Source: Methanobacteriota archaeon (GTDB lineage: Archaea > Thermoplasmatota > Thermoplasmata > RBG-16-68-12). From it: a DNA stretch of 60,533 nucleotides. The notes under the pieces are model-generated. The model was given only the letters and a program-made list of their open reading frames with translations. It made no database searches and was not told the DNA's origin. Of this stretch, positions 1 to 60,533 are shown piece after piece. Numbering within the stretch: the stretch's first letter is position 1; each line of letters opens with the position of its first letter. Made by a program: the position numbers and the translations under genes. The DNA lies in contig VBLS01000111.1 in NCBI GenBank assembly GCA_005878635.1, positions 1-60,533 of the forward strand, in the 5' to 3' direction.

Positions 1-76
1 CCTGTCGACGGATCACCTGCAGGAAGGCCCTCGACGCGAACGCATCGGCGGGTACGCGTGAGGCCCCGGTTCGCCG

Positions 77-343
77 CTAGGTCTCGACGGCGATCGAATA
101 CTCGTGGATGACGGGATTCGCGAGGAGCCGGCGACACATCTCCTCGGCTTCCTTCCGGGCGACCTTCGCATCCTTGGTCGCCAGGTCGATTAGGAAGAGC
201 TTCACGCTGTGGACCCCTCCGATCCCCTTGAACCCGAGGAGGGTCAAGGCCTTCTGGACGTTGTCGCCCTCCGGATCCGTGACGCCTTTCCGCAAGTGGA
301 CCTCGACGCGGACGCGGACCATGGGGCTGACCGCGGCGGGCAT
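77..343 (-). CDS. purS: phosphoribosylformylglycinamidine synthase subunit PurS
   Basis: 88-aa ORF. The pattern VRVEVHLRKGVTDPEGDNVQKALTLLGF...LLANPVIHEYSI is the typical PurS pattern and length. Confidence 0.8.
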   Translation of the reverse strand: MPAAVSPMVRVRVEVHLRKGVTDPEGDNVQKALTLLGFKGIGGVHSVKLFLIDLATKDAKVARKEAEEMCRRLLANPVIHEYSIAVET

Positions 344-356
344 CCGCTCCGGCCAC

Positions 357-986
357 TTAGGCCTTTCCAGGTTCCAGCCGGATATGCGGCCGGACGAGGC
401 CCAACCGCGGGGTCGGTCGGACCGTCGCGCGGCCGGACTCGATCGCCGACTCGAAGAGTCCTTTCGTCACAAGGGAACGCACCGCGGTCAGGATCGTCCG
501 CCTCGCGAATCCTCCCGACATCATCAAGGGAATCAAATTGGTCAGGGGGGTGCTTCGTCGGAGCCGCTGGGCGATGAACACCTCCGCGGGCGAGAAGTCG
601 GCCGTGATCCGCACGCCGCGGAGAATTGGTAGCCGAATTGGATCCGGGTCGCAATACCAGGCCTCGACGCCTTCGTGAAAGGCGGCCAGGATCGCCGCCG
701 TCGTGAGGATCTTGGTCCCGCCGGTCGCACTGATTCGGACGGGCCCCTTCTCCCGCTCCCGCTCGACGACATTCTCGATCGCTCGAAGGCAATTTCCGAA
801 GTCGAACGGATTGACGCGGACGCTCTGGAGGCTCGGCTCGAACGAGCGCAGACGGCGGAACGCGGGCGATCGAAAGGAATCCCGGCCGCCGACGAGGAGG
901 AGTCGATCGTACGGAAGCTGGCGGAGGCTGGGGAGGACGTGCTTGTCGTCGAACCCGATCGTGGCGATGAGCGCCCCGGCGTCCAT
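357..986 (-). CDS. Csa3-like CARF domain protein with C-terminal wHTH-like region
   Basis: N-terminal TIGF after strand 1 and SATGGTK match the Csa3 TMGF and DLTMGMR CARF motifs recalled from Sso1445. About 210 aa. Paralogue of the adjacent ORF. Confidence 0.55.
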   Translation of the reverse strand: MDAGALIATIGFDDKHVLPSLRQLPYDRLLLVGGRDSFRSPAFRRLRSFEPSLQSVRVNPFDFGNCLRAIENVVEREREKGPVRISATGGTKILTTAAILAAFHEGVEAWYCDPDPIRLPILRGVRITADFSPAEVFIAQRLRRSTPLTNLIPLMMSGGFARRTILTAVRSLVTKGLFESAIESGRATVRPTPRLGLVRPHIRLEPGKA

Positions 987-990
987 GGAA

Positions 991-1626
991 TCACCCGAGG
1001 AGCAGCTCGATGCCGGGCGCGGGGACGATCACGAGCCGGCGGCCGTCGGCCGGATCGGCCTGGCGCTCGATCGTGCCCATCGACTCGAGTTTGCGCAGAT
1101 GATGGTTCATCGTGGCCTTGTGGACCCCCAGGGCGCGGGCCAGGGCCGTTTCCGAGAACGACTTCTCGCGGTTCTTGACGAGAAACGCGAGCACTTCCCG
1201 CTGCTTTCGGGTCAGTCCTTCGCCGTACGTCATCCGGAGGAGCGGGAGCGCGAGCTCGCGATACGTCTCGTCGTGGACGTACGTCGCGGGGATCCCCTCC
1301 AGGATGCAGACCAGGAGCGCCGCACTGCTCATGAGCCGGGTGCCTCCCGCGATGTTGAATCGGAGGTCCATCCCCGCGGACTTCTCCTTGCGGACATCCG
1401 CTCGAATCTGCCCTGCGACCTGCAGGAGATCATAGGCGTCGCTGACCTCGACCGCGGTACACGGGACCCCCAACCCTCGGCAAAATTCCACGACCTTGGC
1501 CCGAGCGTCCCGGCTCTTCGCATGATCGCTGTGGTAGAACGCGACGCGGTCGAGATGGCTCGTCGACCGGATCGAAGGGAGCAGGCTCTGTGGCCGCCAG
1601 CCAAGGGTGCCGAAAAGCACGGTCAT
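991..1626 (-). CDS. Csa3-like CARF domain transcriptional regulator (CARF + MarR/ArsR-type wHTH)
   Basis: GTLGW and NIAGGTR CARF motifs. The C-terminal LTRKQREVLAFLV...ALARALGVHKATMNHHLRKLESMGTIER is a clear winged helix-turn-helix. Confidence 0.7.
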   Translation of the reverse strand: MTVLFGTLGWRPQSLLPSIRSTSHLDRVAFYHSDHAKSRDARAKVVEFCRGLGVPCTAVEVSDAYDLLQVAGQIRADVRKEKSAGMDLRFNIAGGTRLMSSAALLVCILEGIPATYVHDETYRELALPLLRMTYGEGLTRKQREVLAFLVKNREKSFSETALARALGVHKATMNHHLRKLESMGTIERQADPADGRRLVIVPAPGIELLLG

Positions 1627-1739
1627 GCTCCCTGTTCACCAAGTTCTAACAATAAGAAGTTTCTTCCTTCGAATCCGGCCACAATCCGGTGTCGTCCAGA
1701 ACGCAGGCACGGTCGAAACCATTTTATCGTCCTCCTTAG

Positions 1740-2291
1740 ATGATTCCCGAGATGGCGACGAACCACGCTGGGGAGCAGACCCTCCTCGTGACGCGACCGA
1801 CGCGGCTGATCGCCCTGCGATATTGGAGCGCGTTGGTGCTGGCCCTCCTCCTCGCGGCGGTCCTCGGCCTCCGCATCCCGAGCCGGTTCTCGCCGACCTT
1901 CCCGAATCCCGCGGTCGCGGGCATCGAGCTGAGCACGATCCTCGCGGGTTTCTTCGTCTTCCTCGCGCTCCTCGCGTTCCTCGCGGCCGAGTTGAAGCGG
2001 AAGACGACGCGGTACATCATCACGGACAACAAGATCATTCGCGAGGATGGAATCCTGAACAAGAACACGCAGATGATCCCGTACACCCAGCTCGAGCGAG
2101 TGGACCTCCATCAGACCTTCGGCCAGCGGATCTTCAAGATCGGGACGATCGTCGTGGACACGGGGGACGACACCCTGAAGATCGACATGGTCCGGCACCC
2201 CGCGAAGGTCCAGGAGCTCCTGAGTAACCGGCTCGGGCGCCGCGCTTGGACCGGCCAAACGCCGCCAGGTCAGCCGCCGGTGAATCGCTGA
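1740..2291 (+). CDS. membrane protein with bacterial PH domain (bPH_2/YdbS-like)
   Basis: Two N-terminal TM helices, then TTRYIITDNKIIREDGILNKNTQMIPYTQLERVDLHQTFGQRIFKIGTIVVDT, the typical bPH_2 (DUF304) pattern. Confidence 0.7.
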   Translation: MIPEMATNHAGEQTLLVTRPTRLIALRYWSALVLALLLAAVLGLRIPSRFSPTFPNPAVAGIELSTILAGFFVFLALLAFLAAELKRKTTRYIITDNKIIREDGILNKNTQMIPYTQLERVDLHQTFGQRIFKIGTIVVDTGDDTLKIDMVRHPAKVQELLSNRLGRRAWTGQTPPGQPPVNR

Positions 2292-2313
2292 CGGTTCGTT
2301 CGAGAACTCTCGT

Positions 2314-2940
2314 TCACTCGGTCCACGGGAGCATCAAGGGCGCCTCGTGCGTCGCGGCGACCTCCCACGCGCCCGGCTCCCCGTCCGGCTCTCCTTCGAC
2401 CCAGTAGCCGCCGATCGTCATGTCGTAGCCGTGGTTCGCGTCGAGGGCCACCGTGCAACCGATCTTCCGCCGGTACCGCCGGGTGGAGCAGCCCGTCTCA
2501 TGGGGCTGCGACCAGGTCCGCCGCTTGAGGGCCATGACGACCTCGAGCCATCGGACCCGCCGTTCGGGACGGTCCCGGGAGATCCGCCGCAATTCGTCGG
2601 CGACGTAGTCGAGGTCCGTCCGGGAAAGGCTCGCGGCGCCGTCGTCCCCGGTGTGGCTGTGGAAGCCGCCCAGGACCGCGTATCCGACGTCCGCATGCTC
2701 GATCGCCCCGCGGGCCCGTTCGAAGGCCTTCTCGTTGCCGTGGGAGACCCAGTTCGGCTTGCGATCCTCGGTCTGCAGCGGATACGCGGCCCGGAGGACG
2801 GTCACCCCGCGGGGCCGCTGGCGGACGAGGCGGGTGCCGCGATTCCCGACGAGGAACCCGTTCGTCTCGCGGTTGTAGGCCTCCACAGCGGACGTGACCA
2901 AGCCGAGGAACGCGCTGCGCTCGATCACGATAGGGTCCAA
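2314..2940 (-). CDS. JAMM/MPN+ family metalloprotease-like protein
   Basis: Conserved Glu (RETNGFLVG) plus GGFHSHTGDDGAASLSRTD, which gives the H-x-H-x7-S-x2-D JAMM zinc motif. An extra region of about 80 aa follows at the C-terminus. Confidence 0.75.
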   Translation of the reverse strand: MDPIVIERSAFLGLVTSAVEAYNRETNGFLVGNRGTRLVRQRPRGVTVLRAAYPLQTEDRKPNWVSHGNEKAFERARGAIEHADVGYAVLGGFHSHTGDDGAASLSRTDLDYVADELRRISRDRPERRVRWLEVVMALKRRTWSQPHETGCSTRRYRRKIGCTVALDANHGYDMTIGGYWVEGEPDGEPGAWEVAATHEAPLMLPWTE

Positions 2941-3112
2941 GGGTCCGCCTCTGGCAGGCGCCCGGCTGCAGTCCCCTCGGCGTATAAGAAAGTGCCGTCA
3001 CGAGTCGCGAAGAACGGTTGGAATAATCATCCGACGGTTTGATTCCAACGTCCTGCCCGGAGTTGGCCAGAAAGGAAAAATAAGCCTCGCGGGATATGCG
3101 AGGGAGGCCGGC

Positions 3113-3355
3113 GTGAAGTTCTTCGCCACGGAGCTACGCGGCAAGACGGTCATGACAGAGGACGGCCAGATCCTCGGGATCCTCGACGATTTCCTGTTCG
3201 ACCTGAAGACCGGCCGGATCCAGTCCCTCCTCGTCGCCCCGGCCGAGTCCGTCGAGACCCGCCTGTTCCAGACGGACCCCAAAGGCCGGCTCGTCCTGAG
3301 CTTCCGGTCGATGAAGGCGGTGAAAGATGTGATCATGACGCAGCTCGCCGATTGA
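3113..3355 (+). CDS. PRC-barrel domain protein
   Basis: GTG at 3113 preceded by AGGGAGG. FATELRGKTVMTEDGQILGILDDFLFDLKTGRIQSLLV is the PRC-barrel signature. The upstream part of the 2894 ORF looks non-coding. Confidence 0.6.
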   Translation: MKFFATELRGKTVMTEDGQILGILDDFLFDLKTGRIQSLLVAPAESVETRLFQTDPKGRLVLSFRSMKAVKDVIMTQLAD

Positions 3356-3368
3356 GCCGCGGACCCGT

Positions 3369-4721
3369 GTGGCCATGACGAACCTGACCTTCTACGGCGG
3401 CGTCGGAGAGATCGGCGGGAACAAGGTCCTCGTCGAAGACCGCGACGCGCGGATCTGGCTCGACATGGGCGCCACCTTCGACTTCGGCTCGGAGTACTTC
3501 GTCGAATACCTCACGCCGCGAGAACGGTTCGGCCTCCGGGACTACTTCGCCCTCGGACTCCTGCCGCGGCTGCCCGGCCTCTACGCCGCGGATTGGCTCG
3601 AGTCGGCGGGATTGCCGCACGAGGCCCCGCGGTTTTCGGCAGCGTTCATCTCCCACATCCACTTCGACCACACGAACCACCTGCGGTTCCTCGACGCCGC
3701 GATCCCGGTCCACCTCGGGAGGACGAAGATCATCCTGGACTCTTGGGAGATCACGACCCGCGGGATGGACCTCCTGGCCCACGACTACCGCACGTTCCGC
3801 ACCGGTGCGAGCATCGACGTGGACGGCGTGGAGGTCGAACCGATCCATGTCGATCATTCGGCGCCGGCCGCCTACGGATTCCTGGTGCACACGGCCGCCG
3901 GGACGGTCGCTTACACCGGGGACCTGCGTCAACATGGACCGCACGCGGAGATGACCCGTGACTTCATCGAGGCGGCGAGGACGAACGAGCCGATCGCCCT
4001 GATCACAGAAGGGACGCGGGTGACTCCCGAAGACCCGCGGTCGAATCTCACGGAGGCGCAGGTGAAGTCGAAGAGCATCGAGGCCGCGGGGCGGGCGAAA
4101 GGCAAGTCGGTCTTCGCGACCTTCTACCCGCGGGATGTGGACCGCATGCGGACCTTCGTCGAAGTGGCGAAGGCCGTCGGCCGGAAGTTCGTCGTGCAGG
4201 CGCGGGCCGCCCACCTCCTCGTCTCCCTGTCCCAGGACGCACGGATCCAGGTCCCGGACGTCCTGCGCGACCAGGACCTGCTCGTGTACGACCGTCGGTT
4301 CGAACGCCAGGACACCTGGGAGAAGAATCTGTTCGCCCAACTCGGAGATCGAGTCGTGACGTCCGATTACGTCCGCGACCATCAGGACGAACTCGTCGTC
4401 CAGCTGGATTTCACGACGATGCCGGAGCTGGTCGACATCCGCCCGGTGCCCGGAAGCACCTTCATCCACTCGAAGAGCGAGCCGATCGAGGAGGACAATG
4501 AGGTCGAGGAGGCCGTCGCGAACTGGGTCCGGTTCTTCAAGCTCCGGAGGTTCCAGTACCACGCGAGCGGGCACATGTCGGAGCGGGAGATCGCGGACAT
4601 GATCCGCGCGATCGGCGCGAAGGCGGTCATCCCGATCCATACCGAGTACCCGGAGAGGTTCACGGGCTTCGCCCCGCGGGTCGTCCAACCGACCGTCGCG
4701 CGGCCGATGACCCTCGACTGA
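3369..4721 (+). CDS. rnj: archaeal RNase J-like beta-CASP metallo-beta-lactamase ribonuclease
   Basis: 450 aa. N-terminal FYGGVGEIGGNKVLVED, an HxHxDH motif (SHIHFDHTNH), and a C-terminal HASGH motif. Size and motifs fit archaeal RNase J. Confidence 0.75.
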   Translation: MAMTNLTFYGGVGEIGGNKVLVEDRDARIWLDMGATFDFGSEYFVEYLTPRERFGLRDYFALGLLPRLPGLYAADWLESAGLPHEAPRFSAAFISHIHFDHTNHLRFLDAAIPVHLGRTKIILDSWEITTRGMDLLAHDYRTFRTGASIDVDGVEVEPIHVDHSAPAAYGFLVHTAAGTVAYTGDLRQHGPHAEMTRDFIEAARTNEPIALITEGTRVTPEDPRSNLTEAQVKSKSIEAAGRAKGKSVFATFYPRDVDRMRTFVEVAKAVGRKFVVQARAAHLLVSLSQDARIQVPDVLRDQDLLVYDRRFERQDTWEKNLFAQLGDRVVTSDYVRDHQDELVVQLDFTTMPELVDIRPVPGSTFIHSKSEPIEEDNEVEEAVANWVRFFKLRRFQYHASGHMSEREIADMIRAIGAKAVIPIHTEYPERFTGFAPRVVQPTVARPMTLD

Positions 4722-4735
4722 TCCGGAGGCGCGGC

Positions 4736-5389
4736 CTAGCGGAAGTAGGACACGATGGCCCCTTGGATTCCGAGGATCACGAACTGCACCGCGATGGCGG
4801 CCAGAATGAGGCCGATGATCCGCGAGATCGCGTAGGCCCCCATGCGGCCGATTCGACCGAACACCCGGTCCGCTTGGTACAGGAGGACCCAGGTGATGCC
4901 CATCGTGGCGAGGATGGAGCCGATGATCACCGCGATCTGGCCCATGTCGAAGCTCGGATAGGAGGCCTCGGCCATGAGCACCATGACGGTCGTGATGGCC
5001 CCCGGGCCCGCCATCATCGGGATCCCGAGCGGTACGATGCCGGCCGCCTCCCGTTCGAGCGCTTCCGCGCGATCCTGCGCGGTCAACTGGGTCCGGGAGC
5101 GTTCTCCTTGCATCATCGAGAAGGCGATCGTGAAGAGCAAGATCCCTCCGGCGATGCGGAACGCCGGGATCGAGGTGCCGAAGACGAAGAAGATGTAGTT
5201 GCCGACGAAGGCGAAGACGAGCAGCGTGATGGTCGCGGCGAGGATCGCCTTCTGGATCACCCGGCCTTTCATCTCCTTCGGGTACGAGCGCGTCAGGACC
5301 ACGAAGAAGGTCATCGCGCCGATGGGATTCACGATCGCGAAGAGTGCGACGAAGGTCGTGATCGCAAAACTGACGAGGTCCGCCGCCAT
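4736..5389 (-). CDS. MarC family (UPF0056) integral membrane protein
   Basis: 217 aa with six predicted TM segments. N-terminal FVALFAIVNPIGAMTFF and an overall MarC-like pattern. Confidence 0.75.
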   Translation of the reverse strand: MAADLVSFAITTFVALFAIVNPIGAMTFFVVLTRSYPKEMKGRVIQKAILAATITLLVFAFVGNYIFFVFGTSIPAFRIAGGILLFTIAFSMMQGERSRTQLTAQDRAEALEREAAGIVPLGIPMMAGPGAITTVMVLMAEASYPSFDMGQIAVIIGSILATMGITWVLLYQADRVFGRIGRMGAYAISRIIGLILAAIAVQFVILGIQGAIVSYFR

Positions 5390-5417
5390 GCCGGCGCGGC
5401 CCAGACAGCGGCCCGTA

Positions 5418-6182
5418 TTAGAAGGTGTCGAGCACTTTTCGCGCGAACGTCAGATACCCGGTGTGTCCCAGGGGTGCGAAAGAGGGGTGCGTCCCCGCCT
5501 CGTGCGCGACGATCTCCCGTTCGATGATTTCGACGCTTCGGATTTCGACGAAGGTACTCTTCCGAAGGGTCGCGACCGTCCGGTTCACCTGCTCCATGTT
5601 GGGCGAGTAGGACGCGAAGTGCCCGCACGGACGGAGGACGGTCGCGGCACCATCGACCGCCTCCCACGGATCGGGGATATCGAGGATCATCGCGTCCGCG
5701 CCACGCTCGACAACCCCCTTCCGGCCGTCGCCGATCTTGAACTCAACGACGCCTTCCAGATCGGCTGCCGTCACGTTATCGCGAGCCCGGTCGAGGAACT
5801 CGGGACGGACGTCGTAGGTCACGACCCGGCCCTTCGACCCGACGGCATGGGCCAGGGCGAGTGTCAAGGCCCCCGAGCCGGCGCCGATCTCGACGACGAA
5901 GTCTCCCGGCTTGACGTCGCAATTCCATAGGAGGGCGGGCGCGTCCTTCGTCCCGATAATCTGGGCTTCTCGGCGCACGGACTCGATCTCGTCCCGAATC
6001 GACGGGACCATCACCAAGAAGGTCCGATCGCCAATCGTCCACCGGCGGCCCAACAACCCTTGCAACGTGTCCGCGCGGACCACGCCAACCGAAGGGATCT
6101 TCACGGTCTCTCGATCGAGATTCACGAGGTGTTTGGCGCCGGAGGCTTCCAGCAACACGACGCGTTCGAAGGGCGCGTTCAT
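5418..6182 (-). CDS. trmI: tRNA (adenine-N1)-methyltransferase TrmI/Gcd14 family
   Basis: SAM motif VVEIGAGSGALTLALA, the DIPDPW motif, and about 250 aa. Confidence 0.8.
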   Translation of the reverse strand: MNAPFERVVLLEASGAKHLVNLDRETVKIPSVGVVRADTLQGLLGRRWTIGDRTFLVMVPSIRDEIESVRREAQIIGTKDAPALLWNCDVKPGDFVVEIGAGSGALTLALAHAVGSKGRVVTYDVRPEFLDRARDNVTAADLEGVVEFKIGDGRKGVVERGADAMILDIPDPWEAVDGAATVLRPCGHFASYSPNMEQVNRTVATLRKSTFVEIRSVEIIEREIVAHEAGTHPSFAPLGHTGYLTFARKVLDTF

Positions 6183-6235
6183 GACTACCTTGCCCGGGAG
6201 GACCGCGGCCTTTCTCGAATCCGCAGAAAGGTTAA

Positions 6236-7411
6236 ATGGATTCCGTACCTTCCGCGCCCGTCAGCCTGGTTATGTCATCGAATTCTGAGGAGACTCCTCC
6301 GGCTGAAACCTCGCGTCTTCGCCGATTGCGCGAGGTCCTTCGGTTCACACCTCGATCTCGCCGGCAACTCCTGCGGGCCCTGATCGTCACCACGATTTTC
6401 GTCATCTTTCTCGCGGCCCTTGCAACCCTGTTTGGAATCACGATCTTGCAGTACACGCTCGCGGGCTTCCGTCTCAGCAGCATCGTCATCGTCGCCGCGA
6501 TTGGCCTGACCGTCATCTACGGAATCCGTGGGTTCGCGAACTTCGCGTACGGTGACCTGATGACCCTCGGCGCCTACGTGGCCCTGTTCGTCAATATGAA
6601 CATGGCCCTCTCGCTCGTCTGGGGAGCGATCGTCTCGTTCGTGGTCCTTGCCCTCGTCGGAATTCTCCTCGAGGTGTTGATCTTCGCCAGGCTGGAGGGA
6701 CGAGGCCCCGTGCCGCCGATCGTCGCCTCCGTCGGTGTCGGATTGATCGTCCAGAATGGAATCCGGGCGGTCGCGACGACGCAGCAATGGATCTTTCGGG
6801 TCCCTTTCATCCCGGAAATTCCCATTGTTCCGGGCCTCGGGTTCCATTGGATTCGGGACCTTGGGACCGTGGCCGTCGGTCTCGCCTTCATGATTTCCGT
6901 TCACATCCTGCTGACGTACACGAATCTCGGCAAGGCGATGCGGGCGACGGCGGACAACCTTGAGCTTGCGAAGGCAACCGGCATCGATACGAAATTGGTC
7001 ACCTACGCGGCCTGGGCGGTCAGCTGCTCCTTCGCATCGACGGCCGGAGTCTTGCTCGGCCTCATCGGCGTCGTCAGTCCGGTAATCGGCTTCAATGTCC
7101 TCCTCCTCGTTTTCGCCGCGGTCATCGTCGGCGGGATTGGTTCGCCCTACGGGGCCGTGCTCGGCGGCCTCGTGATCGGACTGTCCCAGGAAATGTCGGT
7201 GCCTCTCTTGCTCGGACTCGGGGCCTCGAGCGCCTACAAGGTGGCAATCCCCTTCATCGTCATGATCGCGGTCCTCATCCTTCGCCCTTGGGGCATCGCC
7301 GGACGACCGCCCCCGTTCGCACGGCGGGTCTTCTTCATCGAGAAAATCTTGGACGCGATCGGTGGGCGTCCCGGCGCGGCCCAGGACGCGGAACGAGAGA
7401 GCGGGGGCTGA
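6236..7411 (+). CDS. livH: branched-chain amino acid ABC transporter permease (LivH-like)
   Basis: Polytopic membrane protein with a LivH-like core (IYGIRGFANFAYGDLMTLGAY...). The start is uncertain and has an N-terminal extension. The C-terminus overlaps livM by 50 nt. Confidence 0.8.
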   Translation: MDSVPSAPVSLVMSSNSEETPPAETSRLRRLREVLRFTPRSRRQLLRALIVTTIFVIFLAALATLFGITILQYTLAGFRLSSIVIVAAIGLTVIYGIRGFANFAYGDLMTLGAYVALFVNMNMALSLVWGAIVSFVVLALVGILLEVLIFARLEGRGPVPPIVASVGVGLIVQNGIRAVATTQQWIFRVPFIPEIPIVPGLGFHWIRDLGTVAVGLAFMISVHILLTYTNLGKAMRATADNLELAKATGIDTKLVTYAAWAVSCSFASTAGVLLGLIGVVSPVIGFNVLLLVFAAVIVGGIGSPYGAVLGGLVIGLSQEMSVPLLLGLGASSAYKVAIPFIVMIAVLILRPWGIAGRPPPFARRVFFIEKILDAIGGRPGAAQDAERESGG

Positions 7412-8378
7412 CCGGACGGCCATCGACACCGGGATCCTGACCAACGTCGGTTTCTATGTCTATGTCTCGATCGTCTTTGCATTGCTCGCCCTTGGATTCA
7501 ACCTTCAGTGGGGGTACACCGGACTCTTCAACGCGGGCATCGCCGGGTTCTTCCTTATTGGAGCGTACACAACGGCAATCGCGATCACGCCCCCGACCCC
7601 GCCTTCCATCGGGTACCCGGGCCATCTTGGGGGGTTCTCGCTGCCGCTGTGGCTCGCGGCGATCCTCTCGATGGCCGCGGCCGGCTCCGTGGCGGCGTTG
7701 GTCGCGCTCCCCACCGTCCGCCTTCGGGCGGACTACCTTGCGATCGCGACACTCGCTTTCGCCGAGGTCCTCCGAGTCGTCGCGATCAACTGGGAGTCCG
7801 TCACCGCGGGGACCATCGGGATCTTTCCGATTCCGCAACCGGTCGAATTCAATCCGCCCAGCGCATTCCTGAACGCGATGGTGAAGGTGGCCATCGGCGC
7901 GGGCGTCCTCTTGATCCTCCTCGTGGTCCTGCTCTTCATGACTGAGTCGCCGTGGGGACGCGTCCTCCGCGCGGTCCGAGAGGACGAAGAGGCGACGATG
8001 GCCCTCGGAAAGAACACGTTCCTCTACAAACTCCAGGCGTTCGCCATCGGTGGAGCCTTGATGGGCCTCGCAGGCTGGCTCTTCACCATTACGATCAACT
8101 ACATCGAGCCGTCCGGGAGCTTCGCTCCTGCGATTACCTTCTCCGTGTGGGTCATGGTCATCGTCGGAGGCGCGGGGAATCTACGGGGCGCCATCGTCGG
8201 CGCCTTCGCCATCTACGGATTGGAGTGGCTTTCCGTCCAGCTGAAGGACTACGCACCTCGGGAACTCAAGGACACGATCTTCTACATCCGGCTGATGATT
8301 GTCGGAACCTTGCTCATCGTCCTCATCATCTATCGCCCGGAAGGGATTCTCCGGGAGAAGAAACGGATCTTGCGATGA
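7362..8378 (+). CDS. livM: branched-chain amino acid ABC transporter permease (LivM-like)
   Basis: GFNLQWGYTGLFNAGIAGFFLIGAYT and LRADYLAIATLAFAE are LivM hallmarks. The start is uncertain. Confidence 0.8.
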   Translation: MGVPARPRTRNERAGADRTAIDTGILTNVGFYVYVSIVFALLALGFNLQWGYTGLFNAGIAGFFLIGAYTTAIAITPPTPPSIGYPGHLGGFSLPLWLAAILSMAAAGSVAALVALPTVRLRADYLAIATLAFAEVLRVVAINWESVTAGTIGIFPIPQPVEFNPPSAFLNAMVKVAIGAGVLLILLVVLLFMTESPWGRVLRAVREDEEATMALGKNTFLYKLQAFAIGGALMGLAGWLFTITINYIEPSGSFAPAITFSVWVMVIVGGAGNLRGAIVGAFAIYGLEWLSVQLKDYAPRELKDTIFYIRLMIVGTLLIVLIIYRPEGILREKKRILR

Positions 8379-9151
8379 CCGAACGGAGCGAAGTGCCTCT
8401 AATCCTCAGGGTCCAGGACGTGCGCAAATCCTTCGGCGGGATTCGCGCGGTGGACGACTGTTCTTTGGCGGTTTCGCCGCAGTCCGTCACCGGCCTCATC
8501 GGACCGAACGGAGCCGGGAAATCGACCCTGTTCAATCTCATCGCAGGATTGTACCGCCCCGATGGTGGCGAGATTTGGTTTGGTGACACCCGGATCGACG
8601 GACTCCCTCCCTTCGAGATCGTTCACCTAGGCCTCACGAAGACGTGGCAGATCCCTCACGAACTGCGCAATATGACGGTCCTCGAGAATCTCGTCCTCGG
8701 GTCCAAGCACAACGCGGGAGAGCATCTGACCAACCTGTTCTTCCAGCCGGGCTTGGTTCGGCGAGACGAGAAACGATGGAGGCAGCGGGCCCGTGAAGTC
8801 CTTCGACTGACCCAGCTCGACGCCTTGGCCAACGAACATGCGAAGGCGCTCTCCGGGGGCCAGAAGAAGCTATTGGAACTCGCCCGCGCGTTGATGACCG
8901 ACCCGACCTTGGTCCTCCTCGACGAGCCCGTGGCCGGCGTGAATCCGACCCTCGCGGGCAACCTCATGGACCTCATCGAGAAGCTCCGTCGCGACGGCCG
9001 CACGTTCTTCTTGATTGAACACGACATGAACGTCGTCATGAACCGATGCGATCGGGTGATCGTCATGCACCAAGGGCGCACGATCGCCGACGGGACCCCG
9101 GCGAGCGTGAAGGCGAACCCGGTCGTGATCGAGTCGTACCTGGGGGGATGA
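8375..9151 (+). CDS. livG: branched-chain amino acid ABC transporter ATP-binding protein (LivG-like)
   Basis: ATG at 8375 overlaps the livM stop (ATGA). Walker A GPNGAGKST, signature LSGGQKKLLELARAL, Walker B LVLLDEP. Confidence 0.85.
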   Translation: MTERSEVPLILRVQDVRKSFGGIRAVDDCSLAVSPQSVTGLIGPNGAGKSTLFNLIAGLYRPDGGEIWFGDTRIDGLPPFEIVHLGLTKTWQIPHELRNMTVLENLVLGSKHNAGEHLTNLFFQPGLVRRDEKRWRQRAREVLRLTQLDALANEHAKALSGGQKKLLELARALMTDPTLVLLDEPVAGVNPTLAGNLMDLIEKLRRDGRTFFLIEHDMNVVMNRCDRVIVMHQGRTIADGTPASVKANPVVIESYLGG

Positions 9152-9924
9152 TGATCCTCCTCGAAGCCCAGAACCTCCATTCTGGCTATGGGGAAATGGA
9201 AATCCTCCATGGCGTGTCGATGCGACTCGACAGCCAGGAAATCGTGACGATCATTGGGCCCAATGGGGCCGGCAAATCGACCCTCATCAAGACGATATTC
9301 GGCCTCCTCCGACCGACCGCCGGCCAGGTGACCTTCAAGGGCCTCGACATCACCGGAAAACCGCCTCGGGACCTGGTCCTCGACGGGCTTGCCTACGTCC
9401 CGCAATCGAACAACACGTTCCCGTCCCTCACGGTCCTCGAGAACCTGGAAATGGGCGCCATCACCCGGAGGGCCTCCCCCATCCCGATGCCCTGGAATCG
9501 TAGCCGGGGTTCGGCGACGTCGCCGCGCATGATGAACGACTCGCAGATCCGGAGACGGGCCATCGAGACGATCGCCCTCTTTCCGAACCTCCGCCCGAAG
9601 TTGCGGGAGAGGGCGGGGAACCTCAGCGGCGGGGAGCAGCAGATGGTCGCCCTCGCGAAGTCGATGATGCTGGACCCCGACATCCTCCTGATCGATGAGC
9701 CCTCGGCGGGCCTCGCCCCGAAACTCGTGGATATGGTGTTCTCCAAGATCGTCGAGATCAATGGAAGCGGGACCTCGGTCGTGATGGTGGAGCAGAACGC
9801 GAAGAAGGCACTCGCCATAGCGAACCGCGGATACATTCTGGAGACGGGCAGGAACCGCTATGAGGGGGCCGCAAAGGAGCTCCTCCAAAACACCGACGTT
9901 GCGAAACTCTACCTTGGCGGCTAG
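9148..9924 (+). CDS. livF: branched-chain amino acid ABC transporter ATP-binding protein (LivF-like)
   Basis: ATG at 9148 overlaps the livG stop (ATGA). GPNGAGKST, LSGGEQQMVALAKSM, ILLIDEPS. Contains an extra Ser/Arg/Pro-rich segment. Confidence 0.85.
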   Translation: MMILLEAQNLHSGYGEMEILHGVSMRLDSQEIVTIIGPNGAGKSTLIKTIFGLLRPTAGQVTFKGLDITGKPPRDLVLDGLAYVPQSNNTFPSLTVLENLEMGAITRRASPIPMPWNRSRGSATSPRMMNDSQIRRRAIETIALFPNLRPKLRERAGNLSGGEQQMVALAKSMMLDPDILLIDEPSAGLAPKLVDMVFSKIVEINGSGTSVVMVEQNAKKALAIANRGYILETGRNRYEGAAKELLQNTDVAKLYLGG

Positions 9925-9972
9925 GGCTGACGCTGACCGCGAGAAAAAGGAAAGAAGAAAAGGGAAGGGGGT

Positions 9973-11430
9973 TCAGCCGCGTCGGGGTACCGCGAGCGCG
10001 CGGAGCTGCACCATGAACGCGTTCGGGACGTACGGCGCCGGGGCGCCGATATTCGAGGTGGAGACCGGCTGAATGAGCGACTCTCCGAAGAACGCCAACC
10101 GGTCGATCTTGAAGGTGCTGTTAACCCCCCAGATCTCGTAGCTTCCGACGGCCGGGTCGTTCGTCGCATTCAGGTTCTCGGATCCGCTCGCACCTTCCCA
10201 GTTCACGGCGGTTCCCGCGGCCAACGTGGTCAAGGCCTTCGACCATTGCCCACCGTTGATCACCGTTCCGCCGGTGCTAAGCCCGCCCGATACCGCGCGC
10301 AGCTGGGCCTTGATCGAGGCACCGTCGACCGCACCGGCCTTCTGGGCCGCGAGAGCGATCAGGTAGACCGCGTCGTAGGTGTGCGAGGCGTATAGCTGCG
10401 GCGTCTGGTTCGTATAGCGAGCCTTGTAGCGACTCACGAAGTCGTTGTAGAGGGACGAGACCGGCGCCGCCGGTGCCGTTCCCCACAGCTTCGTGACATC
10501 CACGCCGACGGCCGGGTCATGGAGCTGGTCGACGAAGACTTGGTCCTGAAGGCCCTCCGAGAACACCCATTGCTTGTCCCAGGCTCCGGCGTGAGAACCG
10601 CGTTGTTGCTCCCACTGCTTCATCACGGTGAGACCGGTGTCCGGGTACGCGACGAAGTACACAACCTGCGGATTCGCGGCGAAGAGCTGGGTCAGTGCAG
10701 CCGAGTAGTCCGCCTGCTTCTCGGGAATCACGACCGTTGTGTTGACGACATGACCGCCTCCAAGGGCTTCGAACTTCTGCTTGAAGATCGCCCCGAGGCC
10801 GATGCCGTAGGGGTTGTTGATAACCATGGCCGCCGCGTACTTGAACGACTGGTTCGTGCCGAGGTAACTCGCCGCGACCGAACCCTGCAGTCGGTCCGAG
10901 GAAATCGTCCGGAAGAACCAACCGTTCGTCACGGTCAAGTCGGACAGCTTGACCGAGGTCGCGGAGGGAGAGACCATGACGACGCCGTTGTCCCCGGCGA
11001 ACTTGATCGACGACAGCGAGCCGCCGGAGAACTGAGCACCCACGATCGCGTCGACATGATTTTGCGTGATCAGTTTGGTTGCCGCGGCGAGGGCGGCGGT
11101 CGAATCGGTCTGATCGTCTTCATTGTAAATCTCAACCTTCTGGCCGAGGACTCCGCCGGCCGCGTTGATCTCTTCGACGGCCAGGTTCGCCCCTTTCGTA
11201 TCGCCGGGTCCGAAGAGGGCCAATCCCCCGGTCAGCGACAAGAGGGTTCCAATCCTCAATGGCGCCTTTCCAGACGGGCTGAAGAGCCCGCCGACGGCCG
11301 CCGCCAAGACGACGACGACGATCACGACCAGAACTGCAATCACGATCCACAACGCTTTGCCCCTCGAGGCCGGCTTTGGCGCCTCCCCCGAGGAGGATGA
11401 CGGCTCCTCCATGATAATCCCGGGCGACAT
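9973..11430 (-). CDS. LIV-type ABC transporter substrate-binding protein, membrane anchored
   Basis: N-terminal TM anchor, then a type I periplasmic binding fold pattern (IGTLLSLTGGLALFGPGDTKGANLAVEEINAAGGVLGQKVEIYNEDDQ). Convergent with livHMGF. Confidence 0.8.
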   Translation of the reverse strand: MSPGIIMEEPSSSSGEAPKPASRGKALWIVIAVLVVIVVVVLAAAVGGLFSPSGKAPLRIGTLLSLTGGLALFGPGDTKGANLAVEEINAAGGVLGQKVEIYNEDDQTDSTAALAAATKLITQNHVDAIVGAQFSGGSLSSIKFAGDNGVVMVSPSATSVKLSDLTVTNGWFFRTISSDRLQGSVAASYLGTNQSFKYAAAMVINNPYGIGLGAIFKQKFEALGGGHVVNTTVVIPEKQADYSAALTQLFAANPQVVYFVAYPDTGLTVMKQWEQQRGSHAGAWDKQWVFSEGLQDQVFVDQLHDPAVGVDVTKLWGTAPAAPVSSLYNDFVSRYKARYTNQTPQLYASHTYDAVYLIALAAQKAGAVDGASIKAQLRAVSGGLSTGGTVINGGQWSKALTTLAAGTAVNWEGASGSENLNATNDPAVGSYEIWGVNSTFKIDRLAFFGESLIQPVSTSNIGAPAPYVPNAFMVQLRALAVPRRG

Positions 11431-11534
11431 GTCGCGTCCTTATTTTAAACGTTCTGGCCGCCGCTTGGACACGGAGGGCTTTTGGTGCATTGTTCGAACT
11501 GGTACCATGCCCGGGATCGGATCGTCCCGCTCGC

Positions 11535-11852
11535 TTACGCGGCGCGTTCGCGGCGGAAAATCAGATATCCGACGAACCCGAAAATCGGGACGCCGAAAGA
11601 GACCGCGAACCAGAACGGCCCCCGCATCCGGCGGAGGCGGGCGTCCTGATAGACCCACAGGCCGACGAGGAAGGACGCGATGTAGAGCCCGAGGAGCAGC
11701 AACCAGAACACGATCGGCGTGGCCGGAGCAGCCGCCTGGTACGGGAGGGCGGCGCTCGGAAGGGCGTCGGGCGAGGTGGTCCCTCCTGCGCGGTTCCTCT
11801 CGGGAGGCGGGATGGGCCGGGGATATTTATACCATGCCGGATGCGCGGTCAC
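11535..11852 (-). CDS. small membrane protein with PLD-nuclease N-terminal (PLDc_N)-like domain
   Basis: Two TM helices with LWVYQDARLR...WFAVSFGVPIFGFVGYLIFRR, which resembles the PLDc_N pattern. Confidence 0.45.
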   Translation of the reverse strand: MTAHPAWYKYPRPIPPPERNRAGGTTSPDALPSAALPYQAAAPATPIVFWLLLLGLYIASFLVGLWVYQDARLRRMRGPFWFAVSFGVPIFGFVGYLIFRRERAA

Positions 11853-11886
11853 GATTGAGAGCCACGCGCATCCGTTAGAGGCGGGA

Positions 11887-12300
11887 ATGGGACCCCCGAG
11901 ACATTCTTATCGACGAATCGCGCTCGCCACGCGAGGCCGGAGGGATCGATTGGCCGAGGTTTCGACGAGCGGCATCGTCCTCTTGCTCGGCGTCGTTTTC
12001 ACGATCGTGGGAGTCGTCTTCGTGCCTTTCCTTTGCATCGGCGTGCCCCTGCTCATCGTCGGCGTGATCTTGGTCGTGGCGGAGAGCGGTCGCGGACGAA
12101 GAGCCCCGATGTCCCCTGCCTTTCCTCCGTACGCGGGCATGTACCCGAGCCCGCCGCCGATGGCCCCCGCCCGAGACGCATCGGCACCCACCGGAGGTCC
12201 GCCATTGGCATCGGTTGGCGAGGCCTGCCGGAGTTGCGGTGCTCCGTTGACGCCCGCGGCTTCCTTCTGCGCGAACTGCGGGGCCCGCGTCCTCCGGTAG
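11887..12300 (+). CDS. membrane protein with C-terminal zinc ribbon
   Basis: Start chosen at ATG 11887 to avoid antisense overlap. TM segments (GIVLLLGVVFTIVGVVFVPFLCIGVPLLIVGVILVV), then CRSCGAPLTPAASFCANCG. Confidence 0.45.
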   Translation: MGPPRHSYRRIALATRGRRDRLAEVSTSGIVLLLGVVFTIVGVVFVPFLCIGVPLLIVGVILVVAESGRGRRAPMSPAFPPYAGMYPSPPPMAPARDASAPTGGPPLASVGEACRSCGAPLTPAASFCANCGARVLR

Positions 12301-12319
12301 TCCGTCCGGTCGGCCCGCG

Positions 12320-13660
12320 ATGCCTTTATGGCGGCCAAGCCCTCTTCCCGCGCCCGGTGGACCAGTGAAGCGCTCCGACGTGTCGGGCTTTTACAAGAAG
12401 AGCGCGGAGGAGCGTTGGCAGATCATCCGCGAGTTCGGGGAGCTCGAGGCGTCCGAGATCGACACGATTCGAAACACCGGCGCGCTCCGGTTCGATCAGG
12501 TCGACCATATGGTCGAGAATGTCGTCGGTACGATGCCTCTGCCTCTCGGGATCGCCGTCAATTTCCGCGTGAACGGGCGGGACTACCTGATCCCGATGGC
12601 CATCGAGGAGCCGAGCGTCGTGGCCGCGGCCTCGAACGCGGCCCGGCTCGCGCGCGCGCACGGTGGTTTCACGACGAGCGGCTCGGGTCCGATCATGCTC
12701 GGCCAGATCCAGCTGGTCGGGATCCCCGATCCGCACGGGGCCCGTATCACGATCCTGTCCCATCGGGACGAGATCCTGGCCCTCGCGAACGAAAAGGACC
12801 CGATGCTCGTCAAGGTCGGCGGCGGGGCCAAGGACGTCGAGGTCCGTGTGCTCGAGACGAACCGCGGACCGATGGTCATCACCCACCTCGTGGTCGACTG
12901 CCGCGACGCCATGGGCGCCAACGCGGTGAATACGATGGCGGAGGCGATCGCCCCGCACCTCGAGAAGTGGACCGGCGGCCGCGTCTACCTGCGGATCATC
13001 TCGAACCTTGCGGTCCGGCGACTCGCGCGGGCCCGCGCGACTTTCGGGAAGGACGTCCTGAAGACAGACGAGCTGTCCGGCGAAGAGGTCATCGAGGGCA
13101 TCCTCGAAGCCTACGCCTTCGCAGAAGCCGACCCGTTCCGATGCGCCACGCACAACAAAGGGATCATGAACGGGGTTGATGCCGTCGTCGTCGCGACGGG
13201 GAACGACTGGAGGGCCATCGAGTCGGGAGCCCACGCCTATGCCGCCTGGAAGTCCGGCGGCTACCGGTCCCTGACCACCTGGGAAAAGGATGCGTCCGGG
13301 GACTTGGTCGGAACGATCGAGATGCCGATGGCGGTCGGGCTCGTCGGCGGCGCCACGGCCGTCCATCCGACCGCCCGCGCGAATGTGCGGCTTCTGGGGG
13401 TGAAGAGCGCGCAGGAACTCGGCGAGATCATCGCCACGGTGGGGCTCGCGCAGAACTTCGCCGCGCTCCGAGCCTTGGCGACGGAGGGCATCCAGCGGGG
13501 CCACATGTCCCTCCATGCCCGGAACATCGCGGCCACGGTTGGGGCAACGGGCGAGGAGGTCGAGCGAGTGGCGGAAATCCTGGTGAAAGAGCGAAAGGTT
13601 CGGATGGACCGAGCGAAGGAAGTCCTCTCCGAACTCCGGGCGAAGAAGGTCAGTGACTAA
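12320..13660 (+). CDS. hmgA: hydroxymethylglutaryl-CoA reductase, class II type
   Basis: IEEPSVVAAASNAARLA, DAMGANAVNTMAE and ATHNKGIMNGVDAVVVATGNDWRA fit class II HMGR of about 430 aa. An alternative GTG start lies at 12365. Confidence 0.85.
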   Translation: MPLWRPSPLPAPGGPVKRSDVSGFYKKSAEERWQIIREFGELEASEIDTIRNTGALRFDQVDHMVENVVGTMPLPLGIAVNFRVNGRDYLIPMAIEEPSVVAAASNAARLARAHGGFTTSGSGPIMLGQIQLVGIPDPHGARITILSHRDEILALANEKDPMLVKVGGGAKDVEVRVLETNRGPMVITHLVVDCRDAMGANAVNTMAEAIAPHLEKWTGGRVYLRIISNLAVRRLARARATFGKDVLKTDELSGEEVIEGILEAYAFAEADPFRCATHNKGIMNGVDAVVVATGNDWRAIESGAHAYAAWKSGGYRSLTTWEKDASGDLVGTIEMPMAVGLVGGATAVHPTARANVRLLGVKSAQELGEIIATVGLAQNFAALRALATEGIQRGHMSLHARNIAATVGATGEEVERVAEILVKERKVRMDRAKEVLSELRAKKVSD

Positions 13661-13975
13661 TATTTGTGACAGTGGATTATTCCGATTAGTCGAATCTATG
13701 TGGATGCTATAATAGGATACCATAAATCGAGATTCACTATCTTTGTTTAGGTGCGTCAGAATTCCGATTTTTCCGTGACAATCCTTGTCTCGGAAACCCG
13801 CTAGCCCCTTGACTACTATTTTGCGTGTGCCATAAAATTCACCCTTGTCGCGTTCGCTCTCCGCCTCCCTTATGCACGCATTTCCGTACGACGTTGCGTC
13901 AGACTATCGTCCGACCGGCAGACTTTTTTACTATGAGGTGCCTCTGCCGCTTCGGGATGGGTTCGAATAGTTCGA

Positions 13976-14788
13976 GTGGCAGTCTACACTAGAGTCTCTA
14001 CCGAAGACCAAGCTAAAGAAGGATTTTCCCTCAGCGCCCAGAAGGAGCGCCTTGAGGGTTACTGCTTGGCCCGCGGGTGGGAGGTCGCGGCCCTGTATGT
14101 GGACGATGGGCACTCCGGCCGCAACACCCGCCGGCCCGCGTATCAACGGATGATCGAGGAACGGGATCGGTGGGACGCGATCCTCGTGATCAAGATGGAT
14201 CGAATCCATCGAAACGCTCGTAACTTCATGGAGATGATGGATCAATTGGGTGATTGGGAGAAGGACTTCGTGTCCGCTACGGAGTCTCTCGACACATCCA
14301 CCGCGATGGGACGCTTCGTGATGGACATCATTCAGCGCATCGCGCAGCTCGAGTCCGAACAGATCGGGGAGCGCGTCAAGATGGGGATGGCCCAGAAGGC
14401 GAAGGCGGGTCCTGGAATCGTCGGGTACCAGCCGCCGTTGGGCTACGAGGTCTCGGCGGGCAATCTGATTACGATCGGTCGAGAGGCGAGCATCGTCCGG
14501 GAGATCTTCCGACGATGCGAGGATGGCTCCACGCTCGAAGAGATCGCCGCGGCCCTGAATGACGAGGGCCTCCGGACCAAGCGGGACACGGAGTGGACCG
14601 CCGTCAAGGTGTACCACATCTTGCACAACCCGGTCTACGCGGGCTTCCTCCGGTGGGACGGGTTCCTCCGAAAAGCGGAACATGAGGCCTTCGTCTCCGC
14701 CGAAACGTTCAACGAGGTCCAGGCACGGCTCCGGTCGCGCGCCCTCCTCGCGAACGCCCGGGCCCCTCCAATCGTCCTGGAGGCCTGA
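13976..14788 (+). CDS. serine recombinase (resolvase catalytic domain + recombinase domain), short form
   Basis: GTG start. VYTRVSTEDQ carries the catalytic Ser, followed by DDGHSGRN, the RIHRN region, then a PF07508-like recombinase domain (HNPVYAGF). It lacks the zinc-ribbon and coiled-coil tail of large serine recombinases. Confidence 0.85.
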   Translation: MAVYTRVSTEDQAKEGFSLSAQKERLEGYCLARGWEVAALYVDDGHSGRNTRRPAYQRMIEERDRWDAILVIKMDRIHRNARNFMEMMDQLGDWEKDFVSATESLDTSTAMGRFVMDIIQRIAQLESEQIGERVKMGMAQKAKAGPGIVGYQPPLGYEVSAGNLITIGREASIVREIFRRCEDGSTLEEIAAALNDEGLRTKRDTEWTAVKVYHILHNPVYAGFLRWDGFLRKAEHEAFVSAETFNEVQARLRSRALLANARAPPIVLEA

Positions 14789-14791
14789 GCG

Positions 14792-15520
14792 ATGGAGGGC
14801 CGCTGCGCGCGATGCTGGACGCCGAAGAACCTCGTGAGCCACGAGGTGGAGGCAAATCCGCGGGCGGACCCAACCGTCCGGAAGGAAAAGGTCGTCCTCT
14901 GCAAGCATTGCGCCGACGGAGCGCCCGCGGACGCCCTCCTCTTCTGGGAAGTCTACATGCGATTCGGTTCGACCCGCGAACTCTTGCAGCACTACGCTGC
15001 GGAGACTGAGGAGGACGCCCTCCGAAAGCTCTGCGTCGAGCGGGACCTGAACGAGCGAGAGGTGGTCCGGCGGGCCCGCGGGCAGCAGAGCGCCGAGGCC
15101 CTCAACAACGCGGTGAAGAAAGCGAATGCGTTCCTCACCTATGCGAGCCCGTACGGCTACGACTACGTGAACGGCGTCCTCCAGGTGAAGCAGGAGGAGG
15201 CCCGCGTCGTATCGCTCATCTTCAGGCGGTACCTCGAGGGGAAAGGAATCGCGAAGATTTGTCAGGAGTTGAATCGCGACGGGTACCGGACGAAGACGGG
15301 ACGCGCCTGGGCGAGCCAGACGATCGCGAATATCCTCAGCAATCCCGTCTATTGCGGCCTGTCCCGGTTGAACGGCGGCATCAAGCGCGGGAAACATGAT
15401 GCCCTGATCGAAATCGAGACGTTCAATCGAGTCCAAAACGAAATGCAGCGGCGGATCCGGCGGCCGGACCAGAGGAAGCCGGACACCCCGCAGCTGCGGC
15501 TCGAGGACTACCGCGAGTGA
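14792..15520 (+). CDS. recombinase-domain protein lacking the catalytic resolvase domain, with N-terminal CxxC...CxxC zinc ribbon
   Basis: CARC-x27-CKHC at the N-terminus. The C-terminal half (YGYDYVNGVLQVKQEEARVVSLIFRRYLEGKGIAKICQELNRDGYRTKTGRAWASQTIANILSNPVYCGL) is paralogous to the recombinase domain of the upstream ORF. The start is 3 nt after that ORF's stop. Confidence 0.7.
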   Translation: MEGRCARCWTPKNLVSHEVEANPRADPTVRKEKVVLCKHCADGAPADALLFWEVYMRFGSTRELLQHYAAETEEDALRKLCVERDLNEREVVRRARGQQSAEALNNAVKKANAFLTYASPYGYDYVNGVLQVKQEEARVVSLIFRRYLEGKGIAKICQELNRDGYRTKTGRAWASQTIANILSNPVYCGLSRLNGGIKRGKHDALIEIETFNRVQNEMQRRIRRPDQRKPDTPQLRLEDYRE

Positions 15521-15682
15521 GCCATCCCTCCCCGGATTTCTCGCACATTTTGCGGTCTGCAGAGGACCGCAGGCGGGCATCCCATTGTGCAAAGGTAGTC
15601 CAAACCGAAATGGGAAGGCGCTCGAGGCCGCGTTGACAATCCATAGGACTATATGGACGCCTAGTTCTATGTGTCCAGGCGA

Positions 15683-15835
15683 ATGCCCAAGCGAGTCAGG
15701 GATCTCACGACGATCCAGTTGACGACCGAGACCCGGGATCGGTTGTACCGGCTGAAATTCCGGAAGACCTACGACGAGTTCCTCTCGGAACTTTGCGACG
15801 TATTCGAGGCGTCGGGTCAGGACGATCAAAAATGA
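15683..15835 (+). CDS. small putative ribbon-helix-helix-like protein (50 aa, not in ORF track)
   Basis: Manual translation gives MPKRVRDLTTIQLTTETRDRLYRLKFRKTYDEFLSELCDVFEASGQDDQK. A short strand (TTIQLT) followed by helices resembles the CopG/RHH layout. It lies inside the island. Confidence 0.35.
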   Translation: MPKRVRDLTTIQLTTETRDRLYRLKFRKTYDEFLSELCDVFEASGQDDQK

Positions 15836-15980
15836 GCCCTCGAAACGTCGTTTAGCTAATACATATAATTTCATACACGGTTTTGTTACAGCTATACTGA
15901 TCGCATGTCCCAGCTACTAGCGACGATTTCGGCACCCGGCTGATAGGGTTATGACCGCACGGCCGATTCTCAGAGCGAGC

Positions 15981-17351
15981 ATGAGCTGGGCGGAGCGACA
16001 CCGACCGAAGGACCTCGACGACATCGTCGCGAATCCGACCGCGGTCGCCGAGCTCCGAAAGTGGGCGGCGGCATGGCAGCGCGGTCGACCGGACAAGAAG
16101 GCGGTCATCTTGCAGGGCCCTCCCGGCATCGGCAAGACGAGCGCCGCCCTCGCCCTCGCGAAGGAGATGGGCTGGAGCGTCGTCGAGATGAATGCCTCGG
16201 ACAGCCGGAACGCGGAGGCGATTCGGAAGGTCGCGACTCGCGGGGCCGTCCTCCAGACCTTCAGCGATTCCGGCGAATTCCTCCGGGCGGCCCAAGGAGG
16301 ACGCAAGCTGATCGTCCTCGACGAGGCCGATAACGTGTTCGGCCGGGAGGACCGCGGAGGGATCGGCGCGATCGTGGAGACGATCCAGACGAGCGGGCAG
16401 CCGATCGTCCTGATCGCGAACGACTACTACGGCCTCACCCGACGATCGTCCTCTCTGAAGCGACTAAGCAAGACCATCAAATTTCAACCTATTCACGATG
16501 ACGCCATGAAAAACATACTTCGCACGATCACCACCAAGGAAGGCGTCGACGTCGCCTCGGAAGTCCTTGATGTGATCGTCGAACGGTCCTCGGGAGATCT
16601 GCGGTCCGCGATCAACGACCTCGAGTCCCTCGCGATCGGCAAAGACGCGGTCCGGGCCACCGGGACGAAGGCCCTCGGGTACCGCGATCGAGAGCGCACG
16701 ATTTTCCCCGCGATCGAGGAGATCCTCCGGTCCGGAGATGCGCGGCGCGCGAAGGAGGCCGCGACGGGACTCGACGAATCCCCGGAGGACCTCATCTTGT
16801 GGGTCGACCAGAACCTGGGCCACGAGTTCGGCCGTCCCGACGACCTGGCCCGCGGCTACGATGCACTGAGCCGCGCGGACGTCTTCCTGGGGCGGGCCCG
16901 TCGGCGACAGAGCTTCGGCCTCTGGTCGTACGCGAAGGAGCTGATGTCGAGCGGCGTCGCGGTCGCCCGGAAGGGCCGTGGTCGAGGCGGCCAGCTCGAG
17001 TTCCCGTATTACCTGATCCAGATGGCCCGCTCTCGGGCGCAGCGCGGGGCGCGGACGTCCCTCGCCACGAAGCTCGCTCGCCACCTGCACGTCTCGCGGA
17101 CGCTCATCCTCGACGAACTCCTCCCGACGATCCGGATGCTGTTCCAGGGCGACGAGGAGCTGCGGGTGAACCTCACCGCCGCCCTCCGCCTCGAGGACGC
17201 GGAGGTCGCCCTCCTGATGGAGGAGCCGGAGTCGAGCCATGCGGTGAAGCACCTCCTCGAGAAGGCGGCCCTGGTCGCCGGGGCTCGTGCCCCCGAGTCG
17301 AAGGAAGGCTCGCTCCCCGCGTTCGACGAGGACGACGCCGATGCCGCGTGA
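15981..17351 (+). CDS. rfcL: replication factor C large subunit
   Basis: MSWAERHRPKDLDDIVANP, Walker A GPPGIGKTS, LIVLDEADN, and a SGDLRSAINDLE sensor region. Start taken at ATG 15981. Confidence 0.85.
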   Translation: MSWAERHRPKDLDDIVANPTAVAELRKWAAAWQRGRPDKKAVILQGPPGIGKTSAALALAKEMGWSVVEMNASDSRNAEAIRKVATRGAVLQTFSDSGEFLRAAQGGRKLIVLDEADNVFGREDRGGIGAIVETIQTSGQPIVLIANDYYGLTRRSSSLKRLSKTIKFQPIHDDAMKNILRTITTKEGVDVASEVLDVIVERSSGDLRSAINDLESLAIGKDAVRATGTKALGYRDRERTIFPAIEEILRSGDARRAKEAATGLDESPEDLILWVDQNLGHEFGRPDDLARGYDALSRADVFLGRARRRQSFGLWSYAKELMSSGVAVARKGRGRGGQLEFPYYLIQMARSRAQRGARTSLATKLARHLHVSRTLILDELLPTIRMLFQGDEELRVNLTAALRLEDAEVALLMEEPESSHAVKHLLEKAALVAGARAPESKEGSLPAFDEDDADAA

Positions 17352-17898
17352 GTCGGGAATTCGCCAACGAGCTATCGTCGGTCGACGGCTCGACCTCGCG
17401 GACTTCGAACTCCTGACCAAGTACACCTTGCCATTCGTGGACGCCGCGTGGGAGGTGCCTTTCGCGGTCCTCGATCTCGTAGGAAGCCCTCCTCGAGTCC
17501 TCGCGGGGCCGATCCACTGGGACGGATCGCGCTTGCATTCGACCGAACCGAAAGCGGCCCTCCGACGGATTGAATCCGTCCCGCCCGAAGACCTTGGTCA
17601 TCTCGTTCACTACGATCCCTGGTGGGTGTTCCGCGGCGCATCCGGGGTGGACCGAACGTGGATCGAGGCCGCGTTCGCCACGAACATCGCGCGCCCGTTC
17701 ATGCACGCGGGGAAGAAACTCAAGATCCACGACCTGCGATTCGACGACGGGATGGAGAGGCTCGAGGCGATCCTGGCGAAGGACGACGTGTTCCGGCCGA
17801 TCGAGCTCCACCGGGGCGAAGTCGACTTGCTCTCGTTGCGGCGAGGGAGGCCCGATGACGTCGAAGGATCATCCTCCCCGACCGCGAAAGCCCTTTAA
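17341..17898 (+). CDS. hypothetical protein, overlapping rfcL stop
   Basis: ATG 17341 overlaps the rfcL 3' end by 11 nt. 185 aa with no motif that I recognise. Confidence 0.45.
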   Translation: MPRESGIRQRAIVGRRLDLADFELLTKYTLPFVDAAWEVPFAVLDLVGSPPRVLAGPIHWDGSRLHSTEPKAALRRIESVPPEDLGHLVHYDPWWVFRGASGVDRTWIEAAFATNIARPFMHAGKKLKIHDLRFDDGMERLEAILAKDDVFRPIELHRGEVDLLSLRRGRPDDVEGSSSPTAKAL

Positions 17899-17910
17899 CT
17901 TCCGACTCGC

Positions 17911-18861
17911 ATGCGCCGACGAATGGATTCGGAGAAGCAGGAAGTCCTGGAGCGGCAGGGCTATCGCATCGTCGGAGAGCACAGCGGTGTCAAGCTCTGT
18001 CACTGGACGAAGGCCAGCTTGACGAAGGGCGTGGGTTGCTACAAGCAGACGTTCTACGGCATCGAGAGCCATCGATGCCTCCAGATGACGCCGACCGTGG
18101 ACGCCTGCAACCTCGCCTGCCAATTCTGCTGGCGCACGCAGGAGTGGGGTTCCGACTCCCTCTTGCTCGCGGACGACCCCACCATGATCGTCGAGGATTC
18201 GATCCGCGCCCAGCGGGAACTCCTCAGTGGATTCAAGGGCAACCCGAATGTCTCGCGGGAGCGGTTCCTCGAGGCATGGCATCCGACGAACGTGGCCATC
18301 AGCCTCACCGGAGAGCCGACCCTGTATCGTCGCCTCGGTGAGATGATCGATGAATTCCAACGTCGCCGCATGTCGACGTTCCTCGTGACGAACGGCACGA
18401 CGCCGGCGGCCCTGCGACGGCTGCACTCGGAGGGCCGGCTTCCGACGCAACTCTATGTGACCGTCGCGGCCCCGAACGAGACGATCTATCGGACATTGGT
18501 CGTCCCCAAGTCCGGTCATGAATGGCTGAAACTGAAGGAGACGCTCGCCCTCCTCCCGACCTTGCCGACCCGGACCGTCCTCCGCCACACGCTGGTCGAG
18601 GGATGGAACCTCGGGTGGGAGGACGAGTACGCGGAACTGGACCGCCCCGCGAAACCGATGTTCATCGAGTGCAAGGGCTACAGCTTCGTCGGGGAGAGCC
18701 GGCTCCGCCTCGAGGCGAACAACGTCCCCAGTCACGCGTCGATCCGGACCTTCGCCGAACGCCTGGGAGAGCGGCTGGACTACAAGATCGCCGCCGAGCG
18801 CGAAGACAGTCGGGTCGTCCTGCTCACCCGGGACGGCGAACTCCATCCTCTTTCCCGCTGA
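17911..18861 (+). CDS. taw1: tRNA 4-demethylwyosine synthase (Taw1/TYW1, radical SAM)
   Basis: GVKLCHWTK...CYKQTFYGIESHRCLQMTP..CNLACQFCWR (CxxxCxxC cluster), about 315 aa, a typical archaeal Taw1. Confidence 0.85.
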   Translation: MRRRMDSEKQEVLERQGYRIVGEHSGVKLCHWTKASLTKGVGCYKQTFYGIESHRCLQMTPTVDACNLACQFCWRTQEWGSDSLLLADDPTMIVEDSIRAQRELLSGFKGNPNVSRERFLEAWHPTNVAISLTGEPTLYRRLGEMIDEFQRRRMSTFLVTNGTTPAALRRLHSEGRLPTQLYVTVAAPNETIYRTLVVPKSGHEWLKLKETLALLPTLPTRTVLRHTLVEGWNLGWEDEYAELDRPAKPMFIECKGYSFVGESRLRLEANNVPSHASIRTFAERLGERLDYKIAAEREDSRVVLLTRDGELHPLSR

Positions 18862-18915
18862 ACGGACTCACGGCGGCGGTTTTTAGAGCCCCTGCCGGAT
18901 ACGACGCCGAACGCC

Positions 18916-19434
18916 GTGGTCGATCTCCTCCAGATCCTGCTCGACTCCTACAACACCCCCTGGATCTACATGCTCCTGGCGTTCGGGTATGCGATCCTGG
19001 TCGCGATCATCCTGCCGATCCCGATCGAGATCGCCCTCGTCAAACCGCTCGTCGACCAGAACTTCGGATTCCTCCTTGGCACCGGCTTGGCGATCGCCGC
19101 GGGCAAGACGCTCGGCGCGTGGCTCATCTTCATCTTCGGCCTGAACATCGAAGGATCGATTCGGAAGTGGTCGGCCCGCTGGCGGGTCGCCGCCTGGATT
19201 GTGAGGAAGGCCGAGAAGCTGGTCCAGAAGACCGGATACGCGGGGCTGTACCTTCTCCTGAGCATCCCCCTCATGAGCGACACGATCCCGATCTACGTGT
19301 ACTCCCTCTTCAACCAGGAAGGGAAGGCCCTGGAGCGGAACATGTTTCTGATCGCGAATTTCCTCGCGGCCCTGAATCGCGTCGCGATCCTCGGCGCGAT
19401 CTGGTTCGTAGCCCGTGAATTCTTCCCCATTTGA
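18916..19434 (+). CDS. integral membrane protein (possibly DedA/VTT-like)
   Basis: 172 aa with four to five hydrophobic helices. The family call is weak. Confidence 0.4.
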   Translation: MVDLLQILLDSYNTPWIYMLLAFGYAILVAIILPIPIEIALVKPLVDQNFGFLLGTGLAIAAGKTLGAWLIFIFGLNIEGSIRKWSARWRVAAWIVRKAEKLVQKTGYAGLYLLLSIPLMSDTIPIYVYSLFNQEGKALERNMFLIANFLAALNRVAILGAIWFVAREFFPI

Positions 19435-20459
19435 TGGCCCACACCCTTATGGTGCGGGGTCGGTTCCGACGGCCCGTGTTCGAACTGCCGTCGGTCCTCG
19501 ATGCGACCGGCCTGCTCGATAAGGCCTTCGGCCGGGCCGCCAAGGCCACGGCGACAGGACCCGATCGGATCGCGCGGGCACGCAACCTCGCCGCCGCCCG
19601 GGTCCGGATCGCGGGGCAGACGATCGAGTCGACCCTCCGAGGAATCGTGAAGGGCTTCCCCAGCCTAGACCGGCTGCCGCCCTTCTACCGCGAGCTCGTC
19701 GACATCTTGGTCGATGCGAACCAGCTCAAGAAACACCTCGGCGCGATCGACTGGGCGGCGGACCGAACCGCGAACCTGGCGCGCGACTATCGTCGCCGAA
19801 TCGGCAAGGCGGAGGGCCAGTCCATCGGGGAGCTGCGGAAGCAGGCGTACGGCCGACTCTCGTCGCTCGTGGAACAAGTCGGGCCGGATCTCGAGGCGCT
19901 CACCGAGGCCCGTCGCGCCCTCCGACGGCTCCCGGAGATCGATCCCGCCCTGCGGACGGTCGTGGTCGCGGGCTACCCGAACGTCGGGAAGAGTTCCTTC
20001 GTCCGCGCGGTCTCCTCCGGTCGACCGAAGATCGCGGACTACCCCTTCACCACGAAACGGGTCTCGCTCGGCCACTTCGACCGAGGGGTGGAGCGCTTCC
20101 AGATCCTCGACACCCCGGGCCTCCTCGATCGACCGATGGCGAAGCGGAACGCGATGGAGCGCCAGGCGATCTCGGCGCTCTCCCACGTCGCGGACGGAAT
20201 CCTCTTCCTCCTCGATCCCACGGAGACCTGTGGGTATCCGCTCGACGACCAACGGAAGCTCCTGGCCGAGATCCGTAGTCTCTTTCCCGCGGTCCCTCTG
20301 CTCGTCCTTGCGAACAAATCGGACCTCGGAGGCCCGCGGACGGAGGGGATCGCGGTGTCGTCCCTCACCAGCCGCGGGGTGACGAAGGCCCTCGATGCGT
20401 TGTTGGCGAAAGTCACCAACCGCGGTCCTGGAGGCGCGCCTCGATCGGCAGCGCCTTAG
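19431..20459 (+). CDS. NOG1-family GTP-binding protein
   Basis: N-terminal NOG1-like helical domain ([18 protein letters not shown]), G1 [23 protein letters not shown], and NKSD. Confidence 0.8.
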
Positions 20460-21432
20460 CGTCGAGGCCTTTCATCGCGAGCCCGATCCCTTTCGAGACC
20501 TCTGCGACGGTCGACGGATCGTCGAAGTGGGCGACCGCGTCCACGATGGCTCGGCCTCTCGTCTCCGGGTTCTCCGCTTTGAAGATGCCGGAGCCGACGA
20601 AGACGCCGTCGCAGCCCATGAGCATCATGAGGGCCGCATCGGCCGGCGTCGCCACGCCGCCGGCGGCAAAGTTGACGACCGGGAGGCGCTGGATTTTCTT
20701 GATTTCCAGGAGGACTTGGTAGATTCCCTCGGTGATGTCGTCGAGCGTGGCTCCCGCGAACACGACGTCCGCCTCGCGCACGGTCGGATCGGCTCCCTGC
20801 GCCGTCCGGACCTCCTTCAGGAGCTTCGTGTAGCTGTCCGCGAACTTCGTCCCGACCGACATGAGCCGGTCGTTGTCGAGGTCCTTCAGTTCCGCGATCG
20901 CCGCCGTCACAAGTCGGATGTGGCGGACGGCCTCGACGACGTCCCCGGTCCCGGCCTCGCCCTTCGTGCGGATCATGGCGGCGCCTTCCCAGGTTCGGCG
21001 CACGGCCTCCCCGAGGTTGCGGGCCCCGCACACGAAGGGGACCTCGAATCCCCTCTTGTTGACGTGGAAGAATGGATCTGCGGGGGTGAGGACCTCGGAT
21101 TCGTCGATCATGTCGACGCCGAGGGACTCAAGCGCCCGCGCCTCGGCCTCATGTCCGATTCGGCACTTCGCCATCACAGGGACCGTGACCGCGTCCATGA
21201 TCTCCTGGATCTTGACCGGATCCGCCATCCGCGCGACCCCGCCGGCGGCACGAATGTCCGCCGGGACGCGCTCGAGGGCCATGACGGCGACCGCGCCAGC
21301 TTCCTCGGCGATCAGGGCCTGCTCCGCGTTCGTGACGTCCATGACGACCCCGCCCTTCTGCATCTTCGCGAAGCCGCGCTTGAGGAGTTCGGTCCCGAAT
21401 CGGAGTCGTTTCAGGTCGAGTTCGAGGGGCAC
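20413..21432 (-). CDS. pdxS: pyridoxal 5'-phosphate synthase lyase subunit PdxS
   Basis: [35 protein letters not shown]..., [25 protein letters not shown], and [11 protein letters not shown] start at 21432 preceded by GGAGG. The rest of the 555-aa ORF is non-coding read-through. Confidence 0.9.
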
Positions 21433-21598
21433 AGGAGGCCTCCGAGCGGAACACCCGTCCGTGGGTACTTCTACTTTGCGCGCTCGGTCGCGCCAATCGC
21501 ATGCCGCAGGCTCGCGAATCCAAGGATCGGGTTGTCCCTCGTCTGCGTGTTCTCCTTCCGAGAAACGCTTAAGTGAGCCCGTCGAATCAGCGGCCGCA

Positions 21599-22135
21599 GT
21601 GCGCGTTGTCTGCGTCACGGGCATGCCCGGTTGCGGGAAGGAGGAGGTGCTCGCCGTGGCCCAGGCCCTCGGCTTCTCCATCGTCCGCATGGGGGATGTG
21701 GTCCGAGAGGAGGCGCTCCGCCGCGGCTTACCGATCTCGGATGCCGCGGTCGGGGGCATGGCCCACGCGGAACGGCAAGTGCACGGCCTGGGAATCTGGG
21801 CGGAACGGACGCTCCCCCGAATCTCCGGAGACCGGGTGTTGGTCGACGGACTTCGGGGGCGGGCGGAACTCGAAATCTTCCGGAACTCGTTCGGCGACGA
21901 CCTGTCCGTCGTCGCCGTGCATGCGTCCCCGAGGACCCGGTACGAGCGGATGCTCCGGCGTCGCCGGACGGACGATGCCGGATCGATCGAGGCGTTCGGC
22001 GCCCGCGATCTCCGAGAGCTCAGCTGGGGGCTCGGCGACGTGATCGCGACCGCCGACGTGATGCTCGTCAACGAAGGCACCTTGGAGGAATTCCGACGCG
22101 CAGCAAGGACGGCCCTGGGGCGCCTCCATGGCTAA
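21599..22135 (+). CDS. UPF0200-type nucleotide kinase-like P-loop protein
   Basis: GTG start. [15 protein letters not shown]...[12 protein letters not shown] matches the archaeal UPF0200/dephospho-CoA-kinase-like family pattern. About 178 aa. Confidence 0.6.
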
Positions 22136-22562
22136 GTTGCCAATCCGGTGGATCGAGGCGCGGACCTACCGCCATGCGACGGAAGACGAAGGTCGGGTGG
22201 GAAGGGCCCTGGACTTCGCGGTGCCTGGGGGAGCTCCGGCGCGCGACGTCCTCCAAGGGCACTTTGGGAACAAGCTGGTCCGGCTGACGCGGCGGCTCGA
22301 GGAAAACCCGTCCATCCGAGTGGCGTGGGAGCGGTGGACCGCCGCCGGGCTGCTCGACGCCCTCGCGACCGAGGCGGACGCGCGCGTGGACGAGGAGGGC
22401 ATCTTGCATTTTCGTCTCGACAAGCAGGCCGCTTTCGAAGAACGATGGTCCCTCGCGAAGGACTCCGACACGATCGATGTCCGCGTGAAACTCGTCGCCT
22501 ACCCGGCGAAGCCCGCGGAGGCCCGGCGGGTCGCCAAGTCCATCTTGCCCGGGGCGGCGTGA
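22128..22562 (+). CDS. UPF0201-type predicted RNA-binding protein
   Basis: 144 aa. The N-terminal [13 protein letters not shown] resembles the (P)TED-x-x-KV motif of the COG1931/UPF0201 family. It overlaps the preceding gene by 8 nt. Confidence 0.45.
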
Positions 22563-23726
22563 ATGCGGCTCACCCGCGAGCAGCGCCGCCTGCGGGACGA
22601 CGGCACGCCGGCGCAGCGCAAGGCAATGCAGATCTTGCTCGCCCTCTCCCGCCTGTCGGAAGCGGAGCGTCTCGTCCCCATCACCTCGGCGCACGTGTCG
22701 GGCGCCTCCTACAAGATGATCGGCGATCCGGGGCTTGAGTTCCTCGAGGATTTCGCGCGCGACGCCCGAGTCACTGTCCCGACGACCGTCAACCCACTCG
22801 GCACGGACCTCCGGCAGTGGAGGGAGCTTGGCATCCCCGCGGAGTTCGCAGGGAAGCAGGAACGGATCGCCCGCGCCTACGAGTCGATGGGCGTCCGTCC
22901 GAGCTTCACCTGCACGCCCTACCTCGTTGGCGCACGGCCATCGTTCGGCGAGCACGTCGCATGGGCCGAATCGAACGCCGTGTGCTTCGCGAACTCCGTC
23001 CTCGGCGCACGGACGAACCGCGAGGGAGGCCCCTCGGCCCTGGCGGCCGCGATCGTCGGCGCGACGCCGGAATACGGGCTCCACAAGGACGAAGGCCGTT
23101 CGCCGACCGTTCGCGTGAATGTGACTACGAAGCCGCACGGGCTCGATTTCTCCCTGATTGGATTGGTCGCGGGCCAGCAGGTCGGCGATGGCCTCCCGTT
23201 CTTCCGCGGGTTCCGCGGTTCCGAGGAGGACTTGAAATGGCTCGGCGCGGCGCTGGCATCGACGGGCGCTTGTGCGATGTTCCACCTCGAAGGCGTCACC
23301 CCAGAGGCGCGGCGGGCCCGCACCGCAGGCTTGCCCTCCCTCACGATCTCACGGGCCGATCTGGTGCAGGCTCAGAGGTCCTTCACCGACGGGACGAAAG
23401 CGGACGTGATCGCCCTCGGCTCGCCCCAACTATCCGGGCAAGAACTCTGGAGCGTCGCGGACCGCGTGCGACGGAAGCCTCCCCGGATTCCGGTCTGGGT
23501 CTTCACGAGCCGCGCCGTCCGAGACGAGAACCCGGAGCCGGTCGCGGCGATCGAGAGCCACGGCGGCCGCGTCCTCGCGGACACGTGCCTCGAGGTCACG
23601 CTGCTCGAGCATCGATTCGGGACGGTCGCCACCCCTTCGGGAAAGGCCGCGTACTACCTGCCGAGCCTCTGCAAGCAGAAGGTCATCCTCGACGAGCTCG
23701 ACGCCCTCCTGGAGCGGTACGGATGA
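22563..23726 (+). CDS. aconitase X catalytic (large) subunit, phosphomevalonate dehydratase-like
   Basis: DUF521/AcnX pattern (ITSAHVSGASYKMIGD...FTCTPYL...WAESNAVCFANSVLGARTNREGG). 387 aa. Confidence 0.75.
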   Translation: MRLTREQRRLRDDGTPAQRKAMQILLALSRLSEAERLVPITSAHVSGASYKMIGDPGLEFLEDFARDARVTVPTTVNPLGTDLRQWRELGIPAEFAGKQERIARAYESMGVRPSFTCTPYLVGARPSFGEHVAWAESNAVCFANSVLGARTNREGGPSALAAAIVGATPEYGLHKDEGRSPTVRVNVTTKPHGLDFSLIGLVAGQQVGDGLPFFRGFRGSEEDLKWLGAALASTGACAMFHLEGVTPEARRARTAGLPSLTISRADLVQAQRSFTDGTKADVIALGSPQLSGQELWSVADRVRRKPPRIPVWVFTSRAVRDENPEPVAAIESHGGRVLADTCLEVTLLEHRFGTVATPSGKAAYYLPSLCKQKVILDELDALLERYG

Positions 23727-24520
23727 AGCTCCGAGGACGCGGGATTGCATCGGGCTTTGCGGAAGGGATCGCCTTCGTGATTCGCGTCCCTTTCTCCTTC
23801 GTCGGCGGCGCGGACCCGGCCACGGGCACCGTCCTCGATGCCGCGACAGGCGGCGCCAACGAACGCCTCGACGGCCGGATCTTCGCGTTCCCGCACGGCA
23901 AAGGGAGCACGGTTGGCTCTTACGTCATCTACGGCCTCGCGAAGAGGGGAGTCGGCCCCGCGGGCATCGTCAACTCTGCGGCCGAGGGAATCGTCGCGGT
24001 CGGCGCGATTCTCGCCGGAATCCCGATGGTCGATCACATCGACGTCGGGGGCCTGGAGAACGGCGACACGGTCCGTATCGACGGGGACCGTGGGACCGTC
24101 GAGCTCCCCGGGGTCCGCGCACGACCCGTCGTCTCCGTCGTGCTGAGAAACGGCGGTCGGATCCTCCTCGTGCGACGAAGTCCATCGGTTGGGACCTTTC
24201 GCGGTCGCTGGTCGGTCATTTCGGGGTCCATCGAAGGCCGCGAGGATCCGAAATCCCGCGCGATCCGAGAGGTGCGAGAGGAGACCGGCCTCCGAGGAAT
24301 TCGGTTTCGTGCGAATGCGGCCCCGATCCATGCCCGCGACGGCGCCACGATGTTCGTCGTCCACCCCTTCCTCTTCGACGCCCCGAGCCGCCGCGTGCGC
24401 CTCGATTGGGAGAATGTCGAGCACCGATGGATTCGGCCGGAGGAGATCGGTCGCTACGAAACGGTCCCGCGACTTCCCGACGTCGTCGCGGCGGTGCTCC
24501 GCATGGGGCGGGAGTCCTAG
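23723..24520 (+). CDS. aconitase X swivel (small) subunit fused to a Nudix hydrolase domain
   Basis: ATGA overlap with the large subunit. The N-terminal ~128 aa are DUF126-like (FAFPHGKGSTVGSYVIYGLAKRG.GPAGIV). The C-terminal part has a perfect Nudix box GSIEGREDPKSRAIREVREETGL. Confidence 0.75.
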   Translation: MKLRGRGIASGFAEGIAFVIRVPFSFVGGADPATGTVLDAATGGANERLDGRIFAFPHGKGSTVGSYVIYGLAKRGVGPAGIVNSAAEGIVAVGAILAGIPMVDHIDVGGLENGDTVRIDGDRGTVELPGVRARPVVSVVLRNGGRILLVRRSPSVGTFRGRWSVISGSIEGREDPKSRAIREVREETGLRGIRFRANAAPIHARDGATMFVVHPFLFDAPSRRVRLDWENVEHRWIRPEEIGRYETVPRLPDVVAAVLRMGRES

Positions 24521-27500
24521 CGACCCGAGGCGGCCGACCCGCCGGACGAACCGGGGATGACCCGGTCGACCTCCTTCTCGAGCAAGGTCAATTGGTGCGG
24601 ATCGAGGGCCGACGGATTCACGGAGAGGAGGAATACCCCGTTGTTGATCGCGACCTGGTCGCGGATCGATTGCACGAGCCGCAGGACCGTGAGGAAATTG
24701 TTGTTCGTCACCAGGTACTCGATCGCGTCGAGGAAGATGACGCCCTTCTCCCGGGCGAGGAACTGCTCGACGGCCAAGGACAACTTCTCCAGGTCTTTCG
24801 GTCGGACGGTGTCTTCCTTCCCGACGTTGCTGAGCCACACGATCGGGAAGGGGGGACCGCCCAGGCGCTCCCGGACTTTCTGCGGGAATGTCCGCGTGAT
24901 GACCATCGCGCCTTTCCCCGCCTTCTGGGCGATCTCGAAGAGCCGGTAGGCCTCGTCCGGAACCGGTTCCTCGACGAGATAGGAGGAGGAATCTTTCAGG
25001 AGGGGCGGAGCGTCGTCCTCCGAAGCCGCACGATTTGGCGCGGGGGCCCGAGTTTGGGGAGCGCCGCAAGATGGACACTCGGCGGATCCCGCGGGAATGA
25101 GCTCGCCGCAGGCGATGCATGCGACGCGCGACGGCGCGGCCGTCGCCGGCGTGGACAGGACGAAGCCGCAGACCGGGCACTTGTCCGCGCCGGGAGGGAT
25201 CTCCGCGCGACAGCGGGGACACGGCATCGCCTTCGTGGCGACGGGTTCGCCGCATCGCGGGCATCGGCGGGTCGACGGGGCAATGGCCGCTCCGCACGTG
25301 GGGCATGGGATCGAGGTGTCCGTCTTCGCCGCGAGCGCGTCCAGGATTCGAACCGCATCCGCGACTTGGAGGCCCTCGATCTGCGCGAGCTCTTGCTTCG
25401 TCGCCGCGCGCAACGCCGCGAGGCTCTTGTAGCCTGCATCGAACAGGGCCATCGCCTTCGCGACCGTGATGCCCGGGATTCTCGTGAATTCGCGGAGGGC
25501 CTCGGACATGTGGACCGGAGTCACGCCGATCGTCACCGAATGTCCGTCCACATCGTTCCATTCCACGACGTACTCGGCTTCGACCGGTCCGTCCGTGAAC
25601 GTGATCCGACGCGAGCGGGTTTCCCGACCCATGAATTCCTTCTGTCCCCCGATCAAGGCCGCCAATTCCTTATTCGCCTTGACGACCGTGATGAGGAAGT
25701 CGTCCACTGCCAGATCGATCTCTTTCCGCATCTGTTGGATCCGGCGGATCAACTCGCGCGCGTAGGCCTCGGCACGAAGGTCGGGAGTCACGCGCAGGTC
25801 GAGGTAGAGCTCGCCGTGCGGCGTGGGCACGCGGACGACCTCGGAGGGCATCGCCTTCTCAAATCGGACCATCGACGGGTCGATCGCGACGACCTGGCCT
25901 TCGACGCCGACTTCGAGTCGGCCCTTGTCGAGCGCCTTCTTGATCTCCTCCGGCGGGCGACCCTCGAGGAGCTTCACGATCTTCGGCTGGAGGACCCGAT
26001 AGGCCTTGCCGATCGCCGCCCCGTCCGGCTTTACGACGAGGGCCATCCCGGGGAATTCCTCGTTCGCTTTGAGGACCGCGAGCGCCTTCGCGTTCGCCTG
26101 TTCGAGGAAGATGCCCCGCAACGTCTCGAGGGCCATGGCCGCCTCCGGCGTCGGCGCTTGGACCGCAATCAGTTTCAGCGGCCACCGGAGCTTGCGTCCT
26201 CCCTTCTGGCGCTCCTTCGAGACGATCTCGACGAGTTCCTGGACGATCGACATGGACCTCTCGAGGTCCGGCTGGAGTCGCTCCTCCTGAGCGGAGGGCC
26301 AATCGAGCAGGTGCACGCTGAGCTTCTTCCCGTCCAGTCGCTGGTAGACCGCTTCGGCGATGAACGGCGTGACCGGCGCGAGCAGGACCGCGACGGTGCG
26401 CAACGTCTCGAACAAGACATGGTACGCCGCGAGCTTGTCGCGATCCTCGGCTTCCGTCCAGGTCCGGCCCCGGACGAGTTTCACATACCACCGCGAGAGG
26501 TCATCGAGGATGAAGGACTCGACCGACCGAAAGGCCCGATGCAAACTGTAGGTCGCAAACTCCGCATTCACGGTCATCTTGAGGCCTTCGAGCCGGGAGA
26601 GGAGCCATCGGTCCTCGGGTCGCAGATGGCCGGAGATCGAGGCGAAGTCCGGCGCCGTCGGATCGAATCGATCGAGGACCATGTAGGTCGTCGCAAATCG
26701 CAGGACGTTCCAGAGGATGTTCAGAGTGCGGTTGGCGTTGCGAACCCCGTCTTCTTGGAACGTCTTGTCGTCCCAGAGCGCGTTCACGGAGAGCATGTAG
26801 AATCGAAGCGCGTCGACCCCGAATTTGCGCACGACGGTCTCCGGCTCGATGACGTTCCCGAGGGACTTGTGCATCTGCCGGCCGTCGGGGCCGTTGACCC
26901 ATCCATGCATGAGGACGCTGTCGTACGGCGCTCGGTCGAAGGCGACGACGCCGGCGGCGAGCTGCGAGTTGAACCAACCCCGAGTCTGGTCGGGACCCTC
27001 GACGATCCAGTCCTCCGGCCACCACCGGCGGAACTCGTCGTCCCGCGCGGGATATCCGAGGCTCGCCCAGCTCGCCACCCCGCTGTCCCACCAGACATCG
27101 AGGATGTCGGGGACCCGCCGCATCTCCTCGCGGCACCTCGGACAGGGCAGGACGACCCGGTCGATCCCCGGCCGGTGCAGGTCCATGCCGTCCGCGTACC
27201 CCTGCGCCTTCCGCAACGCATCCGAGGAGCCTACGACGATCCAGTGCCCGCACTTCGTGCACCGCCAGATGGGGAGCGGAATCCCCCAGTACCGCTGGCG
27301 GGAGAGGCACCAATCCCGCAGGTTCTGGGTCCAGTCCATTTGACGGGCCGCGCCCGCCCATTCCGGATACCACGCGACCCGGCGGACCTCGTCGACCATT
27401 TTCGCCTTGATCGGCGCGACTCGCAGGAACCACTGGACCGTCGCGCGGTAGAGGATTGGCGTCTTGCAGCGCCAGCAGTGACCGTAGGCATGGACCAGCG

Positions 27501-28674
27501 TCTCCGCGGCGAAGAGAGCGTTCGCGGCGCGGAGGTCCTCGATGATCCCCGCGTCCGCCTCTTTGACGGGCTTGTCGGCGTACACGCCCGCCTCGTTCGT
27601 GAAATGGCCCCGTCCGTCGACCGGACTGAAGACCGGTAAGCCGAGGGTCTGGCCGAGTTCGAAATCTTCTGGACCGTGACCCGGCGCGCTGTGGACCAGA
27701 CCCGTGTGCTCCGCCTCGACGGTGCTCGAGGAGACCACGCGATGGACCCATTCCCCCGTCACGGTCGCCTGATAGGGGACCTTGTCCGCGAGCGGGTGCG
27801 CATAGGCCAGGCCGACCAGCTTGTCGCCGGTCGTCGTCTCGGCGACCTCGTAGGCGGTCACGCCGCCGCGGGCCATGACGGTGGCAAGCGTCGCCTCCAT
27901 CGTCCAGAGGAATTCCGCGGACTCTCCGCGGACCACCTTCACCTTCGAGTAGACGAACTGCGGATGGACCGCGATTGCCAGATTCGCGGGGAGTGTCCAA
28001 GGAGTCGTCGTCCAGATCAGGAGGGATTCGGCGGGTCGGTCCCGGAGCGGGAACTTGACGTAGATCGAGGGATCCGTCTCATCCGAGTACTCGACCTCCG
28101 CGTCGGCCAGGGCGGTCTCGTCGCGGGAGCACCACTGGGTCGAGCGGAGGGCCTCGTAGAGCAGCCCGCGTTCGTGGGCGCGCCCGAGGGTCCACCACGC
28201 CGCCTCGATGAATTCGTTCCGGATCGTCATGTAGGGCCGGTCCCAGTCCATCCAGATCCCGAGGGCCCGGAACTGACCCGTCATCTTGTCCAGCAGGTCG
28301 ACGGCGAAGGTGCGACAAGTCGAGACGAATTTCTCGATCCCCAAGTCCTCGATCTCCTTCTTGTTCGTGATGCCGAGCGTCTTCTCGACCTGGACCTCGA
28401 TTGGGAGGCCGTGCATGTCGTACCCGGGCTGGTCTCGCACGCGGAAACCGCGCATCCGACGAAAGCGGATGACCGCGTCTTTCAGGGACTTGTTCAGGAC
28501 TTGGCCGAGGTGGATCGAGCCGGTCGTGTACGGCGGGCCGTCGCCGAAGTAGAAGTCCTCCCCCTTCGAACGCGCCGCGACCGTCTTCGCGTAGACCTTC
28601 GCGCGATTCCAAAATTCCTGGACCTGGCGCTCCACCTCTAGGGGGGCGTACGTCTTCTCCGCCTGCTTGATCAT
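24517..28674 (-). CDS. ileS: isoleucine--tRNA ligase with a ~330-aa C-terminal HhH / triple zinc-ribbon / DUF835-like extension
   Basis: Class I motifs PPYTTGSIHLGQ (HIGH) and MHKSLGN (KMSKS), plus an editing domain and an archaeal-length core of about 1054 aa. The reading frame then continues without a stop through 331 further residues. Confidence 0.9.
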   Translation of the reverse strand: MIKQAEKTYAPLEVERQVQEFWNRAKVYAKTVAARSKGEDFYFGDGPPYTTGSIHLGQVLNKSLKDAVIRFRRMRGFRVRDQPGYDMHGLPIEVQVEKTLGITNKKEIEDLGIEKFVSTCRTFAVDLLDKMTGQFRALGIWMDWDRPYMTIRNEFIEAAWWTLGRAHERGLLYEALRSTQWCSRDETALADAEVEYSDETDPSIYVKFPLRDRPAESLLIWTTTPWTLPANLAIAVHPQFVYSKVKVVRGESAEFLWTMEATLATVMARGGVTAYEVAETTTGDKLVGLAYAHPLADKVPYQATVTGEWVHRVVSSSTVEAEHTGLVHSAPGHGPEDFELGQTLGLPVFSPVDGRGHFTNEAGVYADKPVKEADAGIIEDLRAANALFAAETLVHAYGHCWRCKTPILYRATVQWFLRVAPIKAKMVDEVRRVAWYPEWAGAARQMDWTQNLRDWCLSRQRYWGIPLPIWRCTKCGHWIVVGSSDALRKAQGYADGMDLHRPGIDRVVLPCPRCREEMRRVPDILDVWWDSGVASWASLGYPARDDEFRRWWPEDWIVEGPDQTRGWFNSQLAAGVVAFDRAPYDSVLMHGWVNGPDGRQMHKSLGNVIEPETVVRKFGVDALRFYMLSVNALWDDKTFQEDGVRNANRTLNILWNVLRFATTYMVLDRFDPTAPDFASISGHLRPEDRWLLSRLEGLKMTVNAEFATYSLHRAFRSVESFILDDLSRWYVKLVRGRTWTEAEDRDKLAAYHVLFETLRTVAVLLAPVTPFIAEAVYQRLDGKKLSVHLLDWPSAQEERLQPDLERSMSIVQELVEIVSKERQKGGRKLRWPLKLIAVQAPTPEAAMALETLRGIFLEQANAKALAVLKANEEFPGMALVVKPDGAAIGKAYRVLQPKIVKLLEGRPPEEIKKALDKGRLEVGVEGQVVAIDPSMVRFEKAMPSEVVRVPTPHGELYLDLRVTPDLRAEAYARELIRRIQQMRKEIDLAVDDFLITVVKANKELAALIGGQKEFMGRETRSRRITFTDGPVEAEYVVEWNDVDGHSVTIGVTPVHMSEALREFTRIPGITVAKAMALFDAGYKSLAALRAATKQELAQIEGLQVADAVRILDALAAKTDTSIPCPTCGAAIAPSTRRCPRCGEPVATKAMPCPRCRAEIPPGADKCPVCGFVLSTPATAAPSRVACIACGELIPAGSAECPSCGAPQTRAPAPNRAASEDDAPPLLKDSSSYLVEEPVPDEAYRLFEIAQKAGKGAMVITRTFPQKVRERLGGPPFPIVWLSNVGKEDTVRPKDLEKLSLAVEQFLAREKGVIFLDAIEYLVTNNNFLTVLRLVQSIRDQVAINNGVFLLSVNPSALDPHQLTLLEKEVDRVIPGSSGGSAASGR

Positions 28675-28821
28675 CGCAGCCCCGCTCCTGGGGACTCGGG
28701 CTCCCGCGCGGCTTCTTCATCGCCGCGGAGCAGCGGCCTGCCCATCCGACAGGCAATATAAAAACATGCGTCGCTCGCCGTCGCGGTCGGCGATGCGCGA
28801 GCCCGACGGTCGTTGCGGAAG

Positions 28822-28897
28822 GGCCGGGAGCGAGATTTGAACTCGCGTCAAGGGATCCACAGTCCCCTAGCATCAACCAAGCTAGCCCATCCCGGCC
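28822..28897 (-). tRNA. tRNA-His (anticodon GUG)
   Basis: Minus-strand GGCCGGGAUGGGCUAGCUUGGUUGAUGCUAGGGGACUGUGGAUCCCUUGACGCGAGUUCAAAUCUCGCUCCCGGCC folds as a cloverleaf. The acceptor is GCCGGGA/UCCCGGC plus an encoded G-1:C73 pair typical of tRNA-His. The anticodon loop is CUGUGGA and the T arm is GCGAG-UUCAAAU-CUCGC. No CCA is encoded. A TATA-like CTATAT sits about 30 nt upstream. Confidence 0.85.
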
Positions 28898-28966
28898 GCG
28901 GTTCGCGGTAGAGGCGGGGAGGATATAGGTTTTGGCGACGGGATCGCGTCGGTGGGACTCGATCGT

Positions 28967-29230
28967 TCACTTCGCGGGCGGTCGCGCCAGGGGCGATCCG
29001 ACCTGCCGCAGCCGGACAAACGAGACAACGATTAGCGCGACCCCGACGAGCTCGATCAGGATAAACGGCAGATACGTAAAAGGAGGAGAGAAGAGGCTTG
29101 CAATCCCTCCGGCGAAAAGGATGACGAGACCGATGGCGCCAATCGAGACGCTCAACGCCCGACGTCGGCGAAGGGCCGCCTCGGCCGCGCGACGGCGTTC
29201 GGACGGTGCCGTCCGATTTGGCGGTTCCAC
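28967..29230 (-). CDS. small hypothetical membrane protein
   Basis: 87 aa with an Arg-rich N-terminus and two hydrophobic helices (IGAIGLVILFAGGIASLF, FILIELVGVALIVVSFV). Confidence 0.35.
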   Translation of the reverse strand: MEPPNRTAPSERRRAAEAALRRRRALSVSIGAIGLVILFAGGIASLFSPPFTYLPFILIELVGVALIVVSFVRLRQVGSPLARPPAK

Positions 29231-29327
29231 GAACCGGCATCCGGCCCGTCGTTATTTGATGGCTCCGCCGAGGACCGCACTCGGGTGCACAACCATTTAG
29301 TACGCTGCCCCAGATGGGCTCATCGCG

Positions 29328-30257
29328 ATGGCCGGCAAACGCGACCTCCTGTCGATGCGCGACGTGCGGGAGGACCTGGTGGGCCTCCTCGAACTGGCCG
29401 GCAGCATCAAGAATAGGACCAAGGCCGGCGAGCCGTACGAGCCGCTGCGAGGCCGGAGCCTCGCGATGATCTTCGAGAAGGCTTCGACGCGGACCCGCGT
29501 GTCGTTCGAGGTCGGCATGACCCAGCTCGGAGGCCACGCCCTGTTCCTCAGTCCGAACGACCTGCAAATCGGCCGCGGGGAAACGATCGCGGACACCGCG
29601 CGGGTCTTGAGCCGGTATGTCGACGGGATCATGTATCGCGCCTTCAAAAACGAGAACGTCCGCGAACTCGCGAATCATGCGACCGTCCCGGTCATCAACG
29701 GCCTGGACGATCGAGAGCATCCGTGCCAGATCATCTCCGACCTGTTCACGATCCAGGAGCGGAAAGGGAAGCTCTCCGGCCTCAAGCTCGCGTACGTGGG
29801 GGATGGCAACAACGTCTGCAATTCGCTCCTCCTCGGATGCGCGATCGTCGGGATGGACATGACCGCCGGATGTCCGGCCGGCTACGAGCCCGATCCGGAT
29901 CTGCTCGAAGAGGCCCGTCGTCTCGCGAAGCCGAGCGGTTCCACCATCGACGTCGTGTCGGACCCGGCGTCCGCTGCCCGCGAGGCCGACATCGTCTACA
30001 CCGACGTCTGGGTCTCGATGGGACAGGAGCGGGAGAAGGAGGAACGCGAAAAACTGTTTCGCTCGTATCAGGTGAACGCGAAGCTCCTCGACCGCGCGAA
30101 GTCGGACGCCATGGTCATGCATTGCCTGCCCGCGCATCGGGGCCTCGAAATCACGGACGACGTCATCGACGGTCCGCAATCGATCGTCATCGACCAGGCG
30201 GAAAACCGACTCCATGCGCAGAAGGCGATCCTCGCCCGATTCCTCGCGGGAGTCTGA
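29328..30257 (+). CDS. argF: ornithine carbamoyltransferase
   Basis: STRTRVSFE, HPCQ, DGNNV and HCLPAHRG motifs. 309 aa. Confidence 0.9.
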   Translation: MAGKRDLLSMRDVREDLVGLLELAGSIKNRTKAGEPYEPLRGRSLAMIFEKASTRTRVSFEVGMTQLGGHALFLSPNDLQIGRGETIADTARVLSRYVDGIMYRAFKNENVRELANHATVPVINGLDDREHPCQIISDLFTIQERKGKLSGLKLAYVGDGNNVCNSLLLGCAIVGMDMTAGCPAGYEPDPDLLEEARRLAKPSGSTIDVVSDPASAAREADIVYTDVWVSMGQEREKEEREKLFRSYQVNAKLLDRAKSDAMVMHCLPAHRGLEITDDVIDGPQSIVIDQAENRLHAQKAILARFLAGV

Positions 30258-30304
30258 GGGCCTCGCGAGAACCCGTAAATAGGGTCCGCCCTTTGCGGAC
30301 GATT

Positions 30305-31996
30305 GTGCGCGGCCTCCGGCGGTGGCTCCGCCTCGTCGCCGTCGTCCTGATTTTGGCGGGGATCGTTGCGGCCGTCGCCTTTCCCGAGGCGGCCTGGAAC
30401 GCGATCCAGCTCCCGTTGTTCGCGTTCTTTTCCACGACGCGCATGGTGGTTGCCTACCTGTTCGCCCTCGTCTTCGCCATCGCCTACGGCCACACCGCGG
30501 CGACGAACAAACGCGCGTCGGCGGCGTTGCTCCCGCTTCTCGACGTGCTCCAATCCATTCCAATCCTGGGGTTCTTCCCCGCGGCCTTGATCTTCTTCGT
30601 CGCGACGTTCCGCGGCCATCCGATCGGAATCGAGTTCGCCGTCGTCTTCCTGATCTTCACGAGCATGGCGTGGAACATGGCGTTCGGCGTGTACGAATCC
30701 CTCACCACGATCCCGGCGGACCTCGAGGCCGCGGCCGCAAGCTTCGGCCTGCGGGGCTGGCTCCGATTCCGGTACCTCGCATTTCCTGCGGCGATCCCGA
30801 AGCTCGTCTACAACTCCATCCTCTCGTGGACGAACGGCTGGTTCTTCCTCGTCGCGAGCGAAATCTTCTCCGCGGGCGGGACGGAGTTCCAGCGCCCGGG
30901 CCTCGGAGCGTTCATCGCCGTCGCGGGCCGGAACGGCGACATCCCGTCGATCGCGATCGGGATCGCGGTGCTCGCGGCGGTCGTGCTGACCCTCGACATC
31001 TTCGTGTGGCGACCCCTCGGAGCATGGTCCGAGCGCTTCCGGATGGAGACGGCCCCGGGCCGTGAGATCCCGCGGGTCCCGAGTCCGTACGAGCGGTTTC
31101 GTTGGCTCCCGCGGCTGCCGAAGGTCCGCAAGCGCATCATCGCCAGCGTGCAACCGGCATTGGAGCGCTACCATCGTCTCTCCCTGCGATTCGAGCGCGC
31201 GTACACCCAGCACCCGAAGGCGGTCCGCGAGATCCGACGGGTGGATCTCGCGCTGTTCGTCGTCGTCTTCGTCGTGGTCGTCGCGACGGGACTGGTCGGG
31301 TTGGTGCAGATGTTCCTCCGGCCGCTCCCCCCGAATGCGTCCCTCCTCCCGAGCGCCGCCGTGCTCTCGTTCTCGAGGCTCCTCGTCGCCTACGCGATCG
31401 CGTTGGTGTGGACGATCCCCGTGGCCGCGATGCTCGGCGAAAGCCAGAGGGCCGCTCGATACCTGACGCCGGCCCTCGAGCTGTTCGCTTCCCTCCCGGC
31501 GACCGCACTGCTCCCGGTCATCGTGGGGTTCGCGCTCCTCCTCGCGCCGTCGGTCGGAGCCGCGGCCCAGCTCGCGGCGATCCTGATCGCACTCTTCAGC
31601 ATGCAGTGGTACCTCCTGTTCAACCTCATCGCCGGCGTCCGCAGCATCCCGGACGACCTGAAGGAGGCGGCCCGGTCGTTCGGCCTCCGCGGACGCGCCT
31701 ACTGGAAGCGGCTATTGCTGCCCGCGATCGCGCCGTCCCTCCTCACGGGGAGCATCACGGCCTGGGGGGCCGGATGGAACGCCCTCATCGTGTCGGAGTA
31801 CATCCAATACGCCCACCAGTTCTACGAGGTCCCAGGCCTCGGGTCCCTCCTGAACCACGCGGTCTATCCGACACCGGACAACGAGATGCTGCTCCTCACG
31901 ATCCTGACGATGATCGTCGTCGTCCTGGCGATGAACAAGCTCCTGTGGCGCCCCCTGTTCCGCCGGGCGAGCTCCCGATTCCGACTCGAGGTGTGA
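30305..31996 (+). CDS. ABC transporter permease with duplicated NitT/TauT-type permease domains
   Basis: Two tandem permease modules, each with an EAA-like loop (IPADLEAAAASFGLRGW and IPDDLKEAARSFGLRGR). Start uncertain: GTG 30305 or TTG 30293. Confidence 0.75.
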   Translation: MRGLRRWLRLVAVVLILAGIVAAVAFPEAAWNAIQLPLFAFFSTTRMVVAYLFALVFAIAYGHTAATNKRASAALLPLLDVLQSIPILGFFPAALIFFVATFRGHPIGIEFAVVFLIFTSMAWNMAFGVYESLTTIPADLEAAAASFGLRGWLRFRYLAFPAAIPKLVYNSILSWTNGWFFLVASEIFSAGGTEFQRPGLGAFIAVAGRNGDIPSIAIGIAVLAAVVLTLDIFVWRPLGAWSERFRMETAPGREIPRVPSPYERFRWLPRLPKVRKRIIASVQPALERYHRLSLRFERAYTQHPKAVREIRRVDLALFVVVFVVVVATGLVGLVQMFLRPLPPNASLLPSAAVLSFSRLLVAYAIALVWTIPVAAMLGESQRAARYLTPALELFASLPATALLPVIVGFALLLAPSVGAAAQLAAILIALFSMQWYLLFNLIAGVRSIPDDLKEAARSFGLRGRAYWKRLLLPAIAPSLLTGSITAWGAGWNALIVSEYIQYAHQFYEVPGLGSLLNHAVYPTPDNEMLLLTILTMIVVVLAMNKLLWRPLFRRASSRFRLEV

Positions 31997-31999
31997 GCC

Positions 32000-32758
32000 G
32001 TGGTCGATCGCCCGCTGTTGCAGGTCAAGGACGTCGCCAAGTCGTTCTTCGAGAACGCGAAGGAGTTCAAAGTCCTCGACCTGGTCCGATTCGACCTCAC
32101 GGAACGCGACTTCGTCTGCGTCGTCGGGCCCTCCGGCAGCGGCAAGTCGACGTTGCTGCGGATCATCGTGGGCCTCGAGAAGCCGACCTCCGGCGAGGTC
32201 TTCTTCGAGGGCGAGCCGATCCGCGCGGACAACCCGCAGGTCGCGATGGTCTTCCAGTCCTTCGCCCTGTTCCCCTGGTTGACGGTCGAAAAGAACGTCG
32301 AGCTGGGCCTCGAGGCCAAGGGCACGCTTCCGGAGGAACGCCGGAAGATCGCCCGGAAGTTCATCGACGCCGTCGGCCTGACCGGCTTCGAGGACGCCTT
32401 CCCCCGCGAGCTCAGCGGAGGCATGAAGCAGCGGGTCGGCATCGCGCGAGCCCTCGCGATCGAGCCGCTGCTCCTGTGCATGGACGAGCCTTTCTCGTCC
32501 CTGGACCCGCTCACGGCGCAGAACCTGCGCGACGAAATCCTGCAATTGTGGACGAATCCGGACCTTCCGCCGAAGGCGGTCCTGATGGTGACGCACGCCA
32601 TCGAAGAAGCCGTCTACATGGCGGACCGCGTCATCGTCCTGTCGAGCCGACCGGGCCGCATGATTGCCGAGCTGGAAATCGACCTGCCCCGCCCCCGCAA
32701 TCGGAAGGAGCCAGAATTCTACGGCTGGGTCGACGAAATCTACTCGTTGATCGTGTGA
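32000..32758 (+). CDS. ABC transporter ATP-binding protein (NitT/TauT family)
   Basis: GTG start. Walker A GPSGSGKST, signature LSGGMKQRVGIARAL, Walker B LLCMDEPFS. Confidence 0.85.
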   Translation: MVDRPLLQVKDVAKSFFENAKEFKVLDLVRFDLTERDFVCVVGPSGSGKSTLLRIIVGLEKPTSGEVFFEGEPIRADNPQVAMVFQSFALFPWLTVEKNVELGLEAKGTLPEERRKIARKFIDAVGLTGFEDAFPRELSGGMKQRVGIARALAIEPLLLCMDEPFSSLDPLTAQNLRDEILQLWTNPDLPPKAVLMVTHAIEEAVYMADRVIVLSSRPGRMIAELEIDLPRPRNRKEPEFYGWVDEIYSLIV

Positions 32759-32772
32759 TTAGAGGAGGTCAA

Positions 32773-33297
32773 GTGTCTAATAGCGGCGATGACGATGGGC
32801 GGCCGGGCATGCTGACCGATTTTCATCCCATCGCCAAAGTATCCGTAGGCCAGATCCTCGGCCTGGTGGAGGCGATCGACGAGGTCGGCGGCGTGGCCGA
32901 CGTCGCGACGATTTCCCAGGAAGTCGAGATGGACGTCGATCGCCTGGGCCCCATCCTCGATGCCGCGGAGTTCCTCGGCCTCTTGATGGTCCACGAAGGC
33001 GACGTGCGGATCACGGACCTGAGCCGCAAGCTACTGAGCGCGAACGTCCGCGAGCGAAAGGCGATCCTGCGGGAGATCATCGACGACATCCCCGATTTCC
33101 GGATGATTACGGACATGGGGCGAAAGGCGGGCCGGCCCCTCACCCGCAAGGAGATCATCGAGGCGCTCTCGGTCCACGTGGGAAGCCATCGGGCCGCGGA
33201 TCTGTTCAAGGCCCTGGTCTACTGGGGCCGCTACGTCGAGCTCCTTCGATACGACAGTCAGTCGGAAGAGCTGACGCTCCGAACTCCGTCCAAGTAG
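32773..33297 (+). CDS. AAA-associated C-terminal domain protein accompanying the ABC ATPase
   Basis: GTG 32773 preceded by GAGGAGG. The VGQILGLVEAIDEVGG..D...I......MDVDRLGPILDAAEFLGL pattern resembles the PF09821-type domain usually fused to or next to NitT/TauT ATPases. Confidence 0.55.
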   Translation: MSNSGDDDGRPGMLTDFHPIAKVSVGQILGLVEAIDEVGGVADVATISQEVEMDVDRLGPILDAAEFLGLLMVHEGDVRITDLSRKLLSANVRERKAILREIIDDIPDFRMITDMGRKAGRPLTRKEIIEALSVHVGSHRAADLFKALVYWGRYVELLRYDSQSEELTLRTPSK

Positions 33298-33442
33298 CCG
33301 CGGTCGTGTTCTCAAGATTCGGACCGGCGCAAAGCGTTAAGGCTTTTCCGACCAATTCCCTCCGCGAGGGGTTCGGCCGTGGGGGAGACCGCGAGCGGAC
33401 GGTCGGCGTACGCTCGCAGGGGGAGCCTGGTCTAGCGCGATA

Positions 33443-34024
33443 ATGGCCTTTGTGAGAGTCTTTCGAATTTTGCTGATCGTCGGCGGCGTCCTCGCCCTCG
33501 CCGGGATCTCGCTCGTCGTCTCGTCCCTCGGATCCTCCTCGTCCTCGACAACGTCCATCCCCGCTGGCGTCCGGTATTACATGTATTACGAGATCAACAT
33601 CCTCGGATCGGGGAGCCTTCGCGGAGACTACCAGGAAATTTCCGGCGGTTCGTTGGATGTCTTCGTCATGACCCAGGACCAGTACGATTCGTATCGCACC
33701 GGGTCGAACTTCGGGAGCTTGTGGTCCCTCGGGAGTTCGCGGGGCGGCACGATCGATGTATCGCTCCCCGGATCGGGGCGGTATTTCCTGGTCGCGCAAC
33801 ATGGGACTTCGTATGAGGAGACCGCGCAGGTCGTTCGGCTCACCGTGCACCTGAGCGGGATCAACCCGACGACGTTCGGCTCGGGACTTTCGATGCTCGG
33901 CGCGGGGCTCTCGATCGGATCGTGGGGCGTCCTACGATGGGGCCGGTGGCGGGCCGGTTCGTCCGGTGCGACCGCACACGGGGGACCCGCGCCCGAGGCG
34001 AGGCATCCGCCGGGCCTTCCCTAG
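33443..34024 (+). CDS. hypothetical membrane-anchored protein
   Basis: N-terminal TM anchor, a Ser-rich linker, a beta-rich middle part, a second TM near the C-terminus, and a basic tail. Confidence 0.4.
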   Translation: MAFVRVFRILLIVGGVLALAGISLVVSSLGSSSSSTTSIPAGVRYYMYYEINILGSGSLRGDYQEISGGSLDVFVMTQDQYDSYRTGSNFGSLWSLGSSRGGTIDVSLPGSGRYFLVAQHGTSYEETAQVVRLTVHLSGINPTTFGSGLSMLGAGLSIGSWGVLRWGRWRAGSSGATAHGGPAPEARHPPGLP

Positions 34025-34031
34025 GCTATCG

Positions 34032-35636
34032 TCATTCGTTCGCGCCAAAGAACTGTCGCAGGAGCGGATGCATCTCCATCATCTGCTCCCGGCCGATCGC
34101 TTCGTACATCTGGATCATGATGCCGACGGACAGCAGGACGCCCGTGCCGGAGGCGTTCCCCACCGTCCCTATCATGTCGGCGCCCGCCGCGAGGGCGCCC
34201 ACCGAGGCTCCGGATATCACCGCCACCACCGGGATGTATCGGTCCAGCACGCGCCGCAAGATCCGGGGGTCCCGCCGGAATCCGGGGATCTGCATGCCGC
34301 TCGATTCGATCTGTCGCGCCACGTCCTCGGGTCCCATGTTCGTGGTCATGATCCAGAATTTCGCGAACATGACGGAACCACCGATGAAGACGAGGAGGAA
34401 CACGAGGATATGCACGAGGACTTGCCAGTACTCCAGGCCCCGCAAGTAGGGCCCGTAGGTGACCGGATTGAACAAGGGCAAGAGCCAGTCCTGCACCCCG
34501 TTCACATTCGAGAAGTAGTACGCGAGTCCTCCGATGGGCGTCGTCCGCTGGATTTGTCCCGAGACGACGCGTGCGTCGGTCGCGTCCGGATACGCCCCGA
34601 TCCAACTCGCGTGGCCGAGGATCGGCCATTCCGGATGCTGCCAGAAGAGGAGGGAGAACATGCTGACGTTCGCGAGGACCGCGGCGACGAGGATGACCGG
34701 GATGTTCGACGCGTACATGAGGCGGATCGGATAGCGGCCCCGGGCGCCGCGGGCCTGACCGTGGGCGAGGGGGAGCTCGATTCGCGTCGATTCGACGTAG
34801 GCCACGATGAAGAAAATCACGATCGTCCCGATCAAGGCGATTAGCGGATTCGGCGGTTGCACCATGATCTGCTCGACCCCGCCTTGGGCCAGGGAGCTCG
34901 CCGGCAGGTGTTGCAGGTAGTAGATCGTCTTCGGGATCGCGCCCGCCGGGACGAGGCTCCCCGCCCTGGACGGTTCCCAGTTGAACGTGCCCGTGAAGAT
35001 CTGCTGCGCCACGCCGCCGGCGATGAACAGGGAGATGCCCGACCCGATCCCCCACTTGGAGACGACCTCGTCCATCAGGAACACGAGGTAGGAGCCGCCG
35101 AACAGTTGGAAGATGATCAGGATCTTCGCGAGCAGGTCCCCATGTCCCGCGCCGATGAGGCCGAAGAACAGGGATCCGTTCAGCGAGGTCACGAACCCGC
35201 TCGCGGGCGTCAGGAACCCGAACACCTGCGGGATCGCCTCGACGAAGATCATGACGATGACGAGGAACTTCTGCGTGCCCTGGTAGACGCTCTTGTCTTC
35301 GTCGTCCTGGAGGTTGAGGTTGATGATCTTCGCGCCCGCGAAGAGCTGCATGATGATCGAGGCCGTGACGATCGGCCCGATGCCGAGGTGCATCAGCGAG
35401 CCTTGGGCGCCGGCGAGGATCGCGCGGAGGCTGGAGAAGAAATCGATGACGTTCGTGTGGTCGAGGCCGTAGATGAAGATGTTCGTCATGGCGAAATACA
35501 GGACGAGGATGGCGAGGACCCAGAACATCTTCGTGCGGAACTGCACGTGGCCCTCGGGCCGGCTCACCGCCGGCAGGCGGTCCGTCAAGGGCTTGAGCGC
35601 GTAGAGGCGACTTTTCTTCTGTTCCTCGAGAGGCAT
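34032..35636 (-). CDS. secY: preprotein translocase subunit SecY
   Basis: 534 aa, 10-TM pattern with archaeal SecY motifs (LGIGPIVTASIIMQLFAG, GGVAQQIF). It sits at the end of the ribosomal protein operon. Confidence 0.9.
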   Translation of the reverse strand: MPLEEQKKSRLYALKPLTDRLPAVSRPEGHVQFRTKMFWVLAILVLYFAMTNIFIYGLDHTNVIDFFSSLRAILAGAQGSLMHLGIGPIVTASIIMQLFAGAKIINLNLQDDEDKSVYQGTQKFLVIVMIFVEAIPQVFGFLTPASGFVTSLNGSLFFGLIGAGHGDLLAKILIIFQLFGGSYLVFLMDEVVSKWGIGSGISLFIAGGVAQQIFTGTFNWEPSRAGSLVPAGAIPKTIYYLQHLPASSLAQGGVEQIMVQPPNPLIALIGTIVIFFIVAYVESTRIELPLAHGQARGARGRYPIRLMYASNIPVILVAAVLANVSMFSLLFWQHPEWPILGHASWIGAYPDATDARVVSGQIQRTTPIGGLAYYFSNVNGVQDWLLPLFNPVTYGPYLRGLEYWQVLVHILVFLLVFIGGSVMFAKFWIMTTNMGPEDVARQIESSGMQIPGFRRDPRILRRVLDRYIPVVAVISGASVGALAAGADMIGTVGNASGTGVLLSVGIMIQMYEAIGREQMMEMHPLLRQFFGANE

Positions 35637-35639
35637 CGC

Positions 35640-36074
35640 TCACTTCCCGGCGGCCGGGAGCACGACCTCCCCGCCGGCGCCCGCGACTTTCGCGAGGGCG
35701 GCCTCGGAGGCCTTCGCCACCGTGATGCGCATTGCCACGGCTACCCGGCCCGACCCTAATAGCTTGTCGATTCCGGCCGCGGTCAGGTCGACATTGATTC
35801 GAGAGTTGTCCTTGGTCGCGTGACCCGCGGCCTCGAACTCGGCGAGCCGACCGGCGAGGTCCTCGAGGTCGATCGCGGTGACGGGGTGCATCTGCGCGTG
35901 GCGCGTGAAGCCGTGTCGACCGAAGTGTTCCGGATCGAACTTGATCATCGACTTGAACTTGTGTTTGTGGAGCCCCGCGTTCCCAGTGCCGCCGCGGCCT
36001 CCCGCGCCGCGGCCGTGCTTCTTGCCGCGGCCGTGTGTGCGGCTGCCGCGAAGCTTGCGCGTCCTACTCGGCAT
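35640..36074 (-). CDS. rpl15: 50S ribosomal protein uL15
   Basis: RKLRGSRTHGRGKKHGRGAGGRGGTGNAG and operon position. Confidence 0.9.
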   Translation of the reverse strand: MPSRTRKLRGSRTHGRGKKHGRGAGGRGGTGNAGLHKHKFKSMIKFDPEHFGRHGFTRHAQMHPVTAIDLEDLAGRLAEFEAAGHATKDNSRINVDLTAAGIDKLLGSGRVAVAMRITVAKASEAALAKVAGAGGEVVLPAAGK

Positions 36075-36552
36075 CCGGCGTCTCCTCCACGACCATCCGC
36101 ACGAGGAGCGGGTTGATCGCTTTTCCCCGGTACCCGAGGTCCCCTCCGTCGTGGTATCCGCGCTTGATTCCGCGGTAGCCCTTTCGAGGAGGCGGCAGTC
36201 GGATCACCGGACGCAAGTCGCGGACGTCCGCGACCCGCGCCTCTCCTTTGACGAGGGCTTGACTGAGATCCCAGATGGACTTGTATGGGCTGTGGGACTT
36301 CACGAACGCGTCGTCGATCGGCCGGTCTCCGACCTGTCGACCGCGTTTCAGCAAGAGCTTCGCGAGGACCTCGGGATCGACCTCTCCCCAGGTCACGTAG
36401 TCCTTGACGAGCTGGAGCATCCCGCGATAGGTGGGATCCTGCGGCACGATCGCGCAGTGGTTCTGCCGTGTGAGATGCAGGAGCCGAAGGGTGTCCTTCA
36501 CCTCGCGGCGAAGGTCGCCCTTGCCTCGGAGGCGCAGGACCGCGAAACTCAT
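36064..36552 (-). CDS. rpl30: 50S ribosomal protein uL30
   Basis: MSFAVLRLRGKGDLRREVKDTLRLLHLTRQNHC. The ATG overlaps the rps5 stop (ATGA). Confidence 0.85.
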   Translation of the reverse strand: MSFAVLRLRGKGDLRREVKDTLRLLHLTRQNHCAIVPQDPTYRGMLQLVKDYVTWGEVDPEVLAKLLLKRGRQVGDRPIDDAFVKSHSPYKSIWDLSQALVKGEARVADVRDLRPVIRLPPPRKGYRGIKRGYHDGGDLGYRGKAINPLLVRMVVEETPDAE

Positions 36553-37397
36553 TTCTCGGTCTCCGTGTCCTCGGTCGCGACGTCCTCGCCCTCCTTGGCC
36601 TCCGTGAGGTCCTCGCCTTCGACCTCGACTTCTTCCGGGAGGGCCTCTCCCTCGGCCGCGGGGGCCGCGGGGGCCGCCGCGACTTTGCGGATGAACACCT
36701 GCTCCGCTCCCGACTTGATCTTCAACCGGTCGGTCTGTTCGCCGCGGACCTTGAGGAGGGCCGTGCGACGGAGGGCCCCGAACGTGGCGAGCGCGTAGTT
36801 GACCGTCGTCTTCGTGTGGCCCTTCGTGAATCCCCAGGCATCGGTGATGCCGGCGAGGCGGAGCACGCTCTTCGCGACATCCCCCACCGCCAGGCCGACG
36901 CCTTGCGGCGCGGGCTTGAGCGTCACCACGACGGATCCGCTCCGGGCCGTGACTCGGAAAGGCAATGAATGGGAGCGCTGGCAACCGCACTCCCAGGATC
37001 CACAGCCGCGCTTGATCTCGATCATGTTCAACTTCGCGTTGTCGATGGCCCGCCGGATCGACGGTCCGACCTCACGGCCCCGGGCGCGGCCGAGGCCCGC
37101 GAACCCGTCCTTATTCCCGACGATGCACGTGATCACGAAATTCACGCGGCGGCCGGAGTCCGTCATCCGCTGGACCATGTTGACGTCGAGGACCTCGTCC
37201 TCCGTCTCCGGCAACAGGATGTCGACGATCTCAGGCTCGCGGATCGGCAGGCTCGTCTTGATCGCGTCCCCGAGACTCGTGATCTCTCCGGCGAGGACCA
37301 TGCGGCCGAGCTTCGTCTTCGGCACCCAGGCCGAGAGGTCCCTCTCCGGGCGCGCGGCCCGGGCCTCCCGCCGGCGGCCGCCCCTCCGCTGCGGCAT
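36549..37397 (-). CDS. rps5: 30S ribosomal protein uS5 with acidic C-terminal tail
   Basis: WVPKTKLGRMV, MTDSGRRVNFVITCIVGNKDG and the S5 C-terminal domain. Followed by an extra Glu-rich tail of about 45 aa. Confidence 0.9.
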   Translation of the reverse strand: MPQRRGGRRREARAARPERDLSAWVPKTKLGRMVLAGEITSLGDAIKTSLPIREPEIVDILLPETEDEVLDVNMVQRMTDSGRRVNFVITCIVGNKDGFAGLGRARGREVGPSIRRAIDNAKLNMIEIKRGCGSWECGCQRSHSLPFRVTARSGSVVVTLKPAPQGVGLAVGDVAKSVLRLAGITDAWGFTKGHTKTTVNYALATFGALRRTALLKVRGEQTDRLKIKSGAEQVFIRKVAAAPAAPAAEGEALPEEVEVEGEDLTEAKEGEDVATEDTETEK

Positions 37398-37897
37398 CAG
37401 GGCGCCTCCAGTTTCTTCTTCACGGTGTCGAAGAGCTGACCCAACTCGGCCCCGATGTGTGTTCCGCGGACGCGCTCCTTCGCCGGCAACACGTCTGGGC
37501 TATGAGGAACCGCCACCCCGGAATCGAGGAGGCCTTGGAGGGCGGCAAAGAGCCGGCCTCCCGGCGATGGCCTCTGCCCGCCGAGGTCGAGGATCGCTTC
37601 CTTCAGGCCATGGGCGGACGCCCGGCGGCCCGCGAGATATCCGGTCAGGTAGGCCGCGGGCAAGTTCCCTGTCCCCGCGGACCAACCGTGCTCCTTGAGC
37701 TCGGACGACTGGGCGGTCGCGAGCACGCGGTCTCCCGTCGCCTCCGCGACGACCAATTGCACGATCATCTGCCGCAACGTTTTGCGGACCACCGCCCGAG
37801 GCTTCCCGCTCCGGAGGAGCTTCGCTCGCACCCGGTAATCGGTCCGGCCCTCCCGCCGTCGGCGGAGGGGCACCCGATAGTGAGGACCCTGGGTCAT
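37397..37897 (-). CDS. rpl18: 50S ribosomal protein uL18
   Basis: PLRRRREGRTDYRVRAKLL. ATGA overlap with rpl19e. Confidence 0.85.
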   Translation of the reverse strand: MTQGPHYRVPLRRRREGRTDYRVRAKLLRSGKPRAVVRKTLRQMIVQLVVAEATGDRVLATAQSSELKEHGWSAGTGNLPAAYLTGYLAGRRASAHGLKEAILDLGGQRPSPGGRLFAALQGLLDSGVAVPHSPDVLPAKERVRGTHIGAELGQLFDTVKKKLEAP

Positions 37898-38361
37898 TTC
37901 GCCACCCCTTCGCGCAGGACGCCCGCGGCCCGCAACTGTTGGTCCAGGTGCGCCTTCGATTTGAACATGCCGCCCTTCGATTGAGCGTAAAATCGGCGGT
38001 ACGTCCGGACGTCGATCCGGCCCTGCGCCTTCAGCTCCCGGAGATGCCGTCGCATGGAGCGGATGAGGCCGATCCACCGCGCCTTCCGCGGCGTGCGCGC
38101 GTTGAGCGCGCCCTCTCGGGAGCCGTGCCCCCGGCGTCGGCCTTTCGCGCGCTGGGCCGCTCGGTGGCGAGCCCGCCCGCGGGAGACGCCGCGCTCGGGC
38201 CTCTTCTGGATCACATTCCGGCGGATGAGCGCGCGGACCCCATCGCGCGTGATCGCGTCGAGGATGTTCTCCTGCTCCTTCGGATCCGGGCTGATGTACA
38301 CCCGGTTCACGCCGACCTTGAGGATCGACGCGGCGAGGCGACGCTGGTAGTCGAACCTCAC
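37894..38361 (-). CDS. rpl19e: 50S ribosomal protein eL19
   Basis: QRRLAASILKVGVNRVYISPD and an Arg-rich middle. The GTG start overlaps the rpl32e stop. Confidence 0.9.
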   Translation of the reverse strand: MRFDYQRRLAASILKVGVNRVYISPDPKEQENILDAITRDGVRALIRRNVIQKRPERGVSRGRARHRAAQRAKGRRRGHGSREGALNARTPRKARWIGLIRSMRRHLRELKAQGRIDVRTYRRFYAQSKGGMFKSKAHLDQQLRAAGVLREGVAK

Positions 38362-39140
38362 TCGGTCACCATCCGGTTGAGGATCCGCAGTCCCTTGTCG
38401 TCGCAGGCCTTCTCGATCAGTTCCCGCTTCCGCGTGCCGACCCCGTGGGCGATGCGGACAGCCTGCTTCGTCGCATCGAGTCCCTCGAGCTGGCGCTCGT
38501 TATGGACGAGGATCTCTTGAAAGCCGCTCGGATGGAGACCCCGGACGGCCCTCGGGCCCCGATAGCCGATCGAGGGGAGATTCCAGCGGTATCCGAAGTG
38601 GCGACGCAACTTGGACTGGCCGCCCTGCGGTTTCCGCCACTCGTCGCCGAACATGCGGTACCGGAACCACTCCTGGCGCCGGAACTTTGGACGGACCGCA
38701 TTCTTCGCGCTGCGCAACGCGAGGAGCTTGCGGAGGCGGTCGTCCAGCTTGGGCTTCGCCCGAGCCTCATGGACGCGCTTCTCCGCTTCCTCCTCTTCTT
38801 TCTCCTTCTTCTTCGGCTTCTTCCGTAGGGTGGGCTCCTTCGCGGGCTTCTCCTTCTCCGCCTTCTCCGGCTCCTTAGGCTCCTCCGGCTCGGCCTCCTT
38901 CTTCGCTTCGCGAGCCGCCTTCGCTTCCTCTTTTGCGAGGAACGCGAGGAGCCGCTTCCGGAGCTCGTCGACCTTGCCTTCCTTGCTCAACTCGTACTTG
39001 TCGGACCACGCGACGAGTTCGGCTTTCTTCGCGGCGCGGACCTCCGCGGCCGTCGGGAGGGGACCCCGCGGTTCCGGCGGCTTCTCCGGTAGCGTGGCCT
39101 TCTTGACCTTTTTCGCCGGCTTCGGTTCCTCCTCGGCCAT
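38358..39140 (-). CDS. rpl32e: 50S ribosomal protein eL32 with a long N-terminal Lys/Glu-rich extension
   Basis: The C-terminal core RPKFRRQEWFRYRM...WRKPQGGQSKLRRHF...GYRGPRAVRGLHPSGF is eL32. The N-terminal ~125-150 aa are charged and include a SAP-like helix pair. Confidence 0.85.
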   Translation of the reverse strand: MAEEEPKPAKKVKKATLPEKPPEPRGPLPTAAEVRAAKKAELVAWSDKYELSKEGKVDELRKRLLAFLAKEEAKAAREAKKEAEPEEPKEPEKAEKEKPAKEPTLRKKPKKKEKEEEEAEKRVHEARAKPKLDDRLRKLLALRSAKNAVRPKFRRQEWFRYRMFGDEWRKPQGGQSKLRRHFGYRWNLPSIGYRGPRAVRGLHPSGFQEILVHNERQLEGLDATKQAVRIAHGVGTRKRELIEKACDDKGLRILNRMVTE

Positions 39141-39141
39141 C

Positions 39142-39687
39142 TTACGCCTCCCCGGCCTTCTTCGTGATGTAGATGCCGTCCTGGAAGATGCGCGGATCAA
39201 AGCCTCGGATCCGCGTCGCCTGTTCGATGTTCGCGGCGGTCTGACCGACCGCCTCGACGTCCGGGCCGCTCAGGAATACCTGGTCGCCTCTCACCTCGAC
39301 TTTCGTCTCTCCGATGATCCGCGTCTTCCGCGGGAACTTTTCCCCGAGGAAGTTCTCGACGATGAACTCGGACCCCTTGACCGTCGCCTTGACTGGGAAG
39401 TGACTGTACACAATCTTCATCTCGTACTCGAAGCCCTGCGTCACGCCCACGATCATGTTCCGGAGGTGGGCCGCGAACGTCCCCACGAGGGCGCCCTCCT
39501 GCCGCCGCGGGAATTCGCAGCGGACCTTCGCTTGCTTCCCGTCGACGACGATCCGGATGTGCGGATGGGACAGCACGCGGCGTAACGAGTGGCCCTTGGC
39601 GCTGACGACCACACTGTCGCCTTCCAGGCGGACCTGGACGTCCCCGGGAATGTCGACCAATTCCTCCTTCAATCCTGCGACCGGCAT
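39142..39687 (-). CDS. rpl6: 50S ribosomal protein uL6
   Basis: Two-domain L6 pattern (VGVTQGFEYEMKIVYSHFP) and operon position. Confidence 0.85.
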   Translation of the reverse strand: MPVAGLKEELVDIPGDVQVRLEGDSVVVSAKGHSLRRVLSHPHIRIVVDGKQAKVRCEFPRRQEGALVGTFAAHLRNMIVGVTQGFEYEMKIVYSHFPVKATVKGSEFIVENFLGEKFPRKTRIIGETKVEVRGDQVFLSGPDVEAVGQTAANIEQATRIRGFDPRIFQDGIYITKKAGEA

Positions 39688-39695
39688 CGCCCACC

Positions 39696-40085
39696 TCAGT
39701 AGACGTAGGCGAGAAGTTTCCCGCCCACGCCGACCTCCTTCGCCTTCGTCTGAGAGATGACCCCTTCCGTCGTCGTGAGGATGAGGACGCCGAAATCCTG
39801 TGCGGGCAGGTACCGCGCCTCGTACTTCTCGAGCTCCTTGCGCTTGACGGCGAAGCGCGGCTTGATCACGCCGCAGTTGTTGATGCTCCCGACGAGCCCG
39901 ACCCGGTACAGGTTCCCACGGCCGTCCTCGACGAGTTCGAACGACCGAATGTACTCGTGGTCCTGCATCACCTTGAGCACGCGGCCGATCAACTTCGACG
40001 CCGGCCGTATGACGCACTCCGTCTTGCCGGCCGACTCGGCGTTGCGGATCGTCGCCATCGCATCGTTGAGTGGATCTTGGAGCAA
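39696..40085 (-). CDS. rps8: 30S ribosomal protein uS8
   Basis: [14 protein letters not shown]...[27 protein letters not shown]. Confidence 0.9.
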
Positions 40086-40094
40086 CCGATCACC

Positions 40095-40241
40095 TCAGCT
40101 GTACTTCCGGAAGCCGAGCTCGTAGGCGATCTCGCGGAAGCACTGGCGGCACAAATGGAGGCCGTAGCGGCGGACGATGCCCCGTTTCCGTCCGCAGCGG
40201 AGGCAGCCTTTCTTCCGGCCGAAATCCTTCGTCCGGTTCAC
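40095..40241 (-). CDS. rps14: 30S ribosomal protein uS14 (zinc-binding type, 48 aa; not in ORF track)
   Basis: Manual translation gives [48 protein letters not shown]. The GTG overlaps the rpl5 stop (GTGA). Confidence 0.8.
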
Positions 40242-40747
40242 TCGACCACCTCGATCTTGAAGCGCGCCTTCATGAACTCGATGCCTTCCGTGCGGGAGAC
40301 GCGGTGGGAACGAGGGATCCTCCGTGCCCGGAGGGCCCGGCGGGCGACGCGCCAGCCGGGACGCTGCAAGCTCACGCTGACGTCCATCCCGAACACGCCG
40401 ATCTCGGGATCGTACTTCATGCCGGGGAAGTCCGTGTAATCCTGGATTCCGAAGGAGACGTTCCCGCGAGCGTCGAAACTGTAGCCCGGGAGGCGGTTGT
40501 TCCGGATGTCGAGGGCGGACTTCAGGAACGACTCGGCGCCCTCGCCGCGCAACGTGACGCGGGTCCCGATTGGCATGTTCCGGCGCACGCCCCAGTCGCG
40601 GACGGCCTGGTGGCTGAGCGTCTGGACCGACTTCTGCTTCGTCACGAGCTCGAGGACCTTCTGCGCCTTGACGAGCTTCTCACCCGCCTCGCCGACGCCG
40701 ACGTTGACCACGACCTTCTCGACCCGGATCTCGCGCATGCCCGCCAT
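40238..40747 (-). CDS. rpl5: 50S ribosomal protein uL5
   Basis: [19 protein letters not shown]...[29 protein letters not shown]. Confidence 0.9.
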
Positions 40748-40755
40748 CGTCCCAC

Positions 40756-41499
40756 CTAGATGGCCGGGGCCTCCGGCATCTTGATCGTGGGCCCTTCCGT
40801 CCCGACGACGAACACCTTGTGAATGTCCGTCGAGAAGCCTTCCGTGAACGTGACGACGTTCGCCCGCGGGTTCCGCGTTCGCTGCACCTCGAGGACGTGG
40901 GCGATCTCCCCGACGTGCTGGCCCGCGGTCACCAGGACCGGGGCGCCCTTGCTGAGCTCGTAGTGCTCCACGACCTTCTGGCCGGGGACGTTCATCTTCA
41001 CGGTGGTCCCCGTCTTGTACGAATCCTTCGGCAGGACCAGGTTCCGGCCGTCGTGCAGGTTGATCTGCGTCTTCCCGCCGCGCACGGTCGTCTTGTCCTC
41101 GACGCGGCACAGCTTCCATGTGGCGTCGCCGGCCTCGATCCCGACGAGGGACATGCGGCCACGGGTGTTCACGAGCATGCGGTAGTGGGCCTTCGTCTCG
41201 CTCAAGGTGAGGACGTCCATTAGGCCCACGGGAAACTTGGGGTCCGTCACGGCGCGCCCGTCGACGAGGATGCCTCGGTTGTTCAGGATATGCCGGGCCT
41301 CGCGGGCGGTGTCGCACACCTTGAGCATGTCGCGCAGGATCGAGCCGAGCGGCACGCTCTCGCCGATCCCATGCGGACCGGGCGAGGGGCGGACAATCCA
41401 GAAATCCGTCTTGCGGGGGATCGACCAGGAGCGAGGCGCGGGCAGTCGCTTGAGGTGCTTCTTCACTTCGATTTCTCCTCGAGCTTGCGGCGACGCCAT
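40756..41499 (-). CDS. rps4e: 30S ribosomal protein eS4
   Basis: KKHLKRLPAPRSWSIPRK and S4e/KOW domains. An alternative GTG start at 41466 overlaps the rpl24 stop. Confidence 0.85.
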   Translation of the reverse strand: MASPQARGEIEVKKHLKRLPAPRSWSIPRKTDFWIVRPSPGPHGIGESVPLGSILRDMLKVCDTAREARHILNNRGILVDGRAVTDPKFPVGLMDVLTLSETKAHYRMLVNTRGRMSLVGIEAGDATWKLCRVEDKTTVRGGKTQINLHDGRNLVLPKDSYKTGTTVKMNVPGQKVVEHYELSKGAPVLVTAGQHVGEIAHVLEVQRTRNPRANVVTFTEGFSTDIHKVFVVGTEGPTIKMPEAPAI

Positions 41500-41831
41500 G
41501 CGTCGGTGTCGTCCATCCGGATAATCAGCAGATTCGAGGCGTGCAAGGGCCTCGCGACCTTCTTCTCGTCGACCTTCTCGATCGTGATGCCCTCGACGAC
41601 GACGGTCCCGTGGACGCGATCCACGGAGACGACCTTGCCCTCCCGCCCTCGGAATCCGCCCCGCATGACGCGGACGGTGTCGCCCTTGCGGACCGGCAGG
41701 GCTCGCGGGAGGCGCCCCTTCGCCTTGTCGTGGAGTTCCGCCGACAGATGGGAGGAAGCGAGGAGCCGTTTCACATGGAGGGGGGCGTTGGCCGCCCGTT
41801 TCCGTTGCGTCCTCGGTTGGATGCTCGTCAT
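41463..41831 (-). CDS. rpl24: 50S ribosomal protein uL24
   Basis: KOW motif VRKGDTVRVMRGGFRGREGKVVSVD and operon position. Confidence 0.85.
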   Translation of the reverse strand: MTSIQPRTQRKRAANAPLHVKRLLASSHLSAELHDKAKGRLPRALPVRKGDTVRVMRGGFRGREGKVVSVDRVHGTVVVEGITIEKVDEKKVARPLHASNLLIIRMDDTDAWRRRKLEEKSK

Positions 41832-41839
41832 GCGTTGCC

Positions 41840-42238
41840 TCACACGATCATGCTCGCGGTCGCCGCGACGCGCGGCCACCGCTCGGCGGCTTCGCGGGCC
41901 ACCGGTCCCTTGATGTCCGATCCCTTCACCTCGCCTTCCGGAGTGACGATCACGCACGCGTTGTCCTCGAACTGGACCATCATCCCCTCGGGCCTCCGGA
42001 ACGGTCGCCGCTGGCGCACGACGACCGCGTTCATCACCTGTTTGCGCGTCTCCGGTGTGCCCTTCTTGACGGCGACGACGAGGAGGTCGGCGATGCCGGC
42101 CGACGCGAGCCGGTTCCGCACGCCCCGGTATTTCATCACTTCAATGATCTCGACGATCTTCGCACCGGTGTTGTCGATGCATTCGAGGCGCGCGCCCTTC
42201 GGGAGGCCGCGCATCTGGCGTCCGGGAAGGCCCTTCAC
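41840..42238 (-). CDS. rpl14: 50S ribosomal protein uL14
   Basis: [16 protein letters not shown]...[16 protein letters not shown]. The GTG start overlaps the rps17 stop. Confidence 0.9.
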
Positions 42239-42633
42239 CCGGCGACCCCCTGGTTGTGGATCGCGACGAAGTGCACCGTCTTCCCGAGGGGTCGGCACTC
42301 CATCGCGACGATCCGGTGCCCGACCTGGAGGCCGAGGCACGGCGGCGCGTGGACATTCAACCGGCGCGTCCGCTTCTCGAACCGTTCGAACTTCTGGATG
42401 TACCGAAGGTACTCCCGCTCGATGACGACCGTGTTCTGCATTCGCGTCGAGACGACGACGCCTTCGAGCATCTGGCCGCGCACCGGAAGGCCGGCGTGGA
42501 ATGGACACTTCGCGTCCGTGCAAACCTTCGCGGGTGAGGGGACGTCAATGCCGATGTCGCGGGCACCGGGGGCCGATGGCACCGCGGCCGCGACCGCCTT
42601 CCGTCTCGACTTCTTCTCCGCCATGGACGTCAC
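42235..42633 (-). CDS. rps17: 30S ribosomal protein uS17
   Basis: [37 protein letters not shown]. The GTG start overlaps the Rpp29 stop. Confidence 0.9.
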
Positions 42634-42881
42634 CGGGCCTTCTTCACGCGGTCTTCCGGCCGAAATCGGATGTCCGCCCCGTCGATCTCGTAGCCGCCCT
42701 GGACGTCGAAGCGGAACCGGCTGCCTTCCTTGGGAATCCGTTTCTCGTCGCCGCGGACATCGAGGACGAGCGTGTTCCGCGTCTCATCGACGACGCGTCC
42801 ACGAAGATGCTCCTGGCTGGGGTCCGTCGCCGCGACCACCTCGACCTGGAGCCCGATGAGCTCGTGCTTCCGAAGGTTCAC
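42630..42881 (-). CDS. rnp1: ribonuclease P protein component 1 (Rpp29/Pop4)
   Basis: LIGLQVEVVAATDPSQEHLRGRVVDETRNTLVL...IPKEGSRFRF. Conserved position between rpl29 and rps17. Confidence 0.8.
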   Translation of the reverse strand: MNLRKHELIGLQVEVVAATDPSQEHLRGRVVDETRNTLVLDVRGDEKRIPKEGSRFRFDVQGGYEIDGADIRFRPEDRVKKAR

Positions 42882-43132
42882 GGGGTTTCCTCCGTCGCGG
42901 ATTCCTTCGGCGTGGGCGCCGGGGCGGTCCCGAGCCGCCGCTCCTCGGACATGATCGTGAGGATCCGGGCGATGTTCTTGCGAAGGGCGCGGATCTTCCC
43001 CGGATTCGGAGGCGCGCCGCCCATCGCCGCGACGCCGCGCTCGTGCATCAGCTCGTCCCGGAGTTCCGAGAGCTTCTTGCCGAGGGTGTCGGCGTCCATC
43101 GCCCGGATTTCCTTCGTGCGGAGGAGGGGCAT
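42878..43132 (-). CDS. rpl29: 50S ribosomal protein uL29
   Basis: KEIRAMDADTLGKKLSELRDELMHERG and operon position. Confidence 0.85.
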   Translation of the reverse strand: MPLLRTKEIRAMDADTLGKKLSELRDELMHERGVAAMGGAPPNPGKIRALRKNIARILTIMSEERRLGTAPAPTPKESATEETP

Positions 43133-44016
43133 TAGGCGTCGTCGCCCCCGTTCGGCTCGACGTCGGCGTCCACGCCGAGCGCCTTCACTTCCTTCGCGAC
43201 CTTCTTCAACCGCTTCGAGGCGACCTTGCCGCGTTTCACCTTCGGCTCGGCCACTTTCGGCTCCTCGAGAATCAGGGGTTCCGGTTCTTCCGGTTCGTCC
43301 TCGGCGGGAACCGCTGCGGGGACCGCCTCGGGCTTGGGCTCCGCCCGCACGAGGAGGGCGGCCTCGGCCATGGCAGCGGCCGCGGCCAGGTATTCGGCGG
43401 ACGGCTGCTTGATCTCGACCTCATCGGGCAGCTTCGCCCGCGGGTCCATGATCTCGACCGTCACGCCGATGACCCCGGGCTTGAGTTTCGCCGCCGCGAA
43501 GCCGCGGTCCATCCAGAGGTTGCGCGGCTCGCCGCAATACTTGATGTGACCGGCCTTGAACTTCTCCCGGCGGTGCCGTTGGCCCGTCAGTTTGCCGGCG
43601 ATGACGACGAGGCAGCCTTTCGCGCCGGCCTCCATGATCCGTCGCACGGTCGAATGGCCCGCCCGCCGGAAATGCCAGCCGCGCTCCAGCGCGTTCGCGA
43701 GCTTCTCCGCCATGATCTGCGCATTGAGGGCCGGGCTCCCGACCTCCTGCACTTCGATCTGGGGATTGTCGAATTTGAATTGACGTTCGACGGCCTCCGT
43801 GAGGCTCTTGATCGCCCCGCCCTTCCGCCCGATGACGAGGCCCGGGCGCTCCGCGAGAAGGGTGACGCGGGTCCCCATGGGAGTCCGCTGGATGTCCAGG
43901 CCGCCGAACCCGGCCCGGCGGGTCTCGTTCATCAGGTATTCCTTGAGGAGGACGCGGCGCACGTTCTCGACGATGATGCGCTTGTCTTTCCGCTCGACCT
44001 TCGACTCCGCCGGCAC
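43132..44016 (-). CDS. rps3: 30S ribosomal protein uS3 with a C-terminal Ala/Pro/Glu/Lys-rich extension
   Basis: KH domain (VTLLAERPGLVIGRKGGAIKSL) and the S3 C-terminal domain, followed by an extra tail of about 80-90 aa. Confidence 0.9.
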   Translation of the reverse strand: MPAESKVERKDKRIIVENVRRVLLKEYLMNETRRAGFGGLDIQRTPMGTRVTLLAERPGLVIGRKGGAIKSLTEAVERQFKFDNPQIEVQEVGSPALNAQIMAEKLANALERGWHFRRAGHSTVRRIMEAGAKGCLVVIAGKLTGQRHRREKFKAGHIKYCGEPRNLWMDRGFAAAKLKPGVIGVTVEIMDPRAKLPDEVEIKQPSAEYLAAAAAMAEAALLVRAEPKPEAVPAAVPAEDEPEEPEPLILEEPKVAEPKVKRGKVASKRLKKVAKEVKALGVDADVEPNGGDDA

Positions 44017-44472
44017 TCACGCCACCTCTTCGAGGACGATCTCCAGATTGACGGTGTCTTGGTTCCACGGGCTGCTGCGCCCGTACGCGCGGGGTCGATA
44101 GCCCTTCGACGTCGCGCCCTTGTGGGCGTTGATGACGGCGATGACCATCGTGTCCGGATCCTCTTTCCCGGTGAACTCCGCGTTCGCGACCGCGCTCTCG
44201 AGGATCGTGAGGAACGCCTTCGCCGCCTTGACTGGATATCGCGCCGGCCCCAGGCCGGACTTGTGTGCGACCCACCGCCCGTACGTCCGCATCGGCACCG
44301 CCTGCTTGAGGGCCGCGACGTTCTCCAGGTATTCGCGGGCCTTCTCTACCGTCCGCCCGCGCAGCTGCCTCGCGAGCTCGATCGACTTCTTCCACGCGAT
44401 CGGGAGGTCTCGGCCATACGCTCGGGCCATCGTCTCGATCTTGTATTCCACCGTGTACCCGAGTTTCGTCAT
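44017..44472 (-). CDS. rpl22: 50S ribosomal protein uL22
   Basis: ARAYGRDLPIAWKKSIELARQLRGRTVEKAREYLENV and operon position. Confidence 0.9.
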   Translation of the reverse strand: MTKLGYTVEYKIETMARAYGRDLPIAWKKSIELARQLRGRTVEKAREYLENVAALKQAVPMRTYGRWVAHKSGLGPARYPVKAAKAFLTILESAVANAEFTGKEDPDTMVIAVINAHKGATSKGYRPRAYGRSSPWNQDTVNLEIVLEEVA

Positions 44473-44479
44473 CCGATCC

Positions 44480-44947
44480 TCACTTCAGCGGCATGAACTT
44501 CGACGAGCGCGTCGCGCCGACGCCCGGTCCGCTGTGGACCACGGGCTTGCGGGTCATCGCGAACTCGCCGAGGAAATGGCCGATCATCTCGGACTTGATC
44601 TCCACCGTCACGAACTCCTTCCCGTTGTGGATCGCGACCTTCTTCCCGATGAAGTCGGGCAGGATCGGGACGTCGCGGCAGTGCGTCCGGACCGCAGCGT
44701 CGGTCCCGTTCGCTCGTAGTTTCTCGACGAACGTCAGGCGCTCGTCGTCGAGGCCGCGGATGAACGTCCGGCGAGGACGGGCCGGCAAGAGCTCGATGAT
44801 CTCCTCGAGCGTCATGGCCTTCATCTCGTCGAGGGTGTAGCCGCGGTAGGTGAACTCCTTCTTCCGGCGCGTCTCCACGAGGCCTGCGCGCTTGCGCAAC
44901 TTCCGCCGTGCCGCCTTCGCGAGACCGCCGCCCATCTTCTTCGCCAT
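44480..44947 (-). CDS. rps19: 30S ribosomal protein uS19
   Basis: FTYRGYTLDEM...VAIHNGKEFVTVEIKSEMIGHFLGEFAMTRK. Confidence 0.9.
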   Translation of the reverse strand: MAKKMGGGLAKAARRKLRKRAGLVETRRKKEFTYRGYTLDEMKAMTLEEIIELLPARPRRTFIRGLDDERLTFVEKLRANGTDAAVRTHCRDVPILPDFIGKKVAIHNGKEFVTVEIKSEMIGHFLGEFAMTRKPVVHSGPGVGATRSSKFMPLK

Positions 44948-44951
44948 GCGT

Positions 44952-45665
44952 TTACCTCCGTCGCCGCTTCTCCTTCAGCCGCTTCGGTTTCGGGGACATC
45001 CGGCCGACCTTCCGGCCGGGAGGAGCGTCATATCCGACGGTCGACGGCTTGCCGACGTGCTGGTGCGATCCGCCTCCGTGGGGATGGTCGACGGGATTCA
45101 TCGCGACCCCGCGGACCTTGAAGTAGGGCTTGCTGAACGATCGGAAGGAGAACCACTTCTTGCCGGCGCGCGTGAAGGGCTTGTCCCCGCGGCCTGCGCC
45201 TGCGACCGCGCCGATCGTCGCGCGGCAGTCCGGATGGAAGGATCGGAACTGGCCCGACGGCAACTGCACGACGGTCCGATCTCCCTGGCTCACGACCACG
45301 GCCTGCGCGCCGGCGGCGCGGACGAAGCGGCCCCCGTCTCCCGGCATCGCCTCGAGATTGTAGACGAGCGTCCCTTCGGGGATGTCGCGCAGCGTCATCG
45401 TGTTCCCGCGGTCGAGATTCGGAGGGCCGTGGGTCACCGGCTGCCCGACGGAAAGCCCGTCGCAAGCGATCATCAGGACCTCATGACCATCGAACCGCAC
45501 CCGCGCGAGGGGGGCCGTGTGGCCCGGCGCTTGGAAGATGGCGGTCACGACGCCGGAGCCGCGAAGGTGCGGGTGCACGACCGGACCCGGATGGCGGTGG
45601 CTCGGCGACCGATACGTCGGCGAGGTCCCGCGGCCGCGGCGCTGGCCCGGAAGATTCTTTCCCAT
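44952..45665 (-). CDS. rpl2: 50S ribosomal protein uL2
   Basis: PGDGGRFVRAAGAQAVV...VAMNPVDHPHGGG. Confidence 0.9.
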   Translation of the reverse strand: MGKNLPGQRRGRGTSPTYRSPSHRHPGPVVHPHLRGSGVVTAIFQAPGHTAPLARVRFDGHEVLMIACDGLSVGQPVTHGPPNLDRGNTMTLRDIPEGTLVYNLEAMPGDGGRFVRAAGAQAVVVSQGDRTVVQLPSGQFRSFHPDCRATIGAVAGAGRGDKPFTRAGKKWFSFRSFSKPYFKVRGVAMNPVDHPHGGGSHQHVGKPSTVGYDAPPGRKVGRMSPKPKRLKEKRRRR

Positions 45666-45946
45666 CAGAACACCCCGATCCGCATCCCGATTTCTTCCGC
45701 GGAGAACTCCGGCTTGAGTTTGATGACCGCATGCTTGCCGTCCCGCCGGACGAAGGTGTTGACCTTCGCGACCTTGACCTGGAACAGTTCCTCGAAGGCC
45801 CTCTTGACCTCGGTCCTCGTCGCGCGCCGGACCACGAGGAACTCGAGGCGATTCCCGTCCTTCAGGTTTTGAGCGGGCGTGCCCTGGAGCATGTTGAGCG
45901 TCTTCTCGGTGACGTACGGATGGAGGAGGATCTCGTGCGGTTTCAT
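45665..45946 (-). CDS. rpl23: 50S ribosomal protein uL23
   Basis: ILLHPYVTEKTLNML...LEFLVVRRATRTEVKRAFEELFQVKVAKVNT. The ATG overlaps the rpl4 stop. Confidence 0.85.
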   Translation of the reverse strand: MKPHEILLHPYVTEKTLNMLQGTPAQNLKDGNRLEFLVVRRATRTEVKRAFEELFQVKVAKVNTFVRRDGKHAVIKLKPEFSAEEIGMRIGVF

Positions 45947-46875
45947 GGCTGCCAGCTCCGCAGCACTTCGAGGGCTCCCTCGCTGAACACCGCGAGCCGG
46001 CCCGGATCGCCGCCGGGCGCGAGGACCTCGGCGTTCAGGCCGGAAGGGCTGACGACCTCGATGCCCGGGAGGTTCCCGAACAACCGGCGCACCTTCGTCG
46101 GGTCCTTGACGACGACGAGCAAGCTCCGCGGCTGGCGATACCTCCGGCCGCGCATCTTGCCCCGACCGGCCCGGACGTGGCGGCCTTCCTTCGCGCGCTC
46201 GACGTCCGACAGCACCCCGAGGCGATCGAGGATCTTGACGCCTTCCCGGGTGGCGCCTCCCTCCGGCTCGAGGGTCTCGAGCCCGTCTTCGACAATCACG
46301 GGGAGGCTCAGCGCCTCCTTGAAATGGTGGCCGCGCGCCGCTACGATCTCCGATTCCTTGAGCGCGGACAGGGCCGCGTTTCGGGCCATCCGCCGCTCCT
46401 TCTCGTTGATCTTCTTGGCCCACACCTTGTCCGGGCGCGGAGGATGCGCGCGACGGCCTCCGACGGTGCCCGGAGCCTGCGCGCCGGTCATCGAGCCGCG
46501 AAGCCGCGGCACTCGGGACACTCCGTGTCCCTTGCCCGACCAGCGGACGGAGTGTCGGATTCCCGACCGGAAGGCGGGGCCGTACGGCTGACGTCGGTTC
46601 GCCTGCGCCGCGGTGACGGCCCGACGGATGAGGTCGAATCGGACGTCGCCCTGGAAAATCGGCGGGAGGTCGACGGACTTGACCACGTCGCCGTCGAGGG
46701 AATAAACGTGAACGCGACCGCCTTCCGGACGAGGAGCCTCCTTCGTCTTCGGGGCCTTCGTCGCCTTCGGAGGTTTCTCGGCCGCGGCCGGCTTCTTCCG
46801 TCGCACCCGCGGCTTCGGCGGCGCCTTCTCTTCTTCCTCGGCCGCCTCTTTCTTCTCCTTCGCGGGGATCCTCAC
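45943..46875 (-). CDS. rpl4: 50S ribosomal protein uL4 with an N-terminal Lys/Glu/Pro-rich extension
   Basis: Core RQPYGPAFRSGIRHSVRWSGKGHGVSRVPR. The N-terminal ~55 aa are low-complexity. The GTG start overlaps the rpl3 stop. Confidence 0.9.
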   Translation of the reverse strand: MRIPAKEKKEAAEEEEKAPPKPRVRRKKPAAAEKPPKATKAPKTKEAPRPEGGRVHVYSLDGDVVKSVDLPPIFQGDVRFDLIRRAVTAAQANRRQPYGPAFRSGIRHSVRWSGKGHGVSRVPRLRGSMTGAQAPGTVGGRRAHPPRPDKVWAKKINEKERRMARNAALSALKESEIVAARGHHFKEALSLPVIVEDGLETLEPEGGATREGVKILDRLGVLSDVERAKEGRHVRAGRGKMRGRRYRQPRSLLVVVKDPTKVRRLFGNLPGIEVVSPSGLNAEVLAPGGDPGRLAVFSEGALEVLRSWQP

Positions 46876-47876
46876 ACCCCCTGCTTCGATTCGCGCGAAA
46901 CGTAGGTGAGATCGGGGGACTTTTCCAGTTTCACGAAGCCGATCCGGGCGGCGTCGCGGAGGCGGATGAGTCGCTTCGCGGGCCCCGGAATTGAACCGTG
47001 GAGCAGGACGTACGAATTACGGACGATCCCGTAAGAGAGGAACCCGCCGCTCGGATTGATCTCCTCACCCTTCTCGCCGATCTTCAAAATCCGCTTGTTG
47101 TACTCCGTCCTCTGATGATACCCGAACTGTCCGCCTTGCGGGACCGTCGGCCGCACGTATCCCGGCTGGAAGTTCCCGAGCGTGCCGATGTTCCGCCGGT
47201 GCTTCGAATTCTTGTGGCTCAGGAGCCGCGTGCCCCATCGGGTGTGGTGCCCCTTCCACCCCTTGCCTTTCGTGATCGCGGCGACGTCGACGATCGATCC
47301 TTCCCGACAGAATTCCGTGACGGCGATGTCCGTCCCGAGCAACTGCTTCGCGTATTTGATGCGGTCCTCGATGGAGCCGCCGCCGACCCGATTCTCCATC
47401 AGATCGGGCTTCTTCTTCGGGACCCCGGTCAGCAACGCCGGCTGCGTGTAGGTTATGAGACGCACGTCGTCGACGTGCGCGGGATCCACCTTTTTCCAAG
47501 CTTCCTCCGCGTCGTAGTCCTTCGGAATCGGGAAGACCCTTCGCAGTTCCTTGTCGAGCTTCGGGCTCCACACCTCCACCTGGGTCCTCAGGCCCTCGGG
47601 CTCCCGATGGTAGAGTCGCACCGCCGCGACGTGCATCGGAGGGACCTCGAGCACGGTGACGGGGATCTGGACCTCCTGACCCGATGTGGTCGAGGTGGGC
47701 CGGTAGTCCACCACGATCGCGTGCGTCATCCCGGCTTTGTAGCCCGCAAAGCCCTGGACCTTCGGGCTGCTTCCGTCCAAGTCGGGCCAACTCGAGAAGT
47801 GGGGAATCGGGCTCTCGCTCCTCTTGCGGGGCGAAAAGCCCATCGAGCCGTGTCGTGGTCGGTGTTCCTTCGGCAT
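46872..47876 (-). CDS. rpl3: 50S ribosomal protein uL3
   Basis: RPRHGSMGFSPRKR...FAGYKAGMTH...KGKGWKGHHTRWG. GGAGG lies upstream of the ATG. Confidence 0.9.
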   Translation of the reverse strand: MPKEHRPRHGSMGFSPRKRSESPIPHFSSWPDLDGSSPKVQGFAGYKAGMTHAIVVDYRPTSTTSGQEVQIPVTVLEVPPMHVAAVRLYHREPEGLRTQVEVWSPKLDKELRRVFPIPKDYDAEEAWKKVDPAHVDDVRLITYTQPALLTGVPKKKPDLMENRVGGGSIEDRIKYAKQLLGTDIAVTEFCREGSIVDVAAITKGKGWKGHHTRWGTRLLSHKNSKHRRNIGTLGNFQPGYVRPTVPQGGQFGYHQRTEYNKRILKIGEKGEEINPSGGFLSYGIVRNSYVLLHGSIPGPAKRLIRLRDAARIGFVKLEKSPDLTYVSRESKQGV

Positions 47877-47957
47877 CGGCGAGTCCTCCGCGCAAAGCGT
47901 TCTCTCGTCGCGTGCAACGAGCCGCGGGCGAATGCCACGCCGCCGTGACGCTGCCTG

Positions 47958-47982
47958 CGGGCCCAGAAGATTCGGGCCCGCA
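47958..47982 (-). promoter_or_regulatory. GC-rich hairpin in the putative leader of the rpl3 operon
   Basis: Perfect 8-bp inverted repeat GCGGGCCC-N9-GGGCCCGC, about 80 nt upstream of the rpl3 ATG. Confidence 0.4.
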
Positions 47983-48053
47983 TTTCCGGGATCCTCAAGC
48001 GGATTGCCCAGGGGCGTCTGGTCGGCGCGTTGGGCCGTCCCTATGGAGGGGGG

Positions 48054-48067
48054 CTATTTAGCTTTTT
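48054..48067 (-). promoter_or_regulatory. candidate BRE/TATA element of the ribosomal protein operon
   Basis: The minus strand reads AAAAAGCTAAATAG, about 180 nt upstream of the rpl3 start. No other AT-rich box lies between it and the gene. Confidence 0.3.
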
Positions 48068-48123
48068 GGAGAAAGACGTGCGTCTCTCGGAGGAAAATGC
48101 GAATGTTCGCGGAAGGGCGGCGC

Positions 48124-48288
48124 TCAGCGGAGAAGGGCTTTCGGTTTCGCCTTCGGGAGATCGAGCGGCTCGATCGCAATCGGCCGCGGCGACTCCTCTT
48201 CTCGTTCCTCGTCCCGTTCGAGTTCGGATTCGTCGGCGATCGCCCGCCAGAGCGCTTTCATCCGTTCGTCATAATACTCGTCGCACAT
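48124..48288 (-). CDS. small acidic hypothetical protein (54 aa form)
   Basis: MCDEYYDERMKALWRAIADESELERDEEREEES... Low-complexity acidic sequence, so coding status is uncertain. The longer 89-aa version would start at 48393. Confidence 0.2.
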   Translation of the reverse strand: MCDEYYDERMKALWRAIADESELERDEEREEESPRPIAIEPLDLPKAKPKALLR

Positions 48289-48393
48289 CGGGCCACCTTC
48301 GGTCCCGTATTTCGGGGAGGATACATCATCATTTGCCAATCTCCGGCCATGGGAGGGTGTTTCGATGAGGCCGGACTCCTCGCCGTCTATCAA

Positions 48394-48409
48394 TTATCCT
48401 GGGGGATAA
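48394..48409 (+). promoter_or_regulatory. dyad TTATC-N6-GATAA upstream of GTPase gene 1
   Basis: TTATCCTGGGGGATAA sits 13 nt upstream of TTTAAG (48423). The ATG at 48451 is about 28 nt after the TATA-like box. Confidence 0.45.
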
Positions 48410-48450
48410 CGCTCCCATAACGTTTAAGCGGGTCTCGCCGGGTATGCCCG

Positions 48451-49032
48451 GTGCCAGGCGGGAATTTTATGGAAGTCAAGAGGATGAAGGTGAAGGTTTG
48501 TCTCATCGGCGAGGCCGCAGTCGGCAAGACCTCCCTCATCCGCCGATTCGTCCTCGACAACTTCGATGACAAGTATATCCAGACCCTTGGCACGAAAGTC
48601 TCGAAGAAGGAACTCGCCTCGCCCAGCCCCGACGGCACGGGCGAACTGAAGATCGACATGACGATCTGGGACATCATGGGCCAGAAAGGATTCCGCGAGC
48701 TCCTCAAGGAGGCCTACTTCTACGGCGCCCGCGGGATTCTCGCGGTGTGCGACGTGACCCGCCGCAAGACGCTCGACGACCTGGACGACTGGATCGAGGG
48801 CGTCTACAGCGTGACCGGCAAGATCCCGATCGAATTCCTGGGGAACAAGGTCGACCTGAAGGACCAGCTCCAGATCACGGAGGACGAAATGGTCCAGGCG
48901 GCGAGGGCCTACGACAGCCCGTTCCACTTCACGTCGGCGAAGGCCGGCGTCAACGTCGAGACCGCGTTCCAATCCCTGGCGGAGCGCGTCGCGAAGGAGC
49001 GATACGCGAGGAAAGTCGTCGCGGAAGAATAA
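48451..49032 (+). CDS. Rab/Ras-like small GTPase, paralogue 1
   Basis: G1 GEAAVGKTS, switch I YIQTLGTKV, G3 WDIMGQKGF, G4 GNKVDL, G5 TSAKAG. 193 aa. Later ATGs are possible starts. Confidence 0.8.
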   Translation: MPGGNFMEVKRMKVKVCLIGEAAVGKTSLIRRFVLDNFDDKYIQTLGTKVSKKELASPSPDGTGELKIDMTIWDIMGQKGFRELLKEAYFYGARGILAVCDVTRRKTLDDLDDWIEGVYSVTGKIPIEFLGNKVDLKDQLQITEDEMVQAARAYDSPFHFTSAKAGVNVETAFQSLAERVAKERYARKVVAEE

Positions 49033-49035
49033 GAA

Positions 49036-49051
49036 TTATCATCGACGAGAA
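49036..49051 (+). promoter_or_regulatory. dyad TTATC-N6-GAGAA upstream of GTPase gene 2
   Basis: TTATCATCGACGAGAA sits 14 nt upstream of TAGATAAG (49066). The ATG at 49095 follows about 29 nt later. Confidence 0.35.
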
Positions 49052-49094
49052 TCGCGTCCTCACGGTAGATAAGACGGAGTCCGTTTCGAACCGC

Positions 49095-49652
49095 ATGATG
49101 GCGACGCCCGCGGTGACCGGCCTGAAGCATATCAAGGCCAAGGTGTGTCTGGTCGGGGATGTCGCCGTAGGAAAGACCTCGCTCATCCGGCGGTTCGTCC
49201 AGGACGAATTCGACGACCGCTACATCGCGACGGTCGGGACGAAGGTCACGAAGAAGACCGTCGAAGTGGAATGGCGGGGTGCGCCCGCAATGCTCGACAT
49301 GATGGTGTGGGACATCATGGGCGAGAAAGGTTTCCGCGCCCTCCTCCGGGACGCGTACTTCGAAGGCTCGCATGGCGTCATCGCGGTCTGCGACCTGACG
49401 CGCAAGGACTCGTTCTACGACCTCAACAACTGGGTCCAGATGATCCGCAAACAGGTCGGGAACGTCCCGATCGTCTTCCTCGGAAACAAGATGGACCTCC
49501 TGGAGCGGCGCGTCGTGAGCGAGGAAGAGCTCGCGCGGATGGGCACAATCCACAGCGCCGCGCATTTCCTCGCATCGGCGAAGACAGGCCACGGCGTGAA
49601 CGAGGCCTTCAAAGCCCTCGCGGATGCGATCGGTCATCACGACGACGCCTGA
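49095..49652 (+). CDS. Rab/Ras-like small GTPase, paralogue 2
   Basis: G1 GDVAVGKTS, switch I YIATVGTKV, G3 WDIMGEKGF, G4 GNKMDL, G5 ASAKTG. 185 aa. Confidence 0.8.
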   Translation: MMATPAVTGLKHIKAKVCLVGDVAVGKTSLIRRFVQDEFDDRYIATVGTKVTKKTVEVEWRGAPAMLDMMVWDIMGEKGFRALLRDAYFEGSHGVIAVCDLTRKDSFYDLNNWVQMIRKQVGNVPIVFLGNKMDLLERRVVSEEELARMGTIHSAAHFLASAKTGHGVNEAFKALADAIGHHDDA

Positions 49653-49684
49653 GCCCACGCCATTTTCGATGGCGTCGCACGCGT

Positions 49685-49702
49685 GTTATCCCCGAAGATA
49701 AC
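49685..49702 (+). promoter_or_regulatory. dyad GTTATC-N6-GATAAC upstream of GTPase gene 3
   Basis: GTTATCCCCGAAGATAAC is a perfect 6-bp dyad. TTTATAA at 49717 lies about 15 nt downstream, and the ATG is at 49760. Confidence 0.45.
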
Positions 49703-49759
49703 CGTTGGGCAACGCCTTTATAACCTGAGGATGGTGGGCGCGATACGCCGAACCAGAGG

Positions 49760-50299
49760 ATGGAAATGGACCGCCAGAAGATGAAGGTGAAAATCTGCCT
49801 CGTCGGGGAAGGCGCCGTCGGCAAGACGTGCCTGATCCGGCGGTTCATCCAGGACCAGTTCGACGATCGGTACATCTCGACCCTCGGGGCGAAGGTCTCG
49901 AAGAAGGAGATCAAGATCGATGGCCCCAACGGCGGGTCCGACATCGACATGACAATCTGGGACATCATGGGCGAGAAGGGATTCCGCGAACTCCTGAAGG
50001 AGGCCTACTTCCACGGGGCCCAGGGAGTCCTCGCCGTCTGCGACGTGACGAGGAAGCAGACGCTCGACGATTTGGCAGACTGGGTCGCGGCGGTCGTCAA
50101 GGTCACAGGCAACGTCCCGATCGAATTCCTCGCGAACAAGGCGGACCTGAAGGATCAGATGGACCTGACCGAGGCTGACATCCGCCGGACCGCGGATTCG
50201 TACCACGCCCCTTACGTGTTCACGTCGGCAAAGACGGGACAGAACGTCGAGGACGCGTTCGCGAAGCTCGCCAAGATGATCGCCACGCGGGCTGCGTAG
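49760..50299 (+). CDS. Rab/Ras-like small GTPase, paralogue 3
   Basis: G1 GEGAVGKTC, switch I YISTLGAKV, G3 WDIMGEKGF, G4 ANKADL, G5 TSAKTG. 179 aa. Confidence 0.8.
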   Translation: MEMDRQKMKVKICLVGEGAVGKTCLIRRFIQDQFDDRYISTLGAKVSKKEIKIDGPNGGSDIDMTIWDIMGEKGFRELLKEAYFHGAQGVLAVCDVTRKQTLDDLADWVAAVVKVTGNVPIEFLANKADLKDQMDLTEADIRRTADSYHAPYVFTSAKTGQNVEDAFAKLAKMIATRAA

Positions 50300-50494
50300 A
50301 TCTCGACGTTCGAACGCGAAACGAGTACGCACCTTTTCGTGCACGCGAACCTTCGTTGGTCAGGCGTTTTCTCTGGAGAAAATTCGGAATTACGAGTGCG
50401 ATTTTCGAAATCTCACGAGTGTGTCCAAGGTCAAAGTGTTTAAGTAGAAGGCTCGTGTATTCAAAGCGACCCTTGCGAGGGGCCGGTCTAGAAG

Positions 50495-52480
50495 ATGGTG
50501 GAGACAGCGGGAGAACCGGAAGAACTCCCGCCCGTGGATTCGTGGATTAACAAGGTCGACTTCCGGTCCACGGCGGAAGTGAAGATCCCCGAACGGCTCG
50601 TGGACCAGGTCATCGGTCAGGAACGGGCCGTCGAAGTCATCCGCAAAGCCGCCGAACAGAAGCGGCATGTCATGTTGATCGGCGACCCGGGCACCGGGAA
50701 GTCGATGTTGGCCCGGGCGATGACGGAACTCCTGCCCCGGGACGACCTCCAAGACATCATCGTGTATCACAATCCCGAGGACCCGAACGAACCCAAGATC
50801 CGCGTCGTCCCCGCGGGCAAGGGCCGGGAGATCGTGAACGCCCAGAAGGCCGAGGCGATGCAACGCCGGGAGCAGAAGGCCTCGATGGTGATGACGATCG
50901 TGTTCTTCATCATCGGCCTGAGCGTCATCCTCTCCTACCAATGGGGCGCGCAGGAGCCGAGCTTCCGCCCGGATGCCCCGAACATCATCCTGTTCGGGAT
51001 CCTGGTCGCGGCGATCATCTACATCGCGACGCGGTACACGGGTCACCGTCAGGAGAACCTGATGGTCCCGAAGCTCCTCGTCAGTCATACGCCCGATGAA
51101 ATGCCGCCTTTCATCGACGCGACGGGGAGTCACGCTGGCGCCCTGCTCGGGGACGTCAAGCACGATCCCTTCCAGAGCGGCGGCCTTGAGACGCCCGCGC
51201 ACGAGCGCGTCGAATCCGGCGCGATCCACAAGGCCCACAAGGGCGTCCTCTTCGTCGACGAGATCAACGTCCTCCGCATGGAGAGCCAGCAGAGCCTGCT
51301 GACCGCGATGCAGGAGAAGAAATTCTCGATCGTCGGCCAGAGCGAGCGCTCGTCCGGCGCCATGGTCAAGACGGAGGCGGTCCCATGCGACTTCATCCTC
51401 GTCGCCGCGGGAAACCTGGACGCGGTCCAGGGGATGCACCCGGCGCTGCGGTCCCGCATCCGCGGATACGGATACGAGATCTACATGAAGGCCACGATGG
51501 TGGACACGGAGGACAACCGCCTCAAGCTGGTCCGGTTCGTCGCGCAGGAGGTCGCGAAAGATCGGAAGATCCCGCACTTCGACCGCACGGCAGTCCTGGA
51601 AATCCTCCGGGAGGCTCAGCGAAGGGCCGGCCGCCGTGGACAGCTCACCCTGCGCCTTCGCGAGTTGGGCGGATTGATCCGCGTCGCGGGGGACATCGCG
51701 CAGGAAGAGGGGACGCCCCTCGTGACGGCGAAGCACGTCCTGAACGCGAAGCGCATCGCGCGCTCCCTCGAGCAGCAGGTCGCGGACCGCATGATCGAGC
51801 GGGGCAAGGAGTACCAGACCTTCATCACGGAAGGATCGATCGTCGGCATGGTGAATGGCCTCGCGGTCCTGGTCGGTGACAACTCGATCGCAGAATTCAG
51901 CGGCATCGTCTTGCCGATCGCCGCCGAGGTGACCCCGGCGCAGGCGAAACAAGGCGGGCGCATCATCGCGACCGGCCGGCTCGGCGAGATCGCGAAGGAG
52001 GCGGTCGAGAACGTCGCCGCGCTGATCAAGAAGTACACCGGCGAGGACATCTCGAACCATGACATCCACGTCCAGTTCGTCGGCTCCCGCGAAGGGACGG
52101 AGGGCGACAGCGCCTCGATCTCCGTCGCGACCGCGGTCATCAGCGCCCTCGAAGAAGTCCCGGTGAACCAGGCGGTCGCGATGACCGGCTCCCTGAGCGT
52201 TCGCGGACAGGTCCTGCCCGTCGGCGGCGTGACCGCCAAGATCGAAGCCGCGGCGGAGCTCGGGATCGAGAAGGTCGTCATCCCGCGGTCGAACATGAAG
52301 GACGTCCTCCTGGAGGACAAGTACCAGGGGAAGATCCAGATCGTCCCCGTCGACACCTTGAGCGAGGTCCTGGAGCAAGCCCTCGTGGGCCCGAAGAAGT
52401 CGGGCCTGATCAGCAAGCTCGCGGCGCTCGTTCCCAAGATGACCCCGGACAAGCCCGGCCTCGGCGCAGTCCCCCACTGA
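50495..52480 (+). CDS. lon: archaeal membrane-bound ATP-dependent Lon protease (LonB)
   Basis: Walker A GDPGTGKSM. Two TM helices are inserted in the AAA+ module (MVMTIVFFIIGLSVIL, ILFGILVAAIIYIA). C-terminal Lon protease domain with GDSASISVATAVISAL and a catalytic Ser-Lys. Confidence 0.9.
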   Translation: MVETAGEPEELPPVDSWINKVDFRSTAEVKIPERLVDQVIGQERAVEVIRKAAEQKRHVMLIGDPGTGKSMLARAMTELLPRDDLQDIIVYHNPEDPNEPKIRVVPAGKGREIVNAQKAEAMQRREQKASMVMTIVFFIIGLSVILSYQWGAQEPSFRPDAPNIILFGILVAAIIYIATRYTGHRQENLMVPKLLVSHTPDEMPPFIDATGSHAGALLGDVKHDPFQSGGLETPAHERVESGAIHKAHKGVLFVDEINVLRMESQQSLLTAMQEKKFSIVGQSERSSGAMVKTEAVPCDFILVAAGNLDAVQGMHPALRSRIRGYGYEIYMKATMVDTEDNRLKLVRFVAQEVAKDRKIPHFDRTAVLEILREAQRRAGRRGQLTLRLRELGGLIRVAGDIAQEEGTPLVTAKHVLNAKRIARSLEQQVADRMIERGKEYQTFITEGSIVGMVNGLAVLVGDNSIAEFSGIVLPIAAEVTPAQAKQGGRIIATGRLGEIAKEAVENVAALIKKYTGEDISNHDIHVQFVGSREGTEGDSASISVATAVISALEEVPVNQAVAMTGSLSVRGQVLPVGGVTAKIEAAAELGIEKVVIPRSNMKDVLLEDKYQGKIQIVPVDTLSEVLEQALVGPKKSGLISKLAALVPKMTPDKPGLGAVPH

Positions 52481-52497
52481 GCTTCCGGAGAGAGCCT

Positions 52498-52665
52498 GTG
52501 GACGAGGGCCTTGAACCGTTCGAGTTCTCGGAACCGATGCCTTGCTACGAGGTCAACGCGGCGATCCCGTCCGTCCACGACGACGGCCGGTGCATCCATT
52601 GCCGCAAGTTCCTCACGCTCGAGTGCCCGTACATCGGCCACTTCGTCGGAGAGGACGACGAATGA
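52498..52665 (+). CDS. small four-cysteine protein (55 aa, not in ORF track)
   Basis: Manual translation gives VDEGLEPFEFSEPMPCYEVNAAIPSVHDDGRCIHCRKFLTLECPYIGHFVGEDDE. The GTG is preceded by GGAGAGAG. The stop overlaps the NMNAT ATG (ATGA). Confidence 0.35.
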   Translation: MDEGLEPFEFSEPMPCYEVNAAIPSVHDDGRCIHCRKFLTLECPYIGHFVGEDDE

Positions 52666-53210
52666 CGGGACGCGCCTTCTTCATCGGCCGGTTCCAGCCC
52701 TTCCACCGCGGACACCTCGCGATGGTGCGGCGGATCCTGGAATCGAACGAGGAGATCATCGTCGGAATCGGCTCGGCCCAGTACAGCCACACGGGCGAAA
52801 ATCCCTTCACGGCCGGGGAGCGGTACGAGATGATCAAGAGGGCCCTCGACGCGGAAGGGATCCACAACTACCACATCGTCCCAATCCCCGACACCCACGT
52901 GCACAGCGTGTGGGTCAGCCATGTCACGTCCCTCGTCCCGCGCTTCGACGTGGTCTACACGAACTCTGATCTCGTCGTGCGCCTGTTCCGGGAGCACGGC
53001 CTGAAGGTGCTCTCGCCACCACTGCTGGACCGCGAGCGCCTCTCGGGGACCACGGTCCGCCACCGGATCCTCAAGGGGGAGGATTGGGAGTCCCTCGTCC
53101 CCGCGGTGGTCGCGGCGTACATCAAAGAGATCGATGGGACCGAGCGCATCCGCGAGACGCACAAGTACTCGACGCCGTACGGCACTCGCGAAAACCACGA
53201 GGACGCCTGA
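52662..53210 (+). CDS. nadM: nicotinamide-nucleotide adenylyltransferase (archaeal type)
   Basis: FIGRFQPFHRGHLAMV (HxGH motif), GIGSAQ, and the SGTTVR motif. 182 aa. Confidence 0.85.
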   Translation: MTGRAFFIGRFQPFHRGHLAMVRRILESNEEIIVGIGSAQYSHTGENPFTAGERYEMIKRALDAEGIHNYHIVPIPDTHVHSVWVSHVTSLVPRFDVVYTNSDLVVRLFREHGLKVLSPPLLDRERLSGTTVRHRILKGEDWESLVPAVVAAYIKEIDGTERIRETHKYSTPYGTRENHEDA

Positions 53211-53389
53211 GAAAGGAACCCGTCCGCGACTCCCCACGAGGACGGGCTTAGGCAGGCATCCCTCCAAACGAGGATTTCGTCTCGAGATTCCTGCCGAGAA
53301 GTAGACCAACCCCTTCGGGGATAAGGCCATATTACCAATTGGTTACCAGGCCTTGTTCCGTTCGGTACCAGTCGTTCGGCGAGCCAGTA

Positions 53390-54214
53390 TCACCAATCGA
53401 GCTGGTAACCGCAGTACGGGTCTCCACGGAGCATGCAGGCGACCTTCGTGACCGTGGCGTCGATCTTCAACATCTGGACGAACCCCTCGTACGCGCCCAA
53501 CCATGCGGCGCAGCGGGCGGGGCTGCTGATCCAATCGTAGTTCTTGAGCAGGGCCCGATGCCCCTGGACCTCGACCTCGAGGCGTCCGTGGTTGAATTCC
53601 CGCGAGTACGCATTGGGGGACAACTCGAGCAGGAGCGGGAATGGAATGACCCGGGAGATGAGTCGCTTGGCCGACGAAAAGTTCCTCGCCTCCTCCCGGA
53701 GCATTCGCCGGATCGTCTCGTAGGTGCCGTCTCCGAAACGGGCTTCGATCGCGTCCAAGGCTTGCAAGGCGGCGCGAAGAGGATACCAGCCGTCCGCCCG
53801 TACGGTGGACGGATCGAGGCCGACGCCAATGAGGATCTCGTCCGCGGCGGTCGAGGTGTAGTGGGCTGCGACCCAATGGTGGTAGTTCCGAAGGTGACCG
53901 CCCCGGATCATCGGTGCGACGATCCGATCGCCCCGCTCCTCCGTGAGCTCGCCGAAGACGGCTCGGCCGAGGCCGGAGGCGGCATAGAGCCGGCCGCGGC
54001 GCTGGCCCGCGACGCGCTCGACGAGGTCCGTGCGGACGAGTTGACCGAGCGCGCGGCTCACGTGGGGCAGGTGCAGCCCCGTCTGCTTCGCAACCTGCAC
54101 GGGCGTCTTCGGCCCCGGGATCACGGCAGCGAGGACCGTTTCGCGTTGTCGACTCGCGAGGACGAACGAGAGCCCTTCGAGGAAATCCCTAGATCTAGTC
54201 GGCGCACCTTGCAT
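53390..54214 (-). CDS. transcriptional regulator, wHTH + V4R-like ligand-binding domain
   Basis: N-terminal wHTH (KTPVQVAKQTGLHLPHVSRALGQLVRTDLVER). The C-terminal end ...KVACMLRGDPYCGYQLDW resembles the C-x3-GD-x2-C tail of V4R domains. Confidence 0.55.
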   Translation of the reverse strand: MQGAPTRSRDFLEGLSFVLASRQRETVLAAVIPGPKTPVQVAKQTGLHLPHVSRALGQLVRTDLVERVAGQRRGRLYAASGLGRAVFGELTEERGDRIVAPMIRGGHLRNYHHWVAAHYTSTAADEILIGVGLDPSTVRADGWYPLRAALQALDAIEARFGDGTYETIRRMLREEARNFSSAKRLISRVIPFPLLLELSPNAYSREFNHGRLEVEVQGHRALLKNYDWISSPARCAAWLGAYEGFVQMLKIDATVTKVACMLRGDPYCGYQLDW

Positions 54215-54265
54215 CGGAGGGCCCCTCCGATTGAGGGATGCAGACGTTGGCTCATTACCCTTTCC

Positions 54266-55651
54266 TCAGGGAGCGGGGAGGAGGTACGTCAATAGGACGG
54301 GGACCAGGAGGGAGGCCATCAAGTGGATGCGCCGCACGCGAAGCGCGACGGGCACGATCCCGACCAAGCTCGCGACGGCGGCAATGGCGACGCCGGGCCA
54401 GCCCGTCACGACGAATAGGAGGCCCTCGATCACGGCGATGGAGACGATGGATATTTTCCGAGGATCCCAGGTCGACCACCGGCGCGCGATCCGTCGAGCC
54501 AAGCGGGCCGCCATCGGAGCCGCCAAGGCGGTCGCGAGCGAAGCGGCCGCGACGAGCGCGACCAAGGTGCCGGGGATGCCGAAACCGGACCAGGCCGCGG
54601 GATCTCCCGCGAGTTCCTTGACTCCGGCCGCGACGCCGCTGCGCGTCCGATGAATCATGAAGAGCACCGCGGCGCTGAGGAGGCCCGTCGACGCGGACAC
54701 CGCCCCGAGGACGATCATGAATTGTCCTGGCCCGGCGCGGTTCCGCCTCCCGATCGACGCGAGGGTCGCGGCCGCGCCGCCGCTGAGGCCGGGGAGCCAG
54801 GAGATCGCCGCGCCCGCGGCCGTCCCCCGCAATGCGCTCCGGGCATCGCCCCACGACAGGCGACGCAGGCTTTCGATGCGCTGCGCCGGGATCCGGCCCG
54901 AGGCGCTCCGCAGGCTGATGAAGAGCGTCGGGAGTCCGAAGAGGCCGGAGAAGAGGGGGAACAGCACGAGGCTCGGATCGAGGGGGACCGGCCCGCGAAG
55001 GGTCAGGATGCCGAGGAGGCCCGCCAGCCCCTGAACCCAGGCGGCTCGGAGGCCCCGCCGAATTCGGTGCCGTCCGCGGAACTCGGTGGCGAGGATCGCG
55101 GCGAGCAGGCATACCAGGAACAGCGCGCTCCATGGACGGAATCGGACGGCCAGCTCGATCGGATCGCTCAGCACGAATCGGAGCGGGACCAGGAGGAGGA
55201 CGGCGAAGAGCGTCCCGAGCGTTGCTCCGCGGGCCGCGAGGGCGACCGCCCTCGGGCCCTCCCCGGCCAGGAGGAGACGATGGCCCGGCAACGTCGCGAG
55301 GGCCGTGTCCTCCGTCGGCGCGCCAAGGAACACGCTGGGAATGAGGCTTGAAACCCCGTGGGCTGCCGCCGTCGCGAGCAGGAACGACGACAACAAGATC
55401 CCGATCGTCGCGGGATCTGCGGCGATGTCGGGGACGAGGAGTCCGAGGAAGCCGGCCCAGAGGCCTCGGGTGGCCAGGAGGAGCGCGGCCACGTTGTTCA
55501 CGTGAAGTCCGGGGGAGAGTCCGGTGAGCATCCCGACGGCGACGCCGAGGAGGACGACGCCGACGAAGGCTGCCAGGACGCCGAGGAGGTCCACGACGAC
55601 AAACACAGATGCATCGGGTGAACGTCCCCGATGCAGGTAGCCTACATTCAC
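54266..55651 (-). CDS. polytopic membrane protein, TctA/DUF112-like transporter
   Basis: About 460 aa and highly hydrophobic with more than 10 TM segments. Gly/Ala/Leu-rich pattern with repeated GLxPG-like loops. 4-nt overlap with hyuB. The family call is tentative. Confidence 0.45.
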   Translation of the reverse strand: MNVGYLHRGRSPDASVFVVVDLLGVLAAFVGVVLLGVAVGMLTGLSPGLHVNNVAALLLATRGLWAGFLGLLVPDIAADPATIGILLSSFLLATAAAHGVSSLIPSVFLGAPTEDTALATLPGHRLLLAGEGPRAVALAARGATLGTLFAVLLLVPLRFVLSDPIELAVRFRPWSALFLVCLLAAILATEFRGRHRIRRGLRAAWVQGLAGLLGILTLRGPVPLDPSLVLFPLFSGLFGLPTLFISLRSASGRIPAQRIESLRRLSWGDARSALRGTAAGAAISWLPGLSGGAAATLASIGRRNRAGPGQFMIVLGAVSASTGLLSAAVLFMIHRTRSGVAAGVKELAGDPAAWSGFGIPGTLVALVAAASLATALAAPMAARLARRIARRWSTWDPRKISIVSIAVIEGLLFVVTGWPGVAIAAVASLVGIVPVALRVRRIHLMASLLVPVLLTYLLPAP

Positions 55652-57222
55652 CGCTGCGGCGCTCGGGGCCTTCCCCAGCCGCCGCCTCCGGGCGTCTCGA
55701 TGATCAGGAGATCGTCCCGCCCCAGAGGGAGCGTGACCTTGGCCGGGAGCGTCTTCCGCCGGCCCTTTCGGACGAGCAGATTTCGCCCCGGTCGGCCGTC
55801 TTCGCCGCCTTTCAAGCCTCGGGGTCTCAGGGATCGTCGCTCGGAGAGGATCGACGCGGTCCCGTCTCGACCGAGGAACCGGACGGACCGACGCACGCCA
55901 TCGCCTCCCGCGAAACGGCCGGTCCCTCCCGATCCCGGGATGAGGCGATATTCCTCGACCCGAAGGGGCATCGCGAGCTCCAACGCCTCGATGGGCGTGT
56001 TCCGCGTATTCGTCATGTGGGTGTGGATGCCGGACATGCCCCGCCGGAACGGGAGAGCGCCTTCGCCGCCTGCGATGGTCTCGTAGTACGAGAATGGAGG
56101 GGGACCTGCCATGCCGATGGTGAGGTTGTTCATCGTCCCCTGGCTCTGGGCCGGTACGCGGTCCGCCAGGGGCTCCGAGAGTGCGAGGAATAGGACGTCA
56201 ACGATTCGCTGGGAGGTCTCCACGTTTCCTGCGGCCACCGCGGCCGGGCTTCGGGGTCGGACGAGCAGGCCTTCCTCTGCGAGGACGCGGACCGGTCGAT
56301 ACGCGCCGGCGTTGCGCGGCGCGTCGGGATCCGTGACGCATCGGACGACGTAATACGTGGCGCTCAAGGTCACCGCGAACGGAGCGTTCACGTTCCCGCG
56401 GACCTGGCGATCCGTGCCCTGGAAGTCGACGGTCAAGCCCGAGCCGCCAATCGTGACCTCGGCACGGATGCGGATTTTCTGCGAATCGCGGGAGCCCGCG
56501 GACTCCAGGTAATCCTCGGCGGCCCATGTCCCTCGCGGGAGCGTCTGGATGGCGGATCGCATGCGCCGTTCCGCGTGGTCGAGGAGTTCCCCGATGTCGG
56601 ACCGAAGGCGGGTCATGCCCCACTTGTCCGCAAATTCCGCGAGACGCCGCGCGCCGAGTTCATTGGCGGCCACCTGCGCGCGGAGATCGCCGAGTCGTTC
56701 AGTGGGATTGAGGGTCTCCTGCCGGAACCGGTCGAGGACCGAGCGCCGCTCCTCGCCGCGGTCGAGGAACTTCTGCGGCTCCAGGACGATGCCTTCCTCC
56801 TCCAGATGCACGGCGTCCGCGGGCATCGATCCGGGCGCGATCCCGCCGATGTCTGCGTGGTGGGCGCGATTCGCCGTGAAGCCGACCAATTCGGTCCGGA
56901 CGAACACGGGCCGGACAAGCGTCACGTCCGGGAGGTGCGTCCCGCCTCGATAGGGATCGTTCAGGATGACCTGGTCGCCCTCCCGCAACGTGCCGGGGAA
57001 ATCCCGCAGGACCGCGTCCACTGCGGCGGGCATCGAGCCGAGATGGACCGGGATATGTTCGGCCTGCGAGACCATCCGGCCGGCCTCGTCGAACAAGGCG
57101 CAACTCGCGTCCATCCGCTCCTTGATGTTCGGCGAATAGGCGCTTCGTTTCAGCGCAACGCCCATTTCCTCCGGGATGAACGCGAATCCGGTCCGCAGGA
57201 TCTCGAGTTCGGCCGGATTCAT
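55648..57222 (-). CDS. hyuB: hydantoinase B/oxoprolinase family protein
   Basis: EILRTGFAFIPEEMGVALKRSAYSPNIKERMDASCALFD...HIPVHLGSM...NDPYRGGTHLPD. Confidence 0.85.
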   Translation of the reverse strand: MNPAELEILRTGFAFIPEEMGVALKRSAYSPNIKERMDASCALFDEAGRMVSQAEHIPVHLGSMPAAVDAVLRDFPGTLREGDQVILNDPYRGGTHLPDVTLVRPVFVRTELVGFTANRAHHADIGGIAPGSMPADAVHLEEEGIVLEPQKFLDRGEERRSVLDRFRQETLNPTERLGDLRAQVAANELGARRLAEFADKWGMTRLRSDIGELLDHAERRMRSAIQTLPRGTWAAEDYLESAGSRDSQKIRIRAEVTIGGSGLTVDFQGTDRQVRGNVNAPFAVTLSATYYVVRCVTDPDAPRNAGAYRPVRVLAEEGLLVRPRSPAAVAAGNVETSQRIVDVLFLALSEPLADRVPAQSQGTMNNLTIGMAGPPPFSYYETIAGGEGALPFRRGMSGIHTHMTNTRNTPIEALELAMPLRVEEYRLIPGSGGTGRFAGGDGVRRSVRFLGRDGTASILSERRSLRPRGLKGGEDGRPGRNLLVRKGRRKTLPAKVTLPLGRDDLLIIETPGGGGWGRPRAPQR

Positions 57223-59150
57223 CGGGGCACCTCGACCTCGAGAAGGCCCAATCGATCCACGGTGAGGTGCGCGCCGGGAGGAACGACAGTGGTCGCATGG
57301 TCCTCCGCCACGATGGCGGGACCGTCGATCTCGCTCCCGACGCCGAGGCGCGACCGTTCGTGGACGGGGACATCATGCCATCCGTCGTCGAAAAGAACCC
57401 GGCGACTCCGCGGACGCGAACCGCGATGAAGAGGCGCACGCGGCCGGCGGAACGGACGTGGCATGCGGACCACGAGGCGGGCCGCGACGACCTCGATCGC
57501 TTCGCTCCGCGAGGCGTATCCGTACCGAAGCCGATGCGCTCGATGGAAGGCCCGCCTCAAGTCGCCGCGGATCGGAACGTTGATTTCGTAACTCTGCCCC
57601 TTGAATCGTAGGTCGACGCTCGATTCGAATTGAGCCCGACCCACATCGTGCCCTTGCGTCCGCAGCACCGAAATCGCCCGGTCACGGAACTCCTCGATCG
57701 CCGACTCGATGACCGTCTCGGCTCGCTCCAACGGTCGGAGGACGCTTCGCCCATACTCGGCTCGGATCGGAGAAATCAGGATGCCGTAGGCCGAGAACGC
57801 CCCAGGGAGGAAGGGCACGAGGACCGTCCGGACCCCGAGCTGTTGGGCGAGGGCGCATGCGTGCATCGGCCCGGCGCCGCCGAAGGCGAGCAACGCAAAA
57901 TCCCTCGGGTCAAGGCCGCGACGGGCGAGGACCAGCCGCATCGCCTTCGCCATCGAGGCTTCGACAACCCGCTGGACGCCGAGGATCGCTTCGTCCCGGG
58001 AAAGATGCAGGGTCGATGCGAGGGCCTCGATCCCTTTTGTGGAGAGGGACCTGTCGAGGGGAAGCCGACCTCCGAGGAGACTCGGTCCAAGGGACCCGCC
58101 GACGAGGTCGGCATCCGTCACCGTGACCTGGGACCCGCCCGCACCGTAGGCCATGGGCCCCGGGGTCGCGCCGGCGCTCTCGGGTCCGACTCGAAGCGCG
58201 CCTCCCGGGTCAATCCACGCAAGGCTCCCTCCTCCCGCGCCCACGGACTCGATGTCGATGACCGGGATCGCAATCGGGAAGGTGTCGATCACGGCATCGG
58301 TCGTCCAGGTCGGCTCGCCCTTCGGGAGTGCGGAAAAATCTGCGCTGGTCCCTCCCATGTCGAAGGTGACGAAGTTCCTCGAATGGCTCCCTCGAGACAG
58401 GGCCGCGCCGGCGGCGACGCCGCCCGCGGGACCGCTGAGGACCAAGTCAACCGGTCGTCGGGCGACGGCCGAATGGACGGCCACGCCGCCTCCCGATTTC
58501 ATCACGAAGAAGTCCTTTCGAATTGCGGCCCTCAACTCGGTCAGGTAGCGGCCGACGAGCGGTTTCAGGTAGGCGTCCAACACGGTGGTCGAAGCGCGCT
58601 CATACTCTCGAAATTCCGGGAGGACTTCGTGGCTCATCGAGACGGGGAGGTCGCCAAGGGCATCGCGGAGGATCCGCTCGTGGCTCGGTCGCATGAAGGA
58701 GAAGAGCAGGCAAATCGCCACGGATTCCGCCTTTCGGGAACGCACCTCCCTGGCAATTCGGCGGGCCTCCCGCTCCGTCAGAGGGCGCAACGGGCGCCCT
58801 CGCGCGTCGACGCGTTCGTCGGCTCCCAGGCACATCTCCGAATCGACCGGCGGAGACGCCCGTGTGACGTGGAAGTCGTACAAGTTCGGACGGTCCTGGC
58901 GGCCGATGATCAGCAGGTCTTCGAAGCCCGCCGTCGTCACGAATACCGTGCGGGCCCCTTTTCGTTGCAGGATCGCGTTCGTGGCGACCGTCGTCCCGTG
59001 GGCCATGCCGCCGGCCCCGAGCTCCCGCATCCCGTCGACGACCGCGCGGGAGGGATCGGGCGTCGACGGAACCTTGGCCGTCACGACCTCGCGGCCGCGG
59101 AACCCGACGAAGTCCGTGAAGGTCCCGCCGACATCCACGCCCACGTCCAT
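57219..59150 (-). CDS. hyuA: hydantoinase A/oxoprolinase family protein
   Basis: MDVGVDVGGTFTDFV... and FDMGGTSADF motifs. Start taken at ATG 59150. The upstream 450 codons of the 1093-aa ORF overlap trpB2 out of frame and are not coding. Confidence 0.85.
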   Translation of the reverse strand: MDVGVDVGGTFTDFVGFRGREVVTAKVPSTPDPSRAVVDGMRELGAGGMAHGTTVATNAILQRKGARTVFVTTAGFEDLLIIGRQDRPNLYDFHVTRASPPVDSEMCLGADERVDARGRPLRPLTEREARRIAREVRSRKAESVAICLLFSFMRPSHERILRDALGDLPVSMSHEVLPEFREYERASTTVLDAYLKPLVGRYLTELRAAIRKDFFVMKSGGGVAVHSAVARRPVDLVLSGPAGGVAAGAALSRGSHSRNFVTFDMGGTSADFSALPKGEPTWTTDAVIDTFPIAIPVIDIESVGAGGGSLAWIDPGGALRVGPESAGATPGPMAYGAGGSQVTVTDADLVGGSLGPSLLGGRLPLDRSLSTKGIEALASTLHLSRDEAILGVQRVVEASMAKAMRLVLARRGLDPRDFALLAFGGAGPMHACALAQQLGVRTVLVPFLPGAFSAYGILISPIRAEYGRSVLRPLERAETVIESAIEEFRDRAISVLRTQGHDVGRAQFESSVDLRFKGQSYEINVPIRGDLRRAFHRAHRLRYGYASRSEAIEVVAARLVVRMPRPFRRPRAPLHRGSRPRSRRVLFDDGWHDVPVHERSRLGVGSEIDGPAIVAEDHATTVVPPGAHLTVDRLGLLEVEVPR

Positions 59151-59233
59151 GGTCGGCCGGATTGTCCGAGACCTCAAGAGACTTCGCGCGGCTAATCCGA
59201 CGACTCGGGAACGGATTGCGGCCAGCGGGGTGG

Positions 59234-60532
59234 TCAGGGCCCGTTGCTGCTCAGGTTGCCGGCGAGGAACTGCGCGTAGCCCTCGAGGTCCAACAGCCCG
59301 TGGCCGCTGTAGTTGAAGGCGATGACCGTCTCCTCGTTCCGCTTCTTCGCCTCGAGCGCCAGGTCGATCGCGCCGCGGATCGCGTGGCAGGTCTCCGGCG
59401 CCGCGATGAGTCCTTCCGTCTTGGCGAAGATCTCGCCGGCCTGGAAGGTGCTCACCTGGTCGACCGCGCGCGGCTCGACGAGCCCTGCGTCCAGGAGGAC
59501 GCTCAGGGTCGCCGCGGTCCCGTGGTACCGCAGGCCGCCCGCGTGGATGCGCGGCGGTACGAAGGTGTGGCCGAGGGTGTGCATCTTCACGAGCGGCGTC
59601 ATCTCGCCGGTGTCGCCGAAGTCGTATTCGTATCGGCCCTGGGTCATCGAGGGGACCGATGTCGGCTCGACCGCGATGAACCGCGTCTCCGAACGCCCGT
59701 GGATCCGCTCTCCGATGGTCGGGTAGGTGAAGCCCGCGAAGTTGGAGCCTCCCCCGACGGAGCCGACCATGTAGTCCGGCGTGATGTCCGCGATCTCGAA
59801 CTGCTTCTGCGCCTCGAGGCCGATGACCGTCTGATGCATCAGCACGTGGTTCAGGACGGATCCGAGGGAATACCGCGTGTTCGGGCTCGTCACCGCCGTC
59901 TCGATCGCCTCCGAGATCGCGACGCCGAGGGATCCGGGATGGTTCGGGTCCTGTGCGAGGATCTTCTTCCCCACGTTCGTCCGGTCGCTCGGGCTCGGGA
60001 TGACTTCCGCGCCGAAGAGCCGCATCATGTACTTCCGGTAGGGCTTCTGGTCGTACGAGACACGGACCATGAACACCTTGGACCGGAGGCCGAAATAGTT
60101 CGTCGCGAGGGCGAGCGCCGATCCCCATTGGCCGGCCCCCGTCTCCGTCGCGAGGGCCTCGACCCCTTCCTTCGCGGCGAAGTACGCCTGCGCGATCGCG
60201 GTGTTCGGCTTGTGGGATCCGACCGGGGAGAGATCCTCCCGCTTGTAGTAGATCCGCGCCGGCGTTTTGAGGAACGCCTCCAGGCGGGAGGCCCGGTACA
60301 GCGGCGTCGGTCGGCCGAATCGGAGGTAGGCCTCGCGCAGTTCTTCGGGGATCGGCTCCGAGCGGTTCGGGCTCATCTCCTGGCGGATGAGCTCCTTCGG
60401 GAACAGCGGCTCGAAGGCCTGCGGCGGGACCGGCTCCTTCGTCCCGGGGTGGAGGTAGGGAGGGAAGGGAGCGGGCAAATCCGGCAGGATGTTGTACCAC
60501 GCCCGCGGGAGGTCGTCCTCATCGAGGAGGAT
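59234..60532 (-). CDS. TrpB-like PLP-dependent enzyme (TrpB2 family), 5' end truncated by the window edge
   Basis: The frame stays open to the window end (..[27 protein letters not shown]..). PLP lysine region [14 protein letters not shown] and GGGSNFAG. Confidence 0.8.
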
Positions 60533-60533
60533 T

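Follow-up and report, generated by a model that had tools for sequence, protein, structure and literature searches.

An isoleucyl-tRNA synthetase fused in frame to helix-hairpin-helix, zinc-ribbon and DUF835 domains in Thermoplasmatota

The stretch of archaeal DNA analysed here (60,533 nucleotides; 'the window') carries an ileS gene that does not stop where its synthetase ends. After a core of isoleucyl-tRNA synthetase (IleRS; residues 1-1054) the frame continues for a C-terminal tail of 331 residues, in which an earlier note, made from the sequence alone, recognised a helix-hairpin-helix (HhH) segment, three zinc ribbons and a DUF835-like domain. This raises two questions: whether a single gene indeed encodes both parts, and what such a tail does on an essential synthetase. 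The matter bears on archaeal amino-acid starvation sensing – to our knowledge archaea have neither the RelA/SpoT alarmone system nor GCN2 – for which an essential synthetase permanently joined to a domain acting elsewhere as a signalling output is a concrete, testable candidate link. The earlier note's statement that no IleRS of this architecture is known holds for the searchable literature, in which there is no paper on an IleRS-HhH-ribbon-DUF835 fusion, and does not hold for the sequence databases, where more than 100 protein clusters (1324-1499 aa) have it.

One gene and one polypeptide

The gene, its parts and its convergent neighbour are located in the window as follows:

24517..28674, minus strand: whole gene, IleRS-HhH-zinc ribbon-DUF835 fusion, 1385 aa (ORF list, domain calls and the same single ORF in 54 other genomes)
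24517-24519, minus strand: ileS stop codon
25513..28674, minus strand: IleRS core, residues 1-1054, with catalytic Rossmann domain and CP1 editing insert, anticodon-binding domain and DUF5915 C-terminal domain (TIGR00392, PF00133, PF08264, PF19302)
28501..28512, minus strand: HIGH signature in the variant HLGQ, residues 55-58, first His and Gly kept
26863..26877, minus strand: KMSKS signature in the variant QMHKS, residues 600-604, second Lys kept
25333..25494, minus strand: (HhH)2 domain, residues 1061-1114 (HHH_5 above gathering score; modelled helices)
25252..25305, minus strand: zinc ribbon 1, CPTC-x10-CPRC, residues 1124-1141 (sequence; DZR, Zn_Ribbon_1 and Zn_ribbon_15 matches)
25168..25221, minus strand: zinc ribbon 2, CPRC-x10-CPVC, residues 1152-1169 (sequence; best Zn_Ribbon_1 stretch 1152-1172)
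25066..25119, minus strand: zinc ribbon 3, CIAC-x10-CPSC, residues 1186-1203 (sequence)
25009..25044, minus strand: disordered linker, residues about 1211-1222 (pLDDT <50 at tail residues 157-168)
24553..24987, minus strand: DUF835 / iKaiC domain, residues about 1230-1374 (PF05763), a RecA/KaiC-like alpha/beta fold without a P-loop
24520..24558, minus strand: last 13 residues (PGSSGGSAASGR), with dN/dS 0.5-2.3 and pLDDT <50, apparently unconstrained
23723..24520, plus strand: convergent neighbour, an AcnX swivel plus Nudix fusion gene (Pfam), whose stop and the ileS stop share 4 nt; given as context

The length of the ORF and the end of the core near residue 1054 are as the earlier note gave them, and its boundaries for the HhH (25333-25485), the ribbons (25066-25305) and DUF835 (24553-24990) match ours within a few codons. 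From base composition (~68% GC in the window) we estimate the chance of a 331-codon stop-free run at ~1e-3. The same single fusion ORF is present and intact in 54 species-representative Thermoplasmatota genomes (1333-1490 aa), at 16 further related loci the fusion is in frame up to the contig end, and the core-tail junction can be aligned across relatives with no gaps. The suspected assembly indel at the junction is excluded by these 54 independent species-level assemblies, all with the same uninterrupted ORF, and the 16 partial ones. The tail had also been thought expressible from a Met at the junction. That residue is not conserved (relatives read LHMSEAL, LHLSEAV, LYIKEAT, LRLREGV or MNLKDSI), and P0103, the sole apparent stand-alone HhH-DUF835 gene, sits within an intact 1439-aa ORF; separate expression of the tail is therefore unsupported.

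The joining of two genes by an assembly indel, or a tail made from an internal start, is thus a vanishingly improbable account of the locus, refuted by the comparison with related genomes: an in-frame stop inside the HhH of the L086 contig, fragmented ileS genes at nine of 80 related loci and gene callers that sometimes annotate the tail alone (e.g. P0103) speak for it, but the breaks are scattered over many different positions, five of the nine fragmented loci come from one assembly series (MFD), and core and tail co-diverge. In that series the L001 contig, which also holds the fragmented locus L064, has its FEN1 and Cpn60 genes split too.

The HhH, zinc region, linker and DUF835 have dN/dS values of 0.03-0.22, as against 0.12-0.27 for the IleRS's own C-terminal domain, and the tail is under strong purifying selection with the exception of its last 13 residues. 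The most conserved segment is DUF835 (median identity 57%, minimum 49%; core median 53%) and the least conserved is the linker (median 15%). Pairwise identities of core and DUF835 are closely correlated (Mantel r = 0.90, reached by 0 of 999 permutations), and the fusion appears to be old, vertically inherited and widespread in Thermoplasmatota. Because the profile E-values, the conservation in more than 50 genomes and the dN/dS of 0.03-0.22 agree, the fusion is beyond doubt, and we are as good as certain that it is real and its parts correctly identified; there is one gene and one polypeptide.

The convergent AcnX swivel plus Nudix gene recurs at L001-L003 and L084. The 60-kb window has neither a gene for a KaiC-like ATPase nor a second one for DUF835, and at none of the 80 related loci does a KaiC-like gene lie closer than about 6 kb to the fusion; one is found only at two loci with wider flanks (L002 and L091).

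Composition of the core and the tail

The core is predicted to be an intact, archaeal-type and catalytically competent IleRS, its signature motifs being variants. Pfam assigns tRNA-synt_1 to residues 18-632, Anticodon_1 to 688-835 and DUF5915 (the IleRS C-terminal domain) to 861-1051; the whole protein scores 925.3 bits against the TIGR00392 ileS equivalog (cut-off 621.4), and residues 11-1004 align with the solved IleRS 8c9d (E = 3e-187). The CP1 editing motif TTTPWT lies at residue 222, within a match to the solved editing domain 1wk8 (residues 196-399, E = 2e-27). Variant signatures are common to the group, as among the 54 full-length fusions HIGH most often reads HLGT (26) or HLGQ (14), with T or Q at the fourth position across the clade, and KMSKS reads PMSKS (24) or QMHKS (20).

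All three kinds of domain named in the earlier note are recovered when the tail is searched against Pfam, with HHH_5, zinc ribbon and DUF835 above their curated cut-offs. HHH_5 (PF14520) scores 37.5-39.5 bits (gathering 27; E = 3e-9 in the whole protein, 8e-10 in the tail alone), and the predicted structure has five helices at tail residues 2-61 (pLDDT 95-98). Its profile matches best the N-terminal extension of haloarchaeal ribosomal protein eL32 (E = 1e-7), and also NusA AR1/AR2, the N-terminal domain of RadA/Rad51 (1pzn, 2bke), Hel308, Pol beta and the RNAP alpha C-terminal domain. Six CxxC motifs starting at residues 1124, 1138, 1152, 1166, 1186 and 1200 make up three CxxC-x10-CxxC units, predicted C4 metal sites, with DZR, Zn_Ribbon_1 and Zn_ribbon_15 matches above cut-off across 1122-1173 and beyond (Zn_Ribbon_1, PF13240, 50 bits vs 25; DZR, PF12773, 48 vs 27). 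The number of ribbons in orthologues ranges from 0 to 3.

DUF835 (PF05763) is matched at 1240-1368 over profile positions 6-135 of 136, with 108.5-111.6 bits (gathering 33.1; E = 3e-31 to 3e-32). In Foldseek searches with the tail model (pLDDT 89) the domain is similar, each at probability 1.00, to FlaH (4yds; rmsd 4.4 over 164 columns), the KaiC-like PH0284 (2dr3; rmsd 3.2 A over 172 columns, target-normalised TM-score 0.53) and RecA (2zrf), and the top matches of the whole tail are Rad51/RadA, colinear with it over 330-370 columns (E = 3e-7). No Walker A motif (G....GK[ST]) occurs in any of 55 tails, and in the model just four residues, the loop VPDE, separate strand beta1 (tail 176-181) from helix 186-197. 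These features fit an inactivated member of the KaiC/RecA family and rule out a canonical ATPase; the tail is not an enzyme. At the level of sequence the link between DUF835 and KaiC appears weak: PF06745 (KaiC) has no match in the Pfam search of the window protein, hhalign of DUF835 against one KaiC-like protein (a single-sequence template) gives a probability of 0.2%, and the ArlH/FlaH profile matches at E = 0.005-0.025.

The earlier note took DUF835 to be found otherwise as a stand-alone protein. Instead, 98 of 121 non-IleRS representatives are larger proteins that end in DUF835 as their C-terminal module; its partners include HisKA_7TM, REC, PAS, CBS, V4R and TPR, and 20 of the 121 have two DUF835 stretches in tandem. 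It has been classed as an inactivated KaiC-like domain (iKaiC), the output part of response regulators of the types REC-DUF835 and REC-PAS-DUF835 (PMC5847659).

Degenerate cores and the possible role of the tail

Among 18 divergent full-length fusion representatives KMSKS is lost in 12, and seven of these 12 have also lost HIGH and the TTTPWT editing motif (P0256, P0261, P0269, P0271, P0274, P0295 and P0340). This loss of catalytic motifs in fusions that keep the anticodon-binding domain, HhH and DUF835 is new. In the seven, the score drops to 54-145 bits for tRNA-synt_1 (411 in the window protein) and to 200-331 bits for TIGR00392 (five of seven scored), with Anticodon_1 at 88-101 (window 114), DUF5915 at 43-64 (66), HHH_5 at 33-87 (37) and DUF835 at 104-116 (108). 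Judged from their motifs, these putative paralogues have kept the tRNA-recognition half, HhH and DUF835 after losing everything catalytic, and the retention of the tail on copies with a dead active site suggests that the fusion probably serves something besides tRNA charging. Since the window core is intact, this evidence applies to the window protein by homology alone.

Proteins of the fusion are entered in databases as "isoleucine--tRNA ligase", and some dead-core forms just as "class I tRNA ligase family protein". In metabolic reconstructions, the predicted dead-core forms should be left out of the count of synthetases.

The reading that we favour, if tentatively, is that the tail works as a module for interaction or signalling, not as an enzyme, on a tRNA-binding IleRS body. 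Flexible linkers would join the (HhH)2, the three C4 zinc ribbons and the P-loop-less DUF835 to the IleRS C-terminus, with HhH and ribbons as adaptors, and DUF835 would connect the synthetase body, in its tRNA- or isoleucine-bound state, with a partner, which may be a RecA/KaiC-type assembly or the fusion's own oligomer; alternatively, the partner may control IleRS through DUF835. That DUF835 binds a partner or oligomerises, what the partner is and which way information flows are what we infer here. Because the fused partner has a known ligand, the DUF835/iKaiC family gains its first tractable biochemical handle.

Two other roles are unlikely, to a similar degree. Synthetases commonly carry appended tRNA-binding domains, and nucleic acid is a frequent ligand of HhH domains and zinc ribbons. 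The tail, which starts directly after the IleRS C-terminal domain, might be a cis-acting appendage whose HhH, ribbons and RecA-like domain bind tRNAIle and raise aminoacylation efficiency, like Trbp111/EMAPII-type or lysine-rich extensions; single-stranded nucleic acid is a possible ligand for a RecA fold, and the tail runs colinear with RadA. Yet it is neutral to acidic (median charge -2 for the HhH, with pI 5.3, -3 for the zinc/linker region and -1 for DUF835), and on this charge does not look like a generic RNA-binding appendage. Moreover, the ribbons vary in number, DUF835 exceeds the core in conservation, which would be unusual in a non-specific binder, and is paired elsewhere with sensor domains rather than RNA-handling enzymes, and the tail is kept in paralogues predicted from motif loss to be unable to aminoacylate.

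Under the second of these, DUF835 would be a purely structural scaffold that oligomerises IleRS or tethers it to a multi-synthetase complex, the ribosome or EF1A for channelling, with no signalling. Assembly into rings or filaments is typical of RecA/KaiC-fold domains, and the proteins whose folds lie closest (FlaH, PH0284, Rad51) are oligomeric; DUF835 occurs in tandem, and the nearest sequence match of the HhH is a ribosomal protein extension. There is also precedent for lineage-specific anchors in synthetases in the cyanobacterial CAAD domain (PMC4893482). Pure channelling, however, leaves unexplained both the retention of the module in catalytically dead paralogues and the placement of DUF835 behind 7TM, REC, PAS and CBS inputs.

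A more specific form of the signalling reading, which we regard as speculative and less likely still, makes the IleRS body the input domain of archaeal amino-acid or uncharged-tRNA sensing, with tRNAIle or isoleucine binding relayed via the iKaiC output to a KaiC/RecA-type assembly. If so, the fusion would do the work of GCN2 or RelA in a phylum not known to have either, with the dead-core paralogues as dedicated sensors and the window protein as housekeeping enzyme and sensor at once.

Finally, we consider it improbable that the protein moonlights on DNA, with HhH and ribbons as DNA binders through which IleRS would regulate transcription of its own or amino-acid genes by isoleucine. E. coli AlaRS is a precedent for autoregulation, the HhH profile matches (HhH)2 domains of RadA, Hel308, Pol beta and the RNAP alpha C-terminal domain, and 13 nt downstream of one dead-core paralogue lies a stand-alone AsnC-type ligand-binding gene, followed by amino-acid catabolic genes. 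Against this, the HhH resembles in its neutral to acidic charge the NusA AR repeats, which bind protein, many orthologues can dispense with ribbons, and the strongest constraint is on DUF835 and not on the putative DNA binders.

Comparison with known systems

Residues 1-1054 correspond to a complete type 2 archaeal/eukaryote-type IleRS (TIGR00392; 8c9d, 1ile), including CP1 editing, anticodon-binding and DUF5915 domains. The solved enzymes (8c9d, 1ile) differ in ending at about residue 1030, whereas the window protein adds 331 residues with three further kinds of domain and has the motifs HLGQ and QMHKS. The NCBIfam family NF040702 (IleRS with a GNAT domain) and the CAAD synthetases are likewise class I synthetases with a clade-restricted extra domain, thought to act in localisation or regulation, but differ from the window fusion in the domains and their positions; membership of NF040702 was rejected (425 bits vs cut-off 1999). 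Haloarchaeal eL32 (9l94, 1s72) likewise belongs to the archaeal translation machinery and carries an added (HhH)2 domain; the HhH alone is shared, as eL32 has neither zinc ribbons nor DUF835.

RadA/Rad51 has the same order as the tail, an N-terminal (HhH)2 followed by a RecA-fold core, and is colinear with it. The tail differs in having no Walker A, a region after Walker B shortened to TNNNF, and ribbons between the domains; its identification as RadA was rejected (TIGR02236 19-22 bits vs cut-off 361; no Walker A).

Synthetase-derived sensors include the HisRS-like domain of GCN2 and the regulatory subunit HisZ. Like these, the fusion combines a synthetase scaffold with a putative regulatory module, and dead-core paralogues of the wider fusion family keep the tRNA-recognition domains. 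The catalytically dead scaffold is absent from the window protein, whose core is intact, and present in the seven dead-core forms elsewhere; the module is an inactive RecA/KaiC fold and not a kinase or metabolic enzyme, and sensing is here a proposal.

The iKaiC output proteins (PMC5847659) have a domain of the same Pfam family in the same C-terminal position, also with no P-loop. They differ in what stands in front of it, which is a receiver or sensor domain in those proteins and, in the window protein, an essential housekeeping enzyme with HhH and ribbons in between.

One reading frame from synthetase to DUF835

The ileS gene lies on the minus strand (24517-28674) and encodes a protein of 1385 aa, which scores 925 bits against the NCBIfam ileS equivalog (cut-off 621). 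The earlier note had described an isoleucyl-tRNA synthetase (IleRS) that continues in frame into a helix-hairpin-helix (HhH) segment, zinc ribbons and a DUF835 domain, and Pfam and NCBIfam profile searches match this description in every detail; the three CxxC-x10-CxxC units it had read are exactly three, formed from six CxxC motifs at about 25066-25305. The domains recognized by Pfam are:

Residues 18-632, tRNA-synt_1
Residues 688-835, Anticodon_1
Residues 861-1051, DUF5915 (the IleRS C-terminal domain)
Residues 1061-1114, HHH_5, in the same frame as IleRS
Residue 1122 onwards, several zinc-ribbon families, in the same frame
Residues 1240-1368, DUF835 (108-112 bits against a gathering score of 33; E = 3e-31 to 3e-32)

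The junction between core and tail reads ...VTIGVTPVHMSEALREFTR... in this protein, of which the contig index records no exact copy. The synthetase core (residues 1-1054) is intact.

The fusion is one polypeptide. A search with the tail returned 129 relatives, many of them contig-end fragments with DUF5915, HhH and DUF835 in one protein, and a species-level scan, with a single genome for each, gave 193 loci encoding a tail relative, 80 of which were kept. Related genomes do hold ileS genes of at least 1300 aa: a single unbroken ORF of 1333-1490 aa, spanning IleRS residues 1-1054 and the tail, is present in 54 of the 80 loci, with another 16 in frame up to the contig end, nine fragmented and one partial. 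The breaks lie at scattered positions and five of the nine fragmented loci are from one assembly series (MFD); FEN1 and Cpn60 are likewise split on another contig of this series (L001, which is also the contig of fragmented locus L064), so frameshift errors are the probable cause. A full-length protein search found more than 100 clusters (1324-1499 aa) in which all of the domains are present, named, where named, only as "isoleucine--tRNA ligase", and the junction alignment is gap-free down to ~40% identity. In comparisons with seven close relatives, the HhH, zinc region, linker and DUF835 have dN/dS values of 0.03-0.22, in the same range as the IleRS C-terminal domain (0.12-0.27), with the last 13 residues being the sole seemingly unconstrained stretch of the tail. 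An artefact rather than a real fusion, as the fragmented loci might suggest, is scarcely credible beside the 54 unbroken frames and this constraint. The internal Met proposed as a possible separate start of the tail is not conserved among relatives, which leaves separate expression unsupported. A stand-alone HhH-DUF835 gene as donor of the tail was also rejected, since the best candidate (P0103) is only the called part of a longer, intact ORF of 1439 aa.

The ileS stop overlaps that of a convergent AcnX-swivel/Nudix fusion gene (23723-24520, plus strand) by 4 nt (24517-24520), leaving no intergenic space for terminators, and the AcnX gene (22563-23726) overlaps the swivel/Nudix gene start by 4 nt. 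A 1077-aa ORF (24406-27639, plus strand) lies antisense to ileS, and real genes are overlapped by many further ORFs of 200-600 aa; the long antisense ORFs look like stop-poor frames expected at ~68% GC, not genes. In a 1093-aa ORF (57219-60500, minus strand) hydantoinase/oxoprolinase A domains begin only at residue 453, and the first ~450 residues have no Pfam match at E <= 1e-5; this unmatched start could be an N-terminal fusion or a start called too far upstream.

Fold and conservation of the tail

An AlphaFold2 model of the tail built from a 113-sequence alignment has a mean pLDDT of 89 and a pTM of 0.53, with tail residues 157-168 disordered, such that each domain is modelled with confidence and their placement relative to one another is left loose. 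In Foldseek searches the DUF835 part falls on FlaH/ArlH (4yds), the KaiC-like protein PH0284 (2dr3; rmsd 3.2 Å over 172 columns) and RecA, and the whole tail is colinear with Rad51/RadA (E = 3e-7). The Walker A motif is absent from every tail and the P-loop position in DUF835 is a loop of four residues only, with a Walker-B-like Asp (D262) retained. The end domain is a non-enzymatic RecA/KaiC fold under strong constraint, and from sequence and model DUF835 in the fusion is predicted not to be an ATPase. A KaiC/RecA fold without a P-loop fits the name "iKaiC" given in the literature to an inactivated KaiC-like domain that serves archaeal response regulators as their output (PMC5847659). At the sequence level the DUF835-KaiC link is weak: ArlH is matched by the tail at E = 0.005, an hhalign comparison of the tail profile with one KaiC-like ATPase is not significant, and against PDB sequences the profile matches in its HhH and IleRS C-terminal parts only, with none to DUF835. 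By sequence, the HhH domain most closely matches the haloarchaeal eL32 N-terminal extension, NusA AR1/AR2 repeats and RadA/Rad51 N-terminal domains.

All named carriers are Thermoplasmatota (Thermoplasmata, Methanomassiliicoccales, and Methanomassiliicoccus MAGs), and the closest relative is soil MAG VBLT01000120, with 93% tail identity; complete genomes with the fusion include OW818644.1 and OY968769.1. Pairwise identities of core and DUF835 are tightly correlated (Mantel r = 0.90, reached in 0 of 999 permutations), as would be expected of one old, vertically inherited fusion. Median identity is 57% for DUF835 (minimum 49%), 53% for the core, 42% for HhH, 28% for the zinc ribbons and 15% for the linker. 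HhH and DUF835 are present in every fusion member, whereas there may be anywhere from 0 to 3 ribbons; a second HhH or TPR repeats are added in members further removed. Conserved DUF835 residues include W226, RPKDLEKL, D262/E265/Y266, NNNF, R278, Q281 and R284/D285. The IleRS signatures of the window protein are variant, with HLGQ for HIGH (28501-28512, minus strand) and QMHKS for KMSKS (26863-26877, minus strand); compared within the fused clade only, the variants are HLGT/HLGQ and PMSKS/QMHKS, and the first Lys of KMSKS is absent from all members.

Relatives with altered tails or degenerate cores

The only close relative examined that truly lacks DUF835 is P0217, which keeps HhH and two ribbons; a 355-aa HTH-like gene occupies the place of the missing remainder of its tail:

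L087 5001-8471, plus strand, P0217 gene, IleRS-HhH-two zinc ribbons (GCA_030157145.1)
L087 8535-9602, minus strand, convergent 355-aa gene with faint HTH (TrmB/MarR) matches

P0224 (L086, soil metagenome) was rejected as a tail-less relative: a single in-frame stop lies within its HhH (PGITAS*AMRLFDAGY, ~8217-8222), beyond which the same frame stays open across the HhH and zinc ribbons until the contig ends. The stop may reflect an error of sequencing, a pseudogene or read-through.

A result beyond the earlier note is a set of paralogues with dead cores. Among 18 full-length IleRS-type representatives with C-terminal DUF835, six have intact HIGH and xMSK[ST], the type of the window protein, and five of these six have the TTTPWT editing motif (VTCPWT in P0252). 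Five others are intermediate or giant (1436-2329 aa) and have lost KMSKS, and seven are fully degenerate (1289-1451 aa), without HIGH, KMSKS or the editing motif. Five degenerate members tested (P0256, P0271, P0274, P0295, P0340) score only 200-331 bits with the ileS model.

Pfam scores of the seven degenerate paralogues and of the window protein
tRNA-synt_1 (catalytic): degenerate 54-145 bits; window 411 bits
Anticodon_1: degenerate 88-101 bits; window 114 bits
DUF5915: degenerate 43-64 bits; window 66 bits
HHH_5: degenerate 33-87 bits; window 37 bits
DUF835: degenerate 104-116 bits; window 108 bits

The HhH-DUF835 module is retained in these pseudo-synthetases. The tRNA-recognition half, HhH and DUF835 are thus retained together where catalysis has been lost, which argues for a role of the fusion apart from aminoacylation. 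Neither of the two degenerate paralogues whose loci were examined, P0256 and P0271, sits at the housekeeping ileS locus. P0256 has a gene for archaeosine tRNA-guanine transglycosylase next to it upstream and, 13 nt downstream, a small gene, after which genes for an acyl-CoA dehydrogenase and a class III aminotransferase follow in both loci:

L088 9912-10160 and L089 12678-12926, 82-aa stand-alone AsnC_trans_reg (RAM-type, amino-acid-binding) gene

These neighbours hint at a setting linked to amino acids or tRNA, seen at only two near-identical loci.

The largest form, P0246 (L091 10001-16990), is a 2329-aa IleRS-like-HhH-DUF835 protein that has lost HIGH and KMSKS and kept TTTPWT, with ~1150 residues between DUF5915 and DUF835 in which Pfam recognizes one HhH only. 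It lies in an S24e-DUF359-Rpb7 neighbourhood that it shares with the normal fused ileS of L002, and in both loci a gene for a KaiC-like ATPase is ~5 kb off. Convergent with and downstream of P0246 is a 351-aa TrmB-like gene (L091 17266-18321), similar to that beside P0217.

DUF835 outside IleRS and a proposed role of the fusion

An exhaustive search recovered 2689 DUF835 representatives at E <= 0.001. In the best 150 of these, whose architectures were surveyed, 29 are IleRS-type and 121 are not, and DUF835 is C-terminal in 98 of the 121. Its partners include a histidine-kinase 7TM region, REC, PAS, CBS, V4R and TPR, as well as extracellular PEGA/CarboxypepD_reg and some DnaA-like and AAA ATPases; DUF835 is associated family-wide with signalling inputs. 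Judged by its mostly C-terminal position and its partner domains, DUF835 behaves as an output or transmitter module, and IleRS takes the usual place of the input domains. Four DUF835 proteins have a DnaA ATPase domain of bacterial type (best E = 1e-59), eight have DUF7504, and about one-sixth of the non-IleRS representatives have two tandem DUF835 stretches, recalling the double-domain build of KaiC.

We tentatively favour a role in which DUF835 would dock to a partner – either a KaiC/RecA-type assembly or itself – and would make this partner responsive to the ligand state of IleRS, or let the partner control IleRS. Its main weakness is that no partner was found: the window has no KaiC-like or additional DUF835 genes, a search of related loci for either recovered only two query genes (L002, L091), and apart from these no KaiC-like gene lies within ~6 kb of the fused gene in any of the 80. 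A tail acting as a tRNA-binding helper is unlikely, its charge being neutral to acidic (HhH median charge -2, pI 5.3). We doubt to a similar degree a purely structural scaffold, which leaves aside the signalling associations of the family. DNA-binding moonlighting is improbable.

By membership, the core belongs with IleRS and the end domain with DUF835. The tail resembles RadA in layout, with an N-terminal HhH followed by a RecA core; as a RadA it is rejected, having no P-loop and a score of 19-22 bits where the cut-off is 361. The searchable literature was found to hold no account of the fusion; beyond its scope lies the 2017 paper of Makarova et al. (mBio 8:e01959-17), reportedly the source of the iKaiC description. 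Functionally, the nearest analogues are sensors that derive from synthetases, for example the HisRS-like domain of GCN2 and HisZ, from whose dead scaffolds the window protein differs in its own core. The fusion can be viewed as a synthetase to which one lineage has appended a module and, equally, as an iKaiC output domain whose input is without precedent.

Follow-up and report, generated by a model that had tools for sequence, protein, structure and literature searches.

Introduction

Multi-paralogue sets of Rab/Ras-like GTPases with Roadblock regulators are usually treated as a hallmark of Asgard archaea and eukaryotes. Single Rab-like genes, one per species, have been described in a Thermoplasmatales archaeon and in Aciduliprofundum (Surkont and Pereira-Leal 2016, PMC4915359). 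Among the prokaryotic Rup GTPases (Wuichet and Sogaard-Andersen 2014, PMC4316618), group 1 is without the catalytic Gln and sits in a conserved neighbourhood of four genes, and group 2 is found in Crenarchaeota only, with multiple copies per genome and no conserved neighbours. The MglA family is marked by a lost G3 aspartate and by its coupling to mglB (PMC4316618).

We analysed a 60,533-nt stretch of DNA (the window) from an uncultured Thermoplasmata archaeon, which carries three small GTPase genes, named G1 to G3 by position; sequence motifs are written as "G3 motif". Like the archaeal Rab-like proteins and Thor-Rab (7ezb; Tran et al. 2024, PMC10933270), the products are stand-alone G domains of ~180 aa with a WDxxGQ-type G3 motif, NKxD and SAK and without a prenylation motif. 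Compared with Thor-Rab they show far weaker RabF motifs, with TLGTKV in switch I and GFRELLKEAYFYGA in switch II, and unlike the archaeal Rab-like proteins they read DIMG[QE]K in the G3 motif, where Glu replaces the catalytic Gln in two of the three. A conserved array of three to four genes with a predicted common operator was not reported for the earlier archaeal set (PMC4915359). With Rup the proteins share the status of prokaryotic, uncharacterised non-MglA GTPases of <240 aa that keep the G3 Asp, and they are multicopy like group 2, whereas copy 1 has a Gln, the neighbours are lonB and NMNAT, and a Roadblock gene is adjacent in two relatives.

MglA-MglB of Myxococcus and Thermus likewise combines a small GTPase with a Roadblock-fold regulator, and MglB superposes on the tandem-Roadblock model of this clade (TM 0.8-0.9). 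However, the window GTPases keep the G3 Asp and have Rabs as nearest neighbours, and the clade Roadblock is a covalent tandem (pseudo-dimer) paired with a small transmembrane (TM) protein. Rag/Gtr-Ragulator and the actinobacterial conservon (CvnA-D) also join several GTPases to Roadblock/longin membrane platforms; the clade Roadblock model matches LAMTOR p14/MP1 as well, and loci with GTPase doublets have a layout resembling a sensor with a Roadblock domain plus a GTPase. Since a C-terminal Roadblock domain is missing from the GTPases, they are not Rag, and since there is no histidine kinase the system is not a conservon. Taken together, our analysis indicates that the trio probably consists of anciently diverged, individually promoted and co-regulated Rab-like (Rup-type) switch paralogues, anchorless and belonging to a Thermoplasmata-specific clade.

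Organisation of the GTPase locus

The trio is flanked by the ribosomal L3 operon on one side and lonB on the other, with all three genes co-directional (Table 1). An earlier note, made from this DNA without database searches, had read three co-directional ORFs each with the G1-G5 motifs; all three are on the plus strand and carry the motifs, and the length of 193 aa given for G1 is probably too long. The start of G1 is most likely ATG 48469 (187 aa) rather than GTG 48451 (193 aa): the start ATGGAA is conserved in relatives, and the JGI call gives 187 aa. G3 may start at ATG 49766, which yields 177 aa as in most orthologues.

Table 1. Predicted features of the GTPase locus and its downstream flank (window positions)
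Feature	Position	Strand	Remarks
Small protein gene, 54 aa	48124-48288	-	conserved; tblastn, same position in >35 related loci
Palindromic operator 1, TTATCCTGGGGGATAA	48394-48409	.	5' of G1; predicted site
TATA-like box GTTTAAG of G1, BRE-like AAC before it	48422-48428	+	upstream alignment
G1, small GTPase, 187 aa	48469-49032	+	Pfam Ras 4.3e-35
Palindromic operator 2, TTATCATCGACGAGAA, 1 mismatch	49036-49051	.	begins 4 nt past G1 stop; predicted site
TATA-like box TAGATAA of G2	49066-49072	+	~23 nt ahead of ATG
G2, small GTPase, 185 aa	49095-49652	+	Pfam Ras 3.7e-37
Palindromic operator 3, TTATCCCCGAAGATAA	49686-49701	.	5' of G3; predicted site
TATA box TTTATAA of G3	49717-49723	+	upstream alignment
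G3, small GTPase, 179 aa (or 177 aa)	49760-50299	+	Pfam Ras 5.5e-39
lonB promoter, without palindrome	50438-50447	+	alignment of 22 lonB upstream regions
lonB, membrane-anchored archaeal Lon protease	50495-52480	+	NCBIfam TIGR00764, 914.8 bits
Conserved four-Cys protein gene, 55 aa; between lonB and NMNAT	52498-52665	+	tblastn, 34 loci
Archaeal nicotinamide-nucleotide adenylyltransferase (NMNAT)	52662-53210	+	NCBIfam TIGR01527, 221 bits; synteny

What the earlier note took for a doubtful small acidic ORF proved to be a real conserved gene, though a shorter one, which diverges from G1 and runs in the direction of the L3 operon. Its 54-aa product begins with MCDEYYDERMKALWRAI, continues through an acidic linker and ends in a basic C-terminus; the N-terminus MCDEYYDERMKAFWRAL is kept in >35 loci, all with the MCDEY start. 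This small protein had no match in Pfam or PADLOC, and the 55-aa four-Cys protein, which tblastn also located in the four-gene-array genomes, had none in Pfam. PADLOC returned no defence-system match for the three GTPases, and Rfam gave two sub-threshold chance matches only in 47800-50700. The GC3-based gene calls included spurious wrong-frame ORFs (e.g. 13931-15874 and 57630-59195), which were disregarded. Elsewhere, the window separately encodes a Nog1-type GTPase.

Family and fold of the three GTPases

The Pfam Ras profile (PF00071) matched all three proteins far past its cut-off (Table 1), in agreement with the Ras-like reading of the earlier note. The G1 motif GxxxxGK[ST], the switch-I Thr, DxxG, NKxD and SAK were invariant in 221/221 family members. 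The best solved-structure match by PDB phmmer was the Thorarchaeota Rab 7ezb (1.9e-28 for G3), followed by Rab8A, Rab1, Rab27 and Ypt1. The AF2 model of G2 (pLDDT 85.2, pTM 0.83) showed a canonical G domain, and its top 50 Foldseek matches in the PDB were all Rabs (TM 0.79-0.86), so that the closest neighbours are Rabs both by sequence and by structure. Identity between G1 and G3, put at about 60% by eye, was measured as 63%; G1 and G2 share 46%, and G2 is the most divergent paralogue.

The RabF1-F5 motifs reportedly set out by Pereira-Leal and Seabra in 2000 are IGVDF, KLQIW, RFRSIT, YYRGA and LVYDIT. In the same alignment Rab8A reads IGIDF, KLQIW, RFRTIT, YYRGA and LVYDIT, and the window proteins read LGTKV, DMTIW, GFRELL, YFYGA and AVCDVT, roughly 11/27 positions matching. 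The switch I described earlier as Rab-like is therefore only loosely so (TLGTKV against Rab TIGIDF). As had been noticed before, none of the window genes encodes a Cys prenylation motif; a Cys occurs in the last six residues of 1/221 family members, and the G1 tail is KERYARKVVAEE.

Several named families were rejected. The weak RabF motifs and the absent prenylation Cys exclude a true Rab (sensu stricto), and MglA is excluded by the G3 Asp (Ras-57), present in 221/221, and by the lack of a Roadblock gene in the 60-kb window. The G domain starts at residue 8-16 without an N-terminal helix such as the amphipathic one of Arf, for which the Pfam profile was also weaker (E 5.5e-9, 5.3e-13 and 6.5e-14, against 4e-35 to 5e-39 for Ras). 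For Rag/Gtr, the proteins end ~10-15 residues past alpha5, without a C-terminal Roadblock domain, and the Gtr1_RagA profile was marginal (E about 3e-6) or below cut-off. The Roc profile matched (E about 1e-26), yet these are stand-alone G domains without COR and so not ROCO. The NCBIfam equivalogs of Era, Der, YqeH, HflX and YsxC scored 15-29 bits against cut-offs of 124-631; all named equivalogs fell far under cut-off, and only the generic small_GTP domain was matched.

As prokaryotic, single-domain, non-MglA proteins of 177-187 aa (<240) that keep the G3 Asp, the three agree with Rup; compared by description, the neighbourhood and the copy-1 Gln misfit group 1 and the taxon misfits group 2. 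They are best filed, on these descriptive features, as unclassified Rup/Ras-like proteins, that is, ordinary Ras-superfamily members of a known, uncharacterised family. The earlier note had called such GTPases sporadic in euryarchaea, which does not hold for the Thermoplasmata lineage: 3,727 homologues were found at E<=1e-10, some already named "Rab family GTPase" by NCBI.

Conservation of the array

We compared 77 loci from about 64 species-level Thermoplasmata assemblies (MAGs, all uncultured). The triplet or quadruplet array was conserved in about 55 species-level MAGs, with a constant order of three or four GTPase genes, then lonB, then NMNAT; copy number ranged from 2 to 4 between genomes. 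Sequences clustered by array position, each position forming its own orthogroup, and the same-position copy was the best match in 100% (copy 1), 67% (copy 2) and 97% (copy 3) of comparisons. Mean identity within the G1 orthogroup was 80%. A recent neutral duplication, which the earlier note had named as an alternative, is ruled out by this orthogroup structure together with the position-specific residues described below; the three copies are a conserved set.

The array-lonB-NMNAT block was kept over a GC range of 49-67%. It persisted where L3 identity had fallen to 58-60%, and also where KaiC-like and membrane genes had wholly replaced the ribosomal operon in the upstream flank. Two arrays (L037 and L041) had no lonB downstream, and GTPase paralogues at other loci had unrelated neighbours. 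That these are ribosome- or translation-associated GTPases could be read from their position beside the L3-L4-L23-L2 operon, which the trio adjoins and from which it diverges both in the window and among close relatives. We consider this most improbable: the operon is not adjacent in four-gene-array genomes, the ribosome-related equivalogs scored as low as given above, and the window has its separate Nog1-type GTPase.

Predicted promoters and a shared palindrome

A separate BRE/TATA-like box stands before each GTPase gene, and the palindrome TTATC-N6-GATAA precedes every one of these boxes at constant spacing. Before G1 the box begins 12-15 nt past the palindrome, and the spacing between the two elements is fixed across genomes of 49-67% GC. 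In the upstream alignments, "AACGTTTAAG" was conserved before G1, "CACg.TA.ATaA" before G2 with constant spacing to the palindrome, and "CCTTTATAA" was invariant before G3. The conserved boxes support the earlier proposal that the three genes are separately promoted, as far as promoters can be predicted from alignment. Because the G2 box lies ~23 nt from the ATG, the G2 mRNA probably has little or no leader.

With at most one mismatch, the palindrome occurred three times in the window, each time 5' of one of G1-G3, against 0.24 expected, and 0/100 shuffles reached three matches. Related loci totalling 877 kb held 176 matches, 162 of them no more than 130 bp ahead of a GTPase start; the palindrome also preceded GTPase paralogues at other loci and was nearly exclusive to GTPase upstream regions. 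It was present 5' of copy 1 in 39/48 three-gene and 10/10 four-gene arrays, 5' of copy 3 in 48/50, and 5' of copy 2 in only 35/50 (<=1 mismatch). At two mismatches, matches were at chance level, with no credible sites before lonB, the wHTH gene or the small gene.

The arrangement of box plus palindrome before every GTPase gene is new here, and the three genes look co-regulated through one palindromic operator. A single dimeric transcription factor would bind the palindrome just upstream of the BRE/TATA element and would turn all the paralogues on or off in concert. A site directly upstream of BRE/TATA is typical for archaeal activators; its position alone cannot separate an activator from a repressor. 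As to candidate regulators, a conserved wHTH gene (53390-54214) has its own promoter without the palindrome, and an RHH regulator was seen in four-gene-array genomes only, with no homologue in the window.

lonB as a conserved neighbour

The placement of LonB directly after G3 was confirmed: the gene at 50495 far exceeds the cut-off of the archaeal LonB equivalog (516.6 bits for TIGR00764; Table 1), and in most of the array loci retrieved lonB comes next after the GTPase genes. Its promoter is conserved in 22 upstream regions (…GGTCAAAGTGTTTAAGTAGAAGG…CGTGTATTCAAA) and differs from the GTPase promoters; no palindrome (<=1 mismatch) was found upstream of lonB, and T-runs lie downstream of the G3 stop codon. 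Judged from these elements, the link is conserved adjacency only, with no operon or common operator, and lonB would be a neighbour with its own promoter, probably outside the GTPase regulon.

The GTPases might nevertheless work with LonB by regulating it, recruiting substrates to it or being controlled by it. Retention of the array-lonB-NMNAT block over the GC range and the changed upstream flank favours such a tie, which we still regard as unlikely in view of the separate, strongly conserved and palindrome-free lonB promoter, the T-runs after G3, the arrays of L037 and L041 without lonB, and the unrelated neighbours of paralogues elsewhere. NMNAT is linked to lonB just as tightly with no evident functional reason, and our literature search found no paper tying LonB to small GTPases in archaea.

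Position-specific residues

G1 has the P-loop GEAAVGKT and the G3 motif DIMGQ, with Gln at Ras-Q61. G2 has GDVAVGKT, with Val at Ras-G12, and DIMGE, with Glu at Ras-Q61; G3 has GEGAVGKT and again DIMGE. These residues followed array position: Ras-61 was Gln in 60/60 first-position copies and Glu in 50/50 copy-2 and 49/50 copy-3 sequences, and Ras-12 was Val, Phe, Ile or Thr in 48/50 of copy 2 and Gly in 49/50 of copy 3. Between paralogues, identity was 62% in switch I and 67% in switch II, 23% in the interswitch and 4% in alpha4-beta6.

The Ras Q61E mutation raises intrinsic GTPase activity (PMC10515638, PMC2987813). By analogy, copies 2 and 3 would have higher intrinsic hydrolysis, copy 2 bearing in addition a bulky residue at Ras-G12, and copy 1, with its canonical Gln, would depend on a GAP; with such catalytic differences the three switches would differ in lifetime. 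Another meaning than altered kinetics is also conceivable for the Glu at Ras-61 and the Val at Ras-12, for example if a regulator supplies the catalytic residue. The P-loop and both switch regions hardly vary from one paralogue to the next, so the three probably share regulators; effectors probably differ because the beta2-beta3 hairpin, alpha3, alpha4 and C-termini do.

Redundant copies kept for dosage or robustness, with meaningless Q/E and G12 differences, would account for the nearly identical switch regions, the one operator common to all three and the copy number varying from 2 to 4. This is distinctly unlikely, given residues that are strictly position-specific in ~50 genomes, a separate orthogroup for each position despite paralogue identities of 46-63%, and a gene order that is kept.

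A candidate Roadblock partner in relatives

The earlier observation that no Roadblock gene is adjacent is true of the window, where no homologue was found at E<=1, but not of two relatives (L032 and L086), in which a tandem-Roadblock (MglB-like) gene and a small membrane partner lie directly upstream of the same trio. The L032 gene (5033-5896) matched PF03259 (Robl_LC7) with 36.5 bits against a cut-off of 23 (E 4.1e-9), and the protein has 104 homologues in the clade. The AF2 model of one homologue (P0176) showed two tandem Roadblock-type domains, with Foldseek matches to 9jue, 6hjm and 6izw at E about 2e-8; the model resembles MglB, Asgard Roadblock and Ragulator proteins. The gene upstream of the Roadblock gene overlaps it and encodes a small protein with 3-4 TM segments. 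In three other genomes the module was far from every GTPase gene; it is usually unlinked and carries no palindrome. The missing MglB, which the earlier note had set against the normal MglA-MglB pairing, is not unusual for Rup-type GTPases, of which 0/121 were coupled (PMC4316618).

The tandem-Roadblock protein (MglB/Ragulator-like), co-transcribed with its TM protein, would be the best candidate regulator of the trio, and the pair would act on the GTPases at the membrane. The GTPase doublets lie near the gene for a large membrane protein whose cytosolic tail is Roadblock-like; the likeness of this tail to the second Roadblock-like domain is by tblastn alone, and Pfam returned nothing for it. 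One single-copy paralogue locus adjoins an archaeal A24 prepilin-peptidase-like gene.

A polarity or motility module of the MglA/MglB type, in which GTPase and Roadblock GAP set a spatial axis, is very unlikely here. The MglB-like-fold Roadblock beside the trio in L032 and L086 and the A24 gene beside the single-copy paralogue fit it; the invariant G3 Asp (221/221), absent from MglA, sequence and fold neighbours that are Rabs rather than MglA, and the absence of an mglB gene from the window and of archaellum or pilus genes from the flanks of the trio do not.

Discussion

We favour the reading of the trio as old, separately promoted and jointly regulated switch paralogues. A more far-reaching view, which we hold only tentatively and think rather unlikely, is that of an independent eukaryote-like network: a regulon of ~4-7 paralogues under one factor, with Gln/Glu timing, control by TM-Roadblock and receptor-like proteins, and a tie to LonB. 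If this view were true, obligatory Gln-type and Glu-type members would differ in timing, control would run through TM-tethered tandem-Roadblock proteins and membrane proteins with Roadblock-like cytosolic tails, and the tie to LonB would be, for example, GTP-gated membrane-protein quality control.

In this non-Asgard archaeal clade, differentiated GTPase paralogues form an ordered, conserved array, with natural Q61E-type and G12V-type variants long fixed in the clade and an apparently simple cis-regulatory code common to all paralogues. Asgard GTPase genes do not share operons with their regulators, and transcription-factor-based coordination has been suggested for them (Tran et al. 2024, PMC10933270). 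The palindrome would be a concrete, testable case of such coordination, and it may serve as a handle, by DNA-affinity capture, toward the regulator and thence toward the physiological signal.

GTPase array and its conservation

The window is an archaeal chromosome fragment of 65% G+C, in which three small-GTPase genes (G1, G2 and G3) lie on the + strand, with lonB on one side and the ribosomal L3-L4-L23-L2 operon, divergently oriented, on the other. The earlier note had described three tandem Ras-like ORFs upstream of LonB, and profile searches bore this out: all three proteins matched Pfam Ras (E-values: G1, 4.3e-35; G2, 3.7e-37; G3, 5.5e-39), with weaker matches to Roc and Arf, and NCBIfam returned only a generic small_GTP domain. 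The ORFs exist as described, but the start of G1, and possibly that of G3, differs. The nearest solved structures by sequence were a Thorarchaeota Rab (7ezb, 1.9e-28), followed by Rab8A, Rab1 and Ypt1. The G1-G3 identity, estimated earlier at roughly 60%, was measured at 63%, and G1-G2 identity at 46%. Structure prediction for a single protein, the most divergent paralogue G2, gave a canonical G domain (AlphaFold; pLDDT 85.2, pTM 0.83), and a Foldseek search of the PDB with this model returned eukaryotic Rabs in all of the top 50 matches. By profile and fold, the trio belongs to the Ras superfamily.

Positions of the GTPase trio, its predicted control elements and other features
Feature	Sequence	Position	Strand	Detail
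Palindrome upstream of G1	window	48394-48409		
TATA-like box of G1	window	48422-48428		GTTTAAG
G1 GTPase	window	48469-49032	+	187 aa
Palindrome upstream of G2	window	49036-49051		
TATA-like box of G2	window	49066-49072		TAGATAA
G2 GTPase	window	49095-49652	+	185 aa
Palindrome upstream of G3	window	49686-49701		
TATA-like box of G3	window	49717-49723		TTTATAA
G3 GTPase	window	49760-50299	+	179 aa, or 177 aa if ATG 49766
Csa3/HFX_2341-like paralogues	window	357-1626	-	two genes
Nog1-type GTPase	window	19431-20459	+	NOG1_N, NOG1, MMR_HSR1
Conserved small protein	window	48124-48288	-	54 aa
T-rich inverted repeat	window	50367-50382		TTTTCTCTGGAGAAAA
Four-Cys protein	window	52498-52665	+	55 aa; C16, C32, C35, C43
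wHTH regulator gene	window	53390-54214	-	HVO_A0261_N, MarR-like
Insertion between G1 and G2	L019	6565-8700		2.1 kb
Palindrome in insertion	L019	8054-8069		
RHH-like gene	L058	2988-3306		gene of 64-65 aa with its nested palindromes; also L053, L055, L060
Second paralogue locus	L074	5917-10424		
Second paralogue locus	L076	5434-10956		
Second paralogue locus	L081	5947-11491		
Third paralogue locus	L075	4941-10255		also L070, L071, L077

A homology search returned 3,727 relatives at E<=1e-10, many of them 72-90% identical and from Thermoplasmata MAGs, some already labelled 'Rab family GTPase' by NCBI. Among 1.84 billion cluster representatives, the thresholds E<=1e-30 and E<=1e-10 were passed by 339 and 11,771 clusters, respectively; the signature WD[IV][ML]G[QE] was common among the best 150 clusters, many of which bear C-terminal extensions. 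Scanning GTDB species representatives yielded 77 loci from ~64 assemblies (labelled Thermoplasmata, Methanobacteriota or 'Methanomassiliicoccales'), including VBLT01000120.1, essentially the same species as the window. When the window proteins were mapped onto all 77 loci, the order G1-G2-G3-LonB-NMNAT was found in about 50, and ten more distant genomes (~50% G+C) carried a four-GTPase version to which L3 is not adjacent. Variants had two copies (L042) or no downstream lonB (L037 and L041), and several genomes held extra single or doublet paralogues elsewhere.

The GTPase copies clustered by array position, not by genome. Between 50 three-gene arrays, the best match was the same-position copy in 100% of comparisons for copy 1, 67% for copy 2 and 97% for copy 3; mean identity within orthogroups was 80%, 65% and 74%, respectively, and same-genome paralogues were 49-62% identical. 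This clustering and these best matches rule out a recent duplication, and the neutral duplication for which the earlier note had allowed does not fit a widely kept array in which each position is its own orthogroup. The array is real and conserved, a lineage-typical, ordered set of differentiated Rab/Ras-like switch paralogues.

Family assignment and catalytic residues

Rab sensu stricto was rejected on weak RabF motifs and the missing prenylation Cys, whose absence from the trio had been reported earlier and was confirmed; the switch I, previously called Rab-like, bears only a loose resemblance. MglA was rejected on the invariant G3 Asp (criterion of Wuichet & Sogaard-Andersen 2014, PMC4316618), and the Arf, Rag and ROCO families were each rejected. 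The trio falls under the same authors' operational definition of Rup (Ras-superfamily GTPases of unknown function in prokaryotes), but, judged by its neighbourhood, catalytic residue and taxon, appears to match neither Rup group 1 nor group 2. Single Rab-like genes had been listed in a Thermoplasmatales archaeon and Aciduliprofundum (Surkont & Pereira-Leal 2016, PMC4915359), and a recent Asgard ArfR study makes no mention of Thermoplasmata.

Residues were surveyed in 221 family members, aligned on H-Ras. The P-loop Lys/Thr, switch-I Thr, G3 Asp/Gly, NKxD and SAK were invariant (221/221), and every member had Ala at Ras-13 and DIMG, an unusual G3 motif. Each array position carried its own signature: the Ras-Q61 position was Gln in 60/60 first copies and Glu in 50/50 second and 49/50 third copies, and at the Ras-G12 position copy 1 had Ala, copy 3 Gly and copy 2 one of Val, Phe, Ile or Thr. 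Since increased intrinsic GTPase activity has been reported for Ras Q61E (PMC10515638, PMC2987813), Glu at this position need not inactivate the enzyme. Across the window's three paralogues, identical positions made up 62% of switch I, 67% of switch II and 73% of beta5/G4, with low values in the beta2-beta3 hairpin (23%) and alpha4-beta6 (4%).

Promoters and a putative palindromic operator

Upstream regions aligned across relatives contained a conserved TATA-like box before each GTPase gene, in agreement with the earlier view that the genes are separately promoted. A palindrome, TTATC-N6-GATAA, lies ~12-15 nt upstream of each box. At <=1 mismatch it had only three matches in the 60.5-kb window, all at the trio (0.24 expected; 0/100 shuffles reached three), and at 2 mismatches the window held chance-level matches and no further credible sites. 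In 877 kb of related loci, 162 of 176 matches preceded a GTPase start codon by <=130 bp, at four-gene arrays and unlinked singles and doublets as well. The spacing from palindrome through 9 nt and 'AA(C)' to the T/A box is fixed and the spacer and flanks have diverged, a pattern better explained by selection on a putative protein-binding site than by inheritance of a duplicated promoter. Archaeal activator sites usually lie just upstream of BRE/TATA.

The wHTH regulator gene, located downstream of NMNAT in 24 closer relatives and absent from distant ones, has no palindrome in its own promoter, so its product is not an obvious operator-binding candidate. The RHH-like gene (…YNIRIDAELLRRYKEFCEDNGLDPQGQVINFMRRMV…) is preceded by nested palindrome copies (TTATCATTATCGATAAGGATAA) and then a TATA box, and followed by three GCTACAT repeats. 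This arrangement occurred only in four-gene-array genomes, with no homologue in the window; the gene may encode the regulator or be one more member of the regulon. Within the L019 insertion are an extra palindrome copy and two ORFs, of 187 and 195 aa, neither with a Pfam match.

lonB and other genes of the window

The gene after G3 is an archaeal LonB equivalog (TIGR00764, 914.8 bits), and no other feature of the neighbourhood is conserved as deeply as the array-lonB adjacency, a point in favour of a functional link between the GTPases and LonB. We consider such a link improbable, because a strongly conserved promoter of its own (GGTCAAAGTGTTTAAGTAG…GTGTATTCAAA), lacking the palindrome, precedes lonB, T-runs follow the G3 stop codon, NMNAT is tied to lonB as tightly as the array is, and no literature connecting LonB with small GTPases was found. 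lonB is a conserved neighbour, predicted to be transcribed separately.

Between G3 and lonB lies a T-rich inverted repeat, possibly terminator-like, which the window shares with no locus but its closest relative (L005). The four-Cys protein between lonB and NMNAT, possibly a zinc ribbon, had no Pfam match and is kept in 34 loci, distant four-gene-array genomes included. The small acidic ORF previously regarded as doubtful is real and conserved, lying between the L3 operon and G1 in >35 related loci; it is shorter than its 89-aa annotation, with an invariant N-terminus (MCDEY[YD]DERM[KR]AFWRAL), a variable acidic linker, a basic C-terminus and no match to a known family. Elsewhere in the window, two adjacent paralogues share a Csa3/HFX_2341-like (CARF-type Rossmann) N-terminal domain, the second also with a MarR-type wHTH, and neither a CRISPR array nor cas genes were noticed in their vicinity. 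The Nog1-type ribosome-biogenesis GTPase is unrelated to the trio. Stretches 8001-10000 and 14001-16000 have lower G+C (0.61 vs about 0.65-0.68) and only low-GC3 ORF calls, probably spurious (e.g. 8399-9073, 13931-15874).

Roadblock module and paralogue loci in relatives

The earlier note saw no adjacent Roadblock/MglB gene, which holds for the window but not for L032 and L086, two related loci. None of 121 Rup genes was coupled to MglB (Wuichet & Sogaard-Andersen 2014, PMC4316618); a trio lacking a neighbouring MglB is thus what would be expected, and it is the Roadblock adjacency that stands out. In L032, G1 is directly preceded by a 287-aa ORF of the same orientation that matched Pfam Robl_LC7 (4.1e-9; 36.5 bits vs a cut-off of 23). 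Its 104 Thermoplasmata homologues (~275 aa) are labelled 'predicted regulator of Ras-like GTPase activity (Roadblock/LC7/MglB family)' by JGI. An AlphaFold model of a homologue (pLDDT 81.8) comprised two tandem Roadblock-type domains, superposing on Asgard Roadblock, M. xanthus MglB and Ragulator p14/MP1 (E ~2e-8, TM 0.8-0.9). The Roadblock gene always overlaps a preceding gene, whose 126-142-aa product has 3-4 predicted TM helices. This two-gene module exists in the clade and is occasionally adjacent to the trio: L032 and L086 have it immediately upstream, and L083-L085 carry it at unrelated sites; it has no palindrome and is not encoded in the window. The tandem-Roadblock protein is a likely regulator of the GTPases, encoded elsewhere.

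The third paralogue locus comprises an archaeal A24 prepilin-peptidase-like gene (-), a single GTPase (His at Ras-G12, Ser at Ras-Q61), an amino-acid permease fused to two Usp domains and an MscS-like channel (-). The second comprises OMP decarboxylase (-), two tandem GTPases, a ~425-467-aa helical protein (in L076 and L081; no Pfam match) and, two genes from the doublet, an 870-960-aa membrane protein with a signal peptide, a large N-glycosylation-motif-rich ectodomain (weak PKD match), one TM helix and a cytosolic tail. This tail, not recognised by Pfam, is homologous to the second Roadblock-like domain of the tandem-Roadblock protein; sequence and model comparisons suggest Roadblock-type regulation of GTPases at the membrane.

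We propose that one transcription factor, activator or repressor, would co-regulate the trio through the palindrome, and that the GTPases would act at the membrane. The three would share regulators that read their switches, would differ in their effectors, and may differ in hydrolysis timing between Gln and Glu copies, a kinetic differentiation.
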